From: Candidatus Uhrbacteria bacterium
GTDB taxonomy: Bacteria; Patescibacteriota; Patescibacteriia; UBA9934; GWF2-40-263
Direction: 5' to 3'
Length of the DNA stretch: 64,000 nucleotides
NCBI GenBank assembly: GCA_037131775.1
Contig: JBAXQK010000002.1
Coordinates: forward strand, 23,472-87,471
Shown here: positions 1 through 64,000 of the stretch, piece by piece
Numbering within the stretch: position 1 is the first letter of the stretch
Layout of the letters: each line of letters opens with the position of its first letter
Program-made: the position numbers and the translations under genes
The notes under the pieces: model-generated
The model's database searches: none
The model's input: the letters and a program-made list of their open reading frames with translations, nothing else
What the model was told of the DNA's origin: nothing

Positions 1-210
1 TCCCCCAAAAGAAAAAGCACCCCGACGTTCGTCGAGGCGCAGCGTGTCAGCCGATCTTTCCGGTGTCGAACGCGGACAGCGCGTACCAGCCCACGAGCCA
101 GGTGGCAAGGCCGACAGGAAGCTCGTCGGGCGGGTCGCCGGACGTTTCCGGGAGGACGCCTCGCTGGAAGTACGGGATCGAGGCGGCCGCGCGGCCGGCG
201 GCGATAGGGG

Positions 211-471
211 TCAATTCTCCGTATCGTCTCGCGACAGCTCCGCCTGCCCATGACGGCGGCGCCGACCGCGAGGCGGGAATTCTGCCAGAGCGGCATCATG
301 ATCCCGAAAGCAGGCCTCGTGCACCGAACCGGCCGAGATCATCCGGACCGGATCCGTGTGAGTGTCGGTGATCGGCTTCCTACAGAGGACGCAGTCTCGG
401 ACCGGCTTCACGGTAGGCCATCCCATCAGGGTTCTCAGATCCGCAGCCATAAACTCTTTAAGGGTCCACAT
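211..471 (-). CDS. hypothetical small Cys/His-containing protein (86 aa)
   Basis: ATG at 471 is preceded by an AGGAGA Shine-Dalgarno 6 nt upstream. The protein contains C-x-x-C and H/C residues that suggest a zinc-ribbon. No family recognised. Confidence 0.4.
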   Translation of the reverse strand: MWTLKEFMAADLRTLMGWPTVKPVRDCVLCRKPITDTHTDPVRMISAGSVHEACFRDHDAALAEFPPRGRRRRHGQAELSRDDTEN

Positions 472-606
472 CGTTTCTCTCCTGGCGGATTTCTATCACA
501 AACCATCAAAAATGGCCACAACGCCGTACATTCCCGCTATCCCCAGCCCCCTTGCCACCCTTTTCTCCCCGTGATACTATTTCGTCGTTCGGGAGCAGAT
601 CCTGAT

Positions 607-684
607 GGACCGGTGGTGTAGTCCGGTTAACATGTCTCCCTGTCACGGAGAAGATCGAGGGTTCGAATCCCTTCCGGTCCGCCA
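607..684 (+). tRNA. tRNA-Asp (anticodon GTC)
   Basis: Cloverleaf seen in sequence: acceptor GGACCGG/CCGGTCC, anticodon stem TCTCC/GGAGA with loop CTGTCAC, T-loop TTCGAAT, and an encoded 3' CCA. Confidence 0.9.
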
Positions 685-695
685 GGATCTGCTAT

Positions 696-738
696 CGAAA
701 AACGGTCCCGTCTCGCAAGAGGCGGGGCCGTTTTGTTT
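696..738. terminator. bidirectional intrinsic terminator
   Basis: A 12-bp GC-rich stem (CGGTCCCGTCTC GCAA GAGGCGGGGCCG) is flanked by an A-run upstream and TTTTGTTT downstream. It lies between tRNA-Asp and the stop of the minus-strand permease gene. Confidence 0.55.
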
Positions 739-741
739 GGA

Positions 742-1974
742 TTACTCGTATCGCAGCGCCTCGATGGCGTCGAGGCGGGCGGCGCGCCTTGCGGGATAAT
801 ACCCGAAGGCAATTCCGGTAATCGTCGCGACGGCGGCGCTGACCGCGACTCCCGAGGGCGGGACGATGAACTGCCAGACCGGGACGAATTGACGGATGAC
901 CACCGACGCCGCGAACGAGCCGCCGATGCCGAGCGCGATGCCAAGGACGCCGCCGAGCAGCGTGAGCATCACGGCCTCGAGGAGGAACTGCTGGAGCACC
1001 TCGGACTGCGTCGCGCCGATGGCCTTCCGAAGCCCGATCTCCCTCGTCCGTTCCGTAACGGATACGAGCATCATGTTCATGATCCCGATTCCGCCCACCA
1101 GGAGCGAGATGGCCGCGATGGACGACAGGAGCGCGGTGAGCGCGAATCCGACCGCGCCAATGATGGCCACGGCGTCGGCCTGACTCGATACGTGGAAGTC
1201 GTCCTTCGACAGGTCCTGCTCCGGGTTGTCGATGTTGTGCGCGTCGCGGAGAATCGCGCGCGCGTCGTCCTTGGCCTGCTCGATGTCGCCCGTCGCCTTC
1301 GCCGCGATGTAATGGACGTAATCGACGCCAAGCAGCTCGCGCTGGCCCGTCGTGACCGGAATATACACGCGCTTGTCGAGGTTCTGGAAGAACTTGCTTC
1401 CCTGCGGGTCGAGCACCCCCACCACGCGCACGGCAAGCCGCTTCACGAGCATGCGCTGTCCGATCGGATCCTGGTCGCCGAACAGGTCGGCGGCGATCTC
1501 GCTCCCAAGCACGGCCACGCGCGCATGGCTTGCCACGTCCTCGGCCTCGACGAACCGTCCCGACGCGACGGTTGCCGGGAACACTTCGAGCTGAAGTTCG
1601 TCGACGCCGGCGATCTCTGTGAACGCGCTGTTCTCCCCCACGGAAACCGCCGTGCTCGTAATCACCACCGATGACGCGTATTCGAACGGACCCTGCGCCA
1701 CGAGCGCCGCCGCGTCCTCGAGCCGAAGCGACTGGTCGGTAAACGGCGACGGCGGGCCTCCCTCATTGCTGCCGCTGCCCGCCTCCACGAACATGACGTC
1801 CGAACCCAGCGCCGACACCTGGTTGAGCACGTACGCCTGCGCCCCCTGCCCGAGCGACAGCATCAAAATGACGGCCGCGATCCCAATGACGATGCCAAGG
1901 ACCGTCAGAAGCGAGCGGGACACGTTCCGGCGCAATGACTCGTACGCGGTCGTCGTGAGGTCAATCAGGCGCAT
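742..1974 (-). CDS. ABC transporter permease, MacB/FtsX family (N-terminal TM, periplasmic domain, C-terminal FtsX 3-TM bundle)
   Basis: 410 aa. Architecture and motifs are typical of MacB/LolC/FtsX-like permeases. It directly follows the ATPase gene with a 1-nt gap. Confidence 0.85.
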   Translation of the reverse strand: MRLIDLTTTAYESLRRNVSRSLLTVLGIVIGIAAVILMLSLGQGAQAYVLNQVSALGSDVMFVEAGSGSNEGGPPSPFTDQSLRLEDAAALVAQGPFEYASSVVITSTAVSVGENSAFTEIAGVDELQLEVFPATVASGRFVEAEDVASHARVAVLGSEIAADLFGDQDPIGQRMLVKRLAVRVVGVLDPQGSKFFQNLDKRVYIPVTTGQRELLGVDYVHYIAAKATGDIEQAKDDARAILRDAHNIDNPEQDLSKDDFHVSSQADAVAIIGAVGFALTALLSSIAAISLLVGGIGIMNMMLVSVTERTREIGLRKAIGATQSEVLQQFLLEAVMLTLLGGVLGIALGIGGSFAASVVIRQFVPVWQFIVPPSGVAVSAAVATITGIAFGYYPARRAARLDAIEALRYE

Positions 1975-1975
1975 A

Positions 1976-2650
1976 TTATAAAATTTTTCCGTCCCGGATT
2001 CGAATCACCCGGTCGCTGAATGCGGCGGCCTCTTCCTCGTGGGTGACCATCACCACGGTACGGCCGTCCTTCTTGCACAGGTCCCGGAGGATGTTCAGTA
2101 CCTGCTCGCTCGACTTCGAGTCGAGGTTTCCGGTCGGCTCGTCCGCGAACAAAACCGTCGGATTGTTTACGAGCGCCCTTGCGATTGCCACGCGCTGCTT
2201 CTGGCCTCCCGACAGCTGGGACGGAAGAAAGTCCTCGCGGTCGGACAGTCCGACGTCGGCGAGCACCGCCTTGGCACGGGCAAGACGGCTCGCCGGCTTG
2301 TCCGTCGTGTACAGCAGCGGCAGCATGACATTTTCGACGGCGGTCAGGCGAGGCAGCAGGTGGAACGCCTGGAACACGAACCCGATCTTTTCCAGGCGAA
2401 GCTTCGCGCACTCCACGTCGGAACGCTTCGTCACGTCGATTCCGTCGAACAGGTATGTCCCGGAGGTCGGCCGGTCGAGCAGGCTCACGATGTGCATGAG
2501 GGTCGATTTTCCCGACCCGCTCGGCCCCATGAGCGACACGAACTCACCCGCGTTCACGACCAGGTCGACGCCATGAAGAACGGGCGTCTCCACGTCGCCG
2601 TTCACATATGTCTTCGTGATGCCGCGTAGTTCTACTTTGGGAAGCGGCAT
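1976..2650 (-). CDS. ABC transporter ATP-binding protein (MacB/LolD-like)
   Basis: Walker A GPSGSGKST, ABC signature LSGGQKQRVAIARAL and Walker B LLFADEPTGNLD are present. Confidence 0.9.
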   Translation of the reverse strand: MPLPKVELRGITKTYVNGDVETPVLHGVDLVVNAGEFVSLMGPSGSGKSTLMHIVSLLDRPTSGTYLFDGIDVTKRSDVECAKLRLEKIGFVFQAFHLLPRLTAVENVMLPLLYTTDKPASRLARAKAVLADVGLSDREDFLPSQLSGGQKQRVAIARALVNNPTVLFADEPTGNLDSKSSEQVLNILRDLCKKDGRTVVMVTHEEEAAAFSDRVIRIRDGKIL

Positions 2651-2651
2651 A

Positions 2652-4442
2652 CTAGGGCTTTGACAGGGAAACGACCACCGCCTCGCCCTCTTCCAATCCG
2701 CTCAGAATCTCCGTCCTCCCTCCGTCCGCGTGCAAACCGACCATAACCGTTCGTTCCTCGATCGTCCCGTCCGCGGCTTGGAGCCGGACGTACTTGTAAC
2801 CGTCCTTGGCGAGCACGGAGCGCGACGGCACGGAGATGGCGTCGGCGCGTTCCGCGGCGCGGACCGTCACGTTCGACGACATTCCGGGGCGCACGAGCGA
2901 CAGGTCCTGGCCGGCCGCGAGGGAAACCGTTGCCTCGTAATAGACGACGCCCTCGATGAGCTTCTGGGCAGGATCGATCTTCACGACCGCCCCCTCGAAC
3001 GCACGGGCGTCGCCAAGCGCGTCGAACGTGATGCCGGCCGCATTGCCCACGGAAATCTTGGAAACGTCGGATTCCGGGACGTCCATGGACACCTCGTACG
3101 CGGTGCCGCTCGAAAGCACCGTTATCGCCGTGACGCCGGCCGAGGCGGACTCGCCCGCGTCGAACGCGATCGCGGTCACGATCCCGTCGATGGGCGCGAT
3201 GACCTGCGTCTTTTGGAGGCGGGCGACCGCGCCGGCAAGGTCGGCCTGCGCCGCGGCGATGGAGGCGCGAAGCGAGGCGACGTCCACGTTGCGCGGGGCG
3301 ACGATGAGGCTTGCGAGCGACGCGTTGGCGCGGACGAGGTCGGCGGAGCGGGACGCGACGGCGGAGGCGGCGGTTGCCTCGGCGCGGTCGCGGGTGGCCC
3401 TGGCCGTCGCGAGCGCATTCGTCGAGGACGAGACGTCATCGGTCAGCGCGGCCTGCGCGTCTGCGAGGGACTGCTTCGCGTTCGTCAGCGCGGTGCCATT
3501 GGAGATCAGCGTCGAGAGCGACGAGGCGATGGTCGTCTTGTACGCCTTGGTATCGTCAAGGGAGAAGTCGGCCGAGTCCGAGACGGTCGCGTCAAGCACG
3601 CGCGCGGTCTGCAGCAGCGTCTCGGACGCGTCGCGGTACGACTGCTCGACGAGGACGACGACGGACGATACGGAAGAATCGGTCGAAGCGTCCATCGCGA
3701 GGAAGGCCGCCTCCGCCGCATCACGGCTCCGCGCGGCGACGGCGAACGCGTTCGTCGCGTCGAGCACGGTCTGCGATCCCTCGTTTCCAAGCATGTCCTC
3801 GAACGTCTGATTATAGAGCGTGTTCTCAATCCCAAGGACGGTATCCGCGTCCGCCAGCGCGTGGCGAACCTCCGCGACGGTCGACCGCGCGGACTCGACG
3901 AGATCCTCCCGAGACGACGAAAGCGTCCGCGCCGTGTCCGTCTTCGCCTGAGCCAACGACTGTTCCGCGCTTATCACGGCCGCGTCCTGGACGGCCTTCG
4001 CCTGGAGCTCGTCCGCCTGGGCCGCGGAAAGCGTGGCCTGGGCCACCGCCACGTCAGCCTGGGCCACCGCGACCTGCTCGGACGAAACCCCGGCAAGCTT
4101 CGCGTCGAGCTCGGCCTGCGCCCTCGTCACGGAATCCCGCGCCTGTGCCACCGCGGCCGAGAGATCGTCCGCGTTCAGCGAGGCAAGCGTCTCCCCCGCC
4201 ACGACGGTGTCCCCGACCGCGACCGCGATGGAATCAACCGTTCCCGACGCGTTGAACGCCAGGCTGACGTCGTTGATCGTTTCCACGGTCCCGGTCACCT
4301 CCACGGTCTGCGCGAGCGACCCCTTCTCGACGCGCGCCGTCACGGCCACGGGAATCGGCGCGGGACGCATAACGAGGTACCCGATCGCGCCGGCGACCAA
4401 AAGAATAATGACGAGAAGAACGATGCGGGAGCGTTTGATCAT
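2652..4442 (-). CDS. HlyD/membrane-fusion-protein family periplasmic adaptor with a very long coiled-coil hairpin
   Basis: The true start is MIKRSRIVLLVIILLVAG (TM anchor) at 4442. The track ORF extends further only because of stop-free antisense reading of the ABC-F gene. The protein has a biotinyl/lipoyl-like beta domain, then about 350 aa of Ala/Gln/Asp-rich heptad coiled coil, then a beta-barrel. Confidence 0.75.
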   Translation of the reverse strand: MIKRSRIVLLVIILLVAGAIGYLVMRPAPIPVAVTARVEKGSLAQTVEVTGTVETINDVSLAFNASGTVDSIAVAVGDTVVAGETLASLNADDLSAAVAQARDSVTRAQAELDAKLAGVSSEQVAVAQADVAVAQATLSAAQADELQAKAVQDAAVISAEQSLAQAKTDTARTLSSSREDLVESARSTVAEVRHALADADTVLGIENTLYNQTFEDMLGNEGSQTVLDATNAFAVAARSRDAAEAAFLAMDASTDSSVSSVVVLVEQSYRDASETLLQTARVLDATVSDSADFSLDDTKAYKTTIASSLSTLISNGTALTNAKQSLADAQAALTDDVSSSTNALATARATRDRAEATAASAVASRSADLVRANASLASLIVAPRNVDVASLRASIAAAQADLAGAVARLQKTQVIAPIDGIVTAIAFDAGESASAGVTAITVLSSGTAYEVSMDVPESDVSKISVGNAAGITFDALGDARAFEGAVVKIDPAQKLIEGVVYYEATVSLAAGQDLSLVRPGMSSNVTVRAAERADAISVPSRSVLAKDGYKYVRLQAADGTIEERTVMVGLHADGGRTEILSGLEEGEAVVVSLSKP

Positions 4443-4529
4443 ATCGACTGAAGTATACGGGAAAACGGGGTTGGAGTCAACGCGGAGGGGGTTGAGAAAT
4501 TGGGAGAGAAGGGGTAGAGTGCCGGGGTT

Positions 4530-6302
4530 ATGCGTCCCCTGCTCGAAGCCACCCAACTCCGGAAGCTCTACGGCCGCCAGCATGTGCTCGACGGGGTGTC
4601 TTTTGTCGTGTCGGAGGGCGCGCACATCGGGCTGGTCGGTCGCAACGGAGCCGGAAAGACGACGATGCTGAAGATCCTGGCGGGCGACGAGGAGGCGGAC
4701 TCCGGGACGGTGAAGCTGATGCCGTGGACGCGGCTCGGAGTTTTGCGACAGCATGAGATTCTGCCGGACGACGTGGCGACGCTCGCGTATCTCGCGTCGA
4801 CGAGCAGCCGGCCGGAATGGGACTGCTCGAAGCTTGCGGCGCGGTTCGGGATCAAGGGGAAGGAGCTTTCGCTTCCGCCGGCGTCGCTGTCGGGCGGATA
4901 CCAGATGCGCGTGAAGATCGTCGCGATGCTGTTGCAGAACCCGACACTTCTTTTGCTCGACGAACCGATGAACTATCTCGACCTTCCCACGCTCCTCCTG
5001 CTGGAGTCCTTTTTGCGCGACTATCCCGGCTCGTTCCTGATGACGTCGCACGACCGCGAGGCGATGCAGAACATCTGCACCGAGACGTGGGAGATCGCGA
5101 ACGGCGCGCTCGCCGAGTTCCCGGGCGACCTCGAGACGTACCTCGACTGGAAGGACGAGCAGGCCGAGTACGCGCGCCGCACCAACAAGCGCCTCCGCCG
5201 CGAGATGTCCGACGCCCAGGCGTTCGCCGACCGCTTTCGCGCCAAGGCGTCGCTCGCCTCGCGCGCCCAAAGCAAGCTCCGCCACATCGCCAAGCTTCGC
5301 AACCAGCTGAAGACGGTTGGATCGAACCTCCCCACCGCCGCATTCCGCATCCCCTGCCCGGCCGTCACCTCCGGTCCTGCGGTGCGCTGCGTCGACCTGT
5401 CGATCGGCTACGAGGGATACGCGCCCGTCGCGACCGGGATCAACGTCGAGATCCAGCGCGGGGCGAAGGTGGCGATCGTCGGCGAGAACGGTCGCGGGAA
5501 ATCTACGTTCCTAAAGACGCTCGGCGGGATCCTCGACCCGATCGCCGGCGAGGTCAAGTGGTGGCACCGCGCGAACATCGGGTATTTCTCCCAGCTGTCC
5601 GAGGACACGCTGTCGCCCGACGCGACCGTTCTTCAGGCACTCACCCAGGCCGCCGGCGACGCGTCCGGCGAGCGCATCCTGGCCGCGGCCGGCGCGTTCC
5701 TGTTCCGCAATGACGACCTCGAGAAGACCTGCCGGGTCCTCTCCGGCGGCGAGCGCGCCCGCGTTCGCCTGGCCCGGCTCGTCCTCCGCGAGCACAGCGT
5801 CCTCATCCTCGACGAGCCCACCAACCATCTCGACGCCGAAACCGTCGAAGTCCTCGCCCGCGCCCTCAAGGAATATCCCGGAACGGTCATCCTCGTCTCC
5901 CACGCCCGCACGTTCATGAACGCCATCATCGACACGATCTTCGAGGTTCGCGACGGGATGGTTCGGCATTACATCGGAACATACGAGGAGTATGTGAGCG
6001 ATTTGACGGACAAGGCGGAGGAGACGACGCGGGCGTCCGATAGCGCGACGACCACCCCTGACCCCTCCTGCCTATCAGGAGGGGAAACGTCGAGGAAAGA
6101 GCAGGCCGTCGCGAATCGCGAGAACAAGCGCGTGCAGCTTCGCATCGAGGACAAGATGAAAAAACTCGACCGTGAGAAGAGCGACATCCTGGCGTTCTTC
6201 TTTGAGAACCCGACCGATTATTCACCGGAAAAGAACCGCCGCCTGGCCGAGCTTGAGGAAGAGCTCGCGACCGCCGAGCGCGAGTGGCTGTCACACGTAT
6301 GA
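4530..6302 (+). CDS. ABC-F family ATPase (two tandem ABC domains, no TM; Uup/EttA-like)
   Basis: Two Walker A motifs (GRNGAGKTT, GENGRGKST) and two signatures (LSGGYQMRV, LSGGERARV) are present. An inter-domain linker and a C-terminal coiled-coil tail follow. An RBS GGAGAGAAGGGG lies upstream. Confidence 0.85.
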   Translation: MRPLLEATQLRKLYGRQHVLDGVSFVVSEGAHIGLVGRNGAGKTTMLKILAGDEEADSGTVKLMPWTRLGVLRQHEILPDDVATLAYLASTSSRPEWDCSKLAARFGIKGKELSLPPASLSGGYQMRVKIVAMLLQNPTLLLLDEPMNYLDLPTLLLLESFLRDYPGSFLMTSHDREAMQNICTETWEIANGALAEFPGDLETYLDWKDEQAEYARRTNKRLRREMSDAQAFADRFRAKASLASRAQSKLRHIAKLRNQLKTVGSNLPTAAFRIPCPAVTSGPAVRCVDLSIGYEGYAPVATGINVEIQRGAKVAIVGENGRGKSTFLKTLGGILDPIAGEVKWWHRANIGYFSQLSEDTLSPDATVLQALTQAAGDASGERILAAAGAFLFRNDDLEKTCRVLSGGERARVRLARLVLREHSVLILDEPTNHLDAETVEVLARALKEYPGTVILVSHARTFMNAIIDTIFEVRDGMVRHYIGTYEEYVSDLTDKAEETTRASDSATTTPDPSCLSGGETSRKEQAVANRENKRVQLRIEDKMKKLDREKSDILAFFFENPTDYSPEKNRRLAELEEELATAEREWLSHV

Positions 6303-7573
6303 TGCGAGTCGCGATCATCGGAGGGGGCGCGGCCGGGCTGATGGCCGCCGCGACGCTGCACGAGGACGATCCGTCCGTCGAGATCTTTTTGATTGAGCGC
6401 AACGACGGGCTCGGGAAGAAGGTCATCATCTCCGGTGGCGGGCGGTGCAACGTCACGACGGGCATTCGCGATGTGAAGACCGTCCTCACCAAATACCCGC
6501 GCGGCGGCAAGTTCCTCACCTCCGCCATGTACGCCTTCCCGCCCGAGGCGGTCGAGGCCTGGTTCGAATCGCACGGCGTCCCGCTCAAGACGCAGGCCGA
6601 CCTCCGCGTATTCCCCGTCTCCGACGACGGCCACGACATCGTCCGGGCGTTCGAGGAGCTGTTCGCGCTATCGAACGTCCACATCCTTTTGAAAACTTCC
6701 GCGACCCGCGTTGAGAAGCGCGGCGATGAATTTTTTATCTTTACGAAAGAGTCGCCCGACCCGATCGTCGCGGACCGTCTCGTCCTCACGACAGGCGGTC
6801 AGGCATACCGACACACGGGTTCGACCGGCGACGGCTACGCGTTTGCGACGGCGCTCGGACACACGATCACGCCGCTCGCCCCGAGCCTCAACGCATTCTT
6901 TACGAGCGAGACCTGGCCGAAGGAAATCTCAGGCCTCTCATTCGAGCGCGCGACGATCACCGCACATCGCCGTCCCAACAACCTGACCCCTTCGACCCCC
7001 TTGACCCCCCTGAACCCCTCTTTCACCGGTCCCTTCCTCTTCACCCACAAGGGCGTGAGCGGCCCGGCGGTTTTCGCGCTCTCGTCGATCGTCGCCTTCG
7101 AACCGTACGACGCGGCCAATCCGCTTGAAATCGCCATCGACCTGTTCCCCGACGAGACATCCGACGCCCTTCGATCCCGCGTCGAAACGGTCGCGACGAC
7201 AAACCCGAATAAGCGGTTCGACAACGTCCTCGGCCTCCTCGTTCCCAAGTCCCTGGCCGACATCGTCGTCGACCAGCTTGGAATTTCCAAAACAAAGAGC
7301 GCGAACCAGGTCGCCAAAAAGGACATGGCACGAACGGCCGGATGGCTCAAGTCGATCCCGCTCCACGTGGTCCAGCGCGGCGCCGGCGACGAGTTCGTGA
7401 CCGCGGGCGGGGTCGATCTTTCCGAAGTGGACCCGACCACCATGGAATCGCGCGTTTGCCCCGGATTGTACTTCGCCGGGGAGATTTTGGACGTGGACGG
7501 TTTCACCGGCGGCTTCAACCTCCAGGCGTCATGGGCGGCCGGGCATCTGGTAGGAAAATCGATTGTCCATTGA
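6299..7573 (+). CDS. FAD-dependent flavoprotein, HI0933/BaiN (aminoacetone-oxidase-like) family
   Basis: N-terminal dinucleotide fold RVAIIGGGAAGLMAA and a C-terminal GEILDVDGFTGGFNLQ motif are present. The start overlaps the ABC-F stop (ATGA). A low-complexity insert reads PNNLTPSTPLTPLNPS. Confidence 0.8.
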   Translation: MMRVAIIGGGAAGLMAAATLHEDDPSVEIFLIERNDGLGKKVIISGGGRCNVTTGIRDVKTVLTKYPRGGKFLTSAMYAFPPEAVEAWFESHGVPLKTQADLRVFPVSDDGHDIVRAFEELFALSNVHILLKTSATRVEKRGDEFFIFTKESPDPIVADRLVLTTGGQAYRHTGSTGDGYAFATALGHTITPLAPSLNAFFTSETWPKEISGLSFERATITAHRRPNNLTPSTPLTPLNPSFTGPFLFTHKGVSGPAVFALSSIVAFEPYDAANPLEIAIDLFPDETSDALRSRVETVATTNPNKRFDNVLGLLVPKSLADIVVDQLGISKTKSANQVAKKDMARTAGWLKSIPLHVVQRGAGDEFVTAGGVDLSEVDPTTMESRVCPGLYFAGEILDVDGFTGGFNLQASWAAGHLVGKSIVH

Positions 7574-7598
7574 CATTCGGCTCGGCTCGGCCTATTCT
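7570..7598 (+). promoter_or_regulatory. sigma70-like promoter (TTGACA-17-TATTCT)
   Basis: A consensus -35 hexamer and a 17-nt spacer start right after the flavoprotein stop, upstream of ORF 7666. Confidence 0.4.
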
Positions 7599-7665
7599 GT
7601 CGGTGTTCAGAGCATCGTGCCTTGGACATCAGCGCAGACAACCCCCGCTCAATCAGTGAGACTCA

Positions 7666-8037
7666 ATGCCTCAGCCCGCCGTCCTACCCCCCACTCCCGT
7701 CCACCACGCCGGCCCAGCCAAGTCCTTCGAGGACATTCGCCGCGAAAGCAGGCTCCCGATCGTCCTTCAGTTCAAGCGGATCCTCGACGGTGTCGATGGT
7801 CTCAACCCGAAGGCCAGGACGGACATGCTCCGCGAACTCGGCGCCTGGATCGGAGACCTGGGCTCCGAAGCCAACGCCATGGTCCACCGCGCCTTCGTCC
7901 TCGCCGACGCGCTCGGCCTGAACGAAGAGGCGCTGTCCTGGCCGAGCGTCCCCATCCACCACCTCCTCAACTTCGTCCTGCCCGAGCTCGAGGCGCGCAC
8001 TGCCGCCGCCGCGAACGCAAAGGGACCCGCCCACTAG
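7666..8037 (+). CDS. hypothetical protein (123 aa)
   Basis: The ORF is flanked by the candidate promoter and by its own downstream intrinsic terminator. No family recognised. Confidence 0.4.
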   Translation: MPQPAVLPPTPVHHAGPAKSFEDIRRESRLPIVLQFKRILDGVDGLNPKARTDMLRELGAWIGDLGSEANAMVHRAFVLADALGLNEEALSWPSVPIHHLLNFVLPELEARTAAAANAKGPAH

Positions 8038-8065
8038 CGGATCCCCGGACGAACGTCTCTCCACG

Positions 8066-8091
8066 CCGTGCTGCTTGCACGGCCTTTTTTT
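8066..8091 (+). terminator. intrinsic terminator
   Basis: Hairpin CCGTGC-TGCTT-GCACGG followed by a T7 run. Confidence 0.5.
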
Positions 8092-9466
8092 ATCTCGCCA
8101 CCGCCACGTCGAACCCGGCGCCCTTCTCATCCCCCGTGACGACTGCGAGGTGCGCGCCCTTCTTGACCCACTTGCGGGCCCGCAGCTCGGCGATCGCCTT
8201 CTCGGCGAACCCGACGGACGACTTCGACTTCAGCACGAATGCACGGACGCCCCAGCGGATGCCGACCTGCCGCGCCTCGGCTTCCGTGGCGCAGCCAAGG
8301 AACAGCGGAACCTCGGGCCGCGCGATCATGAGCCTCTCCGCCCAGGGGGCGAACGAATGCGACGCGACGATTCCCGAGATGAGATCTCCCGCCACGAACG
8401 CCTTCAGCGTCTCGCTGAGCGCGCCGACTCCGGACCCCGCGATCTCTTCGGCGGCCACGTCGTCGAACTTCGACGCCTCGGTCTCCGCGATGATCTTTGC
8501 CATCGTCGCCACCGCCTGCTTCGGATACTTCCCCGTCGCGGACTCGCCCGAGAGCATCACCGCGTCCGCGTGGTCAATCACCGCGTTCGCAACGTCGGAC
8601 ACCTCGGCGCGCGTCGGCCGCGGGTTGCGGGTCATCGAGTCGAGCATCTGCGTCGCGACGACGACGGGCTTTCCCGCAAGGCGGCACTTCTCAACGATCT
8701 CCTTCTGTCGCAGCGGAACGTCCTCGGCCGGCGTCTCAACCCCGAGATCGCCACGCGCGACCATCACCGCGTCCGTCGCGGCCAGAATCTCGTCGAAGTT
8801 CTCGAGCGCCTCGTGCTTCTCGATCTTGACGATGATCTTCGGGAGTGACTGAGTGATGGAGTGATTGAGTGATGGAGAAGCTGCCGCGATCAGACGACGA
8901 AGCGTCTTCACGTCCTTTGCGGACGTAACGAACGACAGTGCCATCCAATCCACTCCCTGCTGAACACCAAAAATAATATCCTCCTTGTCCTTCGCGGTCA
9001 GCGACGAGACGCGCAAGGTCGAATCCGGGAAGTTCATCCCCTTGTGCGACGTGACCGTCCCGCCGTTCACGACCTTGGCCGTCATGAACCCGGCCTTCCC
9101 GCTCACGTACGACACCTCGATGATCCCGTCGTCGATCATGACTCGGTCGCCCCTCTTCACGTCCTTGTACAGCGCCGAGTACGTCACCGGAAGCGTAACC
9201 GTCTCGCCGTTCCTCAGAACGACTCCGGCGTCCGGCACGACCCCGATCCGAATCTTCGGTCCCTGCAGGTCGCCGAGGATCGCGACCGTCTCGCCCGCCT
9301 TCTTCGCCGTCGCACGAATCGTCCGCACGAGCTTCGCGTGCCCGGCGTGCGTGCCGTGCGAAAAGTTAAGACGCGCGACGTTCATCCCCGACTTGATCAT
9401 CGCGGACAATGTCGCGGGAGTGTCGGACGCCGGGCCGATGGTGCAGACGATCTTTGTGCGCTTCAT
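8090..9466 (-). CDS. pyk: pyruvate kinase
   Basis: N-terminal [11 protein letters not shown]+/substrate motifs and [10 protein letters not shown] are present. The protein is 458 aa. It carries an in-frame repeat-encoded insertion [13 protein letters not shown]. Confidence 0.9.
8842..8875. repeat. family-A 8-mer tandem repeat (GGAGTGAT/ATCACTCC units) embedded in-frame in pyk
   Basis: The sequence ggagtgactgagtgatggagtgattgagtgatgg was seen. It is related to the copies at 11214, 48253 and 50759. Confidence 0.7.
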
Positions 9467-9467
9467 A

Positions 9468-10727
9468 CTATTGTGCCTTTAATTCTTCAAGCGCCACGCT
9501 CAGGTCGAATGCCTCCTCGCCGCGCGCAACTTTCAGCGAAACCGTGTCTCCGGGATTGTACTGGCTGATGACGGAGCCGAGCGTCTGATGGTCGGTAAGC
9601 TTCTGGCCGTTCACGGACAGGATCACGTCCCCCTCCCTGATACCCGCCTTTTCCGCCGGAGAACCCGGAGAGACGGCCGGCTCGGTGGTCGGATCGTTTC
9701 CATACGTGACGTAGACGCCATAGTCCACGGACAGGTTCTCGTCCGACGCCAGCTGCTTGTCGACCTCGAGATAGCGCACGCCGAGCCACGGGCGAACGAT
9801 GCGTCCGAACTTCCCGATGTCGTCCACGATCTTCTTGACGTCGTTGATCGGAATCGCGAACCCGATGGACTGGCCGTCGTAGCTGACGGCCGAGTTGATG
9901 CCGATGACCTCGCCGAGCAGGTCGATGAGCGGACCGCCCGAGTTGCCCGGGTTGATCGCCGCGTCGGTCTGGATCGCGCGGTCGATCACCTCGTCGGAGC
10001 CATAGTCGTCGCCGGCGGTCACGCTGCGGTTGATTCCGGAGATGACGCCCTTCGTGACGGTATTGCGATACTCGGAAAGGGTGTTGCCGATGGCGATCAC
10101 CGTCGAGCCGATGCGAATCTTGTCGGAATCGCCAAGCGTCGCCACCGGATATCCGTCTCCCGCCACGTCGAGCACGGCGATATCAAGGAACGCGTCCCGC
10201 GCCACGACCTTCGCGGGAAGCTCGACGCCATCGTTCGTCACGACCGTGTAGGTTGCGCCGTCATCGCTCACCACGTGCCGGTTCGTGACGATGTAGCCGT
10301 CGGACGACATGAAGAACCCGGATCCGCCGCCGATCTCGACGAGCTCGTTCGGATCCTGGTTTGGCGGGATGTCCGGAAGGGGCGGCGCGTTGAGCGGGTC
10401 GAAAAAACCGGAGTTTGACTGGTTCGCCTCATCGGCCCGCACCGCGCCCCACGGCTTCTTGATGATGACGCTGACCACCGACGGGGCCACGGTATCCACC
10501 ACGGAGATACTCGCGCTCTCCTCCTCGATCATCTGGACGATGCGCCGGTCGGTCACAACGGAAGCCTTTGGGGTTCCGGATATTCGCGCCACGATGTCCG
10601 ACCCGTTGATGGCGCCCGTCATAAGAACGGCCCCGACCGCGCCGGAAACCGAGCCGATCACGGCGGCAAGCGCGACGGCGACGACGAGGATCGTCTGATG
10701 AATTCCCGATGGTCGCTTTGCATCCAT
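9468..10727 (-). CDS. htrA: HtrA/DegP-family serine protease with C-terminal PDZ domain
   Basis: The catalytic triad context (VTNRHVV, DIAVLDV, GNSGGPL) is present. It has an N-terminal TM anchor and a C-terminal PDZ domain. Confidence 0.85.
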
Positions 10728-10729
10728 AG

Positions 10730-11206
10730 CTATTTTTTCTTTTTTCCCGCCTTCGGTGCTGCGATGAGCGAGCGCAGCAGCTCCTCGAACGTCTTCACGT
10801 CGTCAAACGACTGGTACACCGACGCGAACCGTATGTACGCCACCTTGTCGAACGCCTTCAGTTGCTTCATGAGAAGCTCGCCAATGTCCTTCGCCGTCAG
10901 TTCCCCGCGCCGCTTCTTCTGGATGTCGCGCTCGATCTTGTGCACGATCTGCCGCAAATCGGCCTCCGTGTACGGCCGCTTTTCCAACGACTTCTCCAAC
11001 CCCTTGATCAACTTGTCCCGCGAATAGCTCTCCCGCCTCCCGTCCCGCTTCACCACGGTCAGGTCCAGCAGTTCCATTTCCTCGAGCGTCGAAAACCGAA
11101 ACTCGCACTTCTCGCACTCGCGTCGACGCCGAATGTTCATCCCGTCGGTGGATAACCGGGAGTCGACGACCTTCGTGTCGGAATTGTTGCAGACGGGACA
11201 GCGCAT
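10730..11206 (-). CDS. nrdR: transcriptional repressor NrdR
   Basis: Starts MRCPVCNN with the zinc ribbon CPVC...CEKC, followed by an ATP-cone. The longer track ORF N-terminus is repeat read-through. Confidence 0.9.
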   Translation of the reverse strand: MRCPVCNNSDTKVVDSRLSTDGMNIRRRRECEKCEFRFSTLEEMELLDLTVVKRDGRRESYSRDKLIKGLEKSLEKRPYTEADLRQIVHKIERDIQKKRRGELTAKDIGELLMKQLKAFDKVAYIRFASVYQSFDDVKTFEELLRSLIAAPKAGKKKK

Positions 11207-11213
11207 AAAAAAA

Positions 11214-11290
11214 GTGGTGGAGTGATGGAGTGGTGGAGTGGTGGAGTTTAACACTCAATCACTCAATCACTTCATCACTCCATCACTATT
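11214..11290. repeat. family-A palindromic repeat element (two arms of 8-mer units around loop TTAACA)
   Basis: GGTGGAGTGATGGAGTGGTGGAGTGGTGGAGT ... CTCAATCACTCAATCACTTCATCACTCCATCACT was seen. It lies between the ftsZ stop and the nrdR start. Confidence 0.75.
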
Positions 11291-11295
11291 ATACA

Positions 11296-12648
11296 CTACA
11301 TCATCTTCTTCCGGATAAACGCCGGGATCTCGATCTCCTCTTCCTCGGTTTGCTGCTTCTGCTGCGCCATCGGCTGCGGCGGAGGCGGCATGTACTGGGA
11401 GCTCGTCGGGGCCTGGCGCGCCTGGAAGCTCGGGGCACCGCTCTGCTGGATCGGGCTGCTCATGGTCGGCAGCGCGTACGACGGCTGGACGTATGCCGGC
11501 TGTGGCTGCTGGACCGGCATCGGCGGCGGCATCATCGGGCGCATGGGAGCCGGCTGGGGCTGCGGCTGAGGATAGCTTACCGGGGCCTTCTGCTGACGAC
11601 GGGCCTGGTCGTCTTCGCGAACGCGGAGCGGGGCCGGGGTCCAGGTGTTCTGGGCCGGGATCTCGACCACTCCGGGGGCGGCCATGCGTCGGTCGCGCGA
11701 GTCAAATCCCGTGGCAACGACGGTGATGCGAACCTCCTCGCCCATGCTCTCGTCGATGTTGGCGCCGAAGATGACGCGCGCGTCCTCGTCGGCCGAGCCG
11801 GTGATGATCTTGGCGGCCTCCGCGACCTCGTGCATGCCGAGGTCCGTTCCGCCCGTGATCGTGAACAGGATCCCCTTGGCGCCGTCGATGGCGACCTCGA
11901 GGAGCGGTGAGGCGATCGCCTGCTTGGCGGCCTCCACGGCGCGGTTCTCGCCGGTGGCGCGGCCGATGCCCATGAGCGCGGAGCCGGAGTTCTGCATGAT
12001 GGCCTTCACGTCGGCGAAGTCGACGTTGATGAGTCCCGGGATGGTGATGAGCTCGGAGATTCCCTGCACGCCCTGGCGGAGCACGTCGTCCACCACCTTG
12101 AACGCGTCGAGGAGCGAGGTCTTCTTGTCGATGATCTGGAGCACGCGGTCGTTCGGGATGGTAATGATCGTGTCCACGTACTGGAGAAGCTGCTGATACC
12201 CTTCCTCGGCGATGCGTCGGCGCTGGGCGCCCTCGAACGAGAATGGCTTCGTGACCACGGCGATGGTAAGCGCGCCGATTTCCTTCGCGACCTTCGCCAC
12301 CTCCGGCGTTGCCCCCGTTCCGGTTCCGCCTCCGAGCCCGCACGTCACGAACACCATGTCCGCGCCGTTGAGCACCGTGCGAATCTCGTTGACGCTTTCC
12401 TCGGCCGCGTGTCGACCGACTTCCGGGTTCATGCCGGCGCCAAGGCCGCGCGTTACCGTCTTTCCGATCGGAATCTTGTTCGGCGCGAGATTCTGATGGA
12501 GCGCCTGCACGTCCGTATTCACGACGATAAACTCGACGCCCTTGATCTTGTCCGAAATCATGCGGTTCACCGCCGCGCCTCCGCCCCCACCAATGCCAAC
12601 CACCTTGATCTTGGCAAACGTCTCAATGTCGGGTTTCACTTCGGCCAT
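11296..12648 (-). CDS. ftsZ: cell division GTPase FtsZ with long Pro/Gln-rich C-terminal linker
   Basis: The tubulin motif GGGTGTG is present. The protein is 450 aa with a C-terminal conserved peptide. Confidence 0.95.
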
Positions 12649-12727
12649 ATAGGTGGGATCAGCGTGTTCAAGGTGAGCAAAGGAATTGTTCGAGGGCTCG
12701 GGATGTGAACACGGGGATTATGGGGAT

Positions 12728-12756
12728 ACTTTAGGTTGATGGGGACGTGATGTCAA
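12728..12756 (-). promoter_or_regulatory. candidate ftsZ promoter (TTGACA-17-TAAAGT)
   Basis: On the minus strand, a consensus -35 and a moderate -10 sit about 70 nt upstream of the ftsZ ATG. They partly overlap the family-B palindrome. Confidence 0.3.
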
Positions 12757-12765
12757 GGAGAAAAT

Positions 12766-12884
12766 GGATACGAAGCAACGAATTTCCTACCAAACTACGA
12801 AACAACAAAACGCTACAAAATACAGTGAATTTGTAGCGTTTTAAAATTCTGTAGTTTGGTAGCGGATTCGTGGATTGGTATCCC
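12766..12884. repeat. family-B long imperfect palindrome (GGATACGAA...CTACCAAACTACGAAAC // GTAGTTTGGTAG...TTGGTATCC)
   Basis: About 118 bp in the ftsA-ftsZ intergenic region. Half-copies occur at 16651 and 59596. Confidence 0.7.
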
Positions 12885-12888
12885 TTCG

Positions 12889-14151
12889 TCACGGCTTCAA
12901 CGACTTCAGCATTTTCTTGAATCCGCTCGTCCACTTATCCACACCCTTGAACTTGGCGAGGATGTTCCCGAACCGCCCGCCGTCGCCCGCCGTCTTCACG
13001 TTTTGTCCCCAAAGCACCAGTCCGATCGCCGTGGACATGGCCGGGTCGTGGGCACGCTCGATGACGGAGGAAATCCCGATCGGCGTCCCGAGCGAAACGG
13101 GGAGACGCAGCACGTCCTTCGCGATCTCGAGGATCCCGCACAGCTTCGCGCAGCCGCCGGTCAGCACCATGCCTGCCGGAAGCATCCCGGAGCGCTCGAC
13201 CTTCTTCAGCTCGCGGTCGACCATCTGAAAAATTTCCTCGATCCTCGCCTCGGTAATGTCGGCGACGAATCGGCGTCCGACGGCCTCGGATTCCGTCGCG
13301 CCGAAGTCGGCAAGGTCAATCTCGTCCTTCTTCGAGACCTCGTCGGGACGGCAGGTCGCGCAGTGCAGCTTCACCTGCTCCGCGACCTCGAGCGACGTCC
13401 GAAGCCCGAGCGCGATGTCGTTCGTGACGTGCGCTCCGCCGACGGGAAGGACGGCCGTGTGCAGTACCTCGCCCTCCTCGTACACGGCGACGCTGGTGGT
13501 AGACGCCCCGATGTTCACGACGCAGACCCCGAGTTCCTTCTGGCGATTCGTCACGACCGCCTCGGCCGTCGCCAATACCGAGTACACGAGGTCCTCGATG
13601 TCGAGCCCGGTCCGGTACACGCACTTGGTCAGATTCTTGATCTGCGACGAAAGTCCCTGGATGATCAGCGCGTCCACTTCCAGACGGATCCCGTTCATGC
13701 CGATCGCGTCCTTGATGCCGCGCTGGCCGTCGACGATGAACGTCTTCGGGATCACGTGGAGAATCTCGTAGTTGGTCGGCGTCGCGACCGTCCTTGCCGC
13801 CTCGATGGCGCGCTCCACGTCCTCCTCGCGGATCTCGCCGTCCGAGCGCGACACGCCCACGACGCCGCGGCTTTCCTGCGAGATGATATGGCTTCCCGAG
13901 ATGGCGACCCAGGCTGACGCGAGCGGGAGGCCGGTCAGCCGTTCTGCCTGTTCGAGCGCCTTGGATACCGAAGACACCGCGTCCTCGATCCCGGTGATCG
14001 TCCCGCGGTTCACGCCCATGCTCGGCACCTCGACGGCCCCGATGACATGCACCTGTGATTTTCCGTCGGCCGCGGACGGAACGCCCTTTCCAACCGCGAC
14101 GCGGATGGCGTGCGACCCAATGTCGAGACCAACGTAGATATCTTCGGCCAT
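12889..14151 (-). CDS. ftsA: cell division protein FtsA
   Basis: The true start is MAEDIYVGLDIGS at 14151. The protein has an actin-like fold and a C-terminal amphipathic helix. Confidence 0.9.
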   Translation of the reverse strand: MAEDIYVGLDIGSHAIRVAVGKGVPSAADGKSQVHVIGAVEVPSMGVNRGTITGIEDAVSSVSKALEQAERLTGLPLASAWVAISGSHIISQESRGVVGVSRSDGEIREEDVERAIEAARTVATPTNYEILHVIPKTFIVDGQRGIKDAIGMNGIRLEVDALIIQGLSSQIKNLTKCVYRTGLDIEDLVYSVLATAEAVVTNRQKELGVCVVNIGASTTSVAVYEEGEVLHTAVLPVGGAHVTNDIALGLRTSLEVAEQVKLHCATCRPDEVSKKDEIDLADFGATESEAVGRRFVADITEARIEEIFQMVDRELKKVERSGMLPAGMVLTGGCAKLCGILEIAKDVLRLPVSLGTPIGISSVIERAHDPAMSTAIGLVLWGQNVKTAGDGGRFGNILAKFKGVDKWTSGFKKMLKSLKP

Positions 14152-14161
14152 AGTGATGAGA

Positions 14162-14530
14162 TTATAGCACAGTCTCGACGAAGTACGGCCAGAAGATGAC
14201 GATTCCCGCAACGAGGGAGACGATCGAGGCAATGAGGACGGCCCCGGCCATGATGTCCTTGATGTCGCGGACGATCGGATGAATGCGAGGCTGGAAGCTG
14301 TCGACGAGCCGTTCAAAAATGGTGTTGACGATCTCCAGCGTGAGGACGGCGCCGATCAGCAGGAGGATAATGAGAAACTGGTTGGTGGAGATTCGATAGA
14401 TCGCCGCGAGGACGATTGCCGCGACCGCGCCGCAGACCTGGATGCGAAACGACTGTTCTGCCTTGAAGACAACGGACACGCCTCGCAGTGCGTGCCGCAC
14501 GCTTGAACACAAATTTTGTATGTGGATCAT
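14162..14530 (-). CDS. dgkA: diacylglycerol/undecaprenol kinase (DgkA family)
   Basis: 122 aa with 3 TM segments. The E..N.IE..VD motif (EIVNTIFERLVD) is present. It overlaps ybeY by 4 nt. Confidence 0.8.
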   Translation of the reverse strand: MIHIQNLCSSVRHALRGVSVVFKAEQSFRIQVCGAVAAIVLAAIYRISTNQFLIILLLIGAVLTLEIVNTIFERLVDSFQPRIHPIVRDIKDIMAGAVLIASIVSLVAGIVIFWPYFVETVL

Positions 14531-14949
14531 ATTCGAGTGTCAACACCGAGTGTTGACAGGATGCGCGTCTGGCGCGGAAACATCTTCTTCGCGTCTTTCG
14601 GCTCGATATGGTCGTATCCGAACGTATGCAGAATACCGTGGACGATCAGGAACACCAGCTCGTCGCGCGTCGAATGCCCCATCTCCTTCGCCTGCCGGAC
14701 GGCCTGCGGATAGCAGAGCAGGATCTCGTTCGACGTCTCAAAAGAAAGCACATCGGTCACGTAGTCGTGCCCGCGCCACTTCTTGTTCAAGGCCCGCATC
14801 TCGCGCTCGCCAACGAACGCGATCGAGAGTTCGACGTCCTTCCGCGGCTTCAGCTCCGCGTCGCAAGCCGCCAGCGCCCTGGCAACCAAAGCGTGCGGCA
14901 GGCACTGGCCCCCTCGCAGCTTCGATTGATTTATCTCGAAGGAAATCAC
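14527..14949 (-). CDS. ybeY: rRNA maturation endoribonuclease YbeY
   Basis: The metal-binding motif HGILHTFGYDH is present. Confidence 0.9.
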   Translation of the reverse strand: MISFEINQSKLRGGQCLPHALVARALAACDAELKPRKDVELSIAFVGEREMRALNKKWRGHDYVTDVLSFETSNEILLCYPQAVRQAKEMGHSTRDELVFLIVHGILHTFGYDHIEPKDAKKMFPRQTRILSTLGVDTRI

Positions 14950-15986
14950 AGCCAGGTCACGCTATTGATCATCATCTTGAACGTCTGGAGATAGTCGACG
15001 GTCGCCTTGGCCGCCGTGGCCATCTTGATCGTCATGACGAAATCGGTCCCAAGGACATAGCCGGTCAACTGGTCCTCGCTGATAAATATCTGGTAACCGT
15101 TCTTCGTGACCGTCTTCGTGACGGCCGCCGTCAGCCCCTGGGCCTTGTACCATGCGGAAAGGTCGGAGACGAGGGCTCCTCCCCCCTTCGCGAGCGCGAT
15201 CGTAACGGTCTCTCCGGTGGTCGACACGATCGTGACCGGGCTGTCATTCGATTCCGACACGGCCGGCTTGACCGACCAGACCGCGGGATAAAACAGGGAG
15301 TAGGACAGATTGCCCGGAAGTTCGCGCGTAGAGACGGTCGGCCCTTGGTATACCTTCACGAGTCCTGCGGCATAAAGCGTTCCCGGGGACGTCCCTGCCG
15401 GGTTGTAGCGGTGGTACACCTCGTTCCCGTCCAGGAATCCGTCGGAGTCCGTGTCCGGAAGCTTCGGGTTCGTTCCATAGATGAGCGTCTCTTCCAGGTC
15501 GGACAGTCCGTCGGAGTCCGTGTCCTTTCCCGGGGCGACCGCCGTCGGGAACGGGCTTTCCGCGGGCTTGGGAGTCTCGACCGGCTTGGGAGTCTCGACG
15601 GGCTTGGGCGTGGGCTTCGGGACGGGGGTCGGCTTCACGACAGCCACCGGGACCTCGACGGGCTTCGCGACCGGCTTCTGCGTCCCGCTCACGATGACAA
15701 TTGCCGCGACGATGAGACCGACGATCAGGATTCCTCCCGCGCCGATCATGATTTTCATCCCCTTCGAGAGTTTCTTTTTCTTCGGCACCCCTGCGACGGC
15801 CGGATTCGCGGCAACCACCGGCGGAGCCGTCACGGGACGAGCCGCCGCTGCCGGAACCGCCATCTTCTTCCCCGTCGCGCCGTGCCGATATTCCTCCGGC
15901 ATCACGAACATCGCCGGTTCCGCGAGGGGAACGGTCGAGGTCAGCGGTTTCTCCAACTGTTGTTGAGGATTCGGCGCGTCAGACAT
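14946..15986 (-). CDS. type-II membrane protein with Pro/Val-rich stalk and TSP3-like Asp-rich repeats (paralog A)
   Basis: A single TM segment is followed by repeats DTDSDGLSDLEE and NPKLPDTDSDGFLDGNEVYHRYNP, then a C-terminal beta domain. Confidence 0.6.
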   Translation of the reverse strand: MSDAPNPQQQLEKPLTSTVPLAEPAMFVMPEEYRHGATGKKMAVPAAAARPVTAPPVVAANPAVAGVPKKKKLSKGMKIMIGAGGILIVGLIVAAIVIVSGTQKPVAKPVEVPVAVVKPTPVPKPTPKPVETPKPVETPKPAESPFPTAVAPGKDTDSDGLSDLEETLIYGTNPKLPDTDSDGFLDGNEVYHRYNPAGTSPGTLYAAGLVKVYQGPTVSTRELPGNLSYSLFYPAVWSVKPAVSESNDSPVTIVSTTGETVTIALAKGGGALVSDLSAWYKAQGLTAAVTKTVTKNGYQIFISEDQLTGYVLGTDFVMTIKMATAAKATVDYLQTFKMMINSVTWL

Positions 15987-15998
15987 ATGAAAGGTTCG

Positions 15999-16640
15999 TT
16001 ACGGGGTGGTGGTCGTTCCAAAAAGTTTTCCAGGGCCGTTCGGATTGTATCCCTTCTTCACCTCGGCGCCGTCGAGATACGTGTCGCCGTCGGTATCCGG
16101 GTTCAGCGGGTTCGTGTGATAGGTGTAAACCTCCTCCTTGTCGAACAGCCCGTCCGCGTCCGTGTCCGCAGAGGTCGGGCTCGTGCCAAGCTTGGCTTCC
16201 TCCGAGTCAGTCAGCCCGTCCTTGTCGCGGTCGACGATATCGGACATCGGCTTCGGCCCGTCCGTCACCACGTCCGGGACAACCGCGGCGTCATTCGAAA
16301 CGACGGGCGCCGGCTTCGTAACGACCGGAGGAGTCACGGCAGCCGGCGGAGTCACGATCGCTGGAGCGGCGACCGTCGACGTATCGGGCTCCACGGGAAC
16401 GGACGATCCCTTTGCCGCGAGCATGAAGTACGCGATGGCCCCCGCCGCGCCGACCACGACCAGGACCGTGGCGACGATAACGATCGGCTTCCACGAAACG
16501 GACCGAGGCGCGAACGGCATCGAATCCGATACGGGCATCGCCGGCGTCTCCGGAAGGTCTTTGGGAACTAGCGCAGACGGAGGGGCGATCGGCTCGACGT
16601 TAGCGAAGATATCCTCGGGGGGTTTAACATTCTCGAACAT
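15999..16640 (-). CDS. type-II membrane protein with TSP3-like Asp-rich repeats (paralog B)
   Basis: TM segment followed by DRDKDGLTDSEE and NPLNPDTDGDTYLDGAEVKKGYNPNGPGKL. Confidence 0.6.
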   Translation of the reverse strand: MFENVKPPEDIFANVEPIAPPSALVPKDLPETPAMPVSDSMPFAPRSVSWKPIVIVATVLVVVGAAGAIAYFMLAAKGSSVPVEPDTSTVAAPAIVTPPAAVTPPVVTKPAPVVSNDAAVVPDVVTDGPKPMSDIVDRDKDGLTDSEEAKLGTSPTSADTDADGLFDKEEVYTYHTNPLNPDTDGDTYLDGAEVKKGYNPNGPGKLFGTTTTP

Positions 16641-16650
16641 ATGGGAAGGT

Positions 16651-16688
16651 GGATACGAACCTACGAATTAGCTACGAAACTACGAACC
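16651..16688. repeat. family-B half-copy
   Basis: GGATACGAACCTACGAATTAGCTACGAAACTACGAACC was seen between the TSP3 paralogs B and C. It overlaps the stop of paralog C. Confidence 0.6.
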
Positions 16689-17489
16689 GAGTTTTCCGGC
16701 GCCGTTCGGGTTGTATCCGCCGTCGATCTCCACCTTGTCGGAGTAGCCGTCGCCGTCGGTGTCGGGATTCGTATCTGATGATCCGTATGACCGCTCCTCG
16801 TCCGCCATGAGCCCGTCAAGGTCAACGTCTCCGGTCCCAACAAGATCCGCGCAACGGCTCTGTTCCGTCTCATCGGAGAGCTCCAAGCATTTGCTCGGAT
16901 CCTTTGCCGCCACCGCCGCTTCGAACTGAGCGAGCTTGTCACAGACCGTCTGATCCGTTCCACGTTCCACACAGTTGGCCTCGGTAAGCGGACCGTCGAC
17001 CGAATTCCTGCATCCGTCTTGTTTGGCCGCGTCCTGAACCTTGTCGCAGAAAGAGGGGTCTTTCTGCGAGAGGGCAAGACGAACGTTGATCTGGTCGGAG
17101 CACATCTTCGCACGTTCGACGTCGGAAATCGCCGCGCAGCTCTCCGGATCCTCTCTGTCCTTTGCGACGGTCCAGACACAGGAGTCATGATCGGATCCAG
17201 TCAGCTGTTCGCAGACGGTCGACGCGCCGGTCGCCTTGGCCGCGAGCAACACCTTCTTGTTTCGACACTCCTCTGGGTCCGGTTCCTGAGCGCACCCAGC
17301 CAATGACGACGCAAGTTGCGTCTCAATGCGATCCATGTTCTGTGAAGCAATCTCCACTTTTTGGCGACTGCGCACGAACAGAACGGCCCCGATGATCAGC
17401 GCGACCGCAACTACCGCCGCCCCCGCAACGAGGGCGACGATTTTCCATGGCGGACGCGTCGAATCGGATGTTTGGTCGAAGCCGTTCAT
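16680..17489 (-). CDS. type-II membrane protein with Cys-rich region and TSP3-like repeats (paralog C)
   Basis: TM segment, a 12-Cys extracellular region, and a C-terminal NPDTDGDGYSDKVEIDGGYNPNGAGKL. Confidence 0.6.
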   Translation of the reverse strand: MNGFDQTSDSTRPPWKIVALVAGAAVVAVALIIGAVLFVRSRQKVEIASQNMDRIETQLASSLAGCAQEPDPEECRNKKVLLAAKATGASTVCEQLTGSDHDSCVWTVAKDREDPESCAAISDVERAKMCSDQINVRLALSQKDPSFCDKVQDAAKQDGCRNSVDGPLTEANCVERGTDQTVCDKLAQFEAAVAAKDPSKCLELSDETEQSRCADLVGTGDVDLDGLMADEERSYGSSDTNPDTDGDGYSDKVEIDGGYNPNGAGKLGS

Positions 17490-17493
17490 AGGA

Positions 17494-20400
17494 TTATGGT
17501 GCGGGACAATACGTGAAGTTGATGTTACTGAAGGTTACATATCCGGTTCCAGTAAAGGTCGTGGACATCGGGATGGACATGTCCGACCCGGTGCACTGGA
17601 AATCCGGCGGAAACGGAAGCGTCTTGTCATTGCCGTCCGAAACGTTTCCAGTCGTCGTCACGGACGTCCCGGTCGAAGATTCCGTCGTAAGTCCGACGGT
17701 CACATTGATGATCGAGCTGATAATCGAATCGTACATCCCGGCCACGCCGTCCTCGTCCTGGGCAGAGAACGCGTATGTGCCTGTCGTGCAGTCGTTGATA
17801 TCCGCATACAGATGTCCACACGTTTCGCTGGACATGTGTGCCATATACGATGCGTATACGTCGTCGGTCGTCGCCGTTATCGCGGCCGTGTAGACGCTGA
17901 CGTCACCGCTTCCGCGGACGGCTCCATTCTCATCGTCGGCCGAACAGGTGCTCAGCAGTCCTTTGTCGACCTGTTTTGTACAGCAGTAGTAATTGGACGT
18001 TGTTTCGTCATCGAGGGTGGTCGAGGCATCGTTGCCGCAGCTCGGATGCGTTGTACCATCCTCGCACACTCCGGCGGTGGTAGAGTTCGTACACATCGTA
18101 CTCGTCTTACTGATGTAGGTCTGTCCATCCGACAAAAGAATGATCAGTTTCACGTCAGCGGAGGATGCATCAAGCTCAGTAATCGCCGCCTTCATCCCCT
18201 GATAGATTGGCGGCCCCCAGCCAAGGTCTGACTCAAGCGCGTATCCTTCAACGGTTGCGATGAGATCATTTTCATCCATCGACCCGAGCGCCGCGTCGAT
18301 CGTATACCCATCCCCGCCATAAACGCCGGATCTAACTGCGGAACTTCCAATTCGCATGAGTCCGACTTGCAAATCGCCGGACGAGAGCGAGTCATAGAGC
18401 GTTTGAATGGCAGTAGACTCCGACGCACTGACGATATCCATGCGGCTATATCCCGACGGAGGAGTAGACGTACACGTTCCACCGGTCCCGCACTCAGAAG
18501 AAGTTGTGCAGTCCGTCCCGACGACGGCGGTTCCCGCTCCGTCACAATGATTATTCCCATCGACCCAGTCGCCCATGGTTCCCGTATAATCCGTAATGAA
18601 GTACACGGCCACGCTCGGCGGGGTCACGTTCGAGGTCGTGTCTACGTCGGCCGTGATCTGGGTTCCCACGCTGCATGCCGGGATGTACAGGACGGCGCTG
18701 TCCGGGTTCAAGTCAGAGTCGGACGGGTAGCTGTAGAGGTTGATGGTATCCGACGCCGTTCCGCCCGCCTCGCTGGTCTGGCCGAGGACGGAAACGGTCT
18801 GGTAGCTGAACGGGCAGGAGGTGGAGCAGGTAGAGTCGCAGGTTGGGACGACGCATTCCGAATCCGCCCCGCAGGCGTTCCTGTCCTCCGTCGTGCTCGT
18901 GTGACCGGAAACGACCGTGCAGCGTTCGCCTTGCTTGGATCCTCCATTGCACACCCCAAGCTCGCGACAGGTGAAACCGGAATCGCATCCCGCCGAAGAG
19001 CCTTCCGTTCCTTCATTGACGGAACCGCACGTTCCGCCGAGGTCCGTCGCGCTGGTGCCACCCTCGCCGTCCGCGTTGTCGAAGCAGTAAAACGGAATGT
19101 CCGCCCCGTCGCACAGCTCCGTGCCATTGATCGCGCCGTCGCCGCAGTAGGCGCCCGACTTGGTCTTGTACTGGCAGTTGATGGTGCAGTAGTGGCACAT
19201 CCCCTCGTAGACGGCCGTACAGTCGTCGCCGTTGAGCGATCCGTCGTCGCAGGATTCCACCCCGGAATAAACGAGCTCGTCGCCGCAGACGTTCGCCTTG
19301 CAGTCGTTGGTGCAGGCGTCGGTGTTGTCGGTGTTACCGTCGTCGCAGACCTCGGTGCCGTCGACCGTGCCGTTGCCGCAATAGTCGGCGCTGACGCATG
19401 CGGTCCAGGTTCCCCAGGTGCAGGCGGACGTCGAGCAGGTTTGGGAACGGGCGAGGTCGTAGACGACCGTTCCGCAAGAACCGTTGCCGTCCGCGAGGTT
19501 AATGGCGTCGCAGGACGTTCCGTCGACCTTCAGGCCGGTCGAACTGTCGCAGATGCTACCGGAGTCAATGTCGGTGATCGAGTCGGCGTTTCCATCCGTC
19601 GCGCACACCGTGCTCGATCCGCACGACGCTCCGCCGTCGCCGCAGGAAGAACCGTCGGTGCAGTCCGCGTTCGTCGTGCATTCCGTTGCGTCCGCGCACA
19701 GTGCCCCGGACCATTTCTGATAGCCGCCGTCGCACTGCTCGGACCCATTCACCTCCCCGTCACCGCAGCTCGGGCCGGGGCTCTTGCAGTCGTAGGAGCA
19801 CGTTCCGGTCGGGCTGGTGGCGTACTGTCCGTTCGAAACCGCGCAATGGTTGAGCCGTGCCCAGCTCGGGGTCGTATCATACATGACCGCCGTGAAGTTC
19901 GCCGAAACGCCGCAGTCGCACTGCTCGCCGCCGGCAAGGTAACCGTCGCCGCAGGAAAAGGCGGAAGTGAGGGTGCAGTCATCGCCGCAGTGGCCGTAGG
20001 TCCCGTTAAGAGACCCATCGTCGCAGGTCTCGGTCGCGCCGTCCACGACGCCGTTGCCGCAGGAGTACGGCGTACAGACGCCGCCCGCGGCGACCGCGGT
20101 CGTCTCGTCCTGGAACGCGGAGCAGTCGGATAGGCACGTTGCAAGCATCGTTCCTGCCACGCCGTCAGAATCCGTACAGTCGACGGTCGTCGTGTCCCCG
20201 ATCTCGCACGCCTCGTATCCCTCGGCGGACGGATCTGTTTCCTTCGTATTCACTACCCCGTCGCCACAGATCGACGACGTTCCAAGGGTCACGCCGTAGC
20301 AGAATGCGGCCGGGTCCGTAGAAGAGACGAAGTTCGTCGGCGAGGCCGTGCCGGACGGGTGGTACTCCGCGGTCACCGTGCCAAGCGTGGACGGATTAAG

Positions 20401-23400
20401 CTCCTTCGCCCAAGTTCCCGCATCGAACTCAAGCTCCGTCGACAGCTCGAAGGACGTGCCGCCGACGCTTCGGTAACCGTAGACATGGGACTCGTCGGGA
20501 CAGGTGAAGGTGGCCGCGACCGAGTTCCAGCAGGTGGCGGACTCGTAGTTCTCGCCGTCGCAATTCATGAACTCGTTCACCGGGTCGGTGGGAAGCGACG
20601 TGCCGAGCGCGTTGCCAAGCCCCGCCGTCCACGACGGCCAGGTGCTTGTGGAGTACGAGCTGACAAAGGTGCCGTCCGCGAGCTTCGGAACGGAAGGCTC
20701 GCACGTTTCGGTTCCCGGACACTCGTCGTCCGCCGTACAGGTCTGGTTCGTGGTCACCGAGCAGAGGCCGTTCGCGGCGCCGTAGCCGTCGAGTTCGCCC
20801 GCGATCACGACGACGTCCTCCAGGCGGCGCATGTCGCGCGTGAGCTTGGCCTTGTCGGCGTCGCAAATTTGGCCGGAGGCGCAGTCGCCGTCCCAGACGC
20901 ACGGAATGAGGTCGCCCGTGGTCACGTCCGTCGGATAGCTTCCGTCCGTGCTCGACTGGCAGAGGTTGATGTCCGTGACGACGTCGTCATTGGCGTTGAA
21001 CGACCAGTTCGCCAGGATCTGCGCGAAAATTTCCTGCGAGGAAGCCTCCGCGTTCTCCGTATAGGAGATGGCGTACACGTTCGGGTAGATGGTCCCGGAA
21101 TTGGTGACGTTCGTGGCCGCGACGTACGTGGTGTTGCCGTCCGTGATCGCCTCGTAACCGTCTACCGTCGTGCTCGACGGGGATCCTCCGGTGAATCCCT
21201 GCGCGACATACCAGGCGGACGGGGTGAGGTACGAGGAATTCGGAAGCACACGGACGCCGATGGCGTCGGAAGTTCCCTCCACCTTGAAGATCAGGTCCTG
21301 GATGATGTCGGACGTATAGGATTCGACCGCGATTGGCGTCTCAAGCTCGGGAAGATCGTCGGTTGTGTCCTTCGCCACGCCGGCATCCTGGCAGTAGAAG
21401 AAGCTGAAATTTGAGTCGGCATCGAGATACAGGCCGTTCGAATTCTCGACGGTCGGGACGTTGTCGCAGACGTTTACGACGACCTTCAGGGTTCCGCTTA
21501 CCCCTCCGCTCGTTTCGCCGAAGGTGTTGGTCGCGCTGAACGCCGCGGTTGCCACGACGGATTCCTGGCCCGTCTTGTCGGAAGCGGTCACGGTGGATGC
21601 GGCGTCCGTCGAACTCGCCGACGAAACGATGTTTTCCGTATCCGCGTCAATGACGGTCGAGTCCCACGTCCAGCTCCAGCCGTAGCTCGCCGTCGGCTGA
21701 ATTTCCTCCTCGCGCCCGCCACGGACGGTGTTTGGAATCGACACGAACGCGTGCTGCTCGCCGGAAGCCGTGAACGATCCGACGCTTGGGTCGACGATGT
21801 CGCTCGCGGGAGTCACGCCCGTGTCCTCCACGGTCACGGAATCAAGACCGCAAATTTCCGTACCCGTCTGAAAGGTTACCGCGTATTTACCGTCCGGCGC
21901 CCCATTCGCGTCTACGCCAACGGCATGGGCGGAAAGAACGCCGTCGTTCAGGCCGTCGACCGCGTCGGTCAGGTCGGCGTCCTCCACCACGACAAGGGTG
22001 TAGTAGGAATTGGCCTCCAGAACGTCCGTAATGTTGAGCGAGACGCGCGAGCCGCCGAACTCGTTCGCCGTCAGCGAGTACGTCACGGGAGTCAGGCAGT
22101 AGGCCGTCGTATCCGCGGCCTGCGCGGTTCCACCGAACATGCCCGTGACGGAACGCACGACCCAATTCCAAGCGCGCGCGATCCACGAACGGCTCGCCGT
22201 GTCGCCGTACGCAAGCAGGCTTGCCTGGAGATAGCCGGACGGACAGTCGGCAATGTCGATCGCGTCGCCCGTCGACGTCGTCAGGGCGAGGTACAGGTTC
22301 TGGTGGCCTTCGCCGTAATCGAATACGCCCGTGTTCGGTCCCGCCGTATCGTCCCACGACATCAGCGAATTCGAGTCCATCACGTCCGAGAAGTCCACGT
22401 AGATCGCCGCGTTCAGGCACACGTTCGTCTCCCCGATTCCCTGGGAAACGGCCTCGACGGTCGGGCGCTCGAAGCAGCAGGAGGATGTCCCGCAGCCGTA
22501 CGCGTCGTCGCCGCACTGCGCATCGTTCTCACAGGAACAGGTCAGCGTAAGCGTTCCGCTTCCCTCCACGCCGCTCGTCGTTTCCGTTGCCGTAATCGAC
22601 GACTCCGCCGTGTGCGTGGTCGCGTCCACGTCCAAGACCGCCTCTGGATTCACGTAGGAGACGCCCCAATATCCAAAGGCGGTATCCCCGGACGGATCCG
22701 TTGCCGCGTCGCACTCCTCGGCACCCGTGTCAATGACAGCCCCGTTATACTCGTTCGTCCCCGTACGATGCGTCGTACCGTCGCCGCAGTAGCTCGACGT
22801 GCCCAATGACGATCCCTCGTCCACGCAGGATGAGGAACACCCGTCTCCGTTCGTGGTATTGCCATCGTCACAATCCTCGGCGCGAGGGCTCCAGGCGCCG
22901 GTTACGCCGCGGTAATCAATGCGTCCGTCGCCGCAGCACGGCGAAACGACAGGGAGACAGGCATCGGTGGCGCTTCCGCAGTATGTCGACGCGTCGGCCC
23001 CGATTCCCGGACAGTCGCTGGTGGGATTGTCGCGACAGGCGAACGCGCAGACGTTTGCCCCCTCAAACAGACAGATCGAAGAACATCCGTCTCCGCTGGC
23101 AACGTTGCCATCATCGCAGTCCTCACCGGAATCGATGTTGCTGTTTCCGCAGATTGAATTGTATCCGGAACGAGCCACGGTTCCCTCGTTCAGACAGTCA
23201 GAAGAGCATCCCGCGGTGCCGTCGCAATCCTCGCCTCCGTCGCTCGCCGACTGGTCGACAGTCGATCCGTCGCAGGAGGTGCCGGCCTTTCGCGCTCCGT
23301 TATTCAGACAGACGGAAGAGCATCCGTCGGAGTTGTCCGTGTTCGAGTCGTCACACTCCTCTCCGGTTCCGACCGCGCCGTCGCCGCACACGCTCGGGGA

Positions 23401-26400
23401 GCGGTAGTCCGCCGAAGCTCCCTCGTGCAGACAGGTGGTCGTGGAACACCCTTCTCCCCCGTCGCAATCCTCTCCTGGCTCCACCAGGCCGTTTCCGCAG
23501 AAATAGTCGCTTGTGGTCGCCTCCGATCCCGTGTTCAGGCAGTTCGAAGAACATCCGGTCTGAAGAACGGAAGTGATGCGAAGCGGGTCGGACGCGCTGT
23601 TCAGCATGGTCGCGACGTCGCCAAGGGAGGGGCCGGTCGCGTCGACGGCAGTCCACGCGTCCCAGCCGTAGCTCAGCGGGTCAAGCTCCTGGCCGTTCAC
23701 GGAGCAGCTGTCCCGGGCGCCGAACGGAATGGCCTGCCAAAGCGCCTCCTCGCCGATATGCGTTGCGGACGAAGATTTCGGGTCGGTCTCAATCCGATCG
23801 ACCGCGCACGGCTCGTCGGAATCCTTGGTCTTGAATTTCCAAGAAAAGTCGTTCGAGAACTCAGAATACCCGTTGTCCTCGGAAGGATAGTTGCTTCCCG
23901 ACTCCGACAGGGCCACGCCGGAGAGCGATTCGACGTCTCCGGAAATCACGACGCGGTACCAGGTGTTCTTGGTAAAGGGCTCCGAGTGCGTGAAGGTGAC
24001 GGACCTCGAGTCGGCGGAAAGGTCATACGAGACCACGTTGTCCCAGAGCGTCATCTCGCCCGAGTCGGTCGAGCAGAGCGAATCCTGGCAAGAGTAGATC
24101 GTGACGGTGCTGTCGGAAAAATTTTTCGATCCCAAAGCTGTCTCGTCCGCCATGACCGTGTTGAAGTCGGCGGTAATCCCTCCGTTCAAACACACCGAAT
24201 CGCAGCTCGGCGTCCAGCTGGTGACCTCCGGGTCGGTGAAGTTGATCGTAAGCTGTCCGGCGTCGCTCGGCTCGTCGCCCGTCGGGTTCACGGCCTGCGC
24301 GGTGATGTCTACCGGGGATCCGCTGGTGGTTTCGGCGATGGCGGTGGCGAGGGTGGCGCAGGAGCCGGTCGCGGAGGTCGTCGGTTCTACCGACGCAAGC
24401 TGCGACTGCGAGGAGTCCCACGTCCAGCCGTAATTCGTGCAATCCAACGCGACGCAGAAGTCATTCTGCGACAGCGCCAGTGCCGAATACGATTGGGTCT
24501 GCCCAGCCTCCGTTATCGTGTGCGCGGACGGACTGACGACGACGGATCCGATGTTACACGGCTCGGTCGTGGCGGCGGTCGTAAACGTCCAGGAATAGTC
24601 GTTCGCCATGAAGATTCCGTCCTCCGACGTAATTCCCGCGGCGTCGAGGGTCACGGTATACGTGGCGCTCGGCAGGAAGTCGCCTCCCGTCGGACTCCAG
24701 CTGAACGTATATCCGCCCGGCGTTTCGCCGTCCGCCATCACTCCCGCGATGTCCGCGCCGTCCGGATCCGTGACGTGGAGGTACGGGGCAAGGTCATCCC
24801 ATTTCATCATCGGCATGTCGAACGTCGCCGTGACGGCGGCGTTCACGCAGATGTTCTTCGACTCGCTCCAATTGTTCCACGGTGACGGGGACGTAACCAC
24901 GCCCTCGCTGCAGTCGACGACCACCTTCGGCGTCGCGGGAATCGTGGTGGTCGAGAACATCCAGGAGTAATGCGACTCCTGGGGCTCATCCGCGCAGATG
25001 GCCGCGCATTGACCGTTCGAGCAGCAGCTCGTTCCCTCTACGTCGCAGAAACCGTCGCCGTCGGCCAGACAGCTTCCAACCTTGAAATTCAGCTCGTTCG
25101 ATCGATACCCATTCGCGTCGGTCACGTACACGGGTCCGGTTTCGGCCGAGGCGGGCACGGTTGCCGTGACGGAAGAGAGCGACGAGTCCCAGCTCAGGAC
25201 GGACGCGCTTTCGGAAGACGAGAACGTCACGGACGCGGATCCCGTGTGCCTTCCGAGGTTGTCGCCCGCGATGTCGACGTTCGTGGTGGTCACGGGCCCC
25301 GAGACAGGATCAAGATTACAGATGCCCGGGCCCGGAGTGTCGTCGAGAACGGTAAAGTCCGTCGCCTCCGACGAGGCCGATCCCGTCTCGACGGTAAGCG
25401 AGTACGTCGCACCGAGCCCGATCGCCGAGCCGTCCGTGAACGTCGCGGGAACCTTCACGATGATTTCCGTATCGCCCCACGTGTCGGATCCGCAGGCCTC
25501 CGGAAAATCCGTATCGCCCCACGCGACGCTTCCGCTGGTGTCCTGCGCGGAAAAATGGACCGTGCCGGCCGTCGAGCCGAATCCGGTTCCGTTGATGGTC
25601 ACGTACTGCCCGATCGGCCCCCACGTGTCCTGGTCGTCGCACGTGTCTCCCGGATTGACCGCGGAACAGTCCGCATCGGCCGAGCAGCGGGTTCCCATCG
25701 CCTTGCATGCGGTCCAGCCCGAAACGACGGACGCGATGACCGGAGTGGTTCCTTCGGACGAGTCGACGACGGTGAATGACACCTTGTTCGATCCCTGGCG
25801 CAGCGAAACGCAGGATCCGTCCGTTCCGCAGTCGGAGTCCGTCTCGCAGAATGCGTCGGAACCGGAGCAGCGCATGGTTGCGCACGATTCGCCTGATGTC
25901 GTGTCACAGTCCGCGTCCGTCGCGCATGTGACCTGTGGCGTCACGGCCCCCTGGGTCGTCGCGCAAACGTAATCCCCCACCCAAACCTGAGTGTCATAAT
26001 CGCGAGCGTTCAGGAGCGGAACCTGGACGGATAGCGCGGCGGAGGCCCAGCTGTAGTAATCCGATGCCTCGTAGTTTCCAAAGTAGACCGTCGAGGTCCC
26101 TTGGCTCGATTCGCTCGATGAGGTGAAATTATTTCCCGAGAGTCCGACCGTCGAGTGACCGATTCCGGACGTCGGATCCGGCGGACACAGACCCGGACGC
26201 ACCACGGAGTTCACGTCAAAGTCACTGACGGTAGCCCCGTAGTCGTCGTTGGTGGCGTCGACGTACGCGTCGGGATGGGTCGCGTCGGTTCCGGTCGTGA
26301 CGCGAATCGGGCCGTCCTTCATGGAACCGGAAACCTGGACGATAATCTGCGTGTCCGTCCAGGTGGAACCGGTCTCGCACTGGTACTCGGACGCGGTCAC

Positions 26401-27882
26401 GGGGTTCGAGTACGTACCGTTCGTGTCGACGGCGCCAAGGAACTGCACGGTTCCCGGCGTCGATCCAAAACCGCTTCCAATGATGGAGATGATGTTTCCT
26501 TCCGTTCCATCGCCAGGCGAAACAGAGGTGATTTCCGGAACGCTCTCGCAAACGCCATCGACGACAAGTCCCGTCTCGGGATCAATTTCTCCGGAGCAGT
26601 ACCCGCTCGAGCAGTCGGCATTGGACGTGCACGGCGACCCGTCGCACGCGCCGCACTCGCTCGTTCCGCCGCAGTCGCCAGGCGGATCCGCCTCGCCATT
26701 GTTTGCAACGCCGTCGTTGCAGGAAGCGGGATAGACCTCAATGCTTACCCCGGAAGACGTGCTGGCGTGTCCGGCACAGTCCGTTCCCCTTGCGCGAATG
26801 GTATGGCTTCCCGTCGCGTAATCCGAAGAGACATACCACTCCGATCCGTCCGCGGTCGAGAAAAAATTTTCCGACGAAAGGGATCCGGCGGTCGAGTCCG
26901 TCGAGAGCGCCGCGTCGTAGATCGAATCCCCGTTGTCGATCGTAAAGGCAAGGCTCGAGACGCCCGTGTCGTCGACCGTGTACGCCTGCAGCGGTCGGAT
27001 CTCGTTCGTATAGACGGCCGATCCTTCTTCCGGGGCCGAAATTTCCATCGTGGTCGGGCCTTCCGTGTCCACGGCCGTCCCGGTCGTGAAGTCGAACGAG
27101 CACGGGTATGTCGTGTCGCACTTGTACGCCAAATCCGTCGAGCTCTTCAACGTTGTCGTACTCAGCTCAATCGTATAATCCGCGCCCGCGTCATAGCAAT
27201 GCTCGGTCGGAAATCCATCGGCGGAACAGTCCTGCGTCGGGGTGAACGTGGCCACCGTTCCGGCAACGGCGAACGTTCCCGGGACGTCCGTTCCAGACTG
27301 CTGTACGCGGATCCCACCATTGTTAATGGATTCGAGGCTGGGACTTTTACTGAAGGTAAACTGCAGGTTTACGTTTTTAATCGCGTACGCGCACTCGAGG
27401 TTGACGTCCGTCAAGACGAATTGACTCGACGTGCCTCCCCCGTCGCCGTATCCCCCGCCGTTCCCGCCGCTGCCCGACGACGTGCTCGTCCCGTTCAGTG
27501 CGCCCATCAGCTGGCCGAGGATAAACTGGACGATGGCGAATGCGGAAAGAATGATGACGAGACCGACGATCGCCGACGAGAACAGTTTCTTCGCGCTCTT
27601 GATCTTGTCGTCGTTCCCTCCCGACGTCATGTAGCGGAACCCCCCGACGAGAATCAGGACGACGGCGATGATGCCGAGGATCGAGATGACCGTTCGAATG
27701 AGCCTGGCGATGGTGATCGTGAGCGTCTCGCCCGTCGCAAGACCCGCGGTTTCCGCGAAGGAGCTCAGTCCCGAGGTCGGGTCCACGACCTGCGCGAACG
27801 CATGCGGGGCAATCGCAAGAGCTCCGACCGTTACGAAGACGGCAAAGAGGATCGAGAGCAGGCTCTTGCGGGAAAATATCAT
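17494..27882 (-). CDS. giant secreted/surface protein (3462 aa) with an N-terminal pilin-like module, IPT/TIG and Ig-like domains, Cys-rich repeats and a C-terminal vWA domain
   Basis: A 10.4 kb stop-free ORF. It has an N-terminal signal peptide plus a VirB2/TrbC-like two-helix module, then a Gly-rich linker. Further domains are IPT/TIG (ITSVSPGDG...GSGFG), many C-x-C-DDGN-x-NGDGCS-x-C repeats, and a C-terminal vWA domain (KLIILLSDGQ). Confidence 0.85.
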   Translation of the reverse strand: MIFSRKSLLSILFAVFVTVGALAIAPHAFAQVVDPTSGLSSFAETAGLATGETLTITIARLIRTVISILGIIAVVLILVGGFRYMTSGGNDDKIKSAKKLFSSAIVGLVIILSAFAIVQFILGQLMGALNGTSTSSGSGGNGGGYGDGGGTSSQFVLTDVNLECAYAIKNVNLQFTFSKSPSLESINNGGIRVQQSGTDVPGTFAVAGTVATFTPTQDCSADGFPTEHCYDAGADYTIELSTTTLKSSTDLAYKCDTTYPCSFDFTTGTAVDTEGPTTMEISAPEEGSAVYTNEIRPLQAYTVDDTGVSSLAFTIDNGDSIYDAALSTDSTAGSLSSENFFSTADGSEWYVSSDYATGSHTIRARGTDCAGHASTSSGVSIEVYPASCNDGVANNGEADPPGDCGGTSECGACDGSPCTSNADCSSGYCSGEIDPETGLVVDGVCESVPEITSVSPGDGTEGNIISIIGSGFGSTPGTVQFLGAVDTNGTYSNPVTASEYQCETGSTWTDTQIIVQVSGSMKDGPIRVTTGTDATHPDAYVDATNDDYGATVSDFDVNSVVRPGLCPPDPTSGIGHSTVGLSGNNFTSSSESSQGTSTVYFGNYEASDYYSWASAALSVQVPLLNARDYDTQVWVGDYVCATTQGAVTPQVTCATDADCDTTSGESCATMRCSGSDAFCETDSDCGTDGSCVSLRQGSNKVSFTVVDSSEGTTPVIASVVSGWTACKAMGTRCSADADCSAVNPGDTCDDQDTWGPIGQYVTINGTGFGSTAGTVHFSAQDTSGSVAWGDTDFPEACGSDTWGDTEIIVKVPATFTDGSAIGLGATYSLTVETGSASSEATDFTVLDDTPGPGICNLDPVSGPVTTTNVDIAGDNLGRHTGSASVTFSSSESASVLSWDSSLSSVTATVPASAETGPVYVTDANGYRSNELNFKVGSCLADGDGFCDVEGTSCCSNGQCAAICADEPQESHYSWMFSTTTIPATPKVVVDCSEGVVTSPSPWNNWSESKNICVNAAVTATFDMPMMKWDDLAPYLHVTDPDGADIAGVMADGETPGGYTFSWSPTGGDFLPSATYTVTLDAAGITSEDGIFMANDYSWTFTTAATTEPCNIGSVVVSPSAHTITEAGQTQSYSALALSQNDFCVALDCTNYGWTWDSSQSQLASVEPTTSATGSCATLATAIAETTSGSPVDITAQAVNPTGDEPSDAGQLTINFTDPEVTSWTPSCDSVCLNGGITADFNTVMADETALGSKNFSDSTVTIYSCQDSLCSTDSGEMTLWDNVVSYDLSADSRSVTFTHSEPFTKNTWYRVVISGDVESLSGVALSESGSNYPSEDNGYSEFSNDFSWKFKTKDSDEPCAVDRIETDPKSSSATHIGEEALWQAIPFGARDSCSVNGQELDPLSYGWDAWTAVDATGPSLGDVATMLNSASDPLRITSVLQTGCSSNCLNTGSEATTSDYFCGNGLVEPGEDCDGGEGCSTTTCLHEGASADYRSPSVCGDGAVGTGEECDDSNTDNSDGCSSVCLNNGARKAGTSCDGSTVDQSASDGGEDCDGTAGCSSDCLNEGTVARSGYNSICGNSNIDSGEDCDDGNVASGDGCSSICLFEGANVCAFACRDNPTSDCPGIGADASTYCGSATDACLPVVSPCCGDGRIDYRGVTGAWSPRAEDCDDGNTTNGDGCSSSCVDEGSSLGTSSYCGDGTTHRTGTNEYNGAVIDTGAEECDAATDPSGDTAFGYWGVSYVNPEAVLDVDATTHTAESSITATETTSGVEGSGTLTLTCSCENDAQCGDDAYGCGTSSCCFERPTVEAVSQGIGETNVCLNAAIYVDFSDVMDSNSLMSWDDTAGPNTGVFDYGEGHQNLYLALTTSTGDAIDIADCPSGYLQASLLAYGDTASRSWIARAWNWVVRSVTGMFGGTAQAADTTAYCLTPVTYSLTANEFGGSRVSLNITDVLEANSYYTLVVVEDADLTDAVDGLNDGVLSAHAVGVDANGAPDGKYAVTFQTGTEICGLDSVTVEDTGVTPASDIVDPSVGSFTASGEQHAFVSIPNTVRGGREEEIQPTASYGWSWTWDSTVIDADTENIVSSASSTDAASTVTASDKTGQESVVATAAFSATNTFGETSGGVSGTLKVVVNVCDNVPTVENSNGLYLDADSNFSFFYCQDAGVAKDTTDDLPELETPIAVESYTSDIIQDLIFKVEGTSDAIGVRVLPNSSYLTPSAWYVAQGFTGGSPSSTTVDGYEAITDGNTTYVAATNVTNSGTIYPNVYAISYTENAEASSQEIFAQILANWSFNANDDVVTDINLCQSSTDGSYPTDVTTGDLIPCVWDGDCASGQICDADKAKLTRDMRRLEDVVVIAGELDGYGAANGLCSVTTNQTCTADDECPGTETCEPSVPKLADGTFVSSYSTSTWPSWTAGLGNALGTSLPTDPVNEFMNCDGENYESATCWNSVAATFTCPDESHVYGYRSVGGTSFELSTELEFDAGTWAKELNPSTLGTVTAEYHPSGTASPTNFVSSTDPAAFCYGVTLGTSSICGDGVVNTKETDPSAEGYEACEIGDTTTVDCTDSDGVAGTMLATCLSDCSAFQDETTAVAAGGVCTPYSCGNGVVDGATETCDDGSLNGTYGHCGDDCTLTSAFSCGDGYLAGGEQCDCGVSANFTAVMYDTTPSWARLNHCAVSNGQYATSPTGTCSYDCKSPGPSCGDGEVNGSEQCDGGYQKWSGALCADATECTTNADCTDGSSCGDGGASCGSSTVCATDGNADSITDIDSGSICDSSTGLKVDGTSCDAINLADGNGSCGTVVYDLARSQTCSTSACTWGTWTACVSADYCGNGTVDGTEVCDDGNTDNTDACTNDCKANVCGDELVYSGVESCDDGSLNGDDCTAVYEGMCHYCTINCQYKTKSGAYCGDGAINGTELCDGADIPFYCFDNADGEGGTSATDLGGTCGSVNEGTEGSSAGCDSGFTCRELGVCNGGSKQGERCTVVSGHTSTTEDRNACGADSECVVPTCDSTCSTSCPFSYQTVSVLGQTSEAGGTASDTINLYSYPSDSDLNPDSAVLYIPACSVGTQITADVDTTSNVTPPSVAVYFITDYTGTMGDWVDGNNHCDGAGTAVVGTDCTTSSECGTGGTCTSTPPSGYSRMDIVSASESTAIQTLYDSLSSGDLQVGLMRIGSSAVRSGVYGGDGYTIDAALGSMDENDLIATVEGYALESDLGWGPPIYQGMKAAITELDASSADVKLIILLSDGQTYISKTSTMCTNSTTAGVCEDGTTHPSCGNDASTTLDDETTSNYYCCTKQVDKGLLSTCSADDENGAVRGSGDVSVYTAAITATTDDVYASYMAHMSSETCGHLYADINDCTTGTYAFSAQDEDGVAGMYDSIISSIINVTVGLTTESSTGTSVTTTGNVSDGNDKTLPFPPDFQCTGSDMSIPMSTTFTGTGYVTFSNINFTYCPAP

Positions 27883-27888
27883 AGCGCG

Positions 27889-29793
27889 CTAATTGGAAGA
27901 TTCTGGATTTGAGTCTGGAAGTTCCACGGTCGCCGGAGTCGTAAGCGTCGTATCAAGATTTGTCGTGTGGCAGGCCCTTTCGGATGGAAAGCCATTGCAG
28001 CAATACCTGGCCGTCGTCGTGCTCGTTCCGCACATCCCCGTTCCGGCCGCGTTCGGACCGTCCACGGGATACGCGCAGATTTGGTACGCGGACTTCACGT
28101 CACGCGTAATGACCGGGTCGTAGTCCCATCCGTTGTCCTCGTTGCTGACAAGACCCGGATGCGCGATCTCCACGGTCGTGTTGATCGTCTCGTCGTCGAC
28201 GACCAGGTCCGTCTTGCTCGTCGTAAACCAGAACTCATACCACGGGTCTGCCCACAGCGAGACGTTTGTCGTATTGAGCGTCGAGGATTTCATCGGAACG
28301 GAGAACGTCGCGGTTACGTTCGCCGACGGCGATGACAGCCCCTCGAGGATGCCCGGATGCATCTCGGTAATGGTCGGGACGGTGTCGTTTATCTCGTCGT
28401 TGGTCTGGAATCCCCAGACGTAGTTATCGTCGTCGGGACCCGTCCCCTCGTCATCGCCGTTTCCGTCGAGCGAGTTCGCGGACGCGTCCTCCAGGCCGTT
28501 TGCCGGCACGAAGATCGGATCGGCCTGCGGCGGCTCGTCGCCGACGCTCGCCGCCTTGGCCGTGACCTCGATCGCGTTCGTGCTCGCGCTGCCGCCCGGA
28601 GCCGGAAGGCAGTAGATGGTGTCGCCGCACGGATCGACGCCGCACGCCTCGGTCGGCGTGAACTCGATCGTCTTGTACGCGTTGGAAATTGAGAACGTCC
28701 CGTCCACGTATCCGCTCGCCGCGGTCGAGGAACCGACGGTGATGTTGCTGAACGTCTGCGTCGGGTTCGGATTTGACTCCGTCGGCGCCACGTACGTCCC
28801 CGTTCCGGCCACCGGGTCCATCGCCTCGTCGAACGTGATGGAAACGGTGATGTTTCGCGCATCGGTGGCGGAGGCACGCGGGATGACGGACACGACCTTC
28901 GGAGGAGTGAGGTCGACCTCCGTGGAAACCTCGAACGTCCACTCGTACCCATCCTGATTCGACGCGGTGAACGCGGCCGTTTTGTCCGCCTTCTTGATGC
29001 TGTTCGTCAGTTTGACGGTATAGTTCGTGTCGTCCGTCGAGCTGCCAAGGAGATCGACCGGGTCGAAGACGAAGATGGTGTGATCCGCGTTCATGGTCAC
29101 GGAAACGGCGCTTGCCCCCAGCTTCAGCGTATCCACGCTCGCCTCGTCCGCGGTCTTGTAGATCAGAACGTTCGCGGAATTCAGATCGGTGGAAGTCGGG
29201 CTCAGGTCGTAGCCGGAGATGATCGAGGCCGGATCGATCGGCTCCTTGAACGTCACCATGATGCGCGTGTTGCGCGGAATGCCGATCGCGTTGCGCTCCG
29301 GATAGTGCGACTCGATGATGCCCGCGCCGAGCGATCCGGAAAGCGGCTCGCTGTACCGGTCGGCGACGGACGTGCTTCCCGTCGCACCGCCCCAGTTGTC
29401 CAGCAGGCTGTTCAGGATGTAACTCGCGATCGTGAACGAAAAGATACAGAGGATCATTCCGATCACTCCGTTCTTGATCATGTCCTTCGCCTTCTTCAGC
29501 TTGGTGTCGTCGCCCTGCGCCGTCATGTAGATCCATCCGGCATAGAGGACGACGATCGTGAAGATGATCCCGAGCGTTCCGAGGAAGACGCGGATGACCT
29601 TCGCGATGATGATCGGCAGGCTGTTGGTGGACGCGCCGGCAGCCGCGGCCGACGTGGCGAGCTGCGTCGCCGCGCTCTGGACGGACTGCGCGAGCGCTGG
29701 GTGCGCGGCGGCAATAACGCAAACGGCGAGCACGCCAAAGGCGGCTCCGGCGGCGAGGCGGCTGCGCATAGTGTTTGGGAGAAAACGCATCAT
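27889..29793 (-). CDS. secreted protein (634 aa) with an N-terminal pilin-like two-helix module followed by SbsA/Big-type Ig-like domains
   Basis: The signal peptide ends AAHPALAQ. It is followed by helix-loop(GDDTKLKKAKD)-helix and Ig-like repeats (PPKVVSVIPRASATDARNITVSITFDEAMDP). Confidence 0.7.
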   Translation of the reverse strand: MMRFLPNTMRSRLAAGAAFGVLAVCVIAAAHPALAQSVQSAATQLATSAAAAGASTNSLPIIIAKVIRVFLGTLGIIFTIVVLYAGWIYMTAQGDDTKLKKAKDMIKNGVIGMILCIFSFTIASYILNSLLDNWGGATGSTSVADRYSEPLSGSLGAGIIESHYPERNAIGIPRNTRIMVTFKEPIDPASIISGYDLSPTSTDLNSANVLIYKTADEASVDTLKLGASAVSVTMNADHTIFVFDPVDLLGSSTDDTNYTVKLTNSIKKADKTAAFTASNQDGYEWTFEVSTEVDLTPPKVVSVIPRASATDARNITVSITFDEAMDPVAGTGTYVAPTESNPNPTQTFSNITVGSSTAASGYVDGTFSISNAYKTIEFTPTEACGVDPCGDTIYCLPAPGGSASTNAIEVTAKAASVGDEPPQADPIFVPANGLEDASANSLDGNGDDEGTGPDDDNYVWGFQTNDEINDTVPTITEMHPGILEGLSSPSANVTATFSVPMKSSTLNTTNVSLWADPWYEFWFTTSKTDLVVDDETINTTVEIAHPGLVSNEDNGWDYDPVITRDVKSAYQICAYPVDGPNAAGTGMCGTSTTTARYCCNGFPSERACHTTNLDTTLTTPATVELPDSNPESSN

Positions 29794-29873
29794 CGAGACG
29801 CTTATTTCGTCGCTCTCATTCTACAACAAAACCGCGTGCACGGATACACGCGGCATTTGAAAGTCTGTGGATA

Positions 29874-30614
29874 TCACCCGAGCTTCTGAATCGTCGCGGT
29901 CGCGATGGCAATGAGCCCCGCCATGAGGATCGTTCCGAAGATTCCGACGCCGATCTGCTGGAGGCCGTGATGGTGTCCGTGGTCGCGTCCCGACGACGTC
30001 ATCACGGTCACGGCGCCCATGATGATGAACAGGACGGACACGAGACCCATGAGCATGAGGAACACGCGGGCGATGCGCGCGCCGGACACGATCATCGACG
30101 CGTCCTTCGCGGCAGCGACCGTGGCGGCGAGCGCCGGATGCGCGTGCGCGAATCCGACGGCGGCGACGACGGACGCCGCGAGGATCGACTCGACGACCGC
30201 CTTCACGCGCGATCCGTCGGCGCGTCCTCCCACGGCCTTCATCGCCGCGCCCATCGCCTTCCCCGTGTCGGCCTTCGTCGTGGCCCCGGCGATCTGCAGC
30301 GCGTCCTTCACCACCTGCGACAGCGTCACGTCGTCCATCTGCGTCGGGAGATATTTCTCCAGGAGCGCGATCTCCTTCTTCGCCGCCTCGACCGTCTCGG
30401 GACGCCCCGCCGTCTCCGCCACGTCGCTCGCCTCGCGCAACTGCTTCACCTGCATCTTGATAATGGCGACGACGTCCTCGTCGGCAAGTTCCTTCTGCGC
30501 GTCGATCTCCTTGTTCTTCACCGCGGACTTCAGCATCCGCAGCGTGGAAAGGGTGTCCGCGTCCTTGGCCTTCATCGCTTCCTTCAGGTCGTTTGAGATT
30601 TGTTCGATAAGCAT
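29874..30614 (-). CDS. yqeY: YqeY/GatB-domain protein fused in-frame to a C-terminal pilin-like (signal peptide + two-helix) module
   Basis: The N-terminal 150 aa match YqeY (MLIEQISNDLKEAMKAKD...KAMGAAMKAVGGRADGSRVKAVVESIL). The C-terminal 100 aa carry AHAHPALA plus two hydrophobic helices, paralogous to the N-termini of the next two genes. Confidence 0.65.
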   Translation of the reverse strand: MLIEQISNDLKEAMKAKDADTLSTLRMLKSAVKNKEIDAQKELADEDVVAIIKMQVKQLREASDVAETAGRPETVEAAKKEIALLEKYLPTQMDDVTLSQVVKDALQIAGATTKADTGKAMGAAMKAVGGRADGSRVKAVVESILAASVVAAVGFAHAHPALAATVAAAKDASMIVSGARIARVFLMLMGLVSVLFIIMGAVTVMTSSGRDHGHHHGLQQIGVGIFGTILMAGLIAIATATIQKLG

Positions 30615-30620
30615 ATTGGT

Positions 30621-30653
30621 TTGATTATAACACAAAAGGGATCGAAGGGGTCA
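30621..30653 (-). promoter_or_regulatory. strong extended -10 promoter (TGACCC-18-TGtTATAAT) giving a near-leaderless transcript
   Basis: On the minus strand the sequence ctgaccccttcgatcccttttgtgttataatcaaaccaatATG was seen. The -10 ends about 10 nt before the start codon at 30614. Confidence 0.5.
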
Positions 30654-30717
30654 GAGGGATCGAGGGGATCCGTTCCCCATTTTCCCTTGAACCCTTCGAA
30701 CCCTTCGAAACCCCCGA

Positions 30718-30963
30718 CTACCGTCGTCCTCCGGTCTTTCGCGGCTCTTCCACGAACTTTCCGGCCTTGATCAGATACTCGCGGTCATCCTTGATTTCCA
30801 ATCGGCGGAGCGCGCTGGCGCGGCCGCGGTTGCGGGTCGGATCCTTCTTGTGGAACCGAAGCTTGCGCGCCTCGAGCATGTTTCCACTCTGCTGGATGCG
30901 TCGCGAAAAGCGGCGCAACAGCGATTCGAAGCTTTCTCCTTTTCGGCGTTTTACGTCTACCAC
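30718..30963 (-). CDS. rpsU: 30S ribosomal protein S21
   Basis: The N-terminus matches S21 (VDVKRRKGESFESLLRRFSRR). It has a GTG start with an AAGGAAGGTGA Shine-Dalgarno. Confidence 0.85.
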   Translation of the reverse strand: MVDVKRRKGESFESLLRRFSRRIQQSGNMLEARKLRFHKKDPTRNRGRASALRRLEIKDDREYLIKAGKFVEEPRKTGGRR

Positions 30964-31023
30964 ACTATTTTCACCTTCCTTTCATTGATTAAGATACCGG
31001 GAGGATAACAGGGGGGAGATAAA

Positions 31024-31141
31024 GAGTCAAGAATCAAGAATGCAAGATGCAAGGAAGACTTAAAATTCAAAGGTAAAAATTGAAATTTAAGATTTTACCC
31101 TTGATTCTTCCTTGTTTCTTGCCCTTCTTGTATCTTGAGTC
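31024..31141 (-). promoter_or_regulatory. long imperfect hairpin of inverted TTCTTG-type units with an AT-rich loop in the hisS-rpsU spacer
   Basis: Arm GAGTCAAGAATCAAGAATGCAAGATGCAAGGAAGA faces arm TCTTCCTTGTTTCTTGCCCTTCTTGTATCTTGAGTC. It could be a processing or attenuation structure. Confidence 0.3.
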
Positions 31142-31146
31142 TTTTT

Positions 31147-32556
31147 CTATTGCACCACGTCCTGGCTCGGCCGCGTGACGCCTTCCGCCTTCGCGAGTTT
31201 GCGCTTCATGATGGACACGATCTTTCCGGAATCGACGATTTCCTGGGCTCCCGAGTCCATGTCGCGGATGATGATCGTGCCGTCGAGGACCTCCTTCTGG
31301 CCGAGCAGGAGCGCGTATGGGACCGCGAGCTTGTTCGCGACCTCGAGCTGGGCCTTCAGCGCGTTCTTGCCGAACGCCTCGGCCACCGGGATTCCCGCCA
31401 CGCGGAACTCCTCGAACAGGCGCAGGCCGACGCGTCGCGCGCCGTCGCCGAGCTGGCAGAAGAACACGAGCGGCTTGGCGCGGGCCTCCGGGGCGATGTT
31501 GCGGTCGGCCATGGCTTTCGCGACGCGCTCCATGCCGATGGCGAATCCGCACGCCGGGGTCGGCCGTCCGCCGATGAGCTCCACCAGCCCGTCGTAGCGT
31601 CCGCCGCCTCCGAGCGCGTTCTGCGCGCGCTCGCCCTCGTCGCCCGACTCCCAGATCTCAAACACGGTGCGCGTGTAGTAGTCGAGCCCGCGCACGAGGT
31701 GCGGGTTGAGCTGATACGAAACTTCCACCTCGTCGAGGTACTCGAGCACCTTCATGAAGTGCTGCTTCGATTCCTCGTCGAGCCAGTCCACGATCTGCGG
31801 CGCGCCGGCGAGCAGCTCGACGGTGGCCGGGTCCTTGCTGTCGAGGAGGCGAAGCGGGCTCTTCTGGAGGCGGCGCTTGTCGTCCTCGCTCAGCTTGTTG
31901 CGGTGCGGGCGGAAGTAGCTCGCGAGCTCCGTGAGGTAGCTCTGGCGCGACTCGGGCGTGCCGATGGAGTTGATCTGAATGGTCACGTCGATGCCGAGCT
32001 CCTTGAACGTGCGCGCGGCGATGAGGATGAGCTGCGCGTCCACGACCGCGTCGGGAACGCCGAGCGACTCGAATCCGAACTGGTTGAACTGGCGGTAGCG
32101 CCCGGCCTGCGGACGATCGTGCCGGAACATCGGACCCTCGTACCACAGCTTCACCGGCTGCGGCAGGTTGAACATCCCGTGGTTCACGAACGCGCGCGCG
32201 ACAGAGGCCGTGGCCTCCGGACGCATCGCGACCAGGTCGCCCGACGGGTCCTCGAACGCGTACATTTCCTTTTCGATCACGTCTGTCTGCTTCCCGAGCG
32301 TGCGCTGAAACAAATCCGCGCGCTCCAAAAGCGGCAGCTCGATGCGGTCAAAGCTGTACGCGTCGGCCATCTCGCGCACCTTCGCGCGAATCAGGCTCCA
32401 GCGGGCCTGTTCCTCCGGCAGGATGTCGCGGAACCCGCGCAAGAGCTCCGGCGGCGCCTTCCCCTTCTTCACGGGAGCCTCCGACGCGGCGGCGGGCTTC
32501 TCCGCTTTCTCGTCCTTCTCCTCGGACTCTTTCGCTGCGGTTGTTTTCTTTGGCAT
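31147..32556 (-). CDS. hisS: histidyl-tRNA synthetase (possible Lys/Glu-rich N-terminal extension, or alternative TTG start about 120 nt downstream)
   Basis: Class II motifs, a HisA-like catalytic domain and a C-terminal anticodon-binding domain are present. The first 40 aa are low complexity. Confidence 0.9.
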   Translation of the reverse strand: MPKKTTAAKESEEKDEKAEKPAAASEAPVKKGKAPPELLRGFRDILPEEQARWSLIRAKVREMADAYSFDRIELPLLERADLFQRTLGKQTDVIEKEMYAFEDPSGDLVAMRPEATASVARAFVNHGMFNLPQPVKLWYEGPMFRHDRPQAGRYRQFNQFGFESLGVPDAVVDAQLILIAARTFKELGIDVTIQINSIGTPESRQSYLTELASYFRPHRNKLSEDDKRRLQKSPLRLLDSKDPATVELLAGAPQIVDWLDEESKQHFMKVLEYLDEVEVSYQLNPHLVRGLDYYTRTVFEIWESGDEGERAQNALGGGGRYDGLVELIGGRPTPACGFAIGMERVAKAMADRNIAPEARAKPLVFFCQLGDGARRVGLRLFEEFRVAGIPVAEAFGKNALKAQLEVANKLAVPYALLLGQKEVLDGTIIIRDMDSGAQEIVDSGKIVSIMKRKLAKAEGVTRPSQDVVQ

Positions 32557-32668
32557 AGTCGTGAGATTAGGCTTAAGGCTGAAAGGCAGAAGGCTTAAGA
32601 AAATGCAGAACGGCGCCGGAAACGTCTCCCGTATGCCTTACGCCTTTCAGCCTTAAGCCTCTCGATTT

Positions 32669-33298
32669 CTACAAACTGTACGTCGGCGCCTCGAACGTTC
32701 CTACGCGCGACAGCGGCAACCCGCGCACCCAGACGCGGCCGACGATCGCGGACTTGCTAATCGGTCCGAAGCTTCGCGAGTCGAGGCTTTCGTCGCGATT
32801 GTCTCCCATGACGAAATATTCGTCGGTGCCGAGCGTGACCTTTTTCTTTCCCTGCGAGAGCGTGCTTCCGAGGTAAAGCTTCTCGTCGAGGATCTGTCCG
32901 TTCGGATGCGCGTCGTTGTAGATGACGACCGCGCCGCCGGTGATCTCGACCGTCTCCCCCGGAAGCCCGACCAGCCGCTTGATGAAGAACTGGCTTGGGT
33001 CGCGCGGATAGCGGAACACGATGATCTCTCCCCGCTCCGGCTCGCGCATGCGGAAGGTGAGCTCGTCGATGATCAGGTATTCCCTGTCGTAGAAGTTTGG
33101 CTCCATGCTCGCGCCCTTCACGTAGAACGGCTGCACGAGGAAGTACCGGATCGGCACGATGATCGCCGCCGAGATGATGACGATCTGCAAAACCTCCAGA
33201 ATAAAAACCGCCATCGACCCAACCACCGGCCCGAAGCGCCGATGCCAGACCGTGTCGAGCGGATCGTCGTGTTCCTTGCGCTTGGCGAATGAAAACAT
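32669..33298 (-). CDS. lepB: signal peptidase I
   Basis: The catalytic Ser context GASMEPN, GDNRDESLDSR and an N-terminal TM segment are present. The start was reassigned to MFSFAKRK. Confidence 0.85.
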   Translation of the reverse strand: MFSFAKRKEHDDPLDTVWHRRFGPVVGSMAVFILEVLQIVIISAAIIVPIRYFLVQPFYVKGASMEPNFYDREYLIIDELTFRMREPERGEIIVFRYPRDPSQFFIKRLVGLPGETVEITGGAVVIYNDAHPNGQILDEKLYLGSTLSQGKKKVTLGTDEYFVMGDNRDESLDSRSFGPISKSAIVGRVWVRGLPLSRVGTFEAPTYSL

Positions 33299-33407
33299 GT
33301 GGGGGATCAATAAATCTTTTCTAGGATACCACGGTTTTTGGCAGGGATCAAGGGAGCCACTTGAACCGTCCCACATCGTATGGTATCCTCCCGCACGTGG
33401 ACAATAC

Positions 33408-33484
33408 GGATGTTTAGCTCAGCTGGTTAGAGCGCACCGTTCACATCGGTGAGGTCGGTGGTTCGAGCCCACCAACATCCACCA
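33408..33484 (+). tRNA. tRNA-Val (anticodon CAC)
   Basis: Acceptor GGATGTT/AACATCC, anticodon stem CACCG/CGGTG with loop TTCACAT, T-loop GGTTCGAGCCC, and an encoded CCA. Confidence 0.9.
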
Positions 33485-33488
33485 AAAG

Positions 33489-33516
33489 CACCCCTTCACA
33501 AGAGGGGTGTTTTTGT
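33489..33516 (+). terminator. intrinsic terminator after tRNA-Val
   Basis: Hairpin CACCCCTTCACAAGAGGGGTG followed by TTTTTGTT. Confidence 0.6.
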
Positions 33517-33536
33517 TATACTGTGAGGGTTCATCT

Positions 33537-35123
33537 ATGGAGAAAATCAAGATCGACCTTTTGCGCCAAAAATACCAGATTCCCGCTTCTCCCAAGAGGC
33601 CCTTTGTTGTGTTTGGGCGAATTCTACTGGCAATGGTCGTGTTCGTGTCCGTTGCGGGCGCGACGATGTCGTACAACGTGGACGCGTCGGCCGACGTGTC
33701 GGGATTCCCCCATTTCTCGCTGTTTTCTACCATACGCCACCTCGTGGGCGCCGGCGACCGGCAGCTGAAGGGAGAAAAGGACGATCGGATCAACTTCCTC
33801 CTGCTTGGGATCGGCGGCGCGGGACACGACGGCCCGATGCTCACAGACACCATCGTCTTCGCCTCCTACAAGCCAAGCACGAACGAAGTCGGAATGCTCT
33901 CCATCCCGCGCGACATGGCCGTGCCGATTCCCGACGAGGGGTGGCGCAAGGTGAACCACGCGAACTACTTCGGCGAGGAAAAGCAGGCGGGCGCCGGTCC
34001 GGTTATGGCGAGCGAGGTGATCGGCGGGGTCATCGGGCAGAACGTGGACTACTATCTGCGCGTTGACTTCGACGGGTTCGGAAAGCTCATCGACGACGTC
34101 GGCGGCGTGGACGTGGTCGTGGACACCACATTCACCGACGCCGAGTACCCGATTCTCGGCAGCGAGTACAAGGACTGCGGAACGTCCGTGACGCAGAACC
34201 AAACGAACCCGGACACGGGCGAGGTTGAGAGCGTTCAGGTTCCCACCTACGCCTGCCGATACGAAATCATCACGTTCACGAAGGGCCCGATGCATCTCGA
34301 CGGAACGACGGCGCTCAAGTACGTACGATCCCGCCACGGCAACAACGGCGAGGGTTCCGATTTCGAGCGCGCCAAGCGCCAGCAGAAGGTCATCGCCGGC
34401 GTGAAGGAAAAGATGATGTCCTCGGGGACGCTGCTCAACCCGGCGCGCATCAGCCACATCATGGATACGCTCAAGGAAAACGTCGCCACGAACATTTCCG
34501 CGTGGGAACTCCTCCAGCTCGCGGGCAAACTAAAGAACGTGGACACGTCGAAGATTACGACCAAGGTGCTCGACGACTCCACGGCCTCGCCGCTCTACGC
34601 GACGTCACTAAACGGCGCCTACGTGCTCCTTCCGAAGAACGACGACTGGGGGCCCGTCCGCCAGATGGCCGCGAACCTCCTCGTCCCGGACGGATCGTCC
34701 CCCACCGTCGCGACGACCTCGACGACAAAGAAATCCTCGGCCCCCGCGACCCCTTCGACGCCCTCCACCAAGATCGAAATTCAAAACGGAACCACTATTA
34801 CAGGCCTCGCTTTCCGCGCCTCGCAGCTGCTCGACGGGAACGGCTACGACGTCACGAAGATCGGCAATGCCGCGGAGCGCGCCTACAAGCACACGGTCAT
34901 TTACGACCTGTCCAATGGGAAGAAGCAAGCCGAGCTGAAGGCACTCCAGGACTCCCTCCAAGCCGACGTCACTATGTCCGCTACCGGCTACATGATGTCC
35001 GGAAACGTCGTTCCACAAGGCATTTCCATCTCTTCCGACGATTATCAGTCCCTGGCCACGGCCAAGAACATTGACTTTTTGGTGATTTTGGGAGAAAGTT
35101 CGGCAAACTTAGCACTAAAATAG
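33537..35123 (+). CDS. LytR-CpsA-Psr (LCP) family cell-envelope phosphotransferase with C-terminal LytR_C-like domain
   Basis: An N-terminal TM segment and the LCP core (LLLGIGGAGHDGPMLTDTIVFA...SIPRD...) are present. The start was set at MEKIKIDLL, which has a GAGGG RBS. Confidence 0.85.
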   Translation: MEKIKIDLLRQKYQIPASPKRPFVVFGRILLAMVVFVSVAGATMSYNVDASADVSGFPHFSLFSTIRHLVGAGDRQLKGEKDDRINFLLLGIGGAGHDGPMLTDTIVFASYKPSTNEVGMLSIPRDMAVPIPDEGWRKVNHANYFGEEKQAGAGPVMASEVIGGVIGQNVDYYLRVDFDGFGKLIDDVGGVDVVVDTTFTDAEYPILGSEYKDCGTSVTQNQTNPDTGEVESVQVPTYACRYEIITFTKGPMHLDGTTALKYVRSRHGNNGEGSDFERAKRQQKVIAGVKEKMMSSGTLLNPARISHIMDTLKENVATNISAWELLQLAGKLKNVDTSKITTKVLDDSTASPLYATSLNGAYVLLPKNDDWGPVRQMAANLLVPDGSSPTVATTSTTKKSSAPATPSTPSTKIEIQNGTTITGLAFRASQLLDGNGYDVTKIGNAAERAYKHTVIYDLSNGKKQAELKALQDSLQADVTMSATGYMMSGNVVPQGISISSDDYQSLATAKNIDFLVILGESSANLALK

Positions 35124-35124
35124 T

Positions 35125-36492
35125 ATGCCACAAGCCCACATCCCCATCGTCGCGCTCATCGGGCGCACAAACGTGGGCAAATCGACGCTGTTCAACCGCC
35201 TCCTGGAACGGCAGGCTTCCATCGTTTCCAAGGTGGCCGGCACCACGCGCGACCGAAAGGAAGGCGTGTGCCTTTGGCGCGGCTTGGTCATCAAGCTGAT
35301 CGACACCGGCGGCCTCGACATGGACCACGAGGACGAGATCGAGAAGAACGTCGTGCGGCAGGCCGAGAAGGCCATCGCCAAGGCCGACGTGATTTTGTTC
35401 GTGGTCGACATGAAGCAGGGCGCGCTTCCGCAGGAACGCGAGCTGGCCGCGATGCTCATGAAGTCGGGCAAGCCGGTTATCGTGGTCGGCAACAAGGCCG
35501 AGACCCCGGCCATCCGCAACTCGGCGATGGACCCGTCGTGGCGCCTGCTCGCCCTTCCCTCCCCGATTCCGGTTTCCGGACTGCGTGGCACGGGCACCGG
35601 CGATTTGCTCGACGTGATTTACGACAAGCTCGAGACGATCAAGATGAAGCCGGCCGAGCTCCAAGAGATCACCGCCGTCCGCGTCGCCGTCGTCGGAAAG
35701 CCGAACGTGGGCAAGAGTTCGCTCATCAACGCAATTCTCGGCGAGGAGCGGTTCATCGTCAGCCCGGTGGCGCACACCACGCGCGAGCCGAACGACGTGA
35801 TGATCGAGTACAAGGACCGCGAGTATCTTCTCATCGACACGGCGGGACTTCTGAAGGCCGCCAAGATGAAGAAGCAGGGCGAGCTTGAGGAGCAGGGCGC
35901 GTTTCGCACGGAGCGCGTACTGCCGAAGGCGAACGTGGCGCTGTTCGTGGTCGACGTGACCGAGCCGGTCGGGACGCAGGACAAGATGATCGCCGGCATG
36001 GTCAAGAGCGCCGGCACCGGAGTCATCATCGTCGCCAACAAGTGGGACCTCGTGAAGGACAAGAACCCCACCACCATCAACCGCGTCCGCGAGATGATCG
36101 CGGGAGGCCTCCCCTTCATCGCCTGGGCGCCGACCGTGTTCGTCTCCGCCAAGACCACCCAGCGCATCCCCGAGCTGTTCACGCTCATCGACGAGGTGGA
36201 AAAGGCCCGCCACGCGCAGATCCCAGAGCGCGACCTGGAAACGTTCTGGCGCTCCGCCGTGCGCGCCCACCTTCCCAGCCGCGGAAAGGGCCCGAAGCCA
36301 CCGGAAATCATGGGCATGCAGCAGACCGGCACCGCGCCCCCGACGTTCAACCTCCACATCAAGGCCAAGCGCCTCGACGTGCTGCACCCGAGCTACCTGC
36401 GATTCTTGGAAAACCGCATGCGCATCCACTTCAAGCTGACGGGAACGCCAATCGTGATCAACATCGTCGGAATGACTGCTCGCGCGAAGTAA
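35125..36492 (+). CDS. der: ribosome-biogenesis GTPase Der (EngA), two tandem GTPase domains plus KH-like domain
   Basis: Two G1 motifs (GRTNVGKST, GKPNVGKSS) are present. Confidence 0.9.
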   Translation: MPQAHIPIVALIGRTNVGKSTLFNRLLERQASIVSKVAGTTRDRKEGVCLWRGLVIKLIDTGGLDMDHEDEIEKNVVRQAEKAIAKADVILFVVDMKQGALPQERELAAMLMKSGKPVIVVGNKAETPAIRNSAMDPSWRLLALPSPIPVSGLRGTGTGDLLDVIYDKLETIKMKPAELQEITAVRVAVVGKPNVGKSSLINAILGEERFIVSPVAHTTREPNDVMIEYKDREYLLIDTAGLLKAAKMKKQGELEEQGAFRTERVLPKANVALFVVDVTEPVGTQDKMIAGMVKSAGTGVIIVANKWDLVKDKNPTTINRVREMIAGGLPFIAWAPTVFVSAKTTQRIPELFTLIDEVEKARHAQIPERDLETFWRSAVRAHLPSRGKGPKPPEIMGMQQTGTAPPTFNLHIKAKRLDVLHPSYLRFLENRMRIHFKLTGTPIVINIVGMTARAK

Positions 36493-36493
36493 T

Positions 36494-36967
36494 ATGAAAC
36501 TCATCGTAGGCCTCGGCAACCCAGGACCCGAATACGCGCAGACCCGACATAACGTGGGCTTTCTCGTCGTCGACGAGCTCGTTCGTCGCGGACTCGACCG
36601 CGCCAAGGCGCGGACGCTGAAGCCGGACACGTTCATGAACCTGTCGGGGACTGCGGTCGCGGCGGCATTGCGGCAATCGAACATGACGGCGAGGGACGTG
36701 ATCGTGGCGTACGACGACGCCGACCTCGTATTCGGAGACATCCGCGTGCGGACGGAAGGCGGAAGCGCCGGACACAACGGGATCAAGTCGCTCATCGAGC
36801 ACCTCGGCACGCCGGAGTTCACCCGCATACGCGTGGGGATCGGACGGTCCGAGAATCCGAACGTTCCGCTCGAGGACTGGGTGCTTGGGAAGTGGTCGGG
36901 CGACGAGCAGGAAAAGATGTCCGACATCGTCGGTCGCGCCGCGGACGAGATTGAAAAAATGCTTTAG
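36494..36967 (+). CDS. pth: peptidyl-tRNA hydrolase (short form, 157 aa)
   Basis: N-terminal MKLIVGLGNPGPEYAQTRHNVGF. Confidence 0.9.
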   Translation: MKLIVGLGNPGPEYAQTRHNVGFLVVDELVRRGLDRAKARTLKPDTFMNLSGTAVAAALRQSNMTARDVIVAYDDADLVFGDIRVRTEGGSAGHNGIKSLIEHLGTPEFTRIRVGIGRSENPNVPLEDWVLGKWSGDEQEKMSDIVGRAADEIEKML

Positions 36968-36973
36968 GACGAT

Positions 36974-38053
36974 ATGGACGACACGAAATTCTGGATCTCC
37001 CTCGTCCGCTTTCCAAAGTTCGGGCCGGTCCGCATCAAGAAACTGGCCGCCGCCTTCCACTCGATGGAGGCGGCGTTTTCGTCTTCGCGCAATGAACTGG
37101 TTGCCGCGGGAATTGAGCCGCACATCGCGGACCAGTTCATCTTTGAACGCGCGTCGATCAACCCAGACGAGGAAGCCGCGAAGCTCGTCGCGCACAACGT
37201 AACCGCCGTGACGTTCCAGGACGACGCGTACCCTCCCGATTTGAAAACGATCTTCGATCCCCCGCCCGTCCTGTTCGTCCGCGGCGTCCTCCCCGACCCC
37301 AAGCGCGTCCACCTCGCCGTCGTCGGCACGCGCAAGCCGTCGCAGTACGGTCTCCAGGTCACGCAGGAGTTCGTCGGTCCGATCGCCAAAAGCGGCGTCG
37401 TCATTGTCAGCGGACTCGCGTACGGCATCGACGCAGCGGCGCACGAGGCGACACTCGAGGCGGGCGGCACAACCGTCGCGATCCTCGGCGGCGGGCTCGA
37501 CGACGACAACGTCTATCCGTCCCAGCACCGCGCCCTCGCGTCGAGAATCGTCGCCGGCGGCGGCGCGGTCATCTCCGAGTTCCCCGTCGGCACCCACCCC
37601 ATGCCGCAAAACTTCCCGTTCCGCAACCGCATCATCGCCGGCATGACCCGCGGCACGCTCGTCACCGAGGCCCTGATCAAATCGGGATCGCTGATCACGG
37701 CCCGCGTCGCCATCGAACTCGGCCGCGACATCTTCGCCGTCCCCGGCTCGATCCACGCGCCGATGTCGGAGGGACCGAACAATCTGATCAAGACGGGCTC
37801 GTTCCCCGTGACGACGCCGGAGGACGTGCTATCGCGTTTGGGAATGGTCGTCCGCGAGACGAAGCCGGATTACGTCCCGGGAAGCGCGGAGGAAAAGACG
37901 GTGTACGACGCGCTGACGCGAGAGCCGCTGCACGTCGACGAGCTGACCGTCGCAACGGGGATGGAGCCAAAAACGATTACGTCGACGCTGACGCTGATGG
38001 AACTGAAGGGCTCGGCGCGGCATTTGGGCGGGCTGTATTACGTGAGGGGATAA
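36974..38053 (+). CDS. dprA: DNA processing protein DprA (Smf)
   Basis: A Rossmann-like DprA core (VVSGLAYGIDAAAHEA...GSLITA) and a C-terminal winged-helix-like domain are present. Confidence 0.85.
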   Translation: MDDTKFWISLVRFPKFGPVRIKKLAAAFHSMEAAFSSSRNELVAAGIEPHIADQFIFERASINPDEEAAKLVAHNVTAVTFQDDAYPPDLKTIFDPPPVLFVRGVLPDPKRVHLAVVGTRKPSQYGLQVTQEFVGPIAKSGVVIVSGLAYGIDAAAHEATLEAGGTTVAILGGGLDDDNVYPSQHRALASRIVAGGGAVISEFPVGTHPMPQNFPFRNRIIAGMTRGTLVTEALIKSGSLITARVAIELGRDIFAVPGSIHAPMSEGPNNLIKTGSFPVTTPEDVLSRLGMVVRETKPDYVPGSAEEKTVYDALTREPLHVDELTVATGMEPKTITSTLTLMELKGSARHLGGLYYVRG

Positions 38054-38069
38054 TTTAAAATGCAATCGT

Positions 38070-38321
38070 ATGTCTGAACAAACTCCCGGAACAGAATCAG
38101 ATCGCGCGTTCGACGCAAAGCTCGAGGCGTTCTATTCCAAAGGCGATTGCATCGCAATGATCAAACACGCGAAGGCTCAGGGGATCGACCTCCACGCCTT
38201 TCCGCGATACGACAGGCGGATACGCGGAGTCATCCAAAGCTATCGCGAAGAGGAAGGCATGGAGCATGAGGCAGACGAGATCGCGGGCGCGTACGGCATT
38301 TCAGACGAGAAAACCCCGTAG
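38070..38321 (+). CDS. hypothetical protein (83 aa)
   Basis: Followed by its own intrinsic terminator. No family recognised. Confidence 0.4.
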   Translation: MSEQTPGTESDRAFDAKLEAFYSKGDCIAMIKHAKAQGIDLHAFPRYDRRIRGVIQSYREEEGMEHEADEIAGAYGISDEKTP

Positions 38322-38326
38322 GGACC

Positions 38327-38360
38327 AGGACGCGCCATAGGTGGCACGTCCTTTTCTTTT
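38327..38360 (+). terminator. intrinsic terminator
   Basis: Hairpin AGGACG-n14-CGTCCT followed by TTTTCTTTT. Confidence 0.5.
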
Positions 38361-38433
38361 ACATCGACTCCAAAATTGAAAACAAAAATACGGCCCGTCG
38401 TGAGACGAACCGCGAAGACAATCGAGCAAAGAT

Positions 38434-38820
38434 CTAGGTCAGCCACTCCAGACAGGTAAGTTCTCTCCAGATCCCGCGGGCCTCCTCGTCCCAGAACTCC
38501 GGATCATGGCTTGTCTCCTCAAGAAAATCCTCGAGGGAAAACTCGCCAAGAATGCCAGGGTTGTGGCTCCAGTAGCCCGCTCGCTCAAGGAGAGGAAATA
38601 CCTTGTAGTAGATCCACTCGTAGGCGCTCTTCGCCTCCTCCTTCTGGTCATACCACCGTTCCTCCGTCATCCACAGGAAGGCCGGCGTGCGCCTCCACAT
38701 GGCAGGCGCGAGTTCGCCTCGATCCGTATGACGGATGCTCTTCCTCCGTTGCTTTTCGTTCTTTGACACGTTCGCTCCGTTCGCCCTAAGGCGGTTTGAG
38801 TTCGACGTGCTTGTGATCAA
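38434..38820 (-). CDS. hypothetical protein (TTG start in track; alternative ATG start at 38700)
   Basis: Trp/Glu-rich and acidic. No family recognised. Confidence 0.35.
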   Translation of the reverse strand: MITSTSNSNRLRANGANVSKNEKQRRKSIRHTDRGELAPAMWRRTPAFLWMTEERWYDQKEEAKSAYEWIYYKVFPLLERAGYWSHNPGILGEFSLEDFLEETSHDPEFWDEEARGIWRELTCLEWLT

Positions 38821-38918
38821 TCATTCTGCCTCCATCGCGCGGCTCGACTTGGATCGTCGAGCGGCGGGATAAAAGGGGGAGCCGGCGGGCGCTCCCCAGG
38901 GGATGTTCGCGGTTCTTG

Positions 38919-39311
38919 CTACCAGCAGCGCGCCTCGTAGGGAATCTCGTGCAGCGCTTCCAGCCAGTACATTTCCTCCTCGAATGTAGTGGCCCAGAGA
39001 TCGTTCTCGCAATCGTCTGCCCAGATTTCAAGGGCCAGGACGGTCGCGAAGACTTCGCGCTCTGGTTCTGACGAGCGGCTCAGGCGCTCCAGGCTCTGTT
39101 GGACGTTGTCACCAATGCCGTAGTCCAGGCCCAGGTGGTATTGGACCCACCCGTCTCGCGGCTGGCTGAGCTCGGCCCCAATCTTGTGGTAGATGACGCA
39201 CAGCGCCCTGTTGAGCGCTCTCTCCGCCTCTTCGGCAGGATCGAGTACGGTGCGCGCCTCCTGGGTGGAGGTTCGGATCGAGACGCGGCCCTGCTTGCTT
39301 ACTTTTGACAT
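38919..39311 (-). CDS. hypothetical protein (130 aa)
   Basis: An AAGGAG Shine-Dalgarno lies 5 nt upstream of the ATG. A candidate TTGACA -35 sits about 100 nt upstream. No family recognised. Confidence 0.5.
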   Translation of the reverse strand: MSKVSKQGRVSIRTSTQEARTVLDPAEEAERALNRALCVIYHKIGAELSQPRDGWVQYHLGLDYGIGDNVQQSLERLSRSSEPEREVFATVLALEIWADDCENDLWATTFEEEMYWLEALHEIPYEARCW

Positions 39312-39436
39312 GTGCTCCTTCGCTAGCCGGACGGGATGTCCTCGCTAGTCGATGGTTGCTTTTTCATGATGCCTCCGGATGAAATCGTTCGCCGAGGCTA
39401 TCACGATTTTGCGACTTTGTCAATCGCGCGTGCCAA

Positions 39437-39460
39437 AGAAAAAAGACGGCGAGTGCCGTC
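39437..39460 (-). terminator. intrinsic terminator (minus strand)
   Basis: On the minus strand, hairpin GACGGCACTCGCCGTC is followed by TTTTTTCTTTG. Confidence 0.6.
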
Positions 39461-39627
39461 AGCGTGCCTTGTACTCGAGTTCAAGGCGCTCGATGCGCGC
39501 GCGGTACTTACCGGTCTCTTCCTCGGCCTCCTTGACCGCCGCGCGGATATCCTGACCATGCCACGAGGTCGGAGGGACGTCGACGCGTTCGTACGCAGCC
39601 GGCACGCGTGCGAGACCTCGAACCATG
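39459..39627 (-). CDS. small hypothetical ORF (about 56 aa, basic/acidic helical)
   Basis: Reads MVRGLARVPAAYERVDVPPTSWHGQDIRAAVKEAEEETGKYRARIERLELEYKAR and ends in the terminator. Below the track size cut-off. Confidence 0.3.
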
Positions 39628-39659
39628 TCAGGCCCCTTCCATTCCGCCCGGAGGCGCAG

Positions 39660-39828
39660 TCACAACTCGTTTCCACTCAGCTCGACGACATGTCCGTAAA
39701 GATGGTCTCCATGAAGCTGCGCGATCCCGGTCCAGAAGTACGATGACTTCTTGGAAGCATCCGCACCGATGGGAAAATACCAACCGGGCGCAGGCGCGCC
39801 CTTGATCTCGAGTGGCATAACGTTCTCC
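39660..39828 (-). CDS. small hypothetical ORF (about 55 aa)
   Basis: Starts MPLEIKGAPAPGWYFPIG... The upstream sequence TTCTGAAGGAGAAC, containing an AAGGAG Shine-Dalgarno, is identical to the context upstream of the gene at 40523. Confidence 0.3.
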
Positions 39829-39908
39829 TTCAGAACGCGTCGAACCTATCATTTTTTTATAAGGCCGTCAACCTTGCTGGGGGCCGGAGATTTTCACTAA
39901 GCCACTAT

Positions 39909-39931
39909 GAAAAAAGACGGCGAATGCCGTC
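39909..39931 (-). terminator. intrinsic terminator (minus strand)
   Basis: On the minus strand, hairpin GACGGCATTCGCCGTC is followed by TTTTTTCAT. It overlaps the stop of the upstream gene. Confidence 0.6.
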
Positions 39932-40523
39932 AGGGCGAGTCGGGCACGGAACGCTCGAGGGTGAATCGTCCGTGGTCGATGGCAAGGACCGTCGTGTCGG
40001 AGATCCGGATCCGTTCGGCCTTGTCCGCCATCTCGGTGCGGAGAGTCGTGACGAACGCGGCGTAGAGCGTGCGGATGCGATCGACGGTGAGATACTGGTA
40101 CATCATCTCGATCGTTGAGCGCGAAGCCTCGCAGATCTCGTCGTCGACTTCGGCCGGATCCGGCATCAGGTCGTATGCGAGCACGACCGGAACGGGATCA
40201 TCCACGATGTCACGGACCTCGTCCATTGCCTTGAGCCAGAGCGCGGCAAGCTGTCGGCACCGAAGGTCGGCCTGCTCTTCCGCGACACGCTGCCGACGAA
40301 GCGGCCGCGACACCCCTCCGACAATCGCGTCGATCAGCGGCTTTACGCCGCGTTCCGCAACGGTGACAGCGAGGAACCCTCCGAACATCAGCGCGATCTT
40401 TGCCCGGTCCTCGAGCGAAACCGGCTCGCGCTCCTGCTGCGCAACCAAGTCCTTCGCCACGCCCCGGGGAACATACCCCGCAAACCGCTCTCCCACTTTC
40501 GCCTTATCGAACGTCGCTCGCAT
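39930..40523 (-). CDS. hypothetical protein (about 197 aa)
   Basis: Start reassigned to MRATFDKAKV, which has an AAGGAGA Shine-Dalgarno 6 nt upstream. No family recognised. Confidence 0.5.
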   Translation of the reverse strand: MRATFDKAKVGERFAGYVPRGVAKDLVAQQEREPVSLEDRAKIALMFGGFLAVTVAERGVKPLIDAIVGGVSRPLRRQRVAEEQADLRCRQLAALWLKAMDEVRDIVDDPVPVVLAYDLMPDPAEVDDEICEASRSTIEMMYQYLTVDRIRTLYAAFVTTLRTEMADKAERIRISDTTVLAIDHGRFTLERSVPDSP

Positions 40524-40595
40524 GTGTTCTCCTTCAGAACTCCCACACTGCATCATTTTTTGACAAAACCGTCAATCCACGGCATTATCTGTCGC

Positions 40596-42878
40596 ATGCC
40601 ACACACACTTGTCATCGTCGAGTCTCCGACGAAAGCGAAAACGATTACGAAGTTTCTTGGGAAGGACTACAAGGTCCTTTCGTCTTTTGGTCACATCCGC
40701 GACCTTCCCGCGAGCAAGACGGGCGTCGACGTGAAGAACCATTTCGCGCCGACCTACGTCGTCCCCGACAAGGCGAAGGATCACGTGAAGGAACTAAAGA
40801 CGGCTGCGAAGGGGATGACGGACATTATCCTTGCGACGGACGAAGACAGAGAGGGAGAGGCCATCGCGTGGCACATTGCGGAAACGCTTGGGCTTGATCC
40901 CGAGACGGCGAAGCGGATTACGTTTCACGAGATCACGAAGACGGCGATCGACCATGCGATTTCCGCGCCACGGACGATCGACATGAACCTGGTGAACGCG
41001 CAGCAGACGCGGCGCATCCTGGACCGTCTCGTCGGCTACGAGCTGTCGCCGTTTCTCTGGGCGAAGGTCCGTCGCGGCCTGTCCGCAGGTCGCGTGCAGT
41101 CCGTCGCGCTGCGCCTCGTCGTCGAACGCGAGCGCGAGCGACTCGCCTTCAAGATCGACGAGTACTGGACGATCGACGGAGAATTTCAGAAGGACGGAGT
41201 CGCCTTCCCGGGCGCGCTATTTTCGATCGACGGGAAGAAGGTGGACAAGCTCGACGTGAAGACGGGCGATGACGCGGCGAAGATCGTCGCGACGCTTTCC
41301 GGGCAGAAGTTCGAGGTGACGAAGATCGAGACGAAGGAGGTTTCGAAGAACCCGCCCACCCCGTTCACCACCTCTTCCCTGCAGATCGAGGCAAACGGAC
41401 GGCTCGGGTTCGGCGCGAAGCAGACGATGACGCTGGCACAGAAGCTGTACGAGACGGGACGCATCACCTACATGCGTACCGACTCGGTAAACCTTGCGAA
41501 CGCGTTCCTCGACGAGACGCAGGCGTACGTCGCCTCCGAGTTCGGAAAGGCATACGCCGTCGGATCAAAAAAATACGCGACCAAGGCGAAGGACGCGCAA
41601 GAGGCGCACGAGGCAATCCGTCCGACCGACGTGACCGCGCATCCCGACTCGCTCAAGGGGACGCTCGAGTCCGGCATGTGGAAGCTGTACGACCTCATTT
41701 GGCGCCGAACCGTCGGCTCCCAGCTCCCGCCCGCGAAGGTGGAGCGCACGGCCGTCGACCTCGACGCCGCGAAGCACTCCTTCCGCGCCAACGGCAGCAT
41801 GGTGAAGTTTGATGGGTTCATGAAGGTGTATCACGCCTCGCAGGAGAAGATCCTCCCGACGCTCGCCGTCGGCAACGCGGTGGACGTCACGTCCGTCGTC
41901 CCGACCCAGCACTTCACCGAGCCGACCGCGCGGTATTCCGACGCGACGCTCGTGAAGGCCATGGAAGAGTTCGGCATCGGGCGTCCGTCGACCTACGCGC
42001 CGACGATCGCGACGATCGAGGCGCGGCAGTACGTCGAGCGCGACGACAACAAGAAGCTTTTCCCGACGGACACGGGAATGATCGTGAACGACGTGCTCGT
42101 GGAGCACTTCCCGAATGTCGTCGACTTCGGCTTCACCGCCACGATGGAGAACACGCTCGACGAGATCGCCGAGGGAAAAGTCGAATGGGTCCCAACGCTC
42201 GAGGCGTTCTACGGGCCGTTCCACTCGCTGATCGAGGAGAAGGTCACCGGCGTATCGCGCGAGGACATCATGAAGGAACGGATCCTCGGCGACGATCCGA
42301 AGACGGGAAAGCCCGTCATCGTCCGCTCCGGCCGCTTCGGCCCGTTTGCGCAGCTTGGCGAGTGGACGGCGGAGGATAAGAAGGCAAAGGTCCCGAAGCC
42401 GAAGAGCGCGTCGCTGCCGAAGGGCGCGAACATCGACACGGTGACGATGGAGGAAATTCTCCCGCTGTTCGAGATGCCGCGCGTGGTCGGAAAGACGGAG
42501 GCGGGCGAGGAAATCGTCGCGCACCTTGGACGCTTCGGCCCGTACCTCAAGACCGAGACGCTCACCGCATCGCTTCCTCCGGACTTTAACCCCGGAACGA
42601 TCTCGGAGACGGACGCGCGGTTCGTCCTCGCCAACAAGGAGGCGCTCAAGGCCAAGCAGATGGCCCCGATGGCCGACCTCGGCGCGGGCCCCGACGGCAA
42701 ACCCGTCGTCATCCGCAACGGCCGGTTCGGCCCGTACCTCACGGACGGGACCACGAACGTGTCCGTCCCAAAGAAGCTCGACCCGATGGAAATCACACTC
42801 GACGTGGCGCTCGCCATGCTCGAGAAGAAACGAACGTCGCCGCCGCGTGTCTTCCCAAAGAAAAAGTCGAAAACGTAG
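40596..42878 (+). CDS. topA: DNA topoisomerase I (type IA) with C-terminal RFGPY/RFGPF repeat domain
   Basis: The Toprim N-terminus (LVIVESPTKAKTI) is present. The C-terminus carries four GRFGP(Y/F) repeats. Confidence 0.95.
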   Translation: MPHTLVIVESPTKAKTITKFLGKDYKVLSSFGHIRDLPASKTGVDVKNHFAPTYVVPDKAKDHVKELKTAAKGMTDIILATDEDREGEAIAWHIAETLGLDPETAKRITFHEITKTAIDHAISAPRTIDMNLVNAQQTRRILDRLVGYELSPFLWAKVRRGLSAGRVQSVALRLVVERERERLAFKIDEYWTIDGEFQKDGVAFPGALFSIDGKKVDKLDVKTGDDAAKIVATLSGQKFEVTKIETKEVSKNPPTPFTTSSLQIEANGRLGFGAKQTMTLAQKLYETGRITYMRTDSVNLANAFLDETQAYVASEFGKAYAVGSKKYATKAKDAQEAHEAIRPTDVTAHPDSLKGTLESGMWKLYDLIWRRTVGSQLPPAKVERTAVDLDAAKHSFRANGSMVKFDGFMKVYHASQEKILPTLAVGNAVDVTSVVPTQHFTEPTARYSDATLVKAMEEFGIGRPSTYAPTIATIEARQYVERDDNKKLFPTDTGMIVNDVLVEHFPNVVDFGFTATMENTLDEIAEGKVEWVPTLEAFYGPFHSLIEEKVTGVSREDIMKERILGDDPKTGKPVIVRSGRFGPFAQLGEWTAEDKKAKVPKPKSASLPKGANIDTVTMEEILPLFEMPRVVGKTEAGEEIVAHLGRFGPYLKTETLTASLPPDFNPGTISETDARFVLANKEALKAKQMAPMADLGAGPDGKPVVIRNGRFGPYLTDGTTNVSVPKKLDPMEITLDVALAMLEKKRTSPPRVFPKKKSKT

Positions 42879-42885
42879 CAAGAAA

Positions 42886-42912
42886 AGAACCCGATGGGGT
42901 TCTTTTCATTTT
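42886..42912 (+). terminator. intrinsic terminator after topA
   Basis: Hairpin AGAACCC-GATG-GGGTTCT followed by TTTCATTTT. Confidence 0.55.
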
Positions 42913-42937
42913 CGACGATCTGTACTACTCTGGACGG

Positions 42938-44422
42938 ATGCCTGACAATGCGCGAACCTACGACGAGCTGACGCGGCTGATCGCGTCTACCTACGAGAAT
43001 CCCGACCTCGGGCTTGTTTCTCGCGCGTATGAGATGGCCGAGGGAGCACATCAGGGCATCATCCGGCTGACCGGCGACCCGTACATCGTTCACCCGCTGG
43101 CCGTGGCATACAAGCTGGCCGAGATGGGATCGAACCTGAACGTGGTCGCGGCAGGGCTCCTGCACGACGTCGTTGAGGACTCGGAGATCACTGTCGAGGA
43201 AGTGTCGGCCAAGTTCGGGGAAGACATCGCGTCGCTCGTCGATTCGCTCACCAAGCTGAAGAAGGTGAAGTACTCGGGGACGGACCGGTACGCGGAAAAC
43301 ATGCGCAAGATGTTTCTGGCGATGGCCAGCGACGTGCGCGTGGTGTTCATCAAGTTTGCGGACCGGCTGCACAACCTGAAGACGCTCTATGCCCAGCCGC
43401 GCCACAAGCAGGAACGCATCGCCAAGGAGTCGCTCGAAATCTACGCGCCGATCGCGGGACGCCTCGGCATGAGCGAGTTCAAGGGAGAGATCGAGGACCT
43501 GTGCTTCGAGTACCTGTACCCGCGCGACTACGAGCGCGTGCGCGACATGATCACGGCCAAGGTGCGCGAAAAGGGGGCGTACGTCTCACGCATCATCGAC
43601 CAGACCGAAAAGTTTCTCGCCGAGTTCAACATCGTGGACGCGGCGGTGCACGGCCGGGTCAAGCGCCTGTACAGCCTGTTCAAGAAGCTTGGAAAGTACG
43701 ACGACGACCTCTCGAAGGTCTACGACCTTATCGCCATCCGCGTCATCGTAAAGGACGTGGAGGAGTGCTACGGCGTGCTCGGGATCCTCCACCAGAAGTT
43801 CACGCCGATGCCGGGACGCATCAAGGACTACCTCGCCCAGCCGAAGCCGAACGGATACCAGAGTCTCCACACGACGGTGTTTACCGACGACGGCGAGATC
43901 GTCGAGTTCCAAATTCGCACGCAGGAAATGCACGAGCTTGCCGAGTTCGGCGTGGCCGCGCACTGGCGCTACAAGGAGGCCGGCATGTCCCCGCTCAAGA
44001 ACCTGTACTGGATGGAGGAGCTCGCCAAGATCCAGAAAGAGCTGTCCGGAAAGAAGGACTTCATGGAGCAGCTGGAGATCATGAAGATCGACGTATTCAA
44101 GGACCGCATCTTCGTGTTCACCCCGAACGGCGACGTCATCGACCTCCCCGAGGGCGCCTCCCCGGTCGATTTCGCCTACGCCATCCACACCGAGCTCGGC
44201 AACAAGTGCTCGGCCGCTCGCGTGAACGGCGTCATGCGCAACCTAGACACCGCGCTGCGCTCGAACGACGTCGTCGAGATCGTCACCGACAAGAACCGCC
44301 GCGGCCCGAACCCCGACTGGATCAAGTTCGTAAAGACGCACCACGCCAGGTCAAAAATAAAGGACGCGGCCAAATCGACCGTGTCCGGCTGGCTGAGGGG
44401 GATGATTTCAAGGAAAGCCTAG
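42938..44422 (+). CDS. rel: bifunctional (p)ppGpp synthetase/hydrolase, short Rel/SpoT homolog (HD + synthetase + TGS; no ACT domain)
   Basis: The HD motif (HPLAVA...LLHDVVEDS), synthetase core (RVKRLYSLFKKL, IAIRVIV) and a TGS domain are present. The protein is only 494 aa. Confidence 0.85.
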   Translation: MPDNARTYDELTRLIASTYENPDLGLVSRAYEMAEGAHQGIIRLTGDPYIVHPLAVAYKLAEMGSNLNVVAAGLLHDVVEDSEITVEEVSAKFGEDIASLVDSLTKLKKVKYSGTDRYAENMRKMFLAMASDVRVVFIKFADRLHNLKTLYAQPRHKQERIAKESLEIYAPIAGRLGMSEFKGEIEDLCFEYLYPRDYERVRDMITAKVREKGAYVSRIIDQTEKFLAEFNIVDAAVHGRVKRLYSLFKKLGKYDDDLSKVYDLIAIRVIVKDVEECYGVLGILHQKFTPMPGRIKDYLAQPKPNGYQSLHTTVFTDDGEIVEFQIRTQEMHELAEFGVAAHWRYKEAGMSPLKNLYWMEELAKIQKELSGKKDFMEQLEIMKIDVFKDRIFVFTPNGDVIDLPEGASPVDFAYAIHTELGNKCSAARVNGVMRNLDTALRSNDVVEIVTDKNRRGPNPDWIKFVKTHHARSKIKDAAKSTVSGWLRGMISRKA

Positions 44423-45294
44423 ACGTCGGACAGGCGACCGAGGAGCTCGAGGAGCTCCTCTTTCGAATAGAAGCTGATCGCGACGGTTCCCTTTCCGCCT
44501 TTCTCGGTGATCTCGACCTTCGTACCGAAGATTTCGCGGAGCCGATTTTCATGCGCCGCGACGTTCGGATCCTTCGTCGTCTTTACGCCGTCGATTTTCT
44601 TTCCTTTCGATCCGAGTCCGACGCGCTCTTCCATCTCGCGGACGGACATTCCGCCGTTCAGCATCTGCTGGAACAACGAGCGTCGACGAACGGGATCGGC
44701 TTCGGCGAGAAGCGTGCGAGCATGCGACTTCGTCAGCTTCCCGTCGCGCAGCGCATCGAGGACGTCGTCCGGAAGGTCGAGAAGCCTCAAGATATTTGCC
44801 ACGTTGCTGCGACTCTTTCCGACGCGCGCCGCGACCGCCTCCTGGGTCAATCCGAATTCGTCGACGAGCGCCTTATACGCGATCGCTTCTTCAACGGCGT
44901 TCAGGTCCTGGCGCTGGATGTTCTCAATGAGCGCGAGCTCAAGCTTCTGCTGCTCGCTTGCCTCGCGACAAATCGCCGGGATCGTCTTCAACCCAAGCGC
45001 CGAGCACGCGCGGAACCGTCGCTCGCCCGCGATCAGCTCGTAGCCGTTCGCCACGCGCGTGACCGTCACGGGCTGCATGATGCCATGTTCCTTGATCGAC
45101 GCGATCAGATCCTCGAGCTCGGCCGGCGAAAAGTGACTCCGCGGCTGGCGCGGGTTCGGGACGATCTGGTCGAGCGGGACGTCCAAGATCTCCCGTCGCG
45201 CCGATGGGATGATCTGCTCCGTCATCGTGCGCGGAGCCTGGCCGTTTGGAATGAGCGATCCGAGACCGCGGCCGAGAGCGGGTTTCATCATCAT
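44419..45294 (-). CDS. parB: chromosome partitioning protein ParB/Spo0J
   Basis: ParB box GERRFRA and an HTH are present. Its 3' end overlaps the convergent rel gene by 4 nt. Confidence 0.9.
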   Translation of the reverse strand: MMMKPALGRGLGSLIPNGQAPRTMTEQIIPSARREILDVPLDQIVPNPRQPRSHFSPAELEDLIASIKEHGIMQPVTVTRVANGYELIAGERRFRACSALGLKTIPAICREASEQQKLELALIENIQRQDLNAVEEAIAYKALVDEFGLTQEAVAARVGKSRSNVANILRLLDLPDDVLDALRDGKLTKSHARTLLAEADPVRRRSLFQQMLNGGMSVREMEERVGLGSKGKKIDGVKTTKDPNVAAHENRLREIFGTKVEITEKGGKGTVAISFYSKEELLELLGRLSDV

Positions 45295-46064
45295 ACGTTT
45301 CCTTCTTCGCGCAGAATGAATTCGCGTGCCAGCCGCTCGTACGCCTTCGCCGCCTTTGAGGACGGATCGTAACCGAGAATCGTCTTGCCGAACGACGGAG
45401 CCTCGGCGAGGCGGACGGAGCGCGGGATGACGGAGCGAAAAATCTTGTCCGGGAAATAGCGGTACAGCTCCTCGAGAACTTCCTGCGACAACCGCGTGCG
45501 CGAGTCGAACATCGTAATCACCGCGCCCATCACGTTCAGCTCCGGCTTCAGGTTTTCCTTGATTAGGTTCACGGTGTTCATCAGCTGGCCGAGCCCCTCG
45601 AGCGCGAAATATTCTGCCTGGACGGGGATGAGAACGGAGTCGGACGCGACGAGGCCGTTGATCGTGAGCAATCCGAGCGTCGGCGGGTTATCGATGAGGA
45701 TGTAATCGTAGTCGTTGCGGATCTCCAGCAGTGCCTTCCGAAGAAAGTGCTCGCGCTCCTCCACGTTAACAAGCTCGATCGCCGCGCCCGCGAGCGCCTG
45801 CGTCGCCGGGATGACCTTCAGCCCTTCGTGAGCCGTCGGATGAATCACGTCGCGCATGGACTTCTGCCCGATGATCCCCTCGTAGATCCCATGCTCCAAC
45901 TCCGCATGCGCGATCCCAAGCCCGGAAGTGGCGTTCGCCTGCGGGTCGAGGTCGATCACAAGGACAAACTTCCCCTGCTCCGCCAAATACGCGGCCAAAT
46001 TCAACGTCGTCGTGGTCTTTCCCACGCCTCCCTTCTGGTTAACGACGGATACGATGTGTGCCAT
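45291..46064 (-). CDS. parA: chromosome partitioning ATPase ParA/Soj
   Basis: A deviant Walker A (KGGVGKTTT) is present. The start was reassigned to MAHIVSVVN. Confidence 0.9.
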   Translation of the reverse strand: MAHIVSVVNQKGGVGKTTTTLNLAAYLAEQGKFVLVIDLDPQANATSGLGIAHAELEHGIYEGIIGQKSMRDVIHPTAHEGLKVIPATQALAGAAIELVNVEEREHFLRKALLEIRNDYDYILIDNPPTLGLLTINGLVASDSVLIPVQAEYFALEGLGQLMNTVNLIKENLKPELNVMGAVITMFDSRTRLSQEVLEELYRYFPDKIFRSVIPRSVRLAEAPSFGKTILGYDPSSKAAKAYERLAREFILREEGNV

Positions 46065-46099
46065 AGAACGAATGCAGTATACCAAATGAAACCACAAAC

Positions 46100-46130
46100 A
46101 AAAAGATCCGTCGCGATGACGGATCTTTTT
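46100..46130. terminator. palindromic intrinsic terminator downstream of the minus-strand tRNA cluster
   Basis: AAAAAGATCCGTCGCGATGACGGATCTTTTT. On the minus strand the hairpin is followed by T5. Confidence 0.6.
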
Positions 46131-46206
46131 GGTTGCGGGGGTCGGATTTGAACCGACGACCTCCAGGTTATGAGCCTGGCGAGCTGCCTGGCTGCTCTAC
46201 CCCGCG
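46130..46206 (-). tRNA. tRNA-Met (CAT), initiator-like (C1:A72 mismatch)
   Basis: The reverse complement is CGCGGGGTAGAGCAGCCAGGCAGCTCGCCAGGCTCATAACCTGGAGGTCGTCGGTTCAAATCCGACCCCCGCAACCA. Its acceptor and T-arm closely resemble the E. coli initiator tRNA. Confidence 0.8.
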
Positions 46207-46256
46207 GCCTGCGTCCGTAAAGGCGCACGCCGCGAGCGATCAGTCTGAATCAGCTT

Positions 46257-46333
46257 TGGTAGCTGGGGGCGGAATCGAACCGCCGACCTAGGGCTTATGA
46301 GTCCCTCGCTCTAACCGACTGAGCTACCCAGCC
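46257..46333 (-). tRNA. tRNA-Met (CAT) elongator (or tRNA-Ile2 if lysidinylated)
   Basis: The reverse complement is GGCTGGGTAGCTCAGTCGGTTAGAGCGAGGGACTCATAAGCCCTAGGTCGGCGGTTCGATTCCGCCCCCAGCTACCA. Confidence 0.8.
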
Positions 46334-46388
46334 TCGATGTGCCAGGATGATACCAGACACGGTGCCGCTTGGCAAGCATTTATCCTCC

Positions 46389-46474
46389 TGGTGGGCGAGG
46401 AGGGACTCGAACCCTCAAGCCCTTGCGGACACGGGATTTTGAGTCCCGCGCGTATACCATTCCGCCACTCGCCC
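46389..46474 (-). tRNA. tRNA-Leu (anticodon CAA), type II with long variable arm
   Basis: The reverse complement is GGGCGAGTGGCGGAATGGTATACGCGCGGGACTCAAAATCCCGTGTCCGCAAGGGCTTGAGGGTTCGAGTCCCTCCTCGCCCACCA. Confidence 0.85.
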
Positions 46475-46542
46475 ATTGGTCGCTTGCGGGAGAATGGTAG
46501 CAGAATGCCAGTGGAATGCCAAGTGCGACGATCTTCTTTTTA

Positions 46543-46571
46543 TTGCCAAAATCCTCCCAATATGGCATAAT
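46543..46571 (+). promoter_or_regulatory. sigma70-like promoter (TTGCCA-17-CATAAT), near-leaderless
   Basis: The -10 ends about 10 nt upstream of the ATG at 46582. Confidence 0.4.
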
Positions 46572-46581
46572 TCCGGCAACT

Positions 46582-47046
46582 ATGACTTTGACAACGCACG
46601 CGACGCTCGGGGCGGTCATTGGCCACGCGGTTGGAAATCCGGTGGTTGCCTTCGTCCTTGGGTTCATTTCCCACTTCATGATCGACATGATCCCGCACGG
46701 CGACACCGGAATCTCGGACAACTTTCGCGTCCACAAGACGCGCCAAACCCAAGCCGTGGCCTACGTGGCCGTCGACGCCATCGTCGCGCTCCTCTTCGTT
46801 CTCCTCCTCGCCAACACCCGCGACATCGACCACGTCCGCACGTTTACCTGGGGCATTATCGGCAGCGTCCTCCCCGATTTGATCGTCGGCGTCTACGAAG
46901 TCACCAAGACCCCGCTGCTGCGATGGTTCAACACGATGCATTTCTACTTCCATGATTTCTTCGTAAAGAGGCGCGGAGAGGTTCCGCTGTATTATGCCTT
47001 GTTGGCGCAGGTGGTGTTGATTGCTTATTTGCAGACGAAGTTGTAA
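46582..47046 (+). CDS. membrane-bound metal-dependent hydrolase-like protein (YdjM/DUF457-like)
   Basis: Starts MTLTTHATLGAVIGHAV...HFMIDMIPHGD. It has 4 TM segments and conserved His/Asp residues. Confidence 0.55.
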   Translation: MTLTTHATLGAVIGHAVGNPVVAFVLGFISHFMIDMIPHGDTGISDNFRVHKTRQTQAVAYVAVDAIVALLFVLLLANTRDIDHVRTFTWGIIGSVLPDLIVGVYEVTKTPLLRWFNTMHFYFHDFFVKRRGEVPLYYALLAQVVLIAYLQTKL

Positions 47047-47051
47047 TCGCG

Positions 47052-47080
47052 AAAAAAAGAACTCCGTAAGGAGTTTTTTT
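47052..47080. terminator. bidirectional intrinsic terminator
   Basis: AAAAAAAGAACTCCGTAAGGAGTTTTTTT. Confidence 0.6.
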
Positions 47081-47089
47081 GTGGCTTGC

Positions 47090-47660
47090 CGCCACACCGC
47101 GTCACTTTCTTTCAGCCGTGAAAGAAAGTAACCAAAGAAACCGTCCGCCCGGTCTCCATGGCGGGCCGGGACGGAAAAGGCGGCCTCGGCTGCGGAACTC
47201 GCTAGTCCGCCAAGTAAAACAAAAAGAGCGGAACTTCGCTCAGACAATCCTCGCCCGTCCTGATGGACCCGGCCGCCTTTTCCGTCCCGTCTCCATCCGT
47301 CATTCCGACAGGGCGGGTTATCCGGGCGGTGTTGCGATGGTTATTTTTGGCTGAGGCCGTAATAACTTTCAACGTTTCCCCTCCTCATAGGGAGGAGGGG
47401 TCAGGGGTGGCCGTCGCGCCATAAACAAAAAACTTCCATCCGGTCGCCGCCCTGCCGGAGCGACCCAGCCAGGACGTGAAAAATTGGCGGGTGCATCAGC
47501 ACGGGCGAGGATTGTCTGAGCGTGCGAGCCCGTAGGCGAGAAGCGAGTTCCGCAGCCGAGCCAATTTTTCGCGTTCTGGCGTAGGAGCGGATGGCCGGGC
47601 GGAAGGCTCTCTTTGCCTACTTTCTCTGTCCGCCCCACAGAGAAAGTAGGTCGGGTGCAG
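47090..47660. other. approximately 570-bp noncoding region dense in nested inverted repeats and hairpins (candidate structured RNA, or a MITE-like repeat pile-up)
   Basis: Terminal hairpins are CACTTTCTTTCA-GCCG-TGAAAGAAAGT (47107-47135) and CCTACTTTCTCTGT-CCGCCC-CACAGAGAAAGTAGG (47617-47651). Internal pairs include GGACGGAAAAGGCGGCC with GGCCGCCTTTTCCGTCC, CTCGGCTGCGGAACTCGC with GCGAGTTCCGCAGCCGAG, and CAGACAATCCTCGCCCGT with ACGGGCGAGGATTGTCTG. It also contains one family-C hairpin. Confidence 0.5.
47373..47418 (+). repeat. family-C GC-hairpin repeat (copy 1)
   Basis: GTTTCCCCTCCTCATAGGGAGGAGGGGTCAGGGGTGGCCGTCGCG, with a 9-bp perfect stem CCCCTCCTC/GAGGAGGGG. Confidence 0.75.
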
Positions 47661-47687
47661 GGCGAAGCGCCTGCGGAAAAAACATCC

Positions 47688-48731
47688 CTAAACCTTTTCG
47701 ATTATCGAAACAATCCCCCGAGCACACCGCTCCCAGGTAAACTCCCCTGCCCGCGCCTTTGCCGCGGCAATCATCTCCCCGAGCGCCTCCGGCATCATCA
47801 CGCACTGGGCGATCGCAAACGCCATCTGCTCGGCATCGTCGGGATCGACGTACATCACCGCGTCGCCCCCAACCTCCGGCAATGCGCCGCGGTTCGACGT
47901 GACGACCGGAACCCCGGCCGACATCGCCTCTAGGACCGGCAGGCCGAACCCTTCCTCCCACGACGGAAAGAAAAAGCACGACGCCTGCGCGTACAGGTTC
48001 GCCTTCTCGTCCTCGGTCACGTATCCGACCTGCCGCACGACATTTCCTCCCGCGACCGACCGCCACGCATCGTTCGTCTGCGCGATCGCCTCGAGGATTG
48101 GCTCGGCGTTCCAACCGATGCCGCCGGCGATTACGAATCGCGTCGTCGCGGCGCGATCCTTGTGCATGCGCAGGAACGCGTCGAACGCGGCGAGCGCGTT
48201 GACGAGGTTCTTGCGCGGCTCGAGGGTGCCGACGAAGAGGATCGTGTCGGAGGTGAGTAGTGAGTGATTGGTAGTTTGTAGTTTGGAGACACCCGGATAT
48301 ACCACGACCACCTTGTCGACGACATCCGGAAACACTCGTCCAATCTGTCGCTTCGTCGCCTCGGAGATCGCGATGACCGCGTCCGCCCGTCGCAGCGACC
48401 TAGGGACGAGGAACTTCGCGGCGAAGTCGAGCTTCGTCGCCGGGAACCATTCGGGGTGCTCGTAGATGGTCAGGTCGTGAACCGTCACGACGGTCTTTCC
48501 CGTCCAGCACAGTGGCGACTGATTGGCCGGGCAGAACAGGACGTCCGTCATCTTCATCGTCGCGACGAGCGCCAGGTTCACGTGGCGCGTCAGAAACGGG
48601 ACGCGGCGCTTTGGGTTCCAAACGAAGAGATCCGTTCCAAGAACGGATCGCATGGCCGTGACGACGGAGCGCGTGTACGTGCCGATTCCCGCGCCGTCCC
48701 GCATCGTGGTGCCGTCGACCGCGATCCTCAT
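47688..48731 (-). CDS. glycosyltransferase family 4 (GT-B fold)
   Basis: The start was reassigned to MRIAVDGTT (ATG 48731). The C-terminal motif is EGFGLPVLEAMSAGVPVV. A repeat-encoded in-frame insert KLQTTNHSLLTSDT sits at the inter-domain linker. Confidence 0.8.
   Translation of the reverse strand: MRIAVDGTTMRDGAGIGTYTRSVVTAMRSVLGTDLFVWNPKRRVPFLTRHVNLALVATMKMTDVLFCPANQSPLCWTGKTVVTVHDLTIYEHPEWFPATKLDFAAKFLVPRSLRRADAVIAISEATKRQIGRVFPDVVDKVVVVYPGVSKLQTTNHSLLTSDTILFVGTLEPRKNLVNALAAFDAFLRMHKDRAATTRFVIAGGIGWNAEPILEAIAQTNDAWRSVAGGNVVRQVGYVTEDEKANLYAQASCFFFPSWEEGFGLPVLEAMSAGVPVVTSNRGALPEVGGDAVMYVDPDDAEQMAFAIAQCVMMPEALGEMIAAAKARAGEFTWERCARGIVSIIEKV
48253..48287. repeat. composite family-A/family-B repeat fragment embedded in-frame in the GT4 gene
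   Basis: GTGAGTAGTGAGTGATTGG followed by TAGTTTGTAGTTTGGAG. Confidence 0.6.
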
Positions 48732-49192
48732 AGCGCGATCGCCTTGATCGTCCCGGTCGTCACGAGAACGACGAGCACGCTCGCGACCACGTGGCCGATG
48801 ATAATCGCCGGGATCGCATAACGAGCCTTGATGTCGAAAAGGACCGCGAGCGCCGTCCCCGTCCAGATGCCGGCTCCCGGAAGCGGAAGCGCGCCGAGGA
48901 TCGCGAGGGCGAACGCGCCGAACCGCTGGTACGTGGCCATGTGCTTCTGCTCCAGCGCGCGCAGCTTCTTGTTCAGGAACGCATGAAGGCGAGGCATGTG
49001 CTTTTCCGCCCAGGCGAGGAGCGCCGGCATCCCCCACCAAAGAAACGGGATCGGAACGAGGTTCCCGAACAACGCGAGCGACCACGCCTTGAACGCCGAA
49101 AAATGAAACAGGGTGATCGCGATCGGGATGGAAGCGCGCAGTTCCGTCACGGGGAGCGCGGAAAGAATCAGAATGACAATTTCTTGTTTCAT
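48728..49192 (-). CDS. small integral membrane protein (4 TM, uncharacterised; small multidrug-export-like family?)
   Basis: 154 aa, hydrophobic. The start overlaps the GT4 start by 4 nt. Confidence 0.5.
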   Translation of the reverse strand: MKQEIVILILSALPVTELRASIPIAITLFHFSAFKAWSLALFGNLVPIPFLWWGMPALLAWAEKHMPRLHAFLNKKLRALEQKHMATYQRFGAFALAILGALPLPGAGIWTGTALAVLFDIKARYAIPAIIIGHVVASVLVVLVTTGTIKAIAL

Positions 49193-50181
49193 AGGGTTGA
49201 GGTCTTTTCGTCCGGCCATTCGAAAACCTTGTAGGTCCAGGCAGACAGCGCCTTTACGTCCTGAAATCGCCCCGTGATCGTCTCAGAGCCAAGGACGACG
49301 ACGACAATCTCATGCGCGTCCTTTTCCGAAACGAGCGACCCGAGGCAGTACCCCGCTTCTGGCAAGAATCCCGTCTTGCCTCCAACGACCTTGTACGGCG
49401 CCTGGTTCAGGAAGCTGTTCAGCAGCTCGTCGGTCGTGTCGATCGAATACACTCTGCCGGATGATCCGACGAACGTCGTCACGGGTTGCTCGGTTGCCTC
49501 GCGGATAACGCCTACCTTCATGGCCGCGTCAAGGAGTCGCACGAGATCGGACGGGATCGAACGGTTGTCCGCGGAAAGACCCGTGGGATCCAGGAACGTC
49601 GTTGCTCGCATGCCAAGCTCGGCAGCGGTTTCATTCATCTTAGCCACAAAATTACCCTCGGACAGCCCCGACAGCCGCACGAGCGCCGCCGTCGCGGAGT
49701 TATCGGATCCGACGAGGCTCGCGTGAAGCAGGTTGTCGACCGTAACGGTGTCGCCGACGGAAACGTGCTGAACCCCGCCCGAGCGCACGTCGGATGCCTG
49801 AAGGGCAGTCGGCGAGGTGAGGTCCGGGTTTCCCTTGAGAAAGACGAACGCCGTCATCAGCTTGGTGATGCTTCCAATGGAGCGAGGTTCCTCGCCGTTC
49901 TTCTCGTACAGGACGGACCCGGTCGCACGGTCGACCACGATGGCGCTTACCGCGGACGTGACGACGCCGACGCTGTTCGGATCGATTTTTTTCGGGGCTC
50001 GGGATGCGTCGGGAGCCGCGGGAAGACCGGCGCGCAAAAGTGCCATCGCCTCGAACGCACCTGGCTGGCGAAGCTCGGACGACGGCAGCGTGGCGTAGCG
50101 CTCAACCATGCCCGCGTCGTATGGGTAAACCTGAAGCAAGGTCGTCGCGAGCAGCAGTTGTGCCATCAGTCGAAGGATCAC
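49189..50181 (-). CDS. dacC: D-alanyl-D-alanine carboxypeptidase (peptidase S11, PBP5/6-like)
   Basis: The SxxK (SITK), SxN (SDN) and KTG (GGKTGF) motifs are present, plus an N-terminal signal. Confidence 0.85.
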   Translation of the reverse strand: MILRLMAQLLLATTLLQVYPYDAGMVERYATLPSSELRQPGAFEAMALLRAGLPAAPDASRAPKKIDPNSVGVVTSAVSAIVVDRATGSVLYEKNGEEPRSIGSITKLMTAFVFLKGNPDLTSPTALQASDVRSGGVQHVSVGDTVTVDNLLHASLVGSDNSATAALVRLSGLSEGNFVAKMNETAAELGMRATTFLDPTGLSADNRSIPSDLVRLLDAAMKVGVIREATEQPVTTFVGSSGRVYSIDTTDELLNSFLNQAPYKVVGGKTGFLPEAGYCLGSLVSEKDAHEIVVVVLGSETITGRFQDVKALSAWTYKVFEWPDEKTSTL

Positions 50182-50750
50182 AGGGCGGAGTCATTGAGCG
50201 AGGAGGTCATCGAGTCGCTGAGCGAGTCGACGAGCTCCGTCATCTTCTTGTCGTCGTGCAGGTCGAGATAGTCGGGAAGGTCCGCGATCGAGTGGATCCC
50301 AAGGTGCCGCACGAAGTCCGCGGACACGGTAAACACCGGCTGCAGACGCTCGATGTCGTCGACCTCGTCCACGAGTCCTCGCATAGAGAGGTTACGCAGG
50401 ATGAGCGAGCAGTTCACGCCGCGAATCTGCTCGATCTCCGGCTTCGTGATCGGCCCGCGGTATGCGATGATGGTCAGCGTCTCAAGCGACGGCCGCGACA
50501 GTTCCCCGCTCACCTCCTCCTTCAAAAGCGCCGCGACGACCGCGGACTCGGACGGGTTCGTAACGAACTGCAGCTTCCCCCCGTGCTCGACCACGTGGAT
50601 GCCGGACGCGTCGACGTTGAATCGCACCTTCACGTCCGCGATCGCCTCGAGAAGCACCTCGTCGGAAACGTTCAGCGACTTTTTCAAAACCGAAATCGCG
50701 ACCGGCTTTGCCGACGCGAATAGGATCGATTCGAGGGAGGTCGTGAGCAT
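50178..50750 (-). CDS. scpB: segregation and condensation protein B
   Basis: Tandem winged helices are present (LETLTIIAYRGPITKPEIEQIRGV). Confidence 0.9.
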   Translation of the reverse strand: MLTTSLESILFASAKPVAISVLKKSLNVSDEVLLEAIADVKVRFNVDASGIHVVEHGGKLQFVTNPSESAVVAALLKEEVSGELSRPSLETLTIIAYRGPITKPEIEQIRGVNCSLILRNLSMRGLVDEVDDIERLQPVFTVSADFVRHLGIHSIADLPDYLDLHDDKKMTELVDSLSDSMTSSLNDSAL

Positions 50751-50758
50751 AGGGGAAA

Positions 50759-50828
50759 GTGGTGGAGTGACGGAGTGATGGAGTACCTAACCACTCCACG
50801 ACTTCATCACTTCATCACTCAATCACTC
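50759..50828. repeat. family-A palindromic repeat element
   Basis: GGTGGAGTGACGGAGTGATGGAGT-ACCTAA-CCACTCCACGACTTCATCACTTCATCACTCAATCACTC was seen. It encodes the last two codons of scpA. Confidence 0.7.
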
Positions 50829-51514
50829 TTCGTAATCAGTATATCGTGAAACGACCCTCCTTGGACAGCCTTCACCACGCGCTGCTTCATGAGCTCGAGG
50901 AGCGCGAGGAAACTGACGACGACCTCGACCTTCGACGCGCCGCTCGCGACCATCTCGTGGAACAGGACCTTCGATCGGTCGACCATCGCGGCCTGGAGCT
51001 GCTTCATGCGCTCCTGGATGGACACGACGCGCTCGATCGACGACTGTCGCAGCGCGAAGAACGGCTCGAGGCGCTTCTGCACGGCCTGGAACAGCTCGCG
51101 GAGAATCGGCGGCGTCACGTTCTTCGGCGGAAGGAACTGACGCACCTTCGCGATCGACGCCTTCTCCCGCGCGAACATGTCCTTCCCCGCCCCGAACATC
51201 TCCTCGATCATCGCCGACGCGTGCACGAAACGCTTGTACATCCGCAGCTGATCGGCAAGCTTCGCCCCGTCCTCCTCCGCGTCGAGGTTCAGCTGCGGAA
51301 GGATGGCGTGCGACTTGATGAGCAGCAACTTCGTCGCGACGACGAGGAAATCCGCCAGCTCTTCAGCGGGAACCTCGTGCTCGTTCACGTGCCTCAGATA
51401 GTCCTCGGTGACCTTCGCAAGAGAAACCTCCGTAATCGGAAGTTTCTCTTGCTCGATCAGGTCGAGAAGAAGTTGGAGAGGGCCGGAGTATTGGTCGAGG
51501 GTGACTTGGAACAT
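50819..51514 (-). CDS. scpA: segregation and condensation protein A
   Basis: Starts MFQVTLDQYSGPLQLLLDLIEQEKLPITEVSLAKVTEDYL. The start was reassigned. Confidence 0.85.
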   Translation of the reverse strand: MFQVTLDQYSGPLQLLLDLIEQEKLPITEVSLAKVTEDYLRHVNEHEVPAEELADFLVVATKLLLIKSHAILPQLNLDAEEDGAKLADQLRMYKRFVHASAMIEEMFGAGKDMFAREKASIAKVRQFLPPKNVTPPILRELFQAVQKRLEPFFALRQSSIERVVSIQERMKQLQAAMVDRSKVLFHEMVASGASKVEVVVSFLALLELMKQRVVKAVQGGSFHDILITKSD

Positions 51515-51610
51515 AGGGCGCATGGGGCTCATTAGGCACATTTGGCGCATGGGGAATGACGCGGTGGCCAATGAGCCTTATGCGCCCCATGAGCCCCGTG
51601 CGCCCATCCT

Positions 51611-53005
51611 CTACGTTACCCGAATATGCGCGTCGTTCAGGGCCTTCTCCGGCAACGCACTCGGCGCGTCCATGACGGACGTGTGGGCGGAGCCGGTCAT
51701 TGGGAACGCCTGGACTTCGCGCAGGAACGTCTCGCCCGTAAGGATCATGATCATGCGCTCGACGCCGAGGCCGATCCCTCCGTGCGGCGGCGCGCCGTAC
51801 TTGAACGCCTCCAGCATGTGGCCGACCGATTCTGCGATCTCCTCGTCGGAATATCCCATCGTCTTGTATGTCGCCCGAAGCGTCTTCGGATCGTGCGCGC
51901 GAATGCTTCCGCCGCCCGTCTCGTAGCCGTTGCACACGAGGTCGTACTGGGTCGTCAGGATGTTCTCGATGTTCGTGCCGGCAAGATGGTCTTCCAAAAA
52001 CTCCGGCTTCGGCTGCGAGAACGGGTTGTGCGTGAACGTCCAGCCACCTTCCTCTGTCTTCTCAAAGAACGGAAAGTCCACGACCCACGCGTAGGCGAGC
52101 ACGTTGTTCTTCTTGTCCTCCTCCGTGCGCATGTCGAACTTGTCGGCGCCGTACCGCTCCATCGATTCCTTGTACGTGAGCCGCGGGAACGGCTTCTCCT
52201 TGATCGTGAACCCGAGCGACTCCACGGCCTTCGTGATCATCGCCTCGATCGCCTGCATCACGTCCTCGCGCTCGACGAAGCTCATCTCGATATCGATCTG
52301 CGTGTGCTCGAACCCGCGGTCCGCGCGAGGATCCTCGTCGCGGAAGCAGCGCGCCGTCTGGAAGTACCGCTCGAACCCGGCGACCATCGCCAACTGCTTG
52401 TACTGCTGCGGGCTCTGCGGAAGCGCGAAGAACTTTCCCGGCTGCAGGCGCGACGGAACAATGAAGTCGCGCGACCCTTCCGGCGTCGCCTTCGTCAGGT
52501 ACGGCGTCTCGATCTCGACGAACCGATCCTTCAGCAGATGCTGGCGGCACGCCTGAACGTAAAGATTACGAAGACGAAGATGGTGCTGAAGACGCTCCGA
52601 CCGCAAGTCGAGATACCGGTACTTCAACCGCAGTTCCTCATTCACTCCCATCGTATCCTTGTCCACCTCGAACGGGGGAGTCTCGGAGGCGTTTAGTATC
52701 TTCAACGACTTCACCCCAAGTTCGACGGTCCCTGTGGGTAAGTCGGCTTTGATCTGCTTTTCACCCCTTTTATTCACGATTCCTTCGATTTCGACGACAT
52801 ATTCCGACGACAATTCATCGACGGCCTTGTTCGTCGCCTCGTCCAAATCCGGCTTGTAGCACACGACCTGAACGATCCCCGTCCCGTCGCGAAGGTCGAT
52901 GAAGGCAAGTTTGTCGCCCATGCGCCGAATGTTCTGCACCCATCCGTTCACCTTGATTGTCTCGCCGACGTGCGTCGGCGTCTCGATGTTCCAAGTTCGT
53001 TGCAT
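51611..53005 (-). CDS. aspS: aspartyl-tRNA synthetase, bacterial-type signature but lacking the GAD insertion domain (about 465 aa)
   Basis: N-terminal OB fold, QSPQQYKQL motif and class II motifs 2/3 are present. The start was reassigned to MQRTWNIE (within 1 nt). Confidence 0.9.
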   Translation of the reverse strand: MQRTWNIETPTHVGETIKVNGWVQNIRRMGDKLAFIDLRDGTGIVQVVCYKPDLDEATNKAVDELSSEYVVEIEGIVNKRGEKQIKADLPTGTVELGVKSLKILNASETPPFEVDKDTMGVNEELRLKYRYLDLRSERLQHHLRLRNLYVQACRQHLLKDRFVEIETPYLTKATPEGSRDFIVPSRLQPGKFFALPQSPQQYKQLAMVAGFERYFQTARCFRDEDPRADRGFEHTQIDIEMSFVEREDVMQAIEAMITKAVESLGFTIKEKPFPRLTYKESMERYGADKFDMRTEEDKKNNVLAYAWVVDFPFFEKTEEGGWTFTHNPFSQPKPEFLEDHLAGTNIENILTTQYDLVCNGYETGGGSIRAHDPKTLRATYKTMGYSDEEIAESVGHMLEAFKYGAPPHGGIGLGVERMIMILTGETFLREVQAFPMTGSAHTSVMDAPSALPEKALNDAHIRVT

Positions 53006-53020
53006 AGAATTTTTCTTTAC

Positions 53021-53067
53021 ACGTTTCCCCTCCTCATAGGGAGGAGGGGTCAGGGGTGGTCGTCGCG
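53021..53067 (+). repeat. family-C GC-hairpin repeat (copy 2), in the aspS 5' leader
   Basis: Nearly identical to copy 1; TGGTCGTCGCG variant. Confidence 0.75.
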
Positions 53068-53075
53068 CTTCGGGT

Positions 53076-54107
53076 CTATCGTACGACCCCGAGATACTCG
53101 ACGGTCGCGTCCGTTTCATGAGTGAGCTGCGTTTCCGTCTTGGTCGCCAGGTCGTACAGGAACAGATTCCCGTCGCGATCGACGACCAACGTATCTCCGA
53201 ACCAGTCCTTGACGACGCCGTTCACGGTCGCGACGGGCGGGCCCTTGATGCTTGTAATCGTCGAAACGGGAGATCCGTACAGATGGACCGCATATTCCAT
53301 TCCGTCTTCGGACACCATCGGATTTTCTACCACGGCGTTCGTCGACGCGACGACGGCTCCGGCGAGAAGACGCGCCTTGTTGGTATCGAGATCGACGAGA
53401 TACGCGGACGACGGCCCGGTCGGATCCGCCCCAAGGTTTTCCGGTGGTGTAAACGTCACGCCAACAAGCGTCTTTTGTTGGGTGTTGATCTCATACTGAT
53501 ACAGGTTGCGCTTGCGAACGTCCGTGATTTCCGTAATTACCCCCGACGGCACGTCGAGCCTCCACAGGCCCGCGACGAACGATTCGGTCTCGACGCGACG
53601 ACCGAGATAGATCGCGCTCTTGTCTTCGGCCGCCGCCACGGGAACGAGATATCCCTCGGCCCCCGACGGAAAGATGCCGAGTGCGACAGGATCAATCGTC
53701 TTCTTCAACAACTGCGGCCCGCCGTCCCCGTCAAACACGGTCAGTTTCAAAATGCCAAGATCGTTCGCTTCGCAGTCGAGAGCGAGCGACGAGACGACGT
53801 ACGCCGGGTTGCATAGGTTCGACGCCTGATTGAACCGAACGATTCCCGGACCTTCGAACCCTTCAACTGGCCCAGTCGTTTTCTTCGACGAAAGCGAGTA
53901 GGCATACCCCTTCGCGTCCTCATTGCCAGACGCCGCGACGGACCACATGACGACCGGACGATCGTTCGCGACCGACGGGCCCTGCGATTTTACCGTAGTA
54001 TCCGTCGCAACGACGACCTTCTTCCCCGCGTTTATCCGCCAAAATAACGCCCCGGCAAACGCAAGGACAATGGCGGCAACGACGATGGCGGGAAGGATTT
54101 TTTTCAC
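53076..54107 (-). CDS. hypothetical secreted/membrane-anchored protein (343 aa)
   Basis: N-terminal signal/TM segment (MKKILPAIVVAAIVLAFAGALF) and a beta-rich body. No family recognised. Confidence 0.6.
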   Translation of the reverse strand: MKKILPAIVVAAIVLAFAGALFWRINAGKKVVVATDTTVKSQGPSVANDRPVVMWSVAASGNEDAKGYAYSLSSKKTTGPVEGFEGPGIVRFNQASNLCNPAYVVSSLALDCEANDLGILKLTVFDGDGGPQLLKKTIDPVALGIFPSGAEGYLVPVAAAEDKSAIYLGRRVETESFVAGLWRLDVPSGVITEITDVRKRNLYQYEINTQQKTLVGVTFTPPENLGADPTGPSSAYLVDLDTNKARLLAGAVVASTNAVVENPMVSEDGMEYAVHLYGSPVSTITSIKGPPVATVNGVVKDWFGDTLVVDRDGNLFLYDLATKTETQLTHETDATVEYLGVVR

Positions 54108-54109
54108 AA

Positions 54110-55408
54110 TTACGGCGTAATCCGGTTAATCAATCTCGGAAACGGAATCGTCTCCCGAATATGCTGCAAGCCGCAGACCCACGCGACGATACGCTCCAAC
54201 CCGTAGCCGAACCCGGAATGCGGGACGGATCCAAACCGTCGCAGATCGAGATACCACTGGTACGGCTCGGTCGGGACGTTGTGGTCCTTCATGCGCTGGA
54301 GGAGCTGATCGTAATCGTCCTCGCGCTGGGAGCCGCCGATGATCTCGCCGTATCCTTCCGGGGCAAGCATGTCGGCGTTGAGGACGCGGGTAGGATCCAT
54401 CGGGTCGCGCTTCATATAGAACGCCTTCACGACGGCCGGGTATTTCTCGACGAAGATCGGACGGTCGTACAGTTTCGTCAGCACCGTCTCGTCGTCTCCG
54501 CCAAGGTCGTCCATGTCGCCGATGTCGCTCCCAAGCTCGCGGAGCTTCGCGACCGCCTCGGCGTGTGTCATGCGGACGAACGGGGCCTGGACCTTTTCGA
54601 GGGCCGGGACGTCGCGCTCGAGGATGGCGAGCTCGGCGCGGTTCTTTTCGAGAACGTCCTTCACGATGCGGCAGACGAGCCCTTCCTGCACGGCGAGGTT
54701 TCCCTCGTGATCGACGAAAGCGGCCTCGGCGTCCATCATCCAGAACTCGGTGAGGTGGCGGCGGGTCTTGCTCTTCTCGGCGCGGAACACCGGGCCGAAG
54801 TCGAACGCGCGGCCGAGGCTCATGATGCCGGCCTCTAGGTACAGCTGGCCCGACTGCGACAGGTACGCGTTGCCCATGTCGAAGTACTCGATCGAGAACA
54901 GCTCGGTCGTTCCCTCGCACGCGGTCGGCGTGAGGATCGGCGTGTCAAATTTCACGTAGCCGTTCTCGTTGAAGTACGCGAACGTCGCGTTGATAATCGT
55001 GTTGCGCACGCGCTGGATCGCCCACTGCGATTCGGAGCGGAGCCAGAGGCTGCGTTGGTCGAGGAGGAAGTCCGGGCCGTGTTCCTTCTTGCCGATCGGA
55101 AAGTCCTCCGTCGGGATCTGGATCGCGGCGAACGAGACTCCGGTCAGCTCGAACCCGGACGCCGATCGTGCCTCGGCTTTCACCGTTCCGCGAACGATCA
55201 CCGACGATTCGATGCGAACCGTGTCGAGTACGTTCCACTGGTCCTCCGGCAACTCGGCCTTCGAATAGACGACCTGGACGCGCCCGGTTCCATCGCGCAG
55301 CTGCAAAAAGAAAATTTTCCCGCTCGACCGGAAATTATACGCCCATCCCTTCAACTCAACTTCTTGGCCAACGTAAGCGCCGATTTGGGATATGGTTGTG
55401 GTGATCAT
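54110..55408 (-). CDS. asnS: asparaginyl-tRNA synthetase
   Basis: The C-terminal region GGSQREDDYDQL...DLRRFGSVPHSGFGYGLERIVAWVCGLQHIRETIPFPR matches AsnRS. The start was reassigned to MITTTISQIG. Confidence 0.9.
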   Translation of the reverse strand: MITTTISQIGAYVGQEVELKGWAYNFRSSGKIFFLQLRDGTGRVQVVYSKAELPEDQWNVLDTVRIESSVIVRGTVKAEARSASGFELTGVSFAAIQIPTEDFPIGKKEHGPDFLLDQRSLWLRSESQWAIQRVRNTIINATFAYFNENGYVKFDTPILTPTACEGTTELFSIEYFDMGNAYLSQSGQLYLEAGIMSLGRAFDFGPVFRAEKSKTRRHLTEFWMMDAEAAFVDHEGNLAVQEGLVCRIVKDVLEKNRAELAILERDVPALEKVQAPFVRMTHAEAVAKLRELGSDIGDMDDLGGDDETVLTKLYDRPIFVEKYPAVVKAFYMKRDPMDPTRVLNADMLAPEGYGEIIGGSQREDDYDQLLQRMKDHNVPTEPYQWYLDLRRFGSVPHSGFGYGLERIVAWVCGLQHIRETIPFPRLINRITP

Positions 55409-55423
55409 AACGGAGAGATTGTA

Positions 55424-55454
55424 CCAAAAAACGACCGTATGACGCAACGGTCGT
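55424..55454 (-). terminator. intrinsic terminator after recO (minus strand)
   Basis: On the minus strand, hairpin ACGACCGTTGCGTCATACGGTCGT is followed by TTTTTTGGT. Confidence 0.6.
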
Positions 55455-55460
55455 CGTCTG

Positions 55461-56234
55461 TCAAAGGGAACAAGCGGCCCGAAGCGAGTTTGCGGGAATC
55501 ACGGGGAAATGCGAGATCATAAGGCCCTCGACCGCCTCGTGAAACTCGTTGAGCGCGACGACGGGGAGCAGTGGTCGAAGATGCGACTCGAACGGTTCGG
55601 AGAGGCCGAAGCGAAGGAGCTTGAGGGTGTCGTCGGAGATGGCGCGGGCGGCGAACCACTGGCGGTTGTCGCGCGTGACGCACGGGCTGCACACGACGCC
55701 GCCCTTGAGCGCGTGCCATCGATACTGTCCCGCGACGATTGTCGTCTTGCAATCGAGGCAGCGCGACACCTCGGGACGATACCCGATCGCCGCGAGCAGT
55801 TTGAGTGCGAACCCGGCCAGGAGAAATCCGGCGCGGTCGGAGCTGACGGACGGCGCCGCGTCGATGGCGGCGAGCCAGGCAAGGACGATCGCGTATAGCG
55901 TCGGGTCGGCCTCCTCCTGGCGCGTGGCGATGTCGACGAGGTACAGAGCGTTGCGGACGAGGAGAAGGCGCGAGACGTCGGCGTATAGTCCCGGGAACGC
56001 GACGCGCCTGTCCGTCCCCGCGACGGTATTGAACTGACGTCCGTTCACGACGTGAAAGTCGATCACCGCCGGCATCTCGAGGTGCGGGGTAAGCTTCGCG
56101 AGCATCTTGTGTCCTCCGCGGGCGAGGAGTTCAATCTTCCCATGCTCACGCGTCAAAACAGAATACCACCGATCCGCTTCCCCGCGGTCGCGACGGGACA
56201 AAACGATTCCGGTGGTATTATACAACGTCGCCAT
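55461..56234 (-). CDS. recO: DNA repair protein RecO
   Basis: N-terminal OB fold and a C-terminal zinc motif CLDC...CSPC are present. Confidence 0.85.
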   Translation of the reverse strand: MATLYNTTGIVLSRRDRGEADRWYSVLTREHGKIELLARGGHKMLAKLTPHLEMPAVIDFHVVNGRQFNTVAGTDRRVAFPGLYADVSRLLLVRNALYLVDIATRQEEADPTLYAIVLAWLAAIDAAPSVSSDRAGFLLAGFALKLLAAIGYRPEVSRCLDCKTTIVAGQYRWHALKGGVVCSPCVTRDNRQWFAARAISDDTLKLLRFGLSEPFESHLRPLLPVVALNEFHEAVEGLMISHFPVIPANSLRAACSL

Positions 56235-56246
56235 TTTCTTTTTTCT

Positions 56247-56292
56247 CGTTCCCCCTCCTCATAGGGAGGAGGGGTCAGGGGTGGTCGTCGCG
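56247..56292 (+). repeat. family-C GC-hairpin repeat (copy 3), between ruvX stop and recO start
   Basis: CCCCCTCCTCATAGGGAGGAGGGGTCAGGGGTGGTCGTCGCG. Confidence 0.75.
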
Positions 56293-56299
56293 ACGGTCT

Positions 56300-56716
56300 T
56301 TACTCCATCCCGCTCGTCGTCGGATCAATCCGATCCATGTACGACTGCAAAATCAACATCGCGGCAAGCGCGTCCTCCTCGGCCTGCGCCCCTTCCTCGC
56401 GCTGCAACCGAATGCTCTCGCCCGTCGTATACGACTCATCCTCCTCGAGGACGGGAATCGGCGTCGCAGCCTCGAGCGATTTGATGAAGGCGCGAGCCTT
56501 GTCGAGCTGCTTGGAGCTATGATGAACGCCCGTCGAAAGCGGGACACCGACGATGATCGCGTCGATGTCCTCGGACTTCGCCCGCTTCGCGAACACGCGG
56601 ATCGTCTCGTCCCCGACGTTCGGAACGACGTCGAGCGGGACGGCAATGTTCGCCTCGGTGTCACCGAACGCAAGGCCGATCTTTTTGTCGCCGTAGTCAA
56701 TGCCTAAAAGTCTCAT
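56300..56716 (-). CDS. ruvX: Holliday-junction resolvase-like nuclease RuvX/YqgF
   Basis: Starts MRLLGIDYGDKKIGLAFGD (RNase H-like). The start was reassigned out of a longer antisense-extended ORF. Confidence 0.85.
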   Translation of the reverse strand: MRLLGIDYGDKKIGLAFGDTEANIAVPLDVVPNVGDETIRVFAKRAKSEDIDAIIVGVPLSTGVHHSSKQLDKARAFIKSLEAATPIPVLEEDESYTTGESIRLQREEGAQAEEDALAAMLILQSYMDRIDPTTSGME

Positions 56717-57489
56717 ACCGGCAAGGGCGTTAAAATCTCGATCCCCTCCTTCGTCACCGCGATCGTCACCTCGAAGTGCGCGCTGATCTTTCGGTCCTTC
56801 ATTACCACGGTCCACCCGTCCTCCGCGGTTTCCACCTCCCACGTTCCGATTCCAAGCATCGGCTCGATGGCGAGGCACATGCCTTCCACGACCGAAACCT
56901 TCGGATAGCGCTTGTCGACGTAATTCGGAACGTGCGGCCCCTCGTGCACCTTGTGGCCGACGCCGTGGCCGACGAGCGCCTGGACGATGCCGTAGCCGTG
57001 CGGTTCGACGATGGCGACGACTGCGTGCGACACGTCGCTGATCAACCCGCCGACGTGGACGGCATTCGCCCCGGCCAGGCACGCCTCGCGCGTCACGGCC
57101 ATCAGCTTGGTCGCCTCTTCTGAGACGGTTCCAACGGGGACGGTTACCGCCATGTCCGTGCACAACCCATGCAGCCACAGCCCGATGTCTAGCCCCACGA
57201 TGTCCCCTTCCTTCAGCGCGATCGGCCGATCCCCGCGCCCATGCACGACCTCCTCGTTCACGGAGATGCACATCGTCGTCGGAAACGGCTCGTCATCCGG
57301 ATGCGAGCGATACCCCATAAACGAAGGCTCGCCCCCGCCAGCACGAATCACGTCCGTCGCGATGACGTCGAGCTCGGGCAGAGTGATCCCGGGACGAACC
57401 GCGTCGACAGCCGCCTTGAGCGCGCGCGACAAGAGTTGTCCTCCTTCGCGCATCGCGTCGATTTCTTTTTGGGTTTTGGTCAGAGCCAC
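56713..57489 (-). CDS. map: methionine aminopeptidase type I
   Basis: A pita-bread fold with metal ligands in conserved context is present. Confidence 0.9.
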   Translation of the reverse strand: MALTKTQKEIDAMREGGQLLSRALKAAVDAVRPGITLPELDVIATDVIRAGGGEPSFMGYRSHPDDEPFPTTMCISVNEEVVHGRGDRPIALKEGDIVGLDIGLWLHGLCTDMAVTVPVGTVSEEATKLMAVTREACLAGANAVHVGGLISDVSHAVVAIVEPHGYGIVQALVGHGVGHKVHEGPHVPNYVDKRYPKVSVVEGMCLAIEPMLGIGTWEVETAEDGWTVVMKDRKISAHFEVTIAVTKEGIEILTPLPV

Positions 57490-57495
57490 AGATTT

Positions 57496-58128
57496 CTAAT
57501 TTCCCATTTCTAATTTATCAACGATCCTCTCCTGGACCTCCTCGACCGTGCCGACCCCGTCGACGCGGACCAGCACGCCCTTCTCCTCGAACCTCCCGAG
57601 CATCGGCGTGGTGTCGTTGTCGTAAATGTCGAGCCGGCGGCCGATGGCGGCCTCGGTGTCGTCGTCGCGCCGAACGAACGCTCCGCCGCACGCGCACGCG
57701 TCGCCTTCCTTTGCCCCGTCCTTCGTCGACGCGACCGCGCCGCAGCTCGAGCAAGTCAAGCGTCCGCCGAGACGATTCAACGATTCCTCGCGCGGAACCT
57801 CGATCACGATCACGTGCGTCGGCGCGTCGAACGTAAACGCCGCATACTGCTTCAAGTTGCGCGGATACCCGTCGAGGACATATCCGTTGATCGCGTCAGG
57901 ACGGGACAGACGCGCCTGGAGAACCTCCGCGGCGACTTCGTCGGACACCAGGTTCCCGGCCTTCAGAATCCCGTCGACCTTTAGCCCGACATCCGATCCC
58001 GCCGCGACTTCGTCACGCAGCAGCTGCCCCATCGCAAGTGCCGGAACGTTCAGCTTCTTCGACAAGATCTGCGCCTGCGTCCCTTTTCCGCTGCCCTGCG
58101 GGCCGAGAAGGATGATTTTATAGGTCAT
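57496..58128 (-). CDS. adk: adenylate kinase (with zinc-binding lid, CSSC...CACG)
   Basis: P-loop GPQGSGKGTQ and a Cys4 lid are present. Confidence 0.9.
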   Translation of the reverse strand: MTYKIILLGPQGSGKGTQAQILSKKLNVPALAMGQLLRDEVAAGSDVGLKVDGILKAGNLVSDEVAAEVLQARLSRPDAINGYVLDGYPRNLKQYAAFTFDAPTHVIVIEVPREESLNRLGGRLTCSSCGAVASTKDGAKEGDACACGGAFVRRDDDTEAAIGRRLDIYDNDTTPMLGRFEEKGVLVRVDGVGTVEEVQERIVDKLEMGN

Positions 58129-58133
58129 ATGTT

Positions 58134-58688
58134 CTAAGTTTTTTGGGTGGTGGAATTTTTGGGTGGATTGAATCTGCCCAGCACAATGTAGTAAAAAATA
58201 CGTGCAAAAATCCTAAACAACAATATCCAGATAAGTGGAAGACCGAGAAATGCCAAACTAATATTCAACCAACGTGGTTGTGTAATGATTGATAAGTTGT
58301 AAAGTCTGTGCTTATCAAAACATTCTGAATCTGTTAACTCACTTGATAAGAGACAGTCTGTCATTAAACGCCTGGATTCTGTTTCATCTCTGAAAGAAAA
58401 GTTACAATGCGTAAGAATTGATGTATCGTCTACATGAAGTTGCCCATTATACAGCCTAGAGAATATCTCATCAGAAGAGATTTTAGCATCTACGAGTGTG
58501 GATGATTTTCCAGAACCGCAACGAATGGTTGAATCATCGTAATTAATGGCAAGTCCGTTTTGATGAATAATAAATAAATAATAGCTTGCCGCAATCACAA
58601 ACAATAACACACAAACACTAACAACCTTCAGCAGGCGAAACCACACGCGTGTGTTCAGTTCTTGAATGGAGTGAATTTTATTACTCAT
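58134..58688 (-). CDS. hypothetical membrane protein (2 TM, Cys-containing extracytoplasmic loop) in the AT-rich island
   Basis: About 33% GC versus about 60% surroundings. It is translationally coupled to the upstream ORF by an ATGA overlap. Confidence 0.5.
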   Translation of the reverse strand: MSNKIHSIQELNTRVWFRLLKVVSVCVLLFVIAASYYLFIIHQNGLAINYDDSTIRCGSGKSSTLVDAKISSDEIFSRLYNGQLHVDDTSILTHCNFSFRDETESRRLMTDCLLSSELTDSECFDKHRLYNLSIITQPRWLNISLAFLGLPLIWILLFRIFARIFYYIVLGRFNPPKNSTTQKT

Positions 58689-59026
58689 AGAGATGTCGCT
58701 TTATTTGCGGCAAATTCATCCACTCCCGTTTTAATTTCGATTAGTTCTTGATATCGAATGGGCGACGGTATGTAAAAATCAAGAATGGAACTATTCGTCA
58801 GTATTAACTCTATCACCTCACGATCGGTCAGATTTTCAAAAAGAATTACCCGTAGCGCAACTTTAATATCAGCCTTTTGCCAAGGAAGCTCGTCTTCAAA
58901 AAAATATAGTCCAGGACGCCTATTCTCAAGATACAAAGCAAAATCACCTACAACTTCCCACGCGGTTTTAGAATCTAGATTTTTTTTAAGATCGTCTGCG
59001 AGAGATTTTTGAAAACTCATACGCAA
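58685..59026 (-). CDS. hypothetical protein (113 aa) in the AT-rich island
   Basis: AT-rich codon usage. Tightly packed in the operon. Confidence 0.5.
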   Translation of the reverse strand: MRMSFQKSLADDLKKNLDSKTAWEVVGDFALYLENRRPGLYFFEDELPWQKADIKVALRVILFENLTDREVIELILTNSSILDFYIPSPIRYQELIEIKTGVDEFAANKATSL

Positions 59027-59029
59027 TAA

Positions 59030-59320
59030 TCACCACAGCTGGATACAAATACCCCTTGCTGCGGAGATACAATAAACACTTCTAAAGGAGTGGCGAATTT
59101 TAATTGTTTTATGCATCATCTCGTGAATGTTTGTATTTGTCCATGGGAAAATTCCAAAGTTGATCAGTAATTGTAAGGTTTTTTGAGTATCTATTGAATA
59201 CTCTTCTGCCTTATGTCCCAAAGCCTCTCTTATCCTTATGGCATCATTTTGTATTCTCAACGCTGGAAGATCGAAAGACTCTCCACGTTCATATTTTTTT
59301 AATTGGGCGAGTTGAAACAT
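59030..59320 (-). CDS. hypothetical protein (96 aa) in the AT-rich island
   Basis: AT-rich. It overlaps the upstream ORF by 22 nt in another frame, so the two may be one frameshifted gene. Confidence 0.4.
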   Translation of the reverse strand: MFQLAQLKKYERGESFDLPALRIQNDAIRIREALGHKAEEYSIDTQKTLQLLINFGIFPWTNTNIHEMMHKTIKIRHSFRSVYCISAARGICIQLW

Positions 59321-59556
59321 ATTCCGGAATTCAGGCTCCTCAAATGGTGTATTCCGAACGGGAACAGCATAACAATTTGGACCATTAGATTATTTTCAAT
59401 TTCAGAATTCTTAATTTTAAAGAGAAGATCACACTCTGGTTCTAAATATTCTTGATCTTTAACTTCAAAAGAATACTTTGTGGAATTAATTTTATTGTAT
59501 GTAGAAACAAACAAATTGCCAATTTCCCTTAATTCATCACGGCTTGGTTCTGACAT
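59299..59556 (-). CDS. hypothetical protein (85 aa) in the AT-rich island
   Basis: AT-rich. First gene of the island. Confidence 0.35.
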   Translation of the reverse strand: MSEPSRDELREIGNLFVSTYNKINSTKYSFEVKDQEYLEPECDLLFKIKNSEIENNLMVQIVMLFPFGIHHLRSLNSGICFNSPN

Positions 59557-59595
59557 ATTTCCCGCTCATTATACCAGAAGACGAGGACTCTCGCC

Positions 59596-59657
59596 CCCGT
59601 CTTTGTAGCAATCCGTAGTATTTGTAGTTTAGCGGCCAATTCGTAGTTTCGTATCCC
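59596..59657. repeat. family-B half-copy at the secY-proximal boundary of the AT-rich island
   Basis: TTTGTAGCAATCCGTAGTATTTGTAGTTTAGCGGCCAATTCGTAGTTTCGTATCC. Confidence 0.6.
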
Positions 59658-59662
59658 TGTCT

Positions 59663-60937
59663 CTACATGTCGTACTCGTGCATGCTCATCTGCGCCTCCA
59701 TCTGCTTCATCGTCTCAATGACCACGTTCACCACGATCAGGACGGACGTTCCGCCGATCACGAGGGAGGCGTTGCCGGTCACCTGCTGGGCGACGAGCGG
59801 GAGGATGGCGATCATGGAGAGGAAGACGGCTCCCACGAGCAGGACGCGGTTGGTGACCCAGGCGATGTACTCGGCCGTAGGCTTGCCCGGACGGATGCCC
59901 GGGATGAAGCCGCTCTGCTTCTGGAGGTTTTCCGCCACGCGGTCCGGGTGGAAAATGACCGACGTATAGAAGTACGTGAAAGCGAACACCAGGCCGAAGT
60001 AGATGATGCCGTACACCAGCTGGTTCTGGAACACTTGGAGCACCCACTGCGCGGCGGTGCGCAGGGCCTCGGTTCGGGCGTTCAGGAAGAACTGGGCGAT
60101 GACGCGCGGGAAAAGGATAATGCTGATCGCGAAGATGATCGGGATCACGCCGGCGATGTTGAGCTTGATGGGGAGGTTGGACGGCACGGCTCCGGAGAGA
60201 CGCGTTCCGCGGGTCTGTCGGGCGTACTGCACCGGGATGTTGCGCTGCGCCTCGTGCATGACAACGACGGCGCCGAGCGTCACCACGACGAGGATGGCGA
60301 AAATGATCGCGGTGATCATCTGGGATCCGTCATAGAGCGCGAGCGACTGGCCGAAGTAGTTCGGAAGGCCGGCGATGATTCCGGCGAAAATCAGGATGGA
60401 CGTTCCATTGCCGAGGTTCTTCTCCGAGATGAGCTCTCCCATCCACATGAGGAAGATCGTTCCGGCCGTAAGCGTTCCCATTACGAGGACCGTGGTGAAC
60501 AGGTCGGCGGTTCCGGCCGTGAACAGCTTGGCGCCGGACTGCTGGTTGAACAGGAGCACGAGGCCGTATCCCTGCAGGAGGGCGAGCGGAACCGTGAGCA
60601 CGCGCGACCACTGGTTGATCCGCTGGCGTCCCTGCTCTTCCTTCTGCATCTCCTCAAGCTTCGGGATGATCATCCCGAGCAGCTGGAAGATAATGGAAGA
60701 CGTGATGAACGGCGCGAGGCCGAGCGCCACGATGGAGAAGTGCTGGAGCGTGCCGCCCGAGAAGATGTTCAGGAGGCCGAAAAACTGGTTGCCTTGAAAG
60801 TAATTCACGAGCGCGCTTGGGTCCACGCCCGGAACCGGGATGTGGGCCGCGACGCGGAAAATGACGAGCATCGCGAAGATGAACAACAGGCTGTTACGAA
60901 CCTCTTTGGTCTTCCAAACGCGCGTGAATGAAAACAT
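59663..60937 (-). CDS. secY: preprotein translocase subunit SecY
   Basis: 10-TM SecY with conserved plug and TM2/TM7 regions. Confidence 0.95.
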   Translation of the reverse strand: MFSFTRVWKTKEVRNSLLFIFAMLVIFRVAAHIPVPGVDPSALVNYFQGNQFFGLLNIFSGGTLQHFSIVALGLAPFITSSIIFQLLGMIIPKLEEMQKEEQGRQRINQWSRVLTVPLALLQGYGLVLLFNQQSGAKLFTAGTADLFTTVLVMGTLTAGTIFLMWMGELISEKNLGNGTSILIFAGIIAGLPNYFGQSLALYDGSQMITAIIFAILVVVTLGAVVVMHEAQRNIPVQYARQTRGTRLSGAVPSNLPIKLNIAGVIPIIFAISIILFPRVIAQFFLNARTEALRTAAQWVLQVFQNQLVYGIIYFGLVFAFTYFYTSVIFHPDRVAENLQKQSGFIPGIRPGKPTAEYIAWVTNRVLLVGAVFLSMIAILPLVAQQVTGNASLVIGGTSVLIVVNVVIETMKQMEAQMSMHEYDM

Positions 60938-60944
60938 ATTTGGT

Positions 60945-61379
60945 TTACAGGATGGAACCGCCGGCCTTCTCGATCTTTTCCTTCGCGGTCGCGGAGACCA
61001 TGCACCCCTCGACGACCAGCTTGATCGCGATAGCGCCGTCGCCGAGCAGCTTCACCTTGCCCTTGGCCGGAACGAGTCCCTTCTCAAGCAGCATGGCCGG
61101 GTTGACCTTGGCGCCGTCGGGGAAGTTCTTGGCGAGCATCGCCACGTTGACGACCATCGGCTTCTCGTGAATGCTCTTGAACCCGCGGTTCTTCTTGGTG
61201 GAAAGCATGATGTGGCGCAATCCCTTGAGCTGGAGGCCGGAGCGACCACCAGAGCGGGCGCGCTGACCCTTCACGCCGCGGCCCGAATAGGAACCGCCTT
61301 TGGAAAGGCCGCGACCGACGCGCTTGGCCGCCTTGCGCGCGCCTTTGGCCGGACGAATTGTGTTGAGGGTAAACGCCAT
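60945..61379 (-). CDS. rplO: 50S ribosomal protein L15
   Basis: Starts MAFTLNTIRPAKGARKAAKRVGRG. The start was reassigned. Confidence 0.9.
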   Translation of the reverse strand: MAFTLNTIRPAKGARKAAKRVGRGLSKGGSYSGRGVKGQRARSGGRSGLQLKGLRHIMLSTKKNRGFKSIHEKPMVVNVAMLAKNFPDGAKVNPAMLLEKGLVPAKGKVKLLGDGAIAIKLVVEGCMVSATAKEKIEKAGGSIL

Positions 61380-61384
61380 AGGGG

Positions 61385-61942
61385 TTATGCGGCCTTGGCT
61401 TCCGCCACGACCGGTTTCTTCGGAAGGCGAAGCTGCTTGATCGCTTCGAACGTGGCCTTCGCGATGTTGATTTTGTTGGAAGAGTTCAGAATCTTGGAGG
61501 AGGCGTTCGGAACGCCGGCGAACTCGAGCACCATGCGGACCGCTCCGCCGCACTTGAGACCGGTACCGCTCGGGGCCGGCTTCAGGAGAACCATGGCCGA
61601 ACCGAACTTCACCTGGATCGGATGCGGGATCGTCGCGTGGGTCATCGGAACGCGGATCACGTTCTTCTTGGCCTGGCGGTAGGCCTTGTCGATGGCAATC
61701 TGCACGTCGACACCCTTGGAAACGCCAAGTCCGACGCGGCCCTTCTTGTCACCGATGACGAGGGTGCAGCGAAACGACATGCGCTTTCCTCCGGCCGTGA
61801 CGCGCGTCACGCGGGAAAGGTCGAGGATCTTCTGCTCGAACTCCTTCGGCTCGGCATGACGGCCACCGCCTCCGGCTCGCGGCGGTCGGGCGCCTGGCGC
61901 GGCTCCGGTCCGGCCGCTCGGTTTTTTCTTTTGTTCTTCCAT
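61385..61942 (-). CDS. rpsE: 30S ribosomal protein S5 (with Gly/Arg-rich N-terminal extension)
   Basis: The S5 dsRBD and C-terminal domains are present. It is directly adjacent to rplO with no L30 gene between. Confidence 0.9.
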   Translation of the reverse strand: MEEQKKKPSGRTGAAPGARPPRAGGGGRHAEPKEFEQKILDLSRVTRVTAGGKRMSFRCTLVIGDKKGRVGLGVSKGVDVQIAIDKAYRQAKKNVIRVPMTHATIPHPIQVKFGSAMVLLKPAPSGTGLKCGGAVRMVLEFAGVPNASSKILNSSNKINIAKATFEAIKQLRLPKKPVVAEAKAA

Positions 61943-61948
61943 AGGAGG

Positions 61949-62305
61949 TTAAAAGATGAGTCCGCCCTCGCGCGCACCGTCGGCAAGCGCCGCGACGCGT
62001 CCGGTGTAGCGGTTCGAACCGCGGTCAAACACGACCAGGTCGATTCCGGCGGCCTTCGCCTTCTCGGCAAGCTTCGCGCCGACCGCCTTGGCGATCTCCA
62101 CGGGCTTGGCCTTCTCGGCCACGTCCTTGTCGGACGCGCTCGCGAGGGTGACGCCCGCGTTGTCGTCGATGAGCTGGCAGCGGATGTGCTTCAGGCTGCG
62201 ATGGACGCTCAGACGCGGGCACTCCTTCGTGCCGTGCATGCGCGCGCGCACGCGTTTGGCACGACGCACCGCTCGTTCCTTTTTTGCTTTGATCGTGTTT
62301 GGCAT
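61949..62305 (-). CDS. rplR: 50S ribosomal protein L18
   Basis: N-terminal [16 protein letters not shown]. Confidence 0.9.
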
Positions 62306-62310
62306 ATGTT

Positions 62311-62868
62311 CTATGCGCTCGCCTTCGCGGCCTTACCGGCCTTGCGGCGAATCACTTCGTCGATGTACTTGATACCCTTGCCCTTGTACGGTTCCGGCGG
62401 GCGAAGCTTACGGATGCGGGCGGCGGTGAGTCCGACCTCCTCGCGGTCGTTACCGGTCAGGGTCAGGACGTTCTTCTCGGCAACGGCGCTGACGCCTTCC
62501 GGAAGCTCGAAGTTTACGTCGTGGGAGAACCCGAGGTTCATTACGACTTTCTTCCCCTGGACGCTCACGCGGAACCCGACGCCGTTGATCTCGAGCACCT
62601 TCTTGAACCCCTCGGTCACGCCCGTCACCATATTGGCGATGTTGGCGCGCGCGGTTCCCCACTGGGCGCGGTCTGCCACGAGCTCCGGGTCGGCCACCGT
62701 GACGAGAATGCCCTTTCCGCCCTCGATGTCGGAGACGGTGGCGGTCACGTGCGCGTTGAGCGAGCGGACCAGGGTCCCTTTCGGTCCGGTGACGGTCACC
62801 GTTTGCCCGTCGATGACGACGTCAACCTTCGCGGGAATAAGGATCGGTTTTTTGCCAATGCGGGACAT
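62311..62868 (-). CDS. rplF: 50S ribosomal protein L6
   Basis: N-terminal [12 protein letters not shown]. Confidence 0.9.
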
Positions 62869-62871
62869 ATG

Positions 62872-63267
62872 TTAAAACACTTCGCAAATAACCTCTCCGC
62901 CGAGTTTGCGGGAGCGGGCCTCCTTGTTGGTCATCAGGCCGTTGGACGTGGAGATGATGGCGATGCCCATGTCGGACATGACGCGCGGCATCTCGTCGCA
63001 CTTGGCGTAGACGCGGTGGCCCGGCGTGCTCACGCGGTGCACCTCCGTGATGGAGGCGGCGCCGTCGCGGTACGTCAAACCGACGCGCAGCGCCGGGTGC
63101 GAGCCCTCGGGCGTTCGCTTTTCGATGCCGTTCACGAACCCTTCCTTCTCGAGGATCTTGGCAATCGCGAACTTGACGTTCGAGTATGGCAAGACAACCT
63201 CGCGCTTCTTTACTTTGAAGGCGTTGCGCAAACGGGTCAGCATGTCTGAGATCGGGTCGGTCATCAT
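62872..63267 (-). CDS. rpsH: 30S ribosomal protein S8
   Basis: N-terminal MMTDPISDMLTRLRNA. Confidence 0.9.
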   Translation of the reverse strand: MMTDPISDMLTRLRNAFKVKKREVVLPYSNVKFAIAKILEKEGFVNGIEKRTPEGSHPALRVGLTYRDGAASITEVHRVSTPGHRVYAKCDEMPRVMSDMGIAIISTSNGLMTNKEARSRKLGGEVICEVF

Positions 63268-63268
63268 A

Positions 63269-63454
63269 TTACCAGCTTGCTTTTACGATTCCGGGGATCT
63301 CTCCTCGGTTAGCCAATTCACGGAAACAGATGCGGCAAAGTTCAAACGCGCGCATGAACCCGTGCCGGCGTCCACACTTCCAGCAGCGATTCACCTTGCG
63401 GGTCGAGTACTTTGGTTTCCGCTTCGATTTTGCGATCTGATTCTCCGTTGCCAT
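63269..63454 (-). CDS. rpsZ: 30S ribosomal protein S14 type Z (zinc-binding, 61 aa)
   Basis: Zinc ribbon [20 protein letters not shown]. Confidence 0.9.
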
Positions 63455-63459
63455 ATGGC

Positions 63460-64000
63460 TTACGTGCGAGCTTTACCTTTTTTATCAACGTCCTGGACGG
63501 CGAACGGAAAGCCGAGATGCGTGAGAAGGGACTTTCCCTCGGCGGCCTTCGTGGTGCTCATCGAAATGGTCACCTGCAGGCCGTGGATCACCTCGATCTC
63601 ATCGGTGTGGATTTCCGGGAACGCGGTGTGCTCCGGGAATCCGAGGGTGTAGCTGCCCATCGCGTCGAATCCGGTCGGCGGAATGCCGCGGAAGTCGCGG
63701 ATGCGCGGAATGGAAACCTTTACGAGCTTCTCGAGGAAGTCCCACATGCGCTTTCCGCGCATGGTCACCTTCATTCCCACCACCATGCCCTCGCGAATCT
63801 TGAAGGCCGCGATGGACTTGCTCGCCTTGGTCTTGACCGGGAGCTGTCCGGAGATGCGCTTGAACGTGTTCTCGGCGGTCTCGAGGAACTTGGCGTCCTT
63901 GAGGCCCTTTCCAAGGCCGATGTTCAACGTCACCTTCAGCACCTTCGGTACCTGGTTGGGGTTCTTGTACCCGAACTCGGACATGAGCGCTGGGACGACG
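63460..64000 (-). CDS. rplE: 50S ribosomal protein L5 (5' end extends beyond window)
   Basis: Reading upstream of the track ATG gives ...[18 protein letters not shown], which matches the L5 consensus. The true start therefore lies beyond coordinate 64000. Confidence 0.85.

Follow-up and report, generated by a model that had tools for sequence, protein, structure and literature searches.

What occupies the non-coding interval of about 600-630 nt that separates two convergent genes at positions 47052-47685 of the window, i.e. the whole stretch of 64,000 nucleotides of Uhrbacteria DNA that we analysed? The first-pass annotation described a gene-free region of nested inverted repeats between convergent genes at 47090-47660, and considered it a candidate structured non-coding RNA or a MITE-like element. 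The gene-free region is real, and its true extent, from about 47052/47062 to 47685, is a little wider than was noted: in blastn comparisons of the window with metagenome copies, the alignments begin at 47062-47078 and finish at 47681-47688. The left neighbour is a plus-strand gene for a 154-aa membrane protein that ends at 47046, and the right neighbour is a minus-strand gene for a GT4 glycosyltransferase that ends at 47688 (stop codon 47688-47690). One Logan contig stops at the element's edge, 38 nt past the gene for the glycosyltransferase. The same sequence is present, without any difference, in an independent assembly (ENA ERZ27300037), and an assembly artefact is therefore excluded. Protein coding was ruled out as well, since the internal ORFs of 53-91 aa have no Pfam match and their frames are disrupted by 1-nt indels between copies. 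As argued below, the interval is one copy of a dispersed, non-coding palindromic element, which is probably mobile:

47052-47685, no strand assigned: the whole palindromic element (L module, apex and R module), delimited by blastn against metagenome copies, by comparison of the ends across copies, and by empty loci.

Several observations indicate that the element has been inserted at this site and dispersed to others. Firstly, among about 40 Uhrbacteria loci, the spacing of this gene pair is 2-80 nt in most cases, and a distance of 630-660 nt was found only in the window and in loci L003 and L004. At the syntenic site, L007 carries a single R-type module and L006 a remnant. The element is kept at 82-93% in two other species-level genomes. 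Secondly, a search for other copies, which the first-pass annotation had proposed, was productive: at least eight other contigs of one metagenome contain copies that are 80-92% identical, with unrelated flanks and without the flanking genes of the window. The motif pair, searched for as an exact-match pattern, was present in 16 metagenome loci, and L068 has two copies with 3.8 kb between them. When 53 Uhrbacteria loci, with about ±6 kb around each, and 128 kb of Nevskiales DNA were searched for other copies, only L003, L004, L006 and L007 had one, at the syntenic site. Thirdly, a locus in Nevskiales (L061) has the same two-module palindrome, and its relatives show empty sites. Insertion relative to the Uhrbacteria loci, the dispersed copies and the filled and empty Nevskiales sites all support the MITE-like reading of the first-pass annotation. 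Inspection of nine copies showed no direct repeat at their boundaries that would represent a target-site duplication, the empty sites being too diverged for exact junctions. The inverted ends of L057 reach about 33 nt further, and in five copies a different GC hairpin adjoins the CTTTTTCTTTTT end of the element. As to possible vectors, blastn of the window's element against phages and plasmids gave no match, and the motif pair is missing from viral contigs.

The surroundings of the copies also bear on what the element may do. The genes downstream of the copies encode an AMP-binding enzyme, a thioesterase, an esterase, an ABC permease and others, and the orientation of the neighbouring genes varies. 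A riboswitch or other cis-regulatory leader was rejected for these reasons, as the downstream genes are of no one class and the orientation relative to the neighbours is not constant. A replication origin was also considered: parA and parB are nearby, but the region is not AT-rich, shows no skew switch, and relatives lack the element at this position.

What looks like nested inverted repeats is a module of 230-285 nt that the element carries twice, as diverged copies in inverted orientation, of which one (L) is read on the minus strand and the other (R) on the plus strand. The whole interval is thus a single long imperfect inverted repeat, with a left arm at about 47090-47358 and a right arm at about 47409-47664 that share 75-80% identity with indels. 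The main parts of the two modules are:

47052-47336, minus strand: L module, defined by covariance model R1 and the consensus fold, for which an outward RNA of about 285 nt is predicted, starting at the candidate promoter by the apex and stopping at the terminator.
47165-47291, minus strand: core of the L module, in which the 21-bp helix P1 (47165-47185 with 47271-47291) encloses P2, the invariant junction and P3; based on covariation and an R1 score of 145.6 bits.
47237-47252, minus strand: invariant junction motif GAGGATTGTCTGAGCG of the L module.
47190-47202, minus strand: invariant junction motif GCGAGTTCCGCAG of the L module.
47369-47418, no strand assigned: nested family-C repeat at the apex, a CCCCTCCTC/GAGGAGGGG hairpin followed by TCA-GGGGTGG, recognised from four copies in the window.
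47432-47685, plus strand: R module, defined by its R1 score, fold and strand bias.
47468-47580, plus strand: core of the R module, in which P1 (47468-47488 with 47560-47580, two of its pairs being G·U when read on the plus strand) encloses P2, the junction and P3; based on covariation and an R1 score of 113 bits.
47507-47522, plus strand: invariant junction motif GAGGATTGTCTGAGCG of the R module.
47543-47555, plus strand: invariant junction motif GCGAGTTCCGCAG of the R module.

The family-C hairpin that had been noticed inside the region is indeed present at the apex, and three more copies of this repeat are found elsewhere in the window. It also occupies the apex of L003, L004 and L057, and is missing from that of L058, L062, L066 and L069. 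Its sequence has a third-strand pattern of the G/T purine-motif type.

The two hairpins that bound the region are homologous parts of the left and right arms. They had been described as similar and perfect: both exist, and the right one is paired at 14/14 positions, but the left one is paired at 13/14 and only its ACTTTCTTTCA core is perfect. Likewise, the ends had been likened to terminal inverted repeats, and they are inverted and homologous, although each is more than a simple repeat in that it forms a conserved end module. The long-range complementary pairs are real, and we located five of them: 47237-47292 with 47467-47522 (56 nt, 80%), 47165-47203 with 47542-47580 (39 nt, 77%), 47167-47185 with 47271-47289 (19 nt, 100%), 47468-47488 with 47560-47580 (21 nt, 90%), and 47299-47316 with 47447-47464. 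However, their nested arrangement is not a selected structure but a by-product of the two inverted homologous modules, because P1 is paired at 86-100% within an arm, whereas the two arms are only 50-62% identical over the same columns. The junction, on the other hand, is 95-100% identical between arms.

This difference is also important for a possible rod. The region as a whole folds exceptionally well: the folding energy of 47085-47665 corresponds to z = -13.3 (plus strand) and z = -14.5 (minus strand), with 0/100 shuffles folding as well. The minimum-free-energy fold is a rod in which L pairs with R, and it would be conceivable that arm-arm pairing produces a long rod-like hairpin RNA (a dsRNA or antisense precursor) or a DNA cruciform with a role in replication or recombination; the z values of -13 to -14.5 on both strands agree with this. 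However, the rod has no strand preference (-323 versus -325 kcal/mol), the differences between L-type and R-type modules are conserved across copies, and lone single modules exist (L007, L056, L059, L064 and L065). As pairing is conserved inside each arm but not from one arm to the other, we rejected the rod, which we consider highly improbable.

Taken separately, the modules fold with about -117 and -112 kcal/mol, each by itself, and better on the strand running from the centre outward. A folded module contains a closing helix (P0), the 21-bp P1, the small hairpins P2 and P3 around the invariant junction, and the end module. The junction, CGAGGAUUGUCUGAGCG / AGCGAGUUCCGCAG, would permit tandem G·A pairs; its invariance at distant loci is partly forced by the exact-match search pattern. 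The comparative check for covariation that the first-pass annotation had suggested supported the fold. In the alignment, whose sequences are related copies, 95% of the cells are paired, and double changes occur in 23/38 pairs, including 17/21 pairs of P1; P0 and the lower stem of P5, the terminal hairpin, co-vary too. None of 500 shuffles reached the observed values, and the covariation score of 0.454 compares with at most 0.093 for slid controls, which are at least fivefold lower. The module therefore has a conserved secondary structure that is backed by compensatory changes.

In addition, the structure is strand-biased. The sense strand folds better than its complement in 23 of the 26 modules, by 10.4 kcal/mol on average, and does so in 9/10 proteobacterial arms; in the case of the R module, the plus strand is favoured by 21.9 kcal/mol. 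The G·U cells outnumber the A·C cells by 27 to 9 in P0 and P1 together, and by 30 to 4 in P5. Compensatory covariation in the helices of each arm and this strand bias support the structured reading of the region. An explanation without selected structure, by passive accumulation of unrelated repeats or by faulty assembly, could appeal to the separate small family-C repeat nested in the region and to the Logan contig break. Against it, the covariation, the invariant junction and the recurrence of the architecture across phyla favour selection, in addition to the identity of the second assembly and the 82-93% conservation in the two other species-level genomes. Together with the matches of the covariance model, these data effectively refute it, and we attach practically no weight to it.

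The end of the module consists of a pyrimidine tract, a pyrimidine/purine hairpin (P5) and a GC clamp hairpin (P6):

47101-47132, minus strand: P5 of the L module, GTCACTTTCTTTCA/TGAAAGAAAGTAAC at 47101-47114/47119-47132, 13/14 paired, with a lower stem that co-varies.
47616-47650, plus strand: P5 of the R module, CCTACTTTCTCTGT/ACAGAGAAAGTAGG at 47616-47629/47637-47650, 14/14 paired.
47134-47140, minus strand: candidate third-strand tract (Y3) of the L module, UUUCUUU, which mirrors the pyrimidine arm of the hairpin (7-nt match at a distance of 5 nt; none on the other strand).
47608-47614, plus strand: candidate third-strand tract (Y3) of the R module, UCUCUUU, in parallel register with the purine run AGAGAAA at 47639-47645 (7-nt match at a distance of 5 nt).
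47081-47095, minus strand: P6 clamp hairpin of the L module, GTGGCGGCAAGCCAC.
47657-47674, plus strand: P6 clamp hairpin of the R module, GCAGGGCGAAGCGCCTGC, followed by a GGAAAAAACA tail that runs to the glycosyltransferase stop codon at 47688-47690.

The co-varying counterpart of the L clamp is GCAGGGCG.AGCGCCTGC in R modules, and in Burkholderiaceae it is GCCGCCCCGC.CAGGGGCGAC. Every module hairpin has, on its sense strand, a Hoogsteen-compatible pyrimidine tract of 6-8 nt at a fixed distance of 5 nt (2 nt as scored in L065), and no such tract is found on the antisense strand, save one 6-nt match 12 nt away in L065. Furthermore, the mirror tract and the purine arm change together in eight sequence variants. 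This joint change of tract and hairpin predicts that the end folds back into a short triple helix. A lower stem of 4-5 bp would leave only a 1-nt link from the third strand to the helix, a geometry that is plausible on paper. A mirror repeat of the pyrimidine tract is clearly distinguished from a direct repeat in only three variants (7 versus 5 nt), the difference elsewhere being 1 nt in low-complexity sequence. The module of most copies ends in hairpin-GGAAAA and not in a U-tract, and hence gives no defined 3' end.

With respect to expression, two sites flank the L module:

47343-47372, minus strand: candidate sigma-70-like promoter, TTGAAA-N18-AAAAAT, just upstream of the L module, identified by its match to the consensus.
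47052-47080, no strand assigned: predicted bidirectional terminator hairpin (A-run, CTCCGTAAGGAG, T-run), with the minus-strand site at 47075 to 47060, based on reading of the sequence.

Two promoter-like sites were found where 0.3 would be expected, and L066 has an equivalent site, TTGCCT-N17-AATAAT, upstream of its L module. Conservation of the -10 hexamer from copy to copy is poor, and the R module yielded no promoter-like site. On the plus strand, the terminator hairpin appears to end the 154-aa protein gene; on the minus strand, it would do the same for the L transcript. In Burkholderia, a solo end module overlaps, in sense orientation, the sRNA candidate Bp1_684 (Bp1_Cand684_SIPHT), located between the co-directional genes aceF and lpdA. 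Bp1_684 is reported to be positive by RT-PCR (Khoo et al. 2012, PMC3521395), in an assay whose strand specificity was not demonstrated.

The position of the element with respect to transcription units raises the possibility that it acts in cis, as an intergenic device comparable to REP/BIME or ERIC sequences that would serve as a bidirectional insulator or terminator, or as a 3' stabiliser of the flanking mRNAs, and whose spread would be passive or due to recombination. On the one hand, the element is always intergenic, often directly past the terminator hairpins of its neighbours, as in the five copies in which a different GC hairpin abuts it; the L end in the window includes the terminator of the 154-aa protein gene, and the gene orientation around the copies is variable. 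On the other hand, the strand of each arm that folds better and bears the G·U pairs reads outward and is antisense to transcripts from the nearer gene, the invariant 16-nt junction and the multi-helix fold exceed what a terminator needs, and most relatives manage with a spacer of 2-80 nt at this site. We regard a cis-acting role of this kind as unlikely.

We prefer to view the element as a non-autonomous mobile cassette that carries two outward-transcribed structured RNAs, a reading that, in our judgement, is evenly poised between being right and being wrong. According to this reading, the cassette would have been inserted between the membrane-protein and glycosyltransferase genes in this Uhrbacteria lineage, and each module would be transcribed outward from the apex to yield a structured RNA of about 250-290 nt. 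The 3' part of this RNA may then be stabilised by its end module, folded back as a short triple helix of U·A-U and C+·G-C triples, and the cassette as a whole would spread by means of an enzyme encoded elsewhere. That the modules are transcribed, that a triple helix forms, how the cassette moves and what it may do in the cell are points that we infer from sequence.

The window copy appears to belong to a superfamily that is also present in Beta- and Gammaproteobacteria. Matches to the end module were found in Paraburkholderia (at least 40 places per replicon), Ralstonia (105 records), Burkholderia, Pasteurella, Aeromonas, Variovorax and others, and Paraburkholderia, Pasteurella and Ralstonia have full palindromes with outward-facing end modules. 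The hairpin cap in Ralstonia is CUGUCUGAGCG-N-AGCGAGUU. Examples of copies lie on the megaplasmid of Ralstonia pseudosolanacearum GMI1000 (NC_003296.1, about 302661-303136), in Pasteurella multocida (NZ_CP020346.1, about 244467-244882) and in Paraburkholderia (NZ_AP023181.1, about 575039-575619 and 581329-581899). The Pasteurella element has no match in E. coli genomes. Across phyla, the end modules are the most conserved parts and the interiors differ.

This distribution is also what might be expected if the structure acted in DNA. The covariation, the tolerance of G·T pairs and pyrimidine-motif triplexes are compatible with folded single-stranded DNA, too, and the element could resemble REPINs or MITEs whose folded single-stranded ends and internal helices are recognised by a transposase or recombinase acting in trans, for instance of the HUH type, with transcripts being incidental. 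The dispersed copies with unrelated flanks, the filled and empty sites and the high copy number in Paraburkholderia agree with this possibility, as does the conservation of the ends, which an enzyme that recognises them would impose; the solo end modules look like decay products. Moreover, mirror repeats are a classical signature of DNA triplexes, the G/T purine-motif third strand of family C is of the type best known for DNA, and G·T is the best tolerated DNA mismatch, so that the strand bias is compatible with DNA. However, the whole element in single-stranded form would prefer the rod (-323 kcal/mol) over the modules (-117 and -112 kcal/mol), and selection maintains pairing within and not between arms, which is the opposite of the situation in REPINs. 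In addition, the structure is kept along the full 230-285 nt of each arm, beyond the termini, and a target-site duplication, a GTAG/CGTC tag and a nearby transposase were not found. Among the alternatives to our reading this is the foremost, and we consider it possible, but on the whole improbable, that DNA is the active form.

A broader version of the RNA-carrying cassette reading can be envisaged, in which mobile cassettes of this type form one family from Patescibacteria to Beta- and Gammaproteobacteria, each with a divergent pair of structured RNAs that bear fold-back triple-helix caps at their 3' ends. The junction might be recognised by a conserved partner, perhaps the very enzyme that mobilises the cassette, and the RNAs might serve the propagation of the cassette as omega-RNAs and bridge RNAs do. 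This proposal is speculative and we hold it to be rather doubtful; if true, bacteria would for the first time have a counterpart of the triple-helix stability elements known from RNAs of viruses, vertebrates and plant transposons.

If our view of the element is correct, it would represent an abundant class of bacterial intergenic repeats that has so far not been catalogued, extending from dozens of copies in Paraburkholderia to the plant pathogen Ralstonia, the animal pathogen Pasteurella and the streamlined genomes of candidate phyla. Its structural logic, with two independently folding modules, an invariant junction and a predicted triple-helix end, would be unlike that of REPs, REPINs and classical MITEs. 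RNA biology would gain a large, covariation-rich candidate family together with a testable bacterial triple helix, and the mobile-element field a family whose spread between very distant phyla needs explanation. For annotators, contig breaks and spurious ORFs at such sites would be explained. As carriers that are in culture and have public transcriptomes exist, the key questions are directly testable.

The structured module of the element is absent from Rfam. At the gathering threshold, the search of the window against Rfam 15 that the first-pass annotation had recommended yielded tRNAs alone and no family at the region, where matches at E <= 10 were chance microRNA-type hairpins only. The 16 related loci likewise gave only tRNAs, and L061 and L067 nothing relevant; in all, the searches covered 20 related loci. 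The region contains no tRNA or tmRNA, in agreement with the earlier impression. Compared by eye, without a formal test, the region showed no convincing match to the hammerhead, domain V of group II introns, P4 of RNase P, SRP or 6S RNA. A 10-mer match to eukaryotic 5.8S rRNA is a coincidence. A literature search for the motifs, or for such elements, in Candidate Phyla Radiation bacteria, Burkholderia and Ralstonia returned nothing relevant except the paper on Bp1_684. The one Rfam family that touches the superfamily is RF02421, whose 113-nt model gives 118.8 bits in B. cepacia L085 (match 2900-3011) and overlaps the solo end module there; in the window it has no match even at E = 10. Its first ~40 nt in B. 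cepacia (L085 2975-3011) correspond to the 3' half of the solo end-module hairpin and the clamp, read outward. The model combines that fragment with the locus-specific aceF-lpdA flank, whereas the palindrome, the core and the pyrimidine tract are not described.

With its size of about 630 nt (MITEs measure less than about 600-700 bp), its lack of coding capacity, its ends that are inverted copies of the same module, and its dispersed copies with unrelated flanks and presence or absence at orthologous sites, the element resembles MITEs; no parent or autonomous insertion sequence with such ends, and no associated enzyme, was seen in the flanks examined. Transcribed bacterial MITEs and palindromic intergenic repeats include Correia/NEMIS in Neisseria, ERIC/IRU in enterobacteria, and BOX and RUP in pneumococci. 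These are small, have terminal inverted repeats, show presence/absence polymorphism, lie in intergenic regions near terminators, and may have promoter or terminator activity and RNA structure. In contrast, the arms of the present element are long, diverged and individually structured around an invariant junction, and have a mirror-repeat third-strand tract. REPINs are like the element in that they lie between genes, code for nothing, occur dispersed in many copies and consist of a palindromic unit in inverted duplicate, of which single units occur as apparent remnants, and, like the REPINs mobilised by RAYTs, the element would rely on a function encoded elsewhere. However, its units measure 230-285 nt instead of the 20-40 nt of REP sequences, no GTAG/CGTC tag was seen at its boundaries, a RAYT gene was not recognised in the 64 kb analysed, selection holds the folding within each unit and not the pairing between units, and the family spans phyla that include Patescibacteria.

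Some mobile elements likewise carry structured RNAs of about 150-300 nt at their ends, namely the omega-RNAs (TnpB/IscB, IS200/IS605) and the bridge RNA of IS110, and omega-RNAs too read outward into the flanking DNA. However, no tnpB, iscB or IS110 recombinase gene adjoins any copy examined, the neighbours being housekeeping genes, and, tRNAs and chance hairpin matches aside, neither HEARO nor any other Rfam model matched the window, the region or the 16 related loci. To our knowledge, a symmetric double arrangement does not occur in omega-RNA or bridge RNA systems.

Finally, the predicted end can be compared with two kinds of triple helix. The ENEs of KSHV PAN RNA, MALAT1, and plant and fungal transposon RNAs resemble it in having U·A-U major-groove triples, here predicted, near the 3' end of a non-coding, transposon-associated RNA, where triples would block 3'-5' decay. 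They differ in that the U-rich internal loop of an ENE clamps a separate A-rich tail, whereas in the present case it would be a pyrimidine tract 5' of a hairpin that folds back onto that hairpin's purine arm, in a predicted run of only 7-8 triples that includes one or two C+·G-C. We know of no bacterial example of a triple-helix RNA stability element. The resemblance to H-DNA consists of homopurine-homopyrimidine mirror repeats with a short spacer, for which pyrimidine- and purine-motif versions would be possible on opposite strands. However, the tracts are short (7-10 nt) and are joined with an inverted repeat on the same strand, and for this reason a single-stranded fold-back triplex would suit the element better than a supercoil-driven transition of duplex DNA.

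The element occupies window positions 47052-47685, in a chromosome segment of Candidatus Uhrbacteria (Patescibacteria) with about 62% GC, and an identical sequence is found in an independent ENA assembly. It is flanked by two convergent genes:

46582-47046, plus strand: gene for a 154-aa membrane protein, left neighbour
47688-48731, minus strand: GT4 glycosyltransferase gene, right neighbour

The two bounding hairpins and the long-range complementary pairs reported in the first-pass annotation are all present, and shuffled sequence is far less stable than the fold of the interval (z = -13.3 and -14.5 for the two strands). However, alignment of the left half with the reverse complement of the right half showed that the entire interval is a single long imperfect inverted repeat (75-80% identity, with indels), and that the two hairpins are homologous parts of its arms rather than separate bounding features. 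Directly upstream of the 154-aa protein gene lies a tRNA-Met, tRNA-Met, tRNA-Leu cluster (46130-46474, minus strand), and parA and parB (44419-46097) and a RelA/SpoT gene are also nearby. The same strain has an independent assembly from short reads (Logan SRR7053541), whose contig L002 ends at position 5396, 38 nt past the glycosyltransferase stop codon and hence at the element edge; such a break fits an element that is repeated in that genome or hard to assemble.

The element is an insertion, and it is dispersed. We retrieved 53 Uhrbacteria loci that surround orthologues of the 154-aa protein; the glycosyltransferase gene remains the convergent partner there, and the spacer is 2-80 nt in most loci, including 41, -4 and 2 nt in three relatives with 88-90% protein identity. 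A spacer of 630-660 nt is confined to the window and the two loci most closely related to it, L003 and L004, whose elements are 93% and 82.5% identical to the window copy; the few other loci with larger gaps contain ordinary ORFs and no palindromes. Of two further relatives, L007 has a single module in R orientation and L006 only a 3' remnant. When metagenomes were scanned for the two most conserved motifs, 16 loci matched. In one metagenome, eight contigs contain copies that are 80-92% identical to that of the window, within unrelated flanks that lack its two flanking genes, and one 10-kb contig has two copies. These eight contigs also carry the family-C repeat described below and therefore come from close relatives. 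A passive pile-up of repeats is a minor alternative. All copies lie between genes, whether these are convergent, tandem or divergent, and often directly after terminator hairpins of neighbouring genes; that the element acts in cis as an insulator is another minor alternative.

At the left ends of five metagenome copies (L057, L058, both copies in L068, and L069), the CTTTTTCTTTT(T)CC end of the element is directly adjoined by a different GC-rich hairpin that belongs to the neighbouring gene, and flank and element together constitute an intrinsic terminator. The arrangement points either to insertion into terminator T-tracts or to selection that preserves termination.

Copies consist of one L-type and one R-type module, divergently oriented. 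The differences between the two types are kept across copies, which places the divergence of the halves before the spread of the cassette. The modules of four copies abut in a short centre of about 45 nt, and in the window, L003, L004 and L057 the family-C repeat is located at exactly that apex. The parts of a module, in order, are as follows:

closing helix P0
21-bp helix P1
small hairpin P2
invariant strand CGAGGAUUGUCUGAGCG
variable hairpin P3
invariant strand AGCGAGUUCCGCAG
return strands of P1 and P0
end module: pyrimidine tract, 13-14-bp hairpin (5' arm pyrimidine, 3' arm purine) and GC-rich clamp hairpin

By inspection, the two invariant strands could pair as GGA/UCC and GC/GC around tandem G·A pairs. 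The same invariant junction is present in three single modules from metagenome samples Ga0335070/79/80 (L063 345-592, L067 965-1207 and L070 391-637), which lack the pyrimidine/purine end hairpin and have a second UGAGCG/AGCGAG internal-loop motif beside the closing helix. In L067 and L070 the module is followed by a same-strand gene (AMP-binding enzyme, thioesterase); L063 has a candidate plus-strand ORF without a Pfam match, where the coding-score caller favours a gene on the opposite strand. These modules may be a non-mobile or cis-acting branch of the family. In L065, the stretch at 2471-2571, upstream of the single module, contains CACCAATCAAGGGGAC / GTCCCCTTGATTGGTG several times, in direct and in inverted orientation; a perfect 27-nt inverted repeat is among them, and the whole looks like a protein-binding array.

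The proposed structure was tested on 19 distinct modules. Standard pairs occupy 95% of the cells, and 23 of 38 pairs (17 of 21 in P1) have changes on both sides, values that were reached by none of 500 column shuffles. The covariation score was 0.454, versus at most 0.093 when the 3' partners were slid by 1-3 columns, and RNAalifold independently recovered P0, P1 and the terminal hairpin with covariation. In L007, P1 is retained with an entirely different sequence. Furthermore, a covariance model built from the modules recovered second copies in inverted orientation that had escaped the exact pattern, among them one in the distant locus L061. The GAGGAUUGUCUGAGCG-carrying strand, which reads outward, folds better than its complement by a mean of 10.4 kcal/mol (23 of 26 modules), a preference shared by 9 of 10 proteobacterial arms, and G·U cells outnumber A·C cells in the co-varying helices (27 vs 9 in P0 and P1; 30 vs 4 in the terminal hairpin). 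Within each arm, P1 pairing is 86-100%, whereas inter-arm identity in the same columns is 50-62%; thus, the arms fold separately. The junction is 95-100% identical between arms. On the same P1 values, the rod-like global fold was rejected as the selected structure, being a by-product of arm homology, and a working rod hairpin is a minor alternative.

The end module combines its hairpin with a potential third strand. Every module has, on its sense strand, a pyrimidine tract of 6-8 nt that is separated from the hairpin's pyrimidine arm downstream by exactly 5 nt (by 2 nt as scored in L065). It mirrors that arm, and its sequence therefore suits parallel Hoogsteen pairing (U·A-U, C+·G-C) with the purine arm, which predicts a triple helix. 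No such tract accompanies these hairpins on the antisense strand, except for one 6-nt match 12 nt away in L065, and comparable tracts are rare at unrelated pyrimidine/purine hairpins in about 0.9 Mb examined. Tract and purine arm change together:

Purine arm and pyrimidine tract variants
AGAGAAA / UCUCUUU
AAAGAAA / UUUCUUU
GAAAGAAA / CUUUCUUU
AAAGAAAA / UUUCUUUU
AAAAGAA / UUUUCUU
AGAAAGAA / UCUUUCUU
AAAAGAAA / UUUUCUUU
AAGAAAA / UUCUUUU

Mirror and direct repeats are clearly separable in three variants (7 vs 5 nt); in the others they differ by only 1 nt because of low sequence complexity. The hairpin's lower 4-5 bp co-vary too. With these pairs formed, just one nucleotide, crossing the deep groove, would tether the third strand, a geometry that is plausible by comparison with pseudoknot loops.

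The family-C hairpin noted in the first-pass annotation proved to be one copy of a 47-nt repeat with three more in the window:

6040-6093: family-C copy, reverse orientation
47369-47418: family-C copy at the element apex
53021-53067: family-C copy
56247-56292: family-C copy

It also occurs in L003, L004, L038, L056, L057, L064, L068 and L069, and two window copies fill spacers of co-directional genes, just upstream of the start codon. Family C consists of a CCCCTCCTC/GAGGAGGGG hairpin, 3 nt (TCA) and then GGGGTGGT, a tract that is compatible over 8-10 consecutive positions with antiparallel reverse-Hoogsteen pairing (G·G-C, T·A-T) to the purine arm; in L038, tract and arm co-vary (AAGGAGAGGGG with GGGGTGAGGT). 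Judged from sequence, family C is a second kind of hairpin-plus-third-strand module, and it recurs at the apex of the palindromic element. Analogues were seen in Variovorax (L087 1202-1310) and Aeromonas (L088, around 700-721). Elsewhere in the window, tandem 8-nt units (GAGTGATG / GAGTGGTG and complements) lie at several gene boundaries (8828-8885, 11205-11298, 50750-50830 and around 48240-48290), some arrays being arranged as inverted sets with 2.4 kb between them. The genes adk (57496-58128) and secY (59663-60937) are separated by an AT-rich insert, about 1.5 kb long (58134-59662; 40-45% GC versus about 62% elsewhere), that has small minus-strand ORFs of 184, 113, 96 and 85 aa, two of which were tested and gave no Pfam match; it may be foreign DNA within the conserved ribosomal-protein/secY/adk cluster.

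Relatives of the element extend beyond Patescibacteria. Locus L061, placed in the gammaproteobacterial order Nevskiales because of its flanking regulator gene, contains a complete two-module palindrome with core and end modules as in Uhrbacteria, and the same gene pair is just 33-127 nt apart in related genomes, where the site is empty. A blastn search of PLSDB with the L061 element matched only the end module of about 55 nt, in Paraburkholderia (at least 40 places per replicon), Burkholderia, Ralstonia, Pasteurella, Aeromonas, Pseudoalteromonas, Variovorax and Chitinibacter; a second query matched 105 Ralstonia records. Full palindromes with outward-facing end modules were found in three places, none of them annotated:

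Paraburkholderia: two copies in 50 kb
Pasteurella multocida: between dapF and the DUF484-xerC genes
Ralstonia GMI1000 megaplasmid: each arm a 25-bp hairpin capped by CUGUCUGAGCG-N-AGCGAGUU

The Ralstonia cap reads as a minimal form of the Uhrbacteria core. End modules are clearly homologous between lineages and the interiors differ; E. coli genomes gave no match to the Pasteurella element. The Rfam search proposed in the first-pass annotation was run and reported no family for any full element. On a B. cepacia plasmid (NZ_CP023519.1), the spacer separating aceF from lpdA contains a solo end module that shares, in sense orientation (L085 2975-3011), the first ~40 nt of a match to RF02421 Bp1_684 (2900-3011, minus strand), an RT-PCR-positive sRNA candidate of B. 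pseudomallei predicted by SIPHT (PMC3521395). The match starts inside the module and reads outward from it, so the Rfam family looks like a piece of the repeat with locus-specific flank attached.

Based on insertion, dispersal, the two-module build, separate folding of the arms on the outward strand and mirror-tract coupling, we infer that each arm would be expressed as its own structured RNA, outward from the apex, a model to which we give about an even chance. Firstly, selection keeps the intra-arm folds, although a far more stable inter-arm rod would be open to a molecule containing both arms. Secondly, the invariant junction strands are flanked by co-varying helices, an arrangement typical of RNA tertiary or protein-binding platforms. 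Thirdly, promoter-like and terminator-like sites surround the window's L module, and the metagenome locus L066 has a promoter-like TTGCCT-N17-AATAAT at the equivalent position:

47372 to 47343, minus strand: sigma-70-like site TTGAAA-N18-AAAAAT, consensus match just upstream of the L module
47075 to 47060, minus strand: intrinsic terminator candidate at the end of the L module

The end module would stabilise the 3' region of the RNA, and the cassette would spread via an enzyme encoded elsewhere. On the other hand, the -10 hexamers are poorly conserved between copies, the R module yielded no promoter-like site, the U-tract at module ends is missing in most copies, comparison of element boundaries across copies revealed no target-site duplication, and the flanks contained no parent element. 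Moreover, folded single-stranded DNA is compatible with every structural signal. For these reasons the RNA model is put at about even chances, and a REPIN- or MITE-like element working through DNA structure is the main, less probable alternative.

Like MITEs and REPINs, the element is a non-coding, dispersed, inverted-doublet repeat. However, it differs from REPINs in unit size, sequence tag and the conserved inter-unit pairing, and falls in no Rfam family; with regard to target-site duplication and parent element, its assignment to the MITEs is tentative. Its end module is alike in principle to triple-helix stability elements and H-DNA mirror repeats, but the architecture differs from both. 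The likeness to transposon guide RNAs is limited to a structured, outward-reading, end-encoded RNA candidate, and in contrast to them there is no cognate gene near the element. In kind, the element belongs to the bacterial intergenic palindromic repeats, with unusual features.

Follow-up and report, generated by a model that had tools for sequence, protein, structure and literature searches.

Contingency loci are formed by phase-variable simple sequence repeats (SSRs) in glycosyltransferase genes of Haemophilus, Neisseria and Campylobacter, including LOS genes, and the STRR of cyanobacteria are heptamer repeats. Rickettsia palindromic elements (RPE), reportedly described by Ogata et al. in 2000, are said to be selfish palindromes that lie in frame in protein-coding genes. 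RPE are also mentioned in PMC10969869 and PMC1779305. Long simple sequence repeats (LSSR), with units of 5-11 nt and especially heptanucleotides, are attributed to Mrazek et al. 2007 in PMC4679880. The same source reports TAACTGA repeats from Beggiatoaceae and Cyanobacteria, places such tandem units of ~7 nt mostly in intergenic DNA near gene ends, and describes one orientation as closed by stop codons in three frames and the reverse alone as occurring within ORFs, mostly in protein regions that are peripheral or lie outside domains (PMC4679880). REP and REPIN elements are mobilised by RAYT transposases (PMC3116915), and small variable segments between conserved flanks are described for bacterial genomes in PMC2884548. 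In the literature we found no description of the repeats treated here in the Candidate Phyla Radiation (CPR).

The locus considered here lies in a 64,000-nt stretch of DNA from a Candidatus Uhrbacteria bacterium (contig JBAXQK010000002.1), the whole of which we call the window; its features are collected in Table 1. We suggest, with modest confidence, that a short tract within a glycosyltransferase gene of the window is an inherited, slippage-prone and now degenerate heptamer array that encodes the flexible hinge of the GT4 enzyme. Pfam assigns Glycos_transf_1 and Glyco_transf_4 to the protein, domains that identify the predicted product as an enzyme of the GT4/GT-B kind, and the sequence is fully identical to one Candidatus Uhrbacteria protein. 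The AF2 model has a GT-B fold (mean pLDDT 93, pTM 0.90), with 7qsg, a D-inositol 3-phosphate glycosyltransferase, as the nearest solved structure. In this model residues 149-161 are a coil running from the last strand of the N-domain to the first strand of the C-domain, and the least confident 10-residue block, at pLDDT 62 versus the mean of 93, holds the hinge; as modelled, the tract encodes a low-confidence coil linking the two Rossmann domains of GT4. The hinge peptide SKLQTTNHSLLTS, read from the - strand, stands immediately N-terminal to ILFVGTLEPRKN in the 347-aa protein, in the context ...VVVYPGVSKLQTTNHSLLTSDTILFVGTLEPRKN..., and its 13 aa are the basal linker length of its clade, so nothing has been added to it. 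The preliminary description had quoted the sequences and their positions, had read them in frame on the coding strand just before ILFVGTLEPRKN and had placed them in the interdomain linker; the quotations and the reading were confirmed, and the placement is borne out by the ORF, the Pfam domains and the model.

Table 1. Positions of the glycosyltransferase gene, its hinge tract and the repeat features of the window.
Feature	Position	Strand	Support or remarks
GT4 (GT-B fold) glycosyltransferase gene, intact, 347 aa	47688..48731	-	Pfam, ORF, 100% protein match
Degenerate five-unit heptanucleotide array, hinge SKLQTTNHSLLTS of GT4	48251..48291	-	lag-7 autocorrelation, orthologue register, blastn break
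Dispersed palindromic repeat P, ACGTTT-CCCCTCCTCATAGGGAGGAGGGG-TCAGGGGTGGTCGTCGCG	53019..53067	+	46-nt element
In-frame family-A array, CATCACTC-type, period 8, pyruvate kinase loop	8842..8877	-	encodes 14 residues
Family-A hairpin, 8-nt periodic arms, ftsZ-nrdR	11208..11292	.	z -8.5 and -9.6; then - strand T-run
Family-A hairpin, scpA-scpB	50755..50832	.	inverted pair
Family-B hairpin, ftsA-ftsZ, GGATAC ends	12760..12885	.	z -9.5 and -10.8; retained in L127, replaced in L126
Family-B single-arm array overlapping stop codon	16651..16690	.	orthologous B array in L127 at 2879-2937
Family-B single-arm array right after secY stop	59599..59656	.	orthologous array in L004 at 1772-1834

On the + strand, GTGAGTAGTGAGTGATTGG (48253-48271) is followed directly by TAGTTTGTAGTTTGGAG (48272-48288). 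The coding strand of the tract reads AAACTAC AAACTAC CAATCAC TCACTAC TCACC, and its antisense, in a 7-nt register, GTGAGTA GTGAGTG ATTGGTA GTTTGTA GTTTGGA; read in this way it is one array, whose two unit types differ at positions 3-4 only. Autocorrelation is strongest at lag 7 (0.66, p=0.0018), whereas lag 8 reaches just 0.42, and TRF reports GTAGTTT x2.1. The tract therefore has what defines a heptanucleotide SSR, namely head-to-tail units of 5-11 nt and periodicity above chance; each unit type is perfect in just two copies, and the array is degenerate. The 35 nt first described lack C on the + strand and lie within a C-free run of 41 nt, exceeded in the 64 kb only by that of a family-A hairpin arm at 11205. 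Their GC content is 0.40 versus 0.63 for the gene, and GC3 is 0.46 in the linker versus 0.82. Stop codons close all three + strand frames of the tract and all three - strand frames are open, so that only the present orientation can persist within a gene. The same rule holds for (GTAGTTT)n and (GAGTGATG)n generally, and it accounts for in-ORF copies being found in this orientation and forward copies at gene ends, overlapping stops.

Several other roles for the tract were considered and set aside. Folding of both strands gave no hairpin (-6.2 and -11.1 kcal/mol, z +0.8), and a structural role in RNA or DNA was dropped on account of this null result on either strand. No terminal inverted repeats or target-site duplication of the kind expected of a MITE are visible at 48240-48300. 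GTGAGT...TAG might suggest an intron, but this was discarded: the gene runs on the other strand, and translation passes in frame through the tract to give a full-length, confidently folded protein. Programmed frameshifting was rejected for want of a slippery X XXY YYZ site.

AT-rich arrays with units of 7-9 nt are numerous in the window. Family A, (GGAGTGAT)n, is present as one single arm and two inverted pairs; TRF gives period 8 for all of its arrays, and lag 8 is 0.74 in the pyruvate kinase array. Family B is built of GTAG/CTAC units, (TTCGTAG-N)n with GGATAC ends, and is present as one inverted pair and two single arms, while further unit types occur at 30638-30709, 31020-31140 and 57492-57516. 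The inverted-pair arrays fold as long hairpins, z ranging between -3.1 and -9.5 on the - strand and between -4.6 and -10.8 on the + strand. For the A hairpins the strand antisense to the neighbouring genes gives the stabler fold, by about 7 kcal/mol. Rfam recognised tRNAs only in the window and none of the arrays, and Pfam found no transposase in six ORFs, four of a low-GC island and two flanking GT4.

These arrays turn over between related genomes. The pyruvate kinase loop is (CATCACTC)4 in the window versus (GAGGGTCG)3(AAGGTTCG) in L126, the closest relative here, between flanks that are 91.5% and 97% identical, and the other pyruvate kinase orthologues have a short loop. Also in L126, the ftsZ-nrdR and ftsA-ftsZ hairpins have been swapped for unrelated 36-nt hairpins, the T-run being kept. 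Four states were seen for the scpA-scpB spacer, which carries a (GAGTCGTT)n hairpin in L001, is empty in L004 and has a different hairpin in L005. In the L004/L127 genome, which is more distant, B arrays are retained at the orthologous sites, and arrays can therefore be old as well as labile.

A different repeat, the palindrome P, occupies the GT4 site in the closest relatives. P has four copies in the window, the others being at 47372-47418, 56248-56299 and, in frame, 6040-6093; it lies in frame in the ABC-F gene of the window and is absent there in L126 and L127. In L001-L006 and L008 it lies in frame in the GT4 linker, where it encodes VSPPHREEGSGVVVA. These GT4 copies are 96-98% identical to intergenic P of the window, and both their orientation and their right junction, between GCG and ACGTCCGAC, are constant. 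A blastn comparison of the window with L001 breaks exactly at 48255-48291, between flanks that are 92% identical. To the left of P, L001 keeps TCCAACCAA, which resembles the first array unit and weakly favours an insertion of P into the array. P has all three hallmarks of an RPE/REP-like repeat (a palindrome, near-identical dispersed copies, and presence or absence at a site), whereas the window tract does not qualify. The hinge site of GT4 is a hot spot, in that another repeat, P, occupies the same spot in the closest relatives.

Linker DNA was read in twelve lineages, of which four (the window, L007, L010 and L128) have the heptamer state. In the protein alignment the stretch from VVYPG to SDTILFVGT is hypervariable between flanks that are about 90% identical. 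L007, L010 and L128, whose proteins are 57-79% identical, have heptamer-periodic tracts at corresponding codons. The linker of L007 (76-79% aa identity) equals that of the window in length, with 29/42 bases identical, and its best lag is again 7 (0.59, p=0.046). In L010 (57-64% aa identity) the tract is (CCTACAA)4 AAACGAC (CCACAAC)4-5, that is, four plus five near-perfect heptamers with a best lag of 7 (0.89), and in L128 it is CCACAAC CCACAGG CCACAAA CCACCCA. Across the heptamer tracts the number of units runs from 4 to about 10. In the MAFFT alignment the tracts of L007, L010 and the window share a register, [AAMCTAC]n - AAACGAC/CAATCAC - [YCACNAC]n - YCACC; on the antisense strand the window and L010 have the same bipartite order, (GTGRGTN)n then (GTAGKTT)n, which makes the succession of an A-like and a B-like half orthologous. 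P0001, P0008, P0017 and P0018 have the peptide pattern Q-x-T-x-H-x3-T-x-D in common. The linkers of L009, L098, L108 and L110 are non-periodic. A subfamily-specific DNA pattern, run against metagenomes, picked out 35 loci, just four of them further orthologues (61-65% identity), and none of these four has a periodic linker. A contig scan with the GT4 alignment gave, among the matches listed, relatives of at most 42% identity with generic GT4 motifs.

Since L007, L010 and L128 have a two-part heptamer tract at the matching codons, the juxtaposition of an A-like and a B-like half would be ancestral; it was probably inherited rather than brought in by a composite mobile element. The GT4 genes of L001-3 are the nearest to that of the window, at 89% aa and 92% nt identity. 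In a neighbour-joining (NJ) tree with the linker masked, the window is sister to L001 and nested among genomes with the P state, L007 is basal in the window clade, and L010 and L128 fall in a second subclade. The heptamer state is probably, and most simply, ancestral, with P arriving later. Because the window is nested among P-state genomes, an ancestral tract needs multiple insertions of P, recombination or polymorphism: P may have been inserted two or three times at an identical junction, a P allele may have recombined, or an ancestral polymorphism may have persisted.

We therefore picture the history of the hinge as follows, reasoning from the alignments. The array would already have been present in the common ancestor of the window, L007, L010 and L128 lineages, and would have changed through slipped-strand mispairing, only frame-preserving outcomes surviving. 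Its A-like half (GTGAGTN) would be the AT-drifted form of the GTGGGTN units of the orthologues, and its B-like half (GTAGTTT) would correspond to their GTAGGTT units. The likeness to intergenic arrays would then stem from membership in a shared class of strand-asymmetric short-period repeats and not from recent insertion. In the protein the tract would serve as a flexible Thr/Gln/Ser/His-rich linker and nothing more and, as the sole AT-rich, insertion-tolerant spot in the gene, it would have offered a landing site to the REP-like P in sister genomes. Besides the place of the window among P-state genomes, other points weigh against such inheritance. The heptamer state was read as DNA in four lineages only, and the linkers of several orthologues are non-periodic. 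These are low-complexity C/A-rich linkers of the Pro/Thr/Gln type, so that some of the similarity across lineages could be convergent, and the 10-mers that the tract has in common with its own genome's A and B arrays, beyond the level of shuffles, hint at ongoing sequence exchange.

How far the tract resembles families A and B needs some care. Its 9-mers recur at ten places, nine of which fall within A or B arrays (A at 8842-8877, 11208-11292 and 50755-50832; B at 12760-12885 and 59595-59660), and the 10-mers TTTGTAGTTT and TGTAGTTTGG are common to the tract and B arrays. Among dinucleotide shuffles, 4.8% had a match of at least 10 nt to A, 2.8% had one to B and 0.08% matched both families, and none of 6,316 control windows matched both; the tract had, however, been picked from roughly 100 AT-rich spots. 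The resemblance is suggestive: it appears real, yet only marginally beyond chance after allowing for segment selection. Nor does the tract belong to either family by their own definitions. Like family A it is pure on one strand (C-free or G-free), but its period is 7, against the 8-nt period and three or more GAGTGATN units of that family, and the word GAGTGATTG occurs in it just once. Family B has GTAG units 8-10 nt apart and a GGATAC terminus, whereas the tract has two GTAGTTT units 7 nt apart and no GGATAC end. Nor is it a periodic-arm hairpin, having z of +0.8 and no inverted partner. Neither half has another copy at <=3 mismatches in the 64-kb window, and no other A+B junction was found in the 64-kb window or in ~135 kb of related Uhrbacteria loci.

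The preliminary description, which had noted a likeness to repeat families A and B and had spoken of a second in-frame copy, stands in several respects: the recurring 9-mers lie where expected, a first in-frame array exists (the pyruvate kinase loop, 8842-8877), and the site is repeat-prone, P being found at the same spot in the closest relatives. Its larger proposal, of a single modular mobile element made up of A and B, is not supported. On that proposal a family-A arm fused to a family-B arm would recently have been inserted in frame at the hinge, and the 9-10-mers specific to both kinds of array, the atypical GC3 with a C-free run as in A arms, the abrupt break in the alignment to the closest relative and the clear gain, loss and swapping of A/B-type arrays at other sites all agree with it. 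We nonetheless regard it as very unlikely and largely refuted, in view of the missing second junction or further copy, the period of 7 rather than 8, the lack of a GGATAC end, inverted partner or hairpin, the basal linker length, and the homologous two-part tracts in three other lineages. Of the two findings that the preliminary description had named as contrary to its proposal, the lack of further A+B junctions was borne out, and the linker sequence is common to some GT4 orthologues, not to most. That one family targets the other, as also proposed, is not borne out as stated; in a changed form the idea survives, with P occupying the exact site in the closest relatives. The hinge might instead be no more than a quickly evolving linker of low complexity, whose periodicity and likeness to arrays arise by coincidence from the need to encode Thr, Gln, Asn, His and Ser. 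In length as in sequence the orthologous linkers are indeed hypervariable, a match of one half to its family is reached in 3-5% of shuffles, the joint match is marginal once segment selection is allowed for, and amino-acid composition accounts for part of the low GC. However, the lag-7 periodicity is significant in three lineages and visible by eye in L128, the runs of heptamers in L010 go beyond what amino-acid composition explains, and GC3 departs from that of the gene, so we think this reading rather unlikely.

Least probable of all, in our estimation, is a phase-variation (contingency) locus, in which slippage by one 7-nt unit would shift the frame and turn the glycosyltransferase off or on. 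The unit length is no multiple of 3, glycosyltransferases are a classic phase-variable class, L010 has runs of 4-5 perfect units, and, no frame of the coding strand being closed, a shift would truncate the protein only downstream. Yet the perfect copies in the window are too few for frequent slippage, falling short of runs of about four or more such as the four plus five of L010; all orthologues read are in frame, the protein clusters are single sequences without length variants, and the tract is mid-gene, away from the 5' end. The hinge could also be among several fixed 'slots' that are overwritten time and again from other genome arrays by template switching or ectopic conversion, its halves being A and B patches. 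Cassette swaps between flanks of 91-97% identity at the pyruvate kinase loop, ftsA-ftsZ, ftsZ-nrdR, scpA-scpB and the ABC-F linker lend this some credit, as do the tract 10-mers also present in the genome's own arrays. We find it decidedly unlikely: order and register are common to L010 and L007, whose own arrays differ, the shared words are just 9-10 nt long, and no donor array contains the tract. More credible than these alternatives, and still on the unlikely side, is an active, site-directed exchange of cassettes (strand-asymmetric 7-9-nt arrays, hairpins with periodic arms, and P) among fixed slots, with the GT4 tract as the attachment site of P. Such slots may comprise terminator-like intergenic positions together with disordered loops of housekeeping enzymes, and P may have hit the GT4 tract independently two or three times with identical junction and orientation.

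Taken alone, the inherited heptamer array that we favour is a small curiosity, a non-triplet tandem repeat surviving in frame as a hinge across divergent CPR bacteria. It is also a marker of a wider pattern in reduced genomes, in which a few short-repeat families fill disordered loops in conserved enzymes (glycosyltransferase, pyruvate kinase, ABC-F ATPase) and form hairpins in the spacers of essential genes (ftsA/ftsZ/nrdR, scpA/scpB), and in which the repeat content is replaced entirely from one genome to another while the flanks remain 91-97% identical. The repeat loci would be useful as strain markers and are a warning for annotation and alignment. They also offer a tractable place to study how selfish or slippage-generated DNA is tolerated inside Patescibacteria proteins.

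Each of the known systems shares something with this locus. Like a contingency locus, the GT4 tract is a repeat of non-triplet units within a glycosyltransferase gene, but its perfect units are too few, no polymorphism in length was observed, and it lies in a mid-gene hinge. GTAG tetranucleotides, which are a link to REP elements, recur in the B-type units and in the GT4 tract. The short intergenic hairpin repeats of Uhrbacteria likewise recall REP and REPIN elements; their arms, however, are internally periodic, and the DNA examined showed neither RAYT nor any other transposase. Uhrbacteria stretches replaced outright between close genomes, with flanks 91-97% identical, resemble the small variable segments of PMC2884548, and differ from them in being specific repeat families that are also found inside essential genes. 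The likeness to RPE is a feature of P, a dispersed palindrome that is intergenic as well as in frame in conserved proteins and is present or absent among relatives; P is about 46 nt long, as against 100-150 nt for RPE, and the GT4 tract itself is neither palindromic nor dispersed and is no insertion relative to the basal linker length. With the LSSR, STRR and TAACTGA repeats the tract shares the same orientation rule. It differs from LSSR and STRR in being a degenerate array that lies mid-protein, in a domain hinge, and is orthologous across divergent lineages, and the window genome has many unit families, many of them as long hairpins of inverted pairs, instead of one heptamer. The closest known kinds are thus the heptanucleotide LSSR/STRR/TAACTGA repeats for the tract and RPE for the P insertions in its orthologues.

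In L126, the closest related Uhrbacteria locus here, both spacers that flank ftsZ (ftsA-ftsZ and ftsZ-nrdR) are unlike those of the window over their full length from stop to start codon, and the sequences on either side of both spacers are 95-97% identical. Since the flanks are conserved and a T-run follows the hairpin in the window and L126 versions alike, the hairpins in these spacers (see the table) look, from their sequences, like swapped terminator hairpins. The spacer between scpA and scpB was found in four states among four related genomes (the window, L001, L004 and L005); two of them, the window and L001, have the TGA stop codon of scpA inside the first GAGTGA unit. For both family-A hairpins, which are built from inverted arrays of 8-nt period, the + strand, antisense to the flanking genes, gives an RNA approximately 7 kcal/mol more stable than that of the - strand, and its mismatches are G-U pairs.

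Hairpins and spacer states in the window and in related Uhrbacteria loci
Feature	DNA	Position	Description
ftsA-ftsZ spacer	window	12765-12890	periodic-arm hairpin, 126 nt
ftsZ-nrdR spacer	window	11208-11285	periodic-arm hairpin, 78 nt
fts spacers	L126	6715-6750	GC-rich hairpin, 36 nt, unrelated to those of the window
fts spacers	L126	8224-8259	GC-rich hairpin, 36 nt, unrelated to those of the window
family-A hairpin	window	11200-11300	+ strand -52.1, - strand -44.8 kcal/mol
family-A hairpin	window	50750-50835	+ strand -38.7, - strand -31.6 kcal/mol
scpA-scpB spacer	window	50755-50832	(GAGTGATN)n hairpin
scpA-scpB spacer	L001	7892-7981	(GAGTCGTT)n hairpin
scpA-scpB spacer	L004	7979-7982	nearly empty
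scpA-scpB spacer	L005	7801-7914	hairpin unrelated to the others

A 1.4-kb low-GC island (58134-59556, 40-45% GC), with four small ORFs of 184, 113, 96 and 85 aa on the - strand and no Pfam match to any of the four, lies between adk and the family-B array of GTAG/CTAC units after secY; L004 has this array and lacks the island. At the adk-map junction, the (ATTTCTA)n array of the window (57492-57516) is retained in L004 (2485-2511), and the 128-nt spacer of L001 is unlike it in sequence.

Repeats were also found within genes. The pyruvate kinase gene (- strand) carries an 8-nt array, (CATCACTC)4, at 8838-8902, in the loop preceding the KIEKHEA strand; in its place L126 has (GAGGGTCG)3(AAGGTTCG) (10565-10632), between flanks that are 91.5% and 97% identical. 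The loop array is common to orthologues P0123, P0125 and P0135 (70-89% identical) and missing from orthologues P0132, P0133 and P0137. The gene for an ABC-F type ATPase (4518-6302, + strand) contains, near its C-terminal part, an in-frame copy of the 46-nt palindromic repeat P (6040-6093, encoding SATTTPDPSCLSGGETS), where the L126 and L127 orthologues have a different, shorter sequence.

In the GT4 glycosyltransferase of L005 and L006, the interdomain hinge is longer, at 30 residues, because a 30-nt insertion within the in-frame P, TCCGCCTTCGCTACGGCTTCGGGGGAGAAC (L005 10481-10510), separates its palindrome from its 3' tail. The N-terminal domain of the L010 orthologue bears another periodic insertion in frame (5090-5135), its second, of about three 10-nt units GCGCAGAGGN encoding EVRRGRRGAQR, and an (AAGAACC)n/(GGTTCTT)n periodic-arm hairpin lies directly 3' of the stop codon of this GT4 gene (6111-6167). 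Nucleotide identity between the window and both L004 and L005 is only 80-84% around the GT4 and Sm_multidrug_ex genes (46389-49200), compared with 88-91% in the remainder of the syntenic 20 kb, a local drop that may be a sign of recombination.

Follow-up and report, generated by a model that had tools for sequence, protein, structure and literature searches.

The block between secY and adk

We have analyzed a 64-kb window of a Candidatus Uhrbacteria contig (the term denotes the whole stretch of 64,000 nucleotides), in which a segment of low-GC DNA separates secY from adk. Patescibacteria, or CPR bacteria, are organisms with very small genomes whose ways of gaining genes, like the cargo of their mobile elements, are poorly understood. 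All parts of the junction lie on the minus strand. The upstream flank is secY (59663..60937; 424 aa, Pfam SecY E=1.7e-99), followed by a native spacer of 106 nt (59557..59662), the inserted island (58129..59556) and an intact adk (57496..58128; 210 aa, Pfam ADK E=2.2e-32), now the fifth cistron.

The limits of the island are set by a break in the alignment to the relative L005 and by composition. GC is 36.3% (0.363) in the exact 1428-nt insert, compared with 61.7% (0.617) in the rest of the window. In 200-nt windows it falls from ~0.62 to 0.32-0.39 inside the block. This is the sole low-GC block of such kind in the 64 kb; two further dips are ordinary intergenic regions. The tetranucleotide L1 distance between the island and the remaining window is 0.93 (maximum for any other 1.4-kb segment, 0.40), and GC3 is 0.29-0.35 for the island ORFs as against 0.80-0.88 for secY, adk and map. 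The AT-rich, sharply bounded block at the secY-adk junction that was described in an earlier note on this DNA is thereby confirmed. The GC content of about 33% given there was right in direction and slightly low in value. Its extent of 58129-59580 is island as far as 59556, but 59557-59580 is native DNA, and the 'family-B repeat' that it placed at the island edge is part of the native spacer, which is ~93% identical in L005, a genome that lacks the island.

The insert contains only four ORFs, O1 to O4 (85, 96, 111-113 and 184 aa), which fill the block on one strand. The whole 1428 nt is open on the operon strand, and none of 2000 shuffles reached an equal amount of same-strand open reading frame. 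The earlier account of four small, coupled ORFs on the same strand, joined by an ATGA overlap and short gaps, is borne out. O1 (59299..59556) encodes an acidic, soluble protein of 85 aa that has no significant homologue and one weak PHROG match (phrog_28160, E=3e-4). O2 (59030..59320) encodes a basic, soluble protein of 96 aa and lies in the -1 frame with a 22-nt overlap with O1; its only match is a weak one to PADLOC REase_II over 42 residues (E=0.0017). Neither is called as a gene by any source. The overlap does resemble the frameshift suggested earlier, but we could read no X XXY YYZ slippery heptamer in it, and programmed -1 frameshifting from O1 into O2 was rejected for lack of such a site. 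A homologue search with the concatenated O1 and O2, in which the O2 frame was extended upstream, was empty as well. The two are orphan ORFs, perhaps a frameshifted remnant.

O3 (58685..59020), separated from O2 by 3 nt or 9 nt, encodes 111 aa from its ATG and belongs to an unannotated family of five-helix proteins described below. O4 (58134..58688) starts within the O3 stop codon in an ATGA overlap and encodes 184 aa with two predicted transmembrane (TM) helices that flank a loop of ~100 aa with four Cys. It is evidently the protein for which two TM segments and a Cys-containing loop had been noted; hydropathy gives the same two hydrophobic segments with the Cys residues between them, and a poor, single-sequence AlphaFold2 model is confident only for two long helices. 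Among 5.8 billion protein clusters O4 matched itself alone. Pfam, PHROGs, PADLOC and NCBIfam gave nothing significant for any of the four proteins, and PDB sequence searches with O4, O1+O2 and the O3 profile gave no match. The statement that none of the proteins is recognisable thus holds against curated libraries; it fails for O3, which has about 20 distant homologues.

Several relationships among the ORFs were considered and rejected. Fusion of O2 to O3 under genetic code 25 (UGA = Gly) is untenable because the homologues of O3 begin at O3's own ATG. O1 resembles the O3-family profile weakly, but 51 of 2000 shuffles score equally (22 of 2000 for the O1-O2 fusion) and the hhalign probability is <1%, so that its status as an O3 paralogue is marginal. 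O2 does not match the O3 profile, and the neighbours of O3 homologues are unrelated to O1, O2 and O4.

The adk ATG lies 5 nt past the O4 stop (TAG). As had been pointed out, no Shine-Dalgarno sequence precedes it, but this is nothing special, because secY, rpsE and map are also without one. No strong terminator was found inside the island, an Rfam scan of it (E<=1) had no match, and no tRNA lies within 11 kb.

So abrupt a switch in composition, in data that are metagenome assemblies throughout, could suggest that low-GC DNA of another organism was joined into the Uhrbacteria contig during assembly. The island is identical in L001 and L002. Three assemblies carry it, one being that of the window; the others, a MEGAHIT contig from ENA and a contig from Logan, differ from the window and from each other by SNPs in secY and rplO. 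Both junctions are identical in all three, which come from different pipelines. The junctions share just 5 nt; since this is far below the assembler k-mer, a de Bruijn graph join would not be expected there. The insert also restores a perfect ATG for adk and reuses the old one for O1. We find an assembly chimera or contamination scarcely credible.

The empty site and the probable adk promoter

Close relatives have empty sites at this junction. The spacer is 70-113 nt in the six closest relatives (L004, L005, L006, L065, L007 and L008), and the secY-adk gap is below 450 nt in 56 of the ~66 relatives in which adk lies downstream. The L005 alignment runs collinearly on either side of the island and is interrupted at 59555/58133, exactly at the adk ATG; the L004 and L006 spacers run directly into that codon. 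L005 reads ...TGGTATAATGAGCGGGAAATAT-ATG(adk), and the window is identical to it up to the O1 ATG. At the left insertion point L005 reads GGGAAATAT-ATG-ACG, and an allele without the island would have GGGAAATAT joined straight to ATGACCTAT. Upstream of the junction the window is 96% identical to L004, whose SecY protein is 100% identical to that of the window, and downstream 84-87%, with the shift at the junction.

The block is foreign DNA, recently inserted at the secY-adk junction, and the pair of filled and empty sites is a single before-and-after case of recent gain, exact to the nucleotide. The foreign origin put forward earlier is upheld by the empty sites, the extreme composition and the three assemblies in agreement. 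It might still be argued that the genes are ancestral and were lost in relatives, since the junction is variable across the wider clade. A GC3 of ~0.3 in a genome at ~0.85 is incompatible with long residence, the six closest relatives all have short spacers, and the inserts of other genomes are unrelated genes. The ancestral reading is effectively refuted.

The edges of the island are ambiguous within a 5-bp ATATG that is present at both ends. In the left copy (59554..59558) the ATG is the old adk start codon, now the start of O1; in the right copy (58126..58130) it is the current adk start codon. No long repeats flank the insert, and ATATG is the only flanking repeat. The empty site of L005 has a single copy of this sequence and the filled site one at each end of the insert, as would be seen if a non-autonomous transposable element or cassette, mobilised in trans, had duplicated a 5-bp target. 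Relatives of O3 that adjoin serine recombinases or a Y1-transposase-like gene also fit such an element. Microhomology-mediated illegitimate recombination would equally leave a 5-bp identity, however, and the island lacks the other marks of an element. A repeat search (seed 7) found no terminal inverted repeats joining both ends and no sub-terminal structure. Its ORFs match no transposase family (Pfam, NCBIfam), and tblastn with three large serine recombinases found no recombinase in the 64-kb window. The island is present once in the window, and no donor or second copy was found in the protein and DNA collections searched, some of them very large. Phage and plasmid collections had no blastn match to the island, a 27-mer of the left flank had 0 matches in a metagenome scan, and no relatives were found among viral contigs via O4, O1+O2 or the O3 alignment. 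We consider a mobilised element of this type improbable.

A free-standing homing-endonuclease cassette is another candidate; O1/O2 would then be a frameshifted nuclease gene, spread by cutting of the empty junction and repair that copied the cassette with its flanks. Insertion between two highly conserved genes, the weak REase_II match of O2, the mosaic identity to L004 that changes at the junction, and the presence of a GIY-YIG gene at the secY-adk junction of L036 all speak for it. On the other hand, searches of Pfam, NCBIfam and PDB with O1, O2 and the fusion of both detected no nuclease domain, be it GIY-YIG, HNH, LAGLIDADG, PD-(D/E)XK or similar; the two have no homologue of any kind, and O3-O4 would be left unexplained. 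Co-conversion of the flank is not visible on the left, since the native spacer is intact up to the ATG. This explanation seems to us very improbable.

The native spacer holds short repeats spaced by 19 nt (the repeats D12 and D15 were detected), and a 20-mer of it has a related copy at 16652. It also carries two conserved signals. The first is a terminator-like hairpin 3' of secY (59578..59603), with an 11-bp stem, a GAGA loop and an MFE of -20.8 kcal/mol; its folding z-score is -4.65, and 0 of 200 shuffles fold as well. It is kept, with some stem pairs exchanged between G-C and G-U, in L004, L005, L007 and L008. The second is an extended -10 box, TGGTATAAT (59568..59576), which lies 11 nt before the O1 ATG and formerly lay at that place before the adk ATG. 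The pattern TGnTATA(A/C)T occurs 8-13 nt upstream of the adk ATG in ~12 relatives, and hairpin and box are conserved across ~12 relatives. An extended -10 box at such a distance from the ATG is a published signature of leaderless genes (PMC3160421). From this geometry TGGTATAAT is probably adk's own promoter, of the leaderless type. Five other genomes (L024, L030, L037, L042 and L050) have other inserts at the junction, each upstream of the promoter. The island lies downstream of TGGTATAAT, exactly at the adk ATG, so that O1 would take over the promoter and initiation site. The earlier picture of a capture within a ribosomal operon needs to be changed accordingly: a conserved hairpin follows secY, adk has a -10 box of its own, and the island lies downstream of both.

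The O3 family and its membrane partners

A phmmer search with O3 found homologues in 20 cluster representatives (E from 2.9e-21 to the cut-off of 1e-3), which makes 21 members with O3 itself. They are rare, unannotated helical proteins of roughly 90-155 aa, mostly 100-130 aa, from Patescibacteria-like contigs; the O3 alignment yielded no confirmed relative in the metagenome scan. The family motifs are AWE..DF, (F/Y)xF..xLPWxK..IL and FIPxPxxY, and O3 keeps every column that is invariant or nearly so. The predicted five-helix fold of O3 is confident, and a fold search with it matches nothing informative. In scans of the 21 members (Pfam, NCBIfam, PADLOC, PHROGs) no toxin, antitoxin or defence domain significantly matched the O3 domain, each match coming from one member only; an example is P0009, an O3-family protein with an added receiver domain. 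Neither O3 nor any other of the 21 members matches DUF4065 (PanA) in Pfam.

A small TM protein is encoded next to the O3-like gene in 8 of 11 contexts. A stricter test, which demanded at least 2 TM segments, at most 200 aa, the same strand and a distance within 40 nt, was passed in 6 of 11; the background is 3 of 88 genes, for a rough binomial p of ~6e-7. Two membrane partners share homology (E=8.6e-9), but the O3-like gene has its partner on one side in the first case and on the other side in the second. O4 is unrelated to the other partners and is larger, with a big loop predicted to be external. The surroundings also point to mobile DNA. A large serine recombinase lies within ~0.6 kb of an O3-like gene in three independent contexts, and one of these recombinase elements also has an MmeI-like restriction-modification enzyme, an HTH_17 protein and a PIF1-like helicase. 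A Y1-transposase-like gene adjoins some O3 relative as well, and the O3-like genes of L089, L090 and L094 are below their flanks in GC.

Judged by these sequence contexts, O3-O4 appears to be an instance of a recurrent two-gene module, made of a conserved, cytosolic five-helix protein and a variable, small, multi-pass membrane protein. A role in toxin/immunity or exclusion is plausible for the pair. The toxin, immunity or defence cassette proposed in the earlier note found no such domain in its favour and is left as a suggestion from the neighbourhood of O3-O4. The O3 family is thus uncharacterised, with a confident but unmatched predicted helical fold and a significant link to small membrane proteins, and with its partners it may form a new module of toxin/immunity or exclusion.

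Origin of the island and comparison with known systems

The explanation that we prefer, and to which we give a probability of about 60%, is that a recent foreign cassette at the adk start has captured the adk promoter and carries a mobile O3-O4 pair. The cassette was acquired too recently for its composition to have drifted toward that of the host, and low-GC Patescibacteria, through their mobile gene pool, are its probable source. In one lineage of a high-GC Candidatus Uhrbacteria bacterium it was inserted exactly at the adk start codon, by a recombination event that left only the 5-bp ATATG repeat. To judge from the geometry of the site, O1 would have gained the promoter and initiation site of adk, and O1-O4 and adk would be on one mRNA with adk as the fifth cistron, presumably translated by re-initiation 5 nt beyond the O4 stop. 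The O3-O4 pair may travel on mobile elements and encode a membrane-acting toxin or exclusion protein with a soluble partner.

The island may instead be a hitch-hiker, a decaying fragment of a mobile element with ORFs of no use to the host or to itself, tolerated because adk expression happens to be preserved. In favour of this are the frameshifted look of O1 and O2, which gene finders do not call and which lack homologues, the orphan status of O4, the want of mobility genes in the insert and its single occurrence. The open frame along all 1428 nt, which 0 of 2000 shuffles equal, argues against decay, as do the retention in O3 of all invariant and near-invariant family residues with a confident predicted fold and the ATGA coupling of O3 and O4. 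Intact ORFs are weak evidence for selection, however, because the insertion is so recent. We regard a functionless fragment as possible, if rather unlikely.

Several known systems offer partial parallels to the island. As a single small islet of orphan genes gained by horizontal transfer, it is in other respects unexceptional. Like genomic islets and the 'morons' of prophages, the island is a compact, AT-rich, deviant block of accessory ORFs without known function between conserved genes; it is missing in sister genomes, and relatives of O3 are found near integrases on mobile elements. Unlike them, it has no integrase, tRNA target, att-like repeat, promoter or terminator of its own, and its point of insertion, the adk start codon, belongs to an essential gene and lies behind the probable promoter of adk. 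An integrative element with a serine recombinase, or a prophage, differs further, as the insert has no recombinase, phage or element genes. T4-type seg/mob homing endonuclease genes are similar in being AT-rich inserts that separate conserved essential genes and in the mosaic identity of the flanks among relatives, but no nuclease is recognisable in the island.

Integron cassettes resemble it in arrangement, as promoter-less ORFs placed right behind a resident promoter and before a resident gene, in the same orientation. The island differs in having four ORFs in one unit and no attI/IntI context, and its 3' (adk-proximal) end carries no attC-like imperfect palindrome; as read from the sequence, this end, CTTAGAAC, does not fit the attC core RYYYAAC/GTTRRRY. 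Foreign DNA has come to lie between an essential gene and its probable promoter with neither destroyed, and the case would illustrate a route to immediate expression for a promoter-less cassette.

For the O3-O4 pair the parallels are with two-component systems. In PanA a conserved antitoxin domain is paired with diverse toxins, including membrane-depolarising ones (PMC8832971). O3-O4 and its relatives share with these PanA-PanT type II systems the small size, tight coupling and location on mobile elements, a conserved soluble partner with diverse small TM partners, and a gene order that can be swapped. They differ in that O3 matches neither DUF4065/PanA nor another antitoxin domain and has no DNA-binding domain, and in the size of O4, which far exceeds that of typical membrane toxins, as well as in its predicted external loop with Cys residues. 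RexA and RexB of lambda are likewise a soluble and a polytopic membrane protein, encoded near the integration/immunity end of an integrated element. O3-O4 is also a soluble and membrane pair; it is not known to resemble RexA/RexB in sequence or fold, and its proteins are much smaller.

A wider speculation, in our view unlikely in its full extent, would take O3-family proteins and their variable membrane partners as an undescribed module of the Patescibacteria mobilome that acts as toxin and neutraliser or in abortive infection or exclusion. The island, the L089 islet, which is AT-rich and O3-like, and the GIY-YIG gene found at this adk site in L036 would then be recombinase-less micro-cassettes at the promoter-start junctions of leaderless housekeeping genes, living off the promoters of these genes.

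A low-GC block between secY and adk

The genes rpsE, rplO, secY, adk, map, ruvX and recO follow one another in this order on the minus strand of the window. In the interval between secY (59663-60937, minus strand) and adk (57496-58128, minus strand) GC falls from ~0.62 to 0.32-0.39 in 200-nt windows; every other kilobase of the 64-kb window has a GC of at least 0.565. The exact insert, 58129-59556, is 1428 bp long and has 36.3% GC, compared to 61.7% in the remaining window. Its tetranucleotide distance from the remaining window is 0.93, the maximum among other 1.4-kb segments being 0.40, and GC at the third codon position is 0.29-0.35 in its ORFs versus 0.80-0.88 in secY, adk and map. Four ORFs, all on the operon strand, together fill the block: O1 (59556-59299, 85 aa), O2 (59320-59030, 96 aa, in the -1 frame with a 22-nt overlap with O1), O3 (59020-58685, 111 aa counted from ATG, with a possible alternative TTG start two codons upstream) and O4 (58688-58134, 184 aa, its ATG overlapping the TGA of O3). 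The O4 TAG is separated from the adk ATG by 5 nt. None of 2000 shuffles of the island contained a same-strand open frame as large as those of the island. The low-GC, four-ORF block that the earlier note placed at this junction is therefore real and far beyond chance. Two further GC dips visible at 300-nt resolution, at 12.6-13.0 kb (by ftsZ/ftsA) and 30.8-31.3 kb (by rpsU/hisS), were considered as additional islands and rejected, as both are ordinary intergenic regions.

The island is 100% identical in two contigs from other assemblies, the ENA MEGAHIT contig L001 (11.7 kb) and the Logan contig L002 (5 kb). These contigs and the window differ from each other at different positions, all within 60563-61032 (secY, rplO), and are therefore separate consensus sequences. 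The sequence common to the two island junctions is only 5 nt, and a de Bruijn graph assembler would not be expected to make two joins that share only 5 nt. Judged on the assembled consensus sequences, the island is not an assembly artefact, and a chimera is the less likely reading of its outlying composition. The differences among the three sequences are confined to 470 nt, with none elsewhere over 5-11.6 kb; this SNP cluster may reflect microdiversity among strains or a short recombined tract.

Insertion at the adk start codon

A search with SecY against one genome per species returned 80 related loci. The secY-adk gap is below 450 nt in 56 of the ~66 relatives with adk found downstream, and it is short in all six of the closest: 70 nt in L004 (SecY protein 100% identical), 113 nt in L005 (SecY 90% identical), 92 nt in L006, 108 nt in L065, 94 nt in L007 and 109 nt in L008. 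L005 and the window are collinear either side of the island (~90% and 87.5% nucleotide identity), with the alignment breakpoint at window 59555/58133, and the native spacer of the window (the 106 nt at 59557-59662) is ~93% identical to that of L005. After the spacer L005 reads GAGCGGGAAATAT-ATG-ACGTATAAA, which is adk. At the same point the window reads GAGCGGGAAAT-ATG-TCAGAA, which is O1, and 1428 bp later AGAACAT-ATG-ACCTATAAA, which is adk; ATATG is present at each island end (59558-59554 and 58130-58126). The island therefore sits exactly at the adk start codon, and the old ATG is now used by O1. This comparison of relatives upholds the insertion proposed in the earlier note and shows the block to be a recent foreign insertion that left adk intact. 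Ancestral presence followed by loss in the relatives is less likely, all six closest having short gaps. The four genes, orphans or nearly so, were genuinely acquired by horizontal transfer, and the limits of the acquired block are well defined.

A repeat search found neither a terminal inverted repeat nor a longer direct repeat linking the island ends, and a non-autonomous transposon is a less likely reading. There was no tRNA near the island and no recombinase homologue within the 64-kb window. Insertion may have occurred by microhomology-mediated or trans-acting recombination, with a low-GC Patescibacteria mobile element as the putative donor.

The spacer after secY contains a strong predicted hairpin (59603-59578; MFE -20.8 kcal/mol, z=-4.65, 0 of 200 shuffles as stable), with TGGTATAAT (59576-59568) directly behind it. 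G-C/G-U swaps apart, the stem is conserved in L004, L005, L007 and L008. A TGnTATA(A/C)T-like box occurs 8-13 nt upstream of the adk ATG in ~12 relatives, the upstream regions with the conserved box being those of the window, L004-L008, L024, L030, L037, L042, L050 and L065. A TANNNT box ~10-12 nt before the start codon is a published signature of leaderless genes (PMC3160421). Given the distance of the box from the ATG and its position directly after a terminator-like hairpin, adk in this clade is probably the first gene of a separate transcription unit, whose mRNA would be leaderless or nearly so, and is probably not a member of the spc operon.

Other junction inserts (L024, L030, L037, L042 and L050) lie upstream of the box, where adk retains its promoter; the window island lies downstream of it. 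Thus O1 would take over both the promoter and the place of initiation, with adk moved to fifth cistron. Terminator prediction gave no strong candidate within the island, and its ORFs would be co-transcribed with adk from the adk promoter. The earlier note drew attention to the missing Shine-Dalgarno sequence of adk; it is indeed missing, but this is not special, since secY, rpsE and map also lack one. Its absence is therefore normal here, and translation of adk by re-initiation after the O4 stop would be reasonable. This type of event is already known, although its place is unusual; its clean mechanistic consequence, as read from sequence, would be promoter capture. The "family-B repeat" previously assigned to the island edge is actually native spacer, of which the 20-mer GATACGAAACTACGAATTGG has a related second copy at 16652-16671. 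BLAST of L001 against the window also revealed intergenic repeats of ~54-60 nt, mutually 92-96% identical, at 6037-6090, 47366-47419, 53009-53067 and 56233-56292.

The secY-adk junction in the wider clade

Extra unrelated genes at secY-adk, or no adk within 5 kb, were found in ~15 of ~75 informative Uhrbacteria and Patescibacteria loci. Inserts of 0.4-4.6 kb occur in L024, L030, L036, L037, L042, L050, L052-L056, L070 and L073. They include a methyltransferase with a PNP-family phosphorylase (L024), a Zeta toxin (L070), a GIY-YIG protein (L036), a Na/Ca exchanger (L073, L052), an ABC transporter (L055, L052) and a conserved unknown protein of ~380 aa common to L037 and L042. The junction is thus a recurrent site of gene gain. 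The window is the one locus with an insert between the adk promoter box and ATG, L036 being a possible second case: there the 100-aa GIY-YIG gene (L036:6261-6700) lies between a TGTTATACT box and the adk ATG, flanked on both sides by a similar ~18-nt stretch (GTTATACTCGTCAAGTATT and GTTGTACTACTGAGTATG). The L036 gene may have inserted between adk promoter and start codon independently of the window island.

Across window positions 55200-64000, identity to L004 is 93-99% before the secY stop is reached and 84-90% in adk, map and recO; taken by side of the junction, it is 96% upstream and 84-87% downstream. L004 has no counterpart of the repeat-containing part of the spacer. The region has therefore been reshuffled between lineages by recombination, and the mosaic suggests a breakpoint at or near the secY-adk junction. 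L004 also has ~665 nt between map and ruvX (L004:7848-8513) that are absent from the window (~56717).

The O3 family and its membrane partners

None of the four ORFs has a significant match in Pfam, NCBIfam, PADLOC or PHROGs, and the toxin/immunity or defence cassette proposed in the earlier note is not demonstrated. The best matches were phrog_28160 (unknown function) for O1, E=3e-4, and PADLOC REase_II across 42 residues for O2, E=0.0017; a homing endonuclease is a less likely reading of the island. O4, with two hydrophobic helices either side of a ~100-residue loop containing four Cys, matched only itself among 5.8 billion protein clusters. The homologue search with O1 and O2 returned nothing, their own sequences included, so no source had called either as a gene. 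Their overlap contains no slippery heptamer, which makes programmed frameshifting unlikely; O1 and O2 are either a pair of small genes that overlap or a remnant with a frameshift. The match of O1 to the O3-family profile is marginal and non-significant (51 of 2000 shuffles score equally well), and fusing the O1/O2 frames at codon 69 improves it slightly (22 of 2000).

The statement that no ORF was recognisable holds for these libraries but not for O3, which has 20 homologues. An exhaustive HMMER search over 1.84 billion representatives (E<=1e-3) found 21 proteins, including O3 itself; the top homologue is 46% identical and the majority are 100-130 aa. These helical proteins share the motifs AWE..DF, (F/Y)xF..xLPWxK..IL and FIPxPxxY, and the domain found no match in Pfam or other libraries in any member searched. 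One member (P0009) carries a C-terminal response-regulator receiver domain, and another (P0004) a Cys-rich, zinc-ribbon-like tail.

We compared 11 family contexts, the window and ten further independent ones. A small multi-pass membrane protein gene recurrently adjoins the O3-like gene on the same strand, overlapping or within 32 nt. It lies upstream in L096 (103 aa, 2 TM), L098 (180 aa, 3 TM), L094 (146 aa, 3 TM), L092 (93 aa, 2 TM), L087 and, 175 nt distant, L086, and downstream in L089 (81 aa, 2 TM) and the window, where it is O4. Under a strict definition (<=200 aa, >=2 TM windows, same strand, within 40 nt) a partner is present in 6 of 11 contexts; in a crude control on the same loci 3 genes out of 88 qualified (rough binomial p ~6e-7). 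The L096 and L089 partners are homologous (E=8.6e-9) and on opposite sides of the O3-like gene; the remaining partners show no sequence relationship to each other, and none resembles O4. A large serine recombinase lies within ~0.6 kb of the O3-like gene in L092/L093, L094 and L096/L097, a primase zinc-ribbon gene occurs in the L098 context and a Y1-transposase-like gene in that of L090. The GC of O3-like genes is below that of their surroundings in L089 (0.25 vs 0.40), L094 (0.30 vs 0.40) and L090 (0.27 vs 0.37). The partners, recombinases and low GC therefore indicate that the family is part of a mobile gene pool and that its proteins act together with a membrane partner. O3 is a genuine member of this family, which is associated with mobile elements and linked to small membrane proteins, and O3-O4 is a further instance of the pairing. 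The island points to a mobile module of two genes that is still uncharacterised.

More speculatively, O3-O4 might be a membrane-acting toxin or exclusion protein with a soluble neutraliser or sensor. In the PanA-PanT systems a conserved partner is combined with variable membrane toxins (PMC8832971); the likeness of O3-O4 is one of pairing logic only, a conserved partner with a variable membrane protein, and O3 was rejected as a PanA homologue, the two being non-homologous. The main rival to the reading of the island given here is that the cassette may be no more than a fragment of recent arrival that has no function.

Two of the family contexts deserve separate mention. L089 contains a second AT-rich islet (L089:5990-6740; 750 nt, GC 0.21-0.29 vs 0.40), flanked by genes for a class II aminoacyl-tRNA synthetase and a peptidase M16, in which an O3-family gene is followed by the 81-aa, 2-TM ORF homologous to the L096 partner. 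L096:928-9323, together with L097, represents a putative integrative element that recurs on 14 or more contigs, its genes being those for a split large serine recombinase, the 2-TM ORF, the O3-like gene, an HTH_17 protein, an MmeI-like restriction-modification enzyme, a PD-(D/E)XK nuclease and a PIF1-like helicase.
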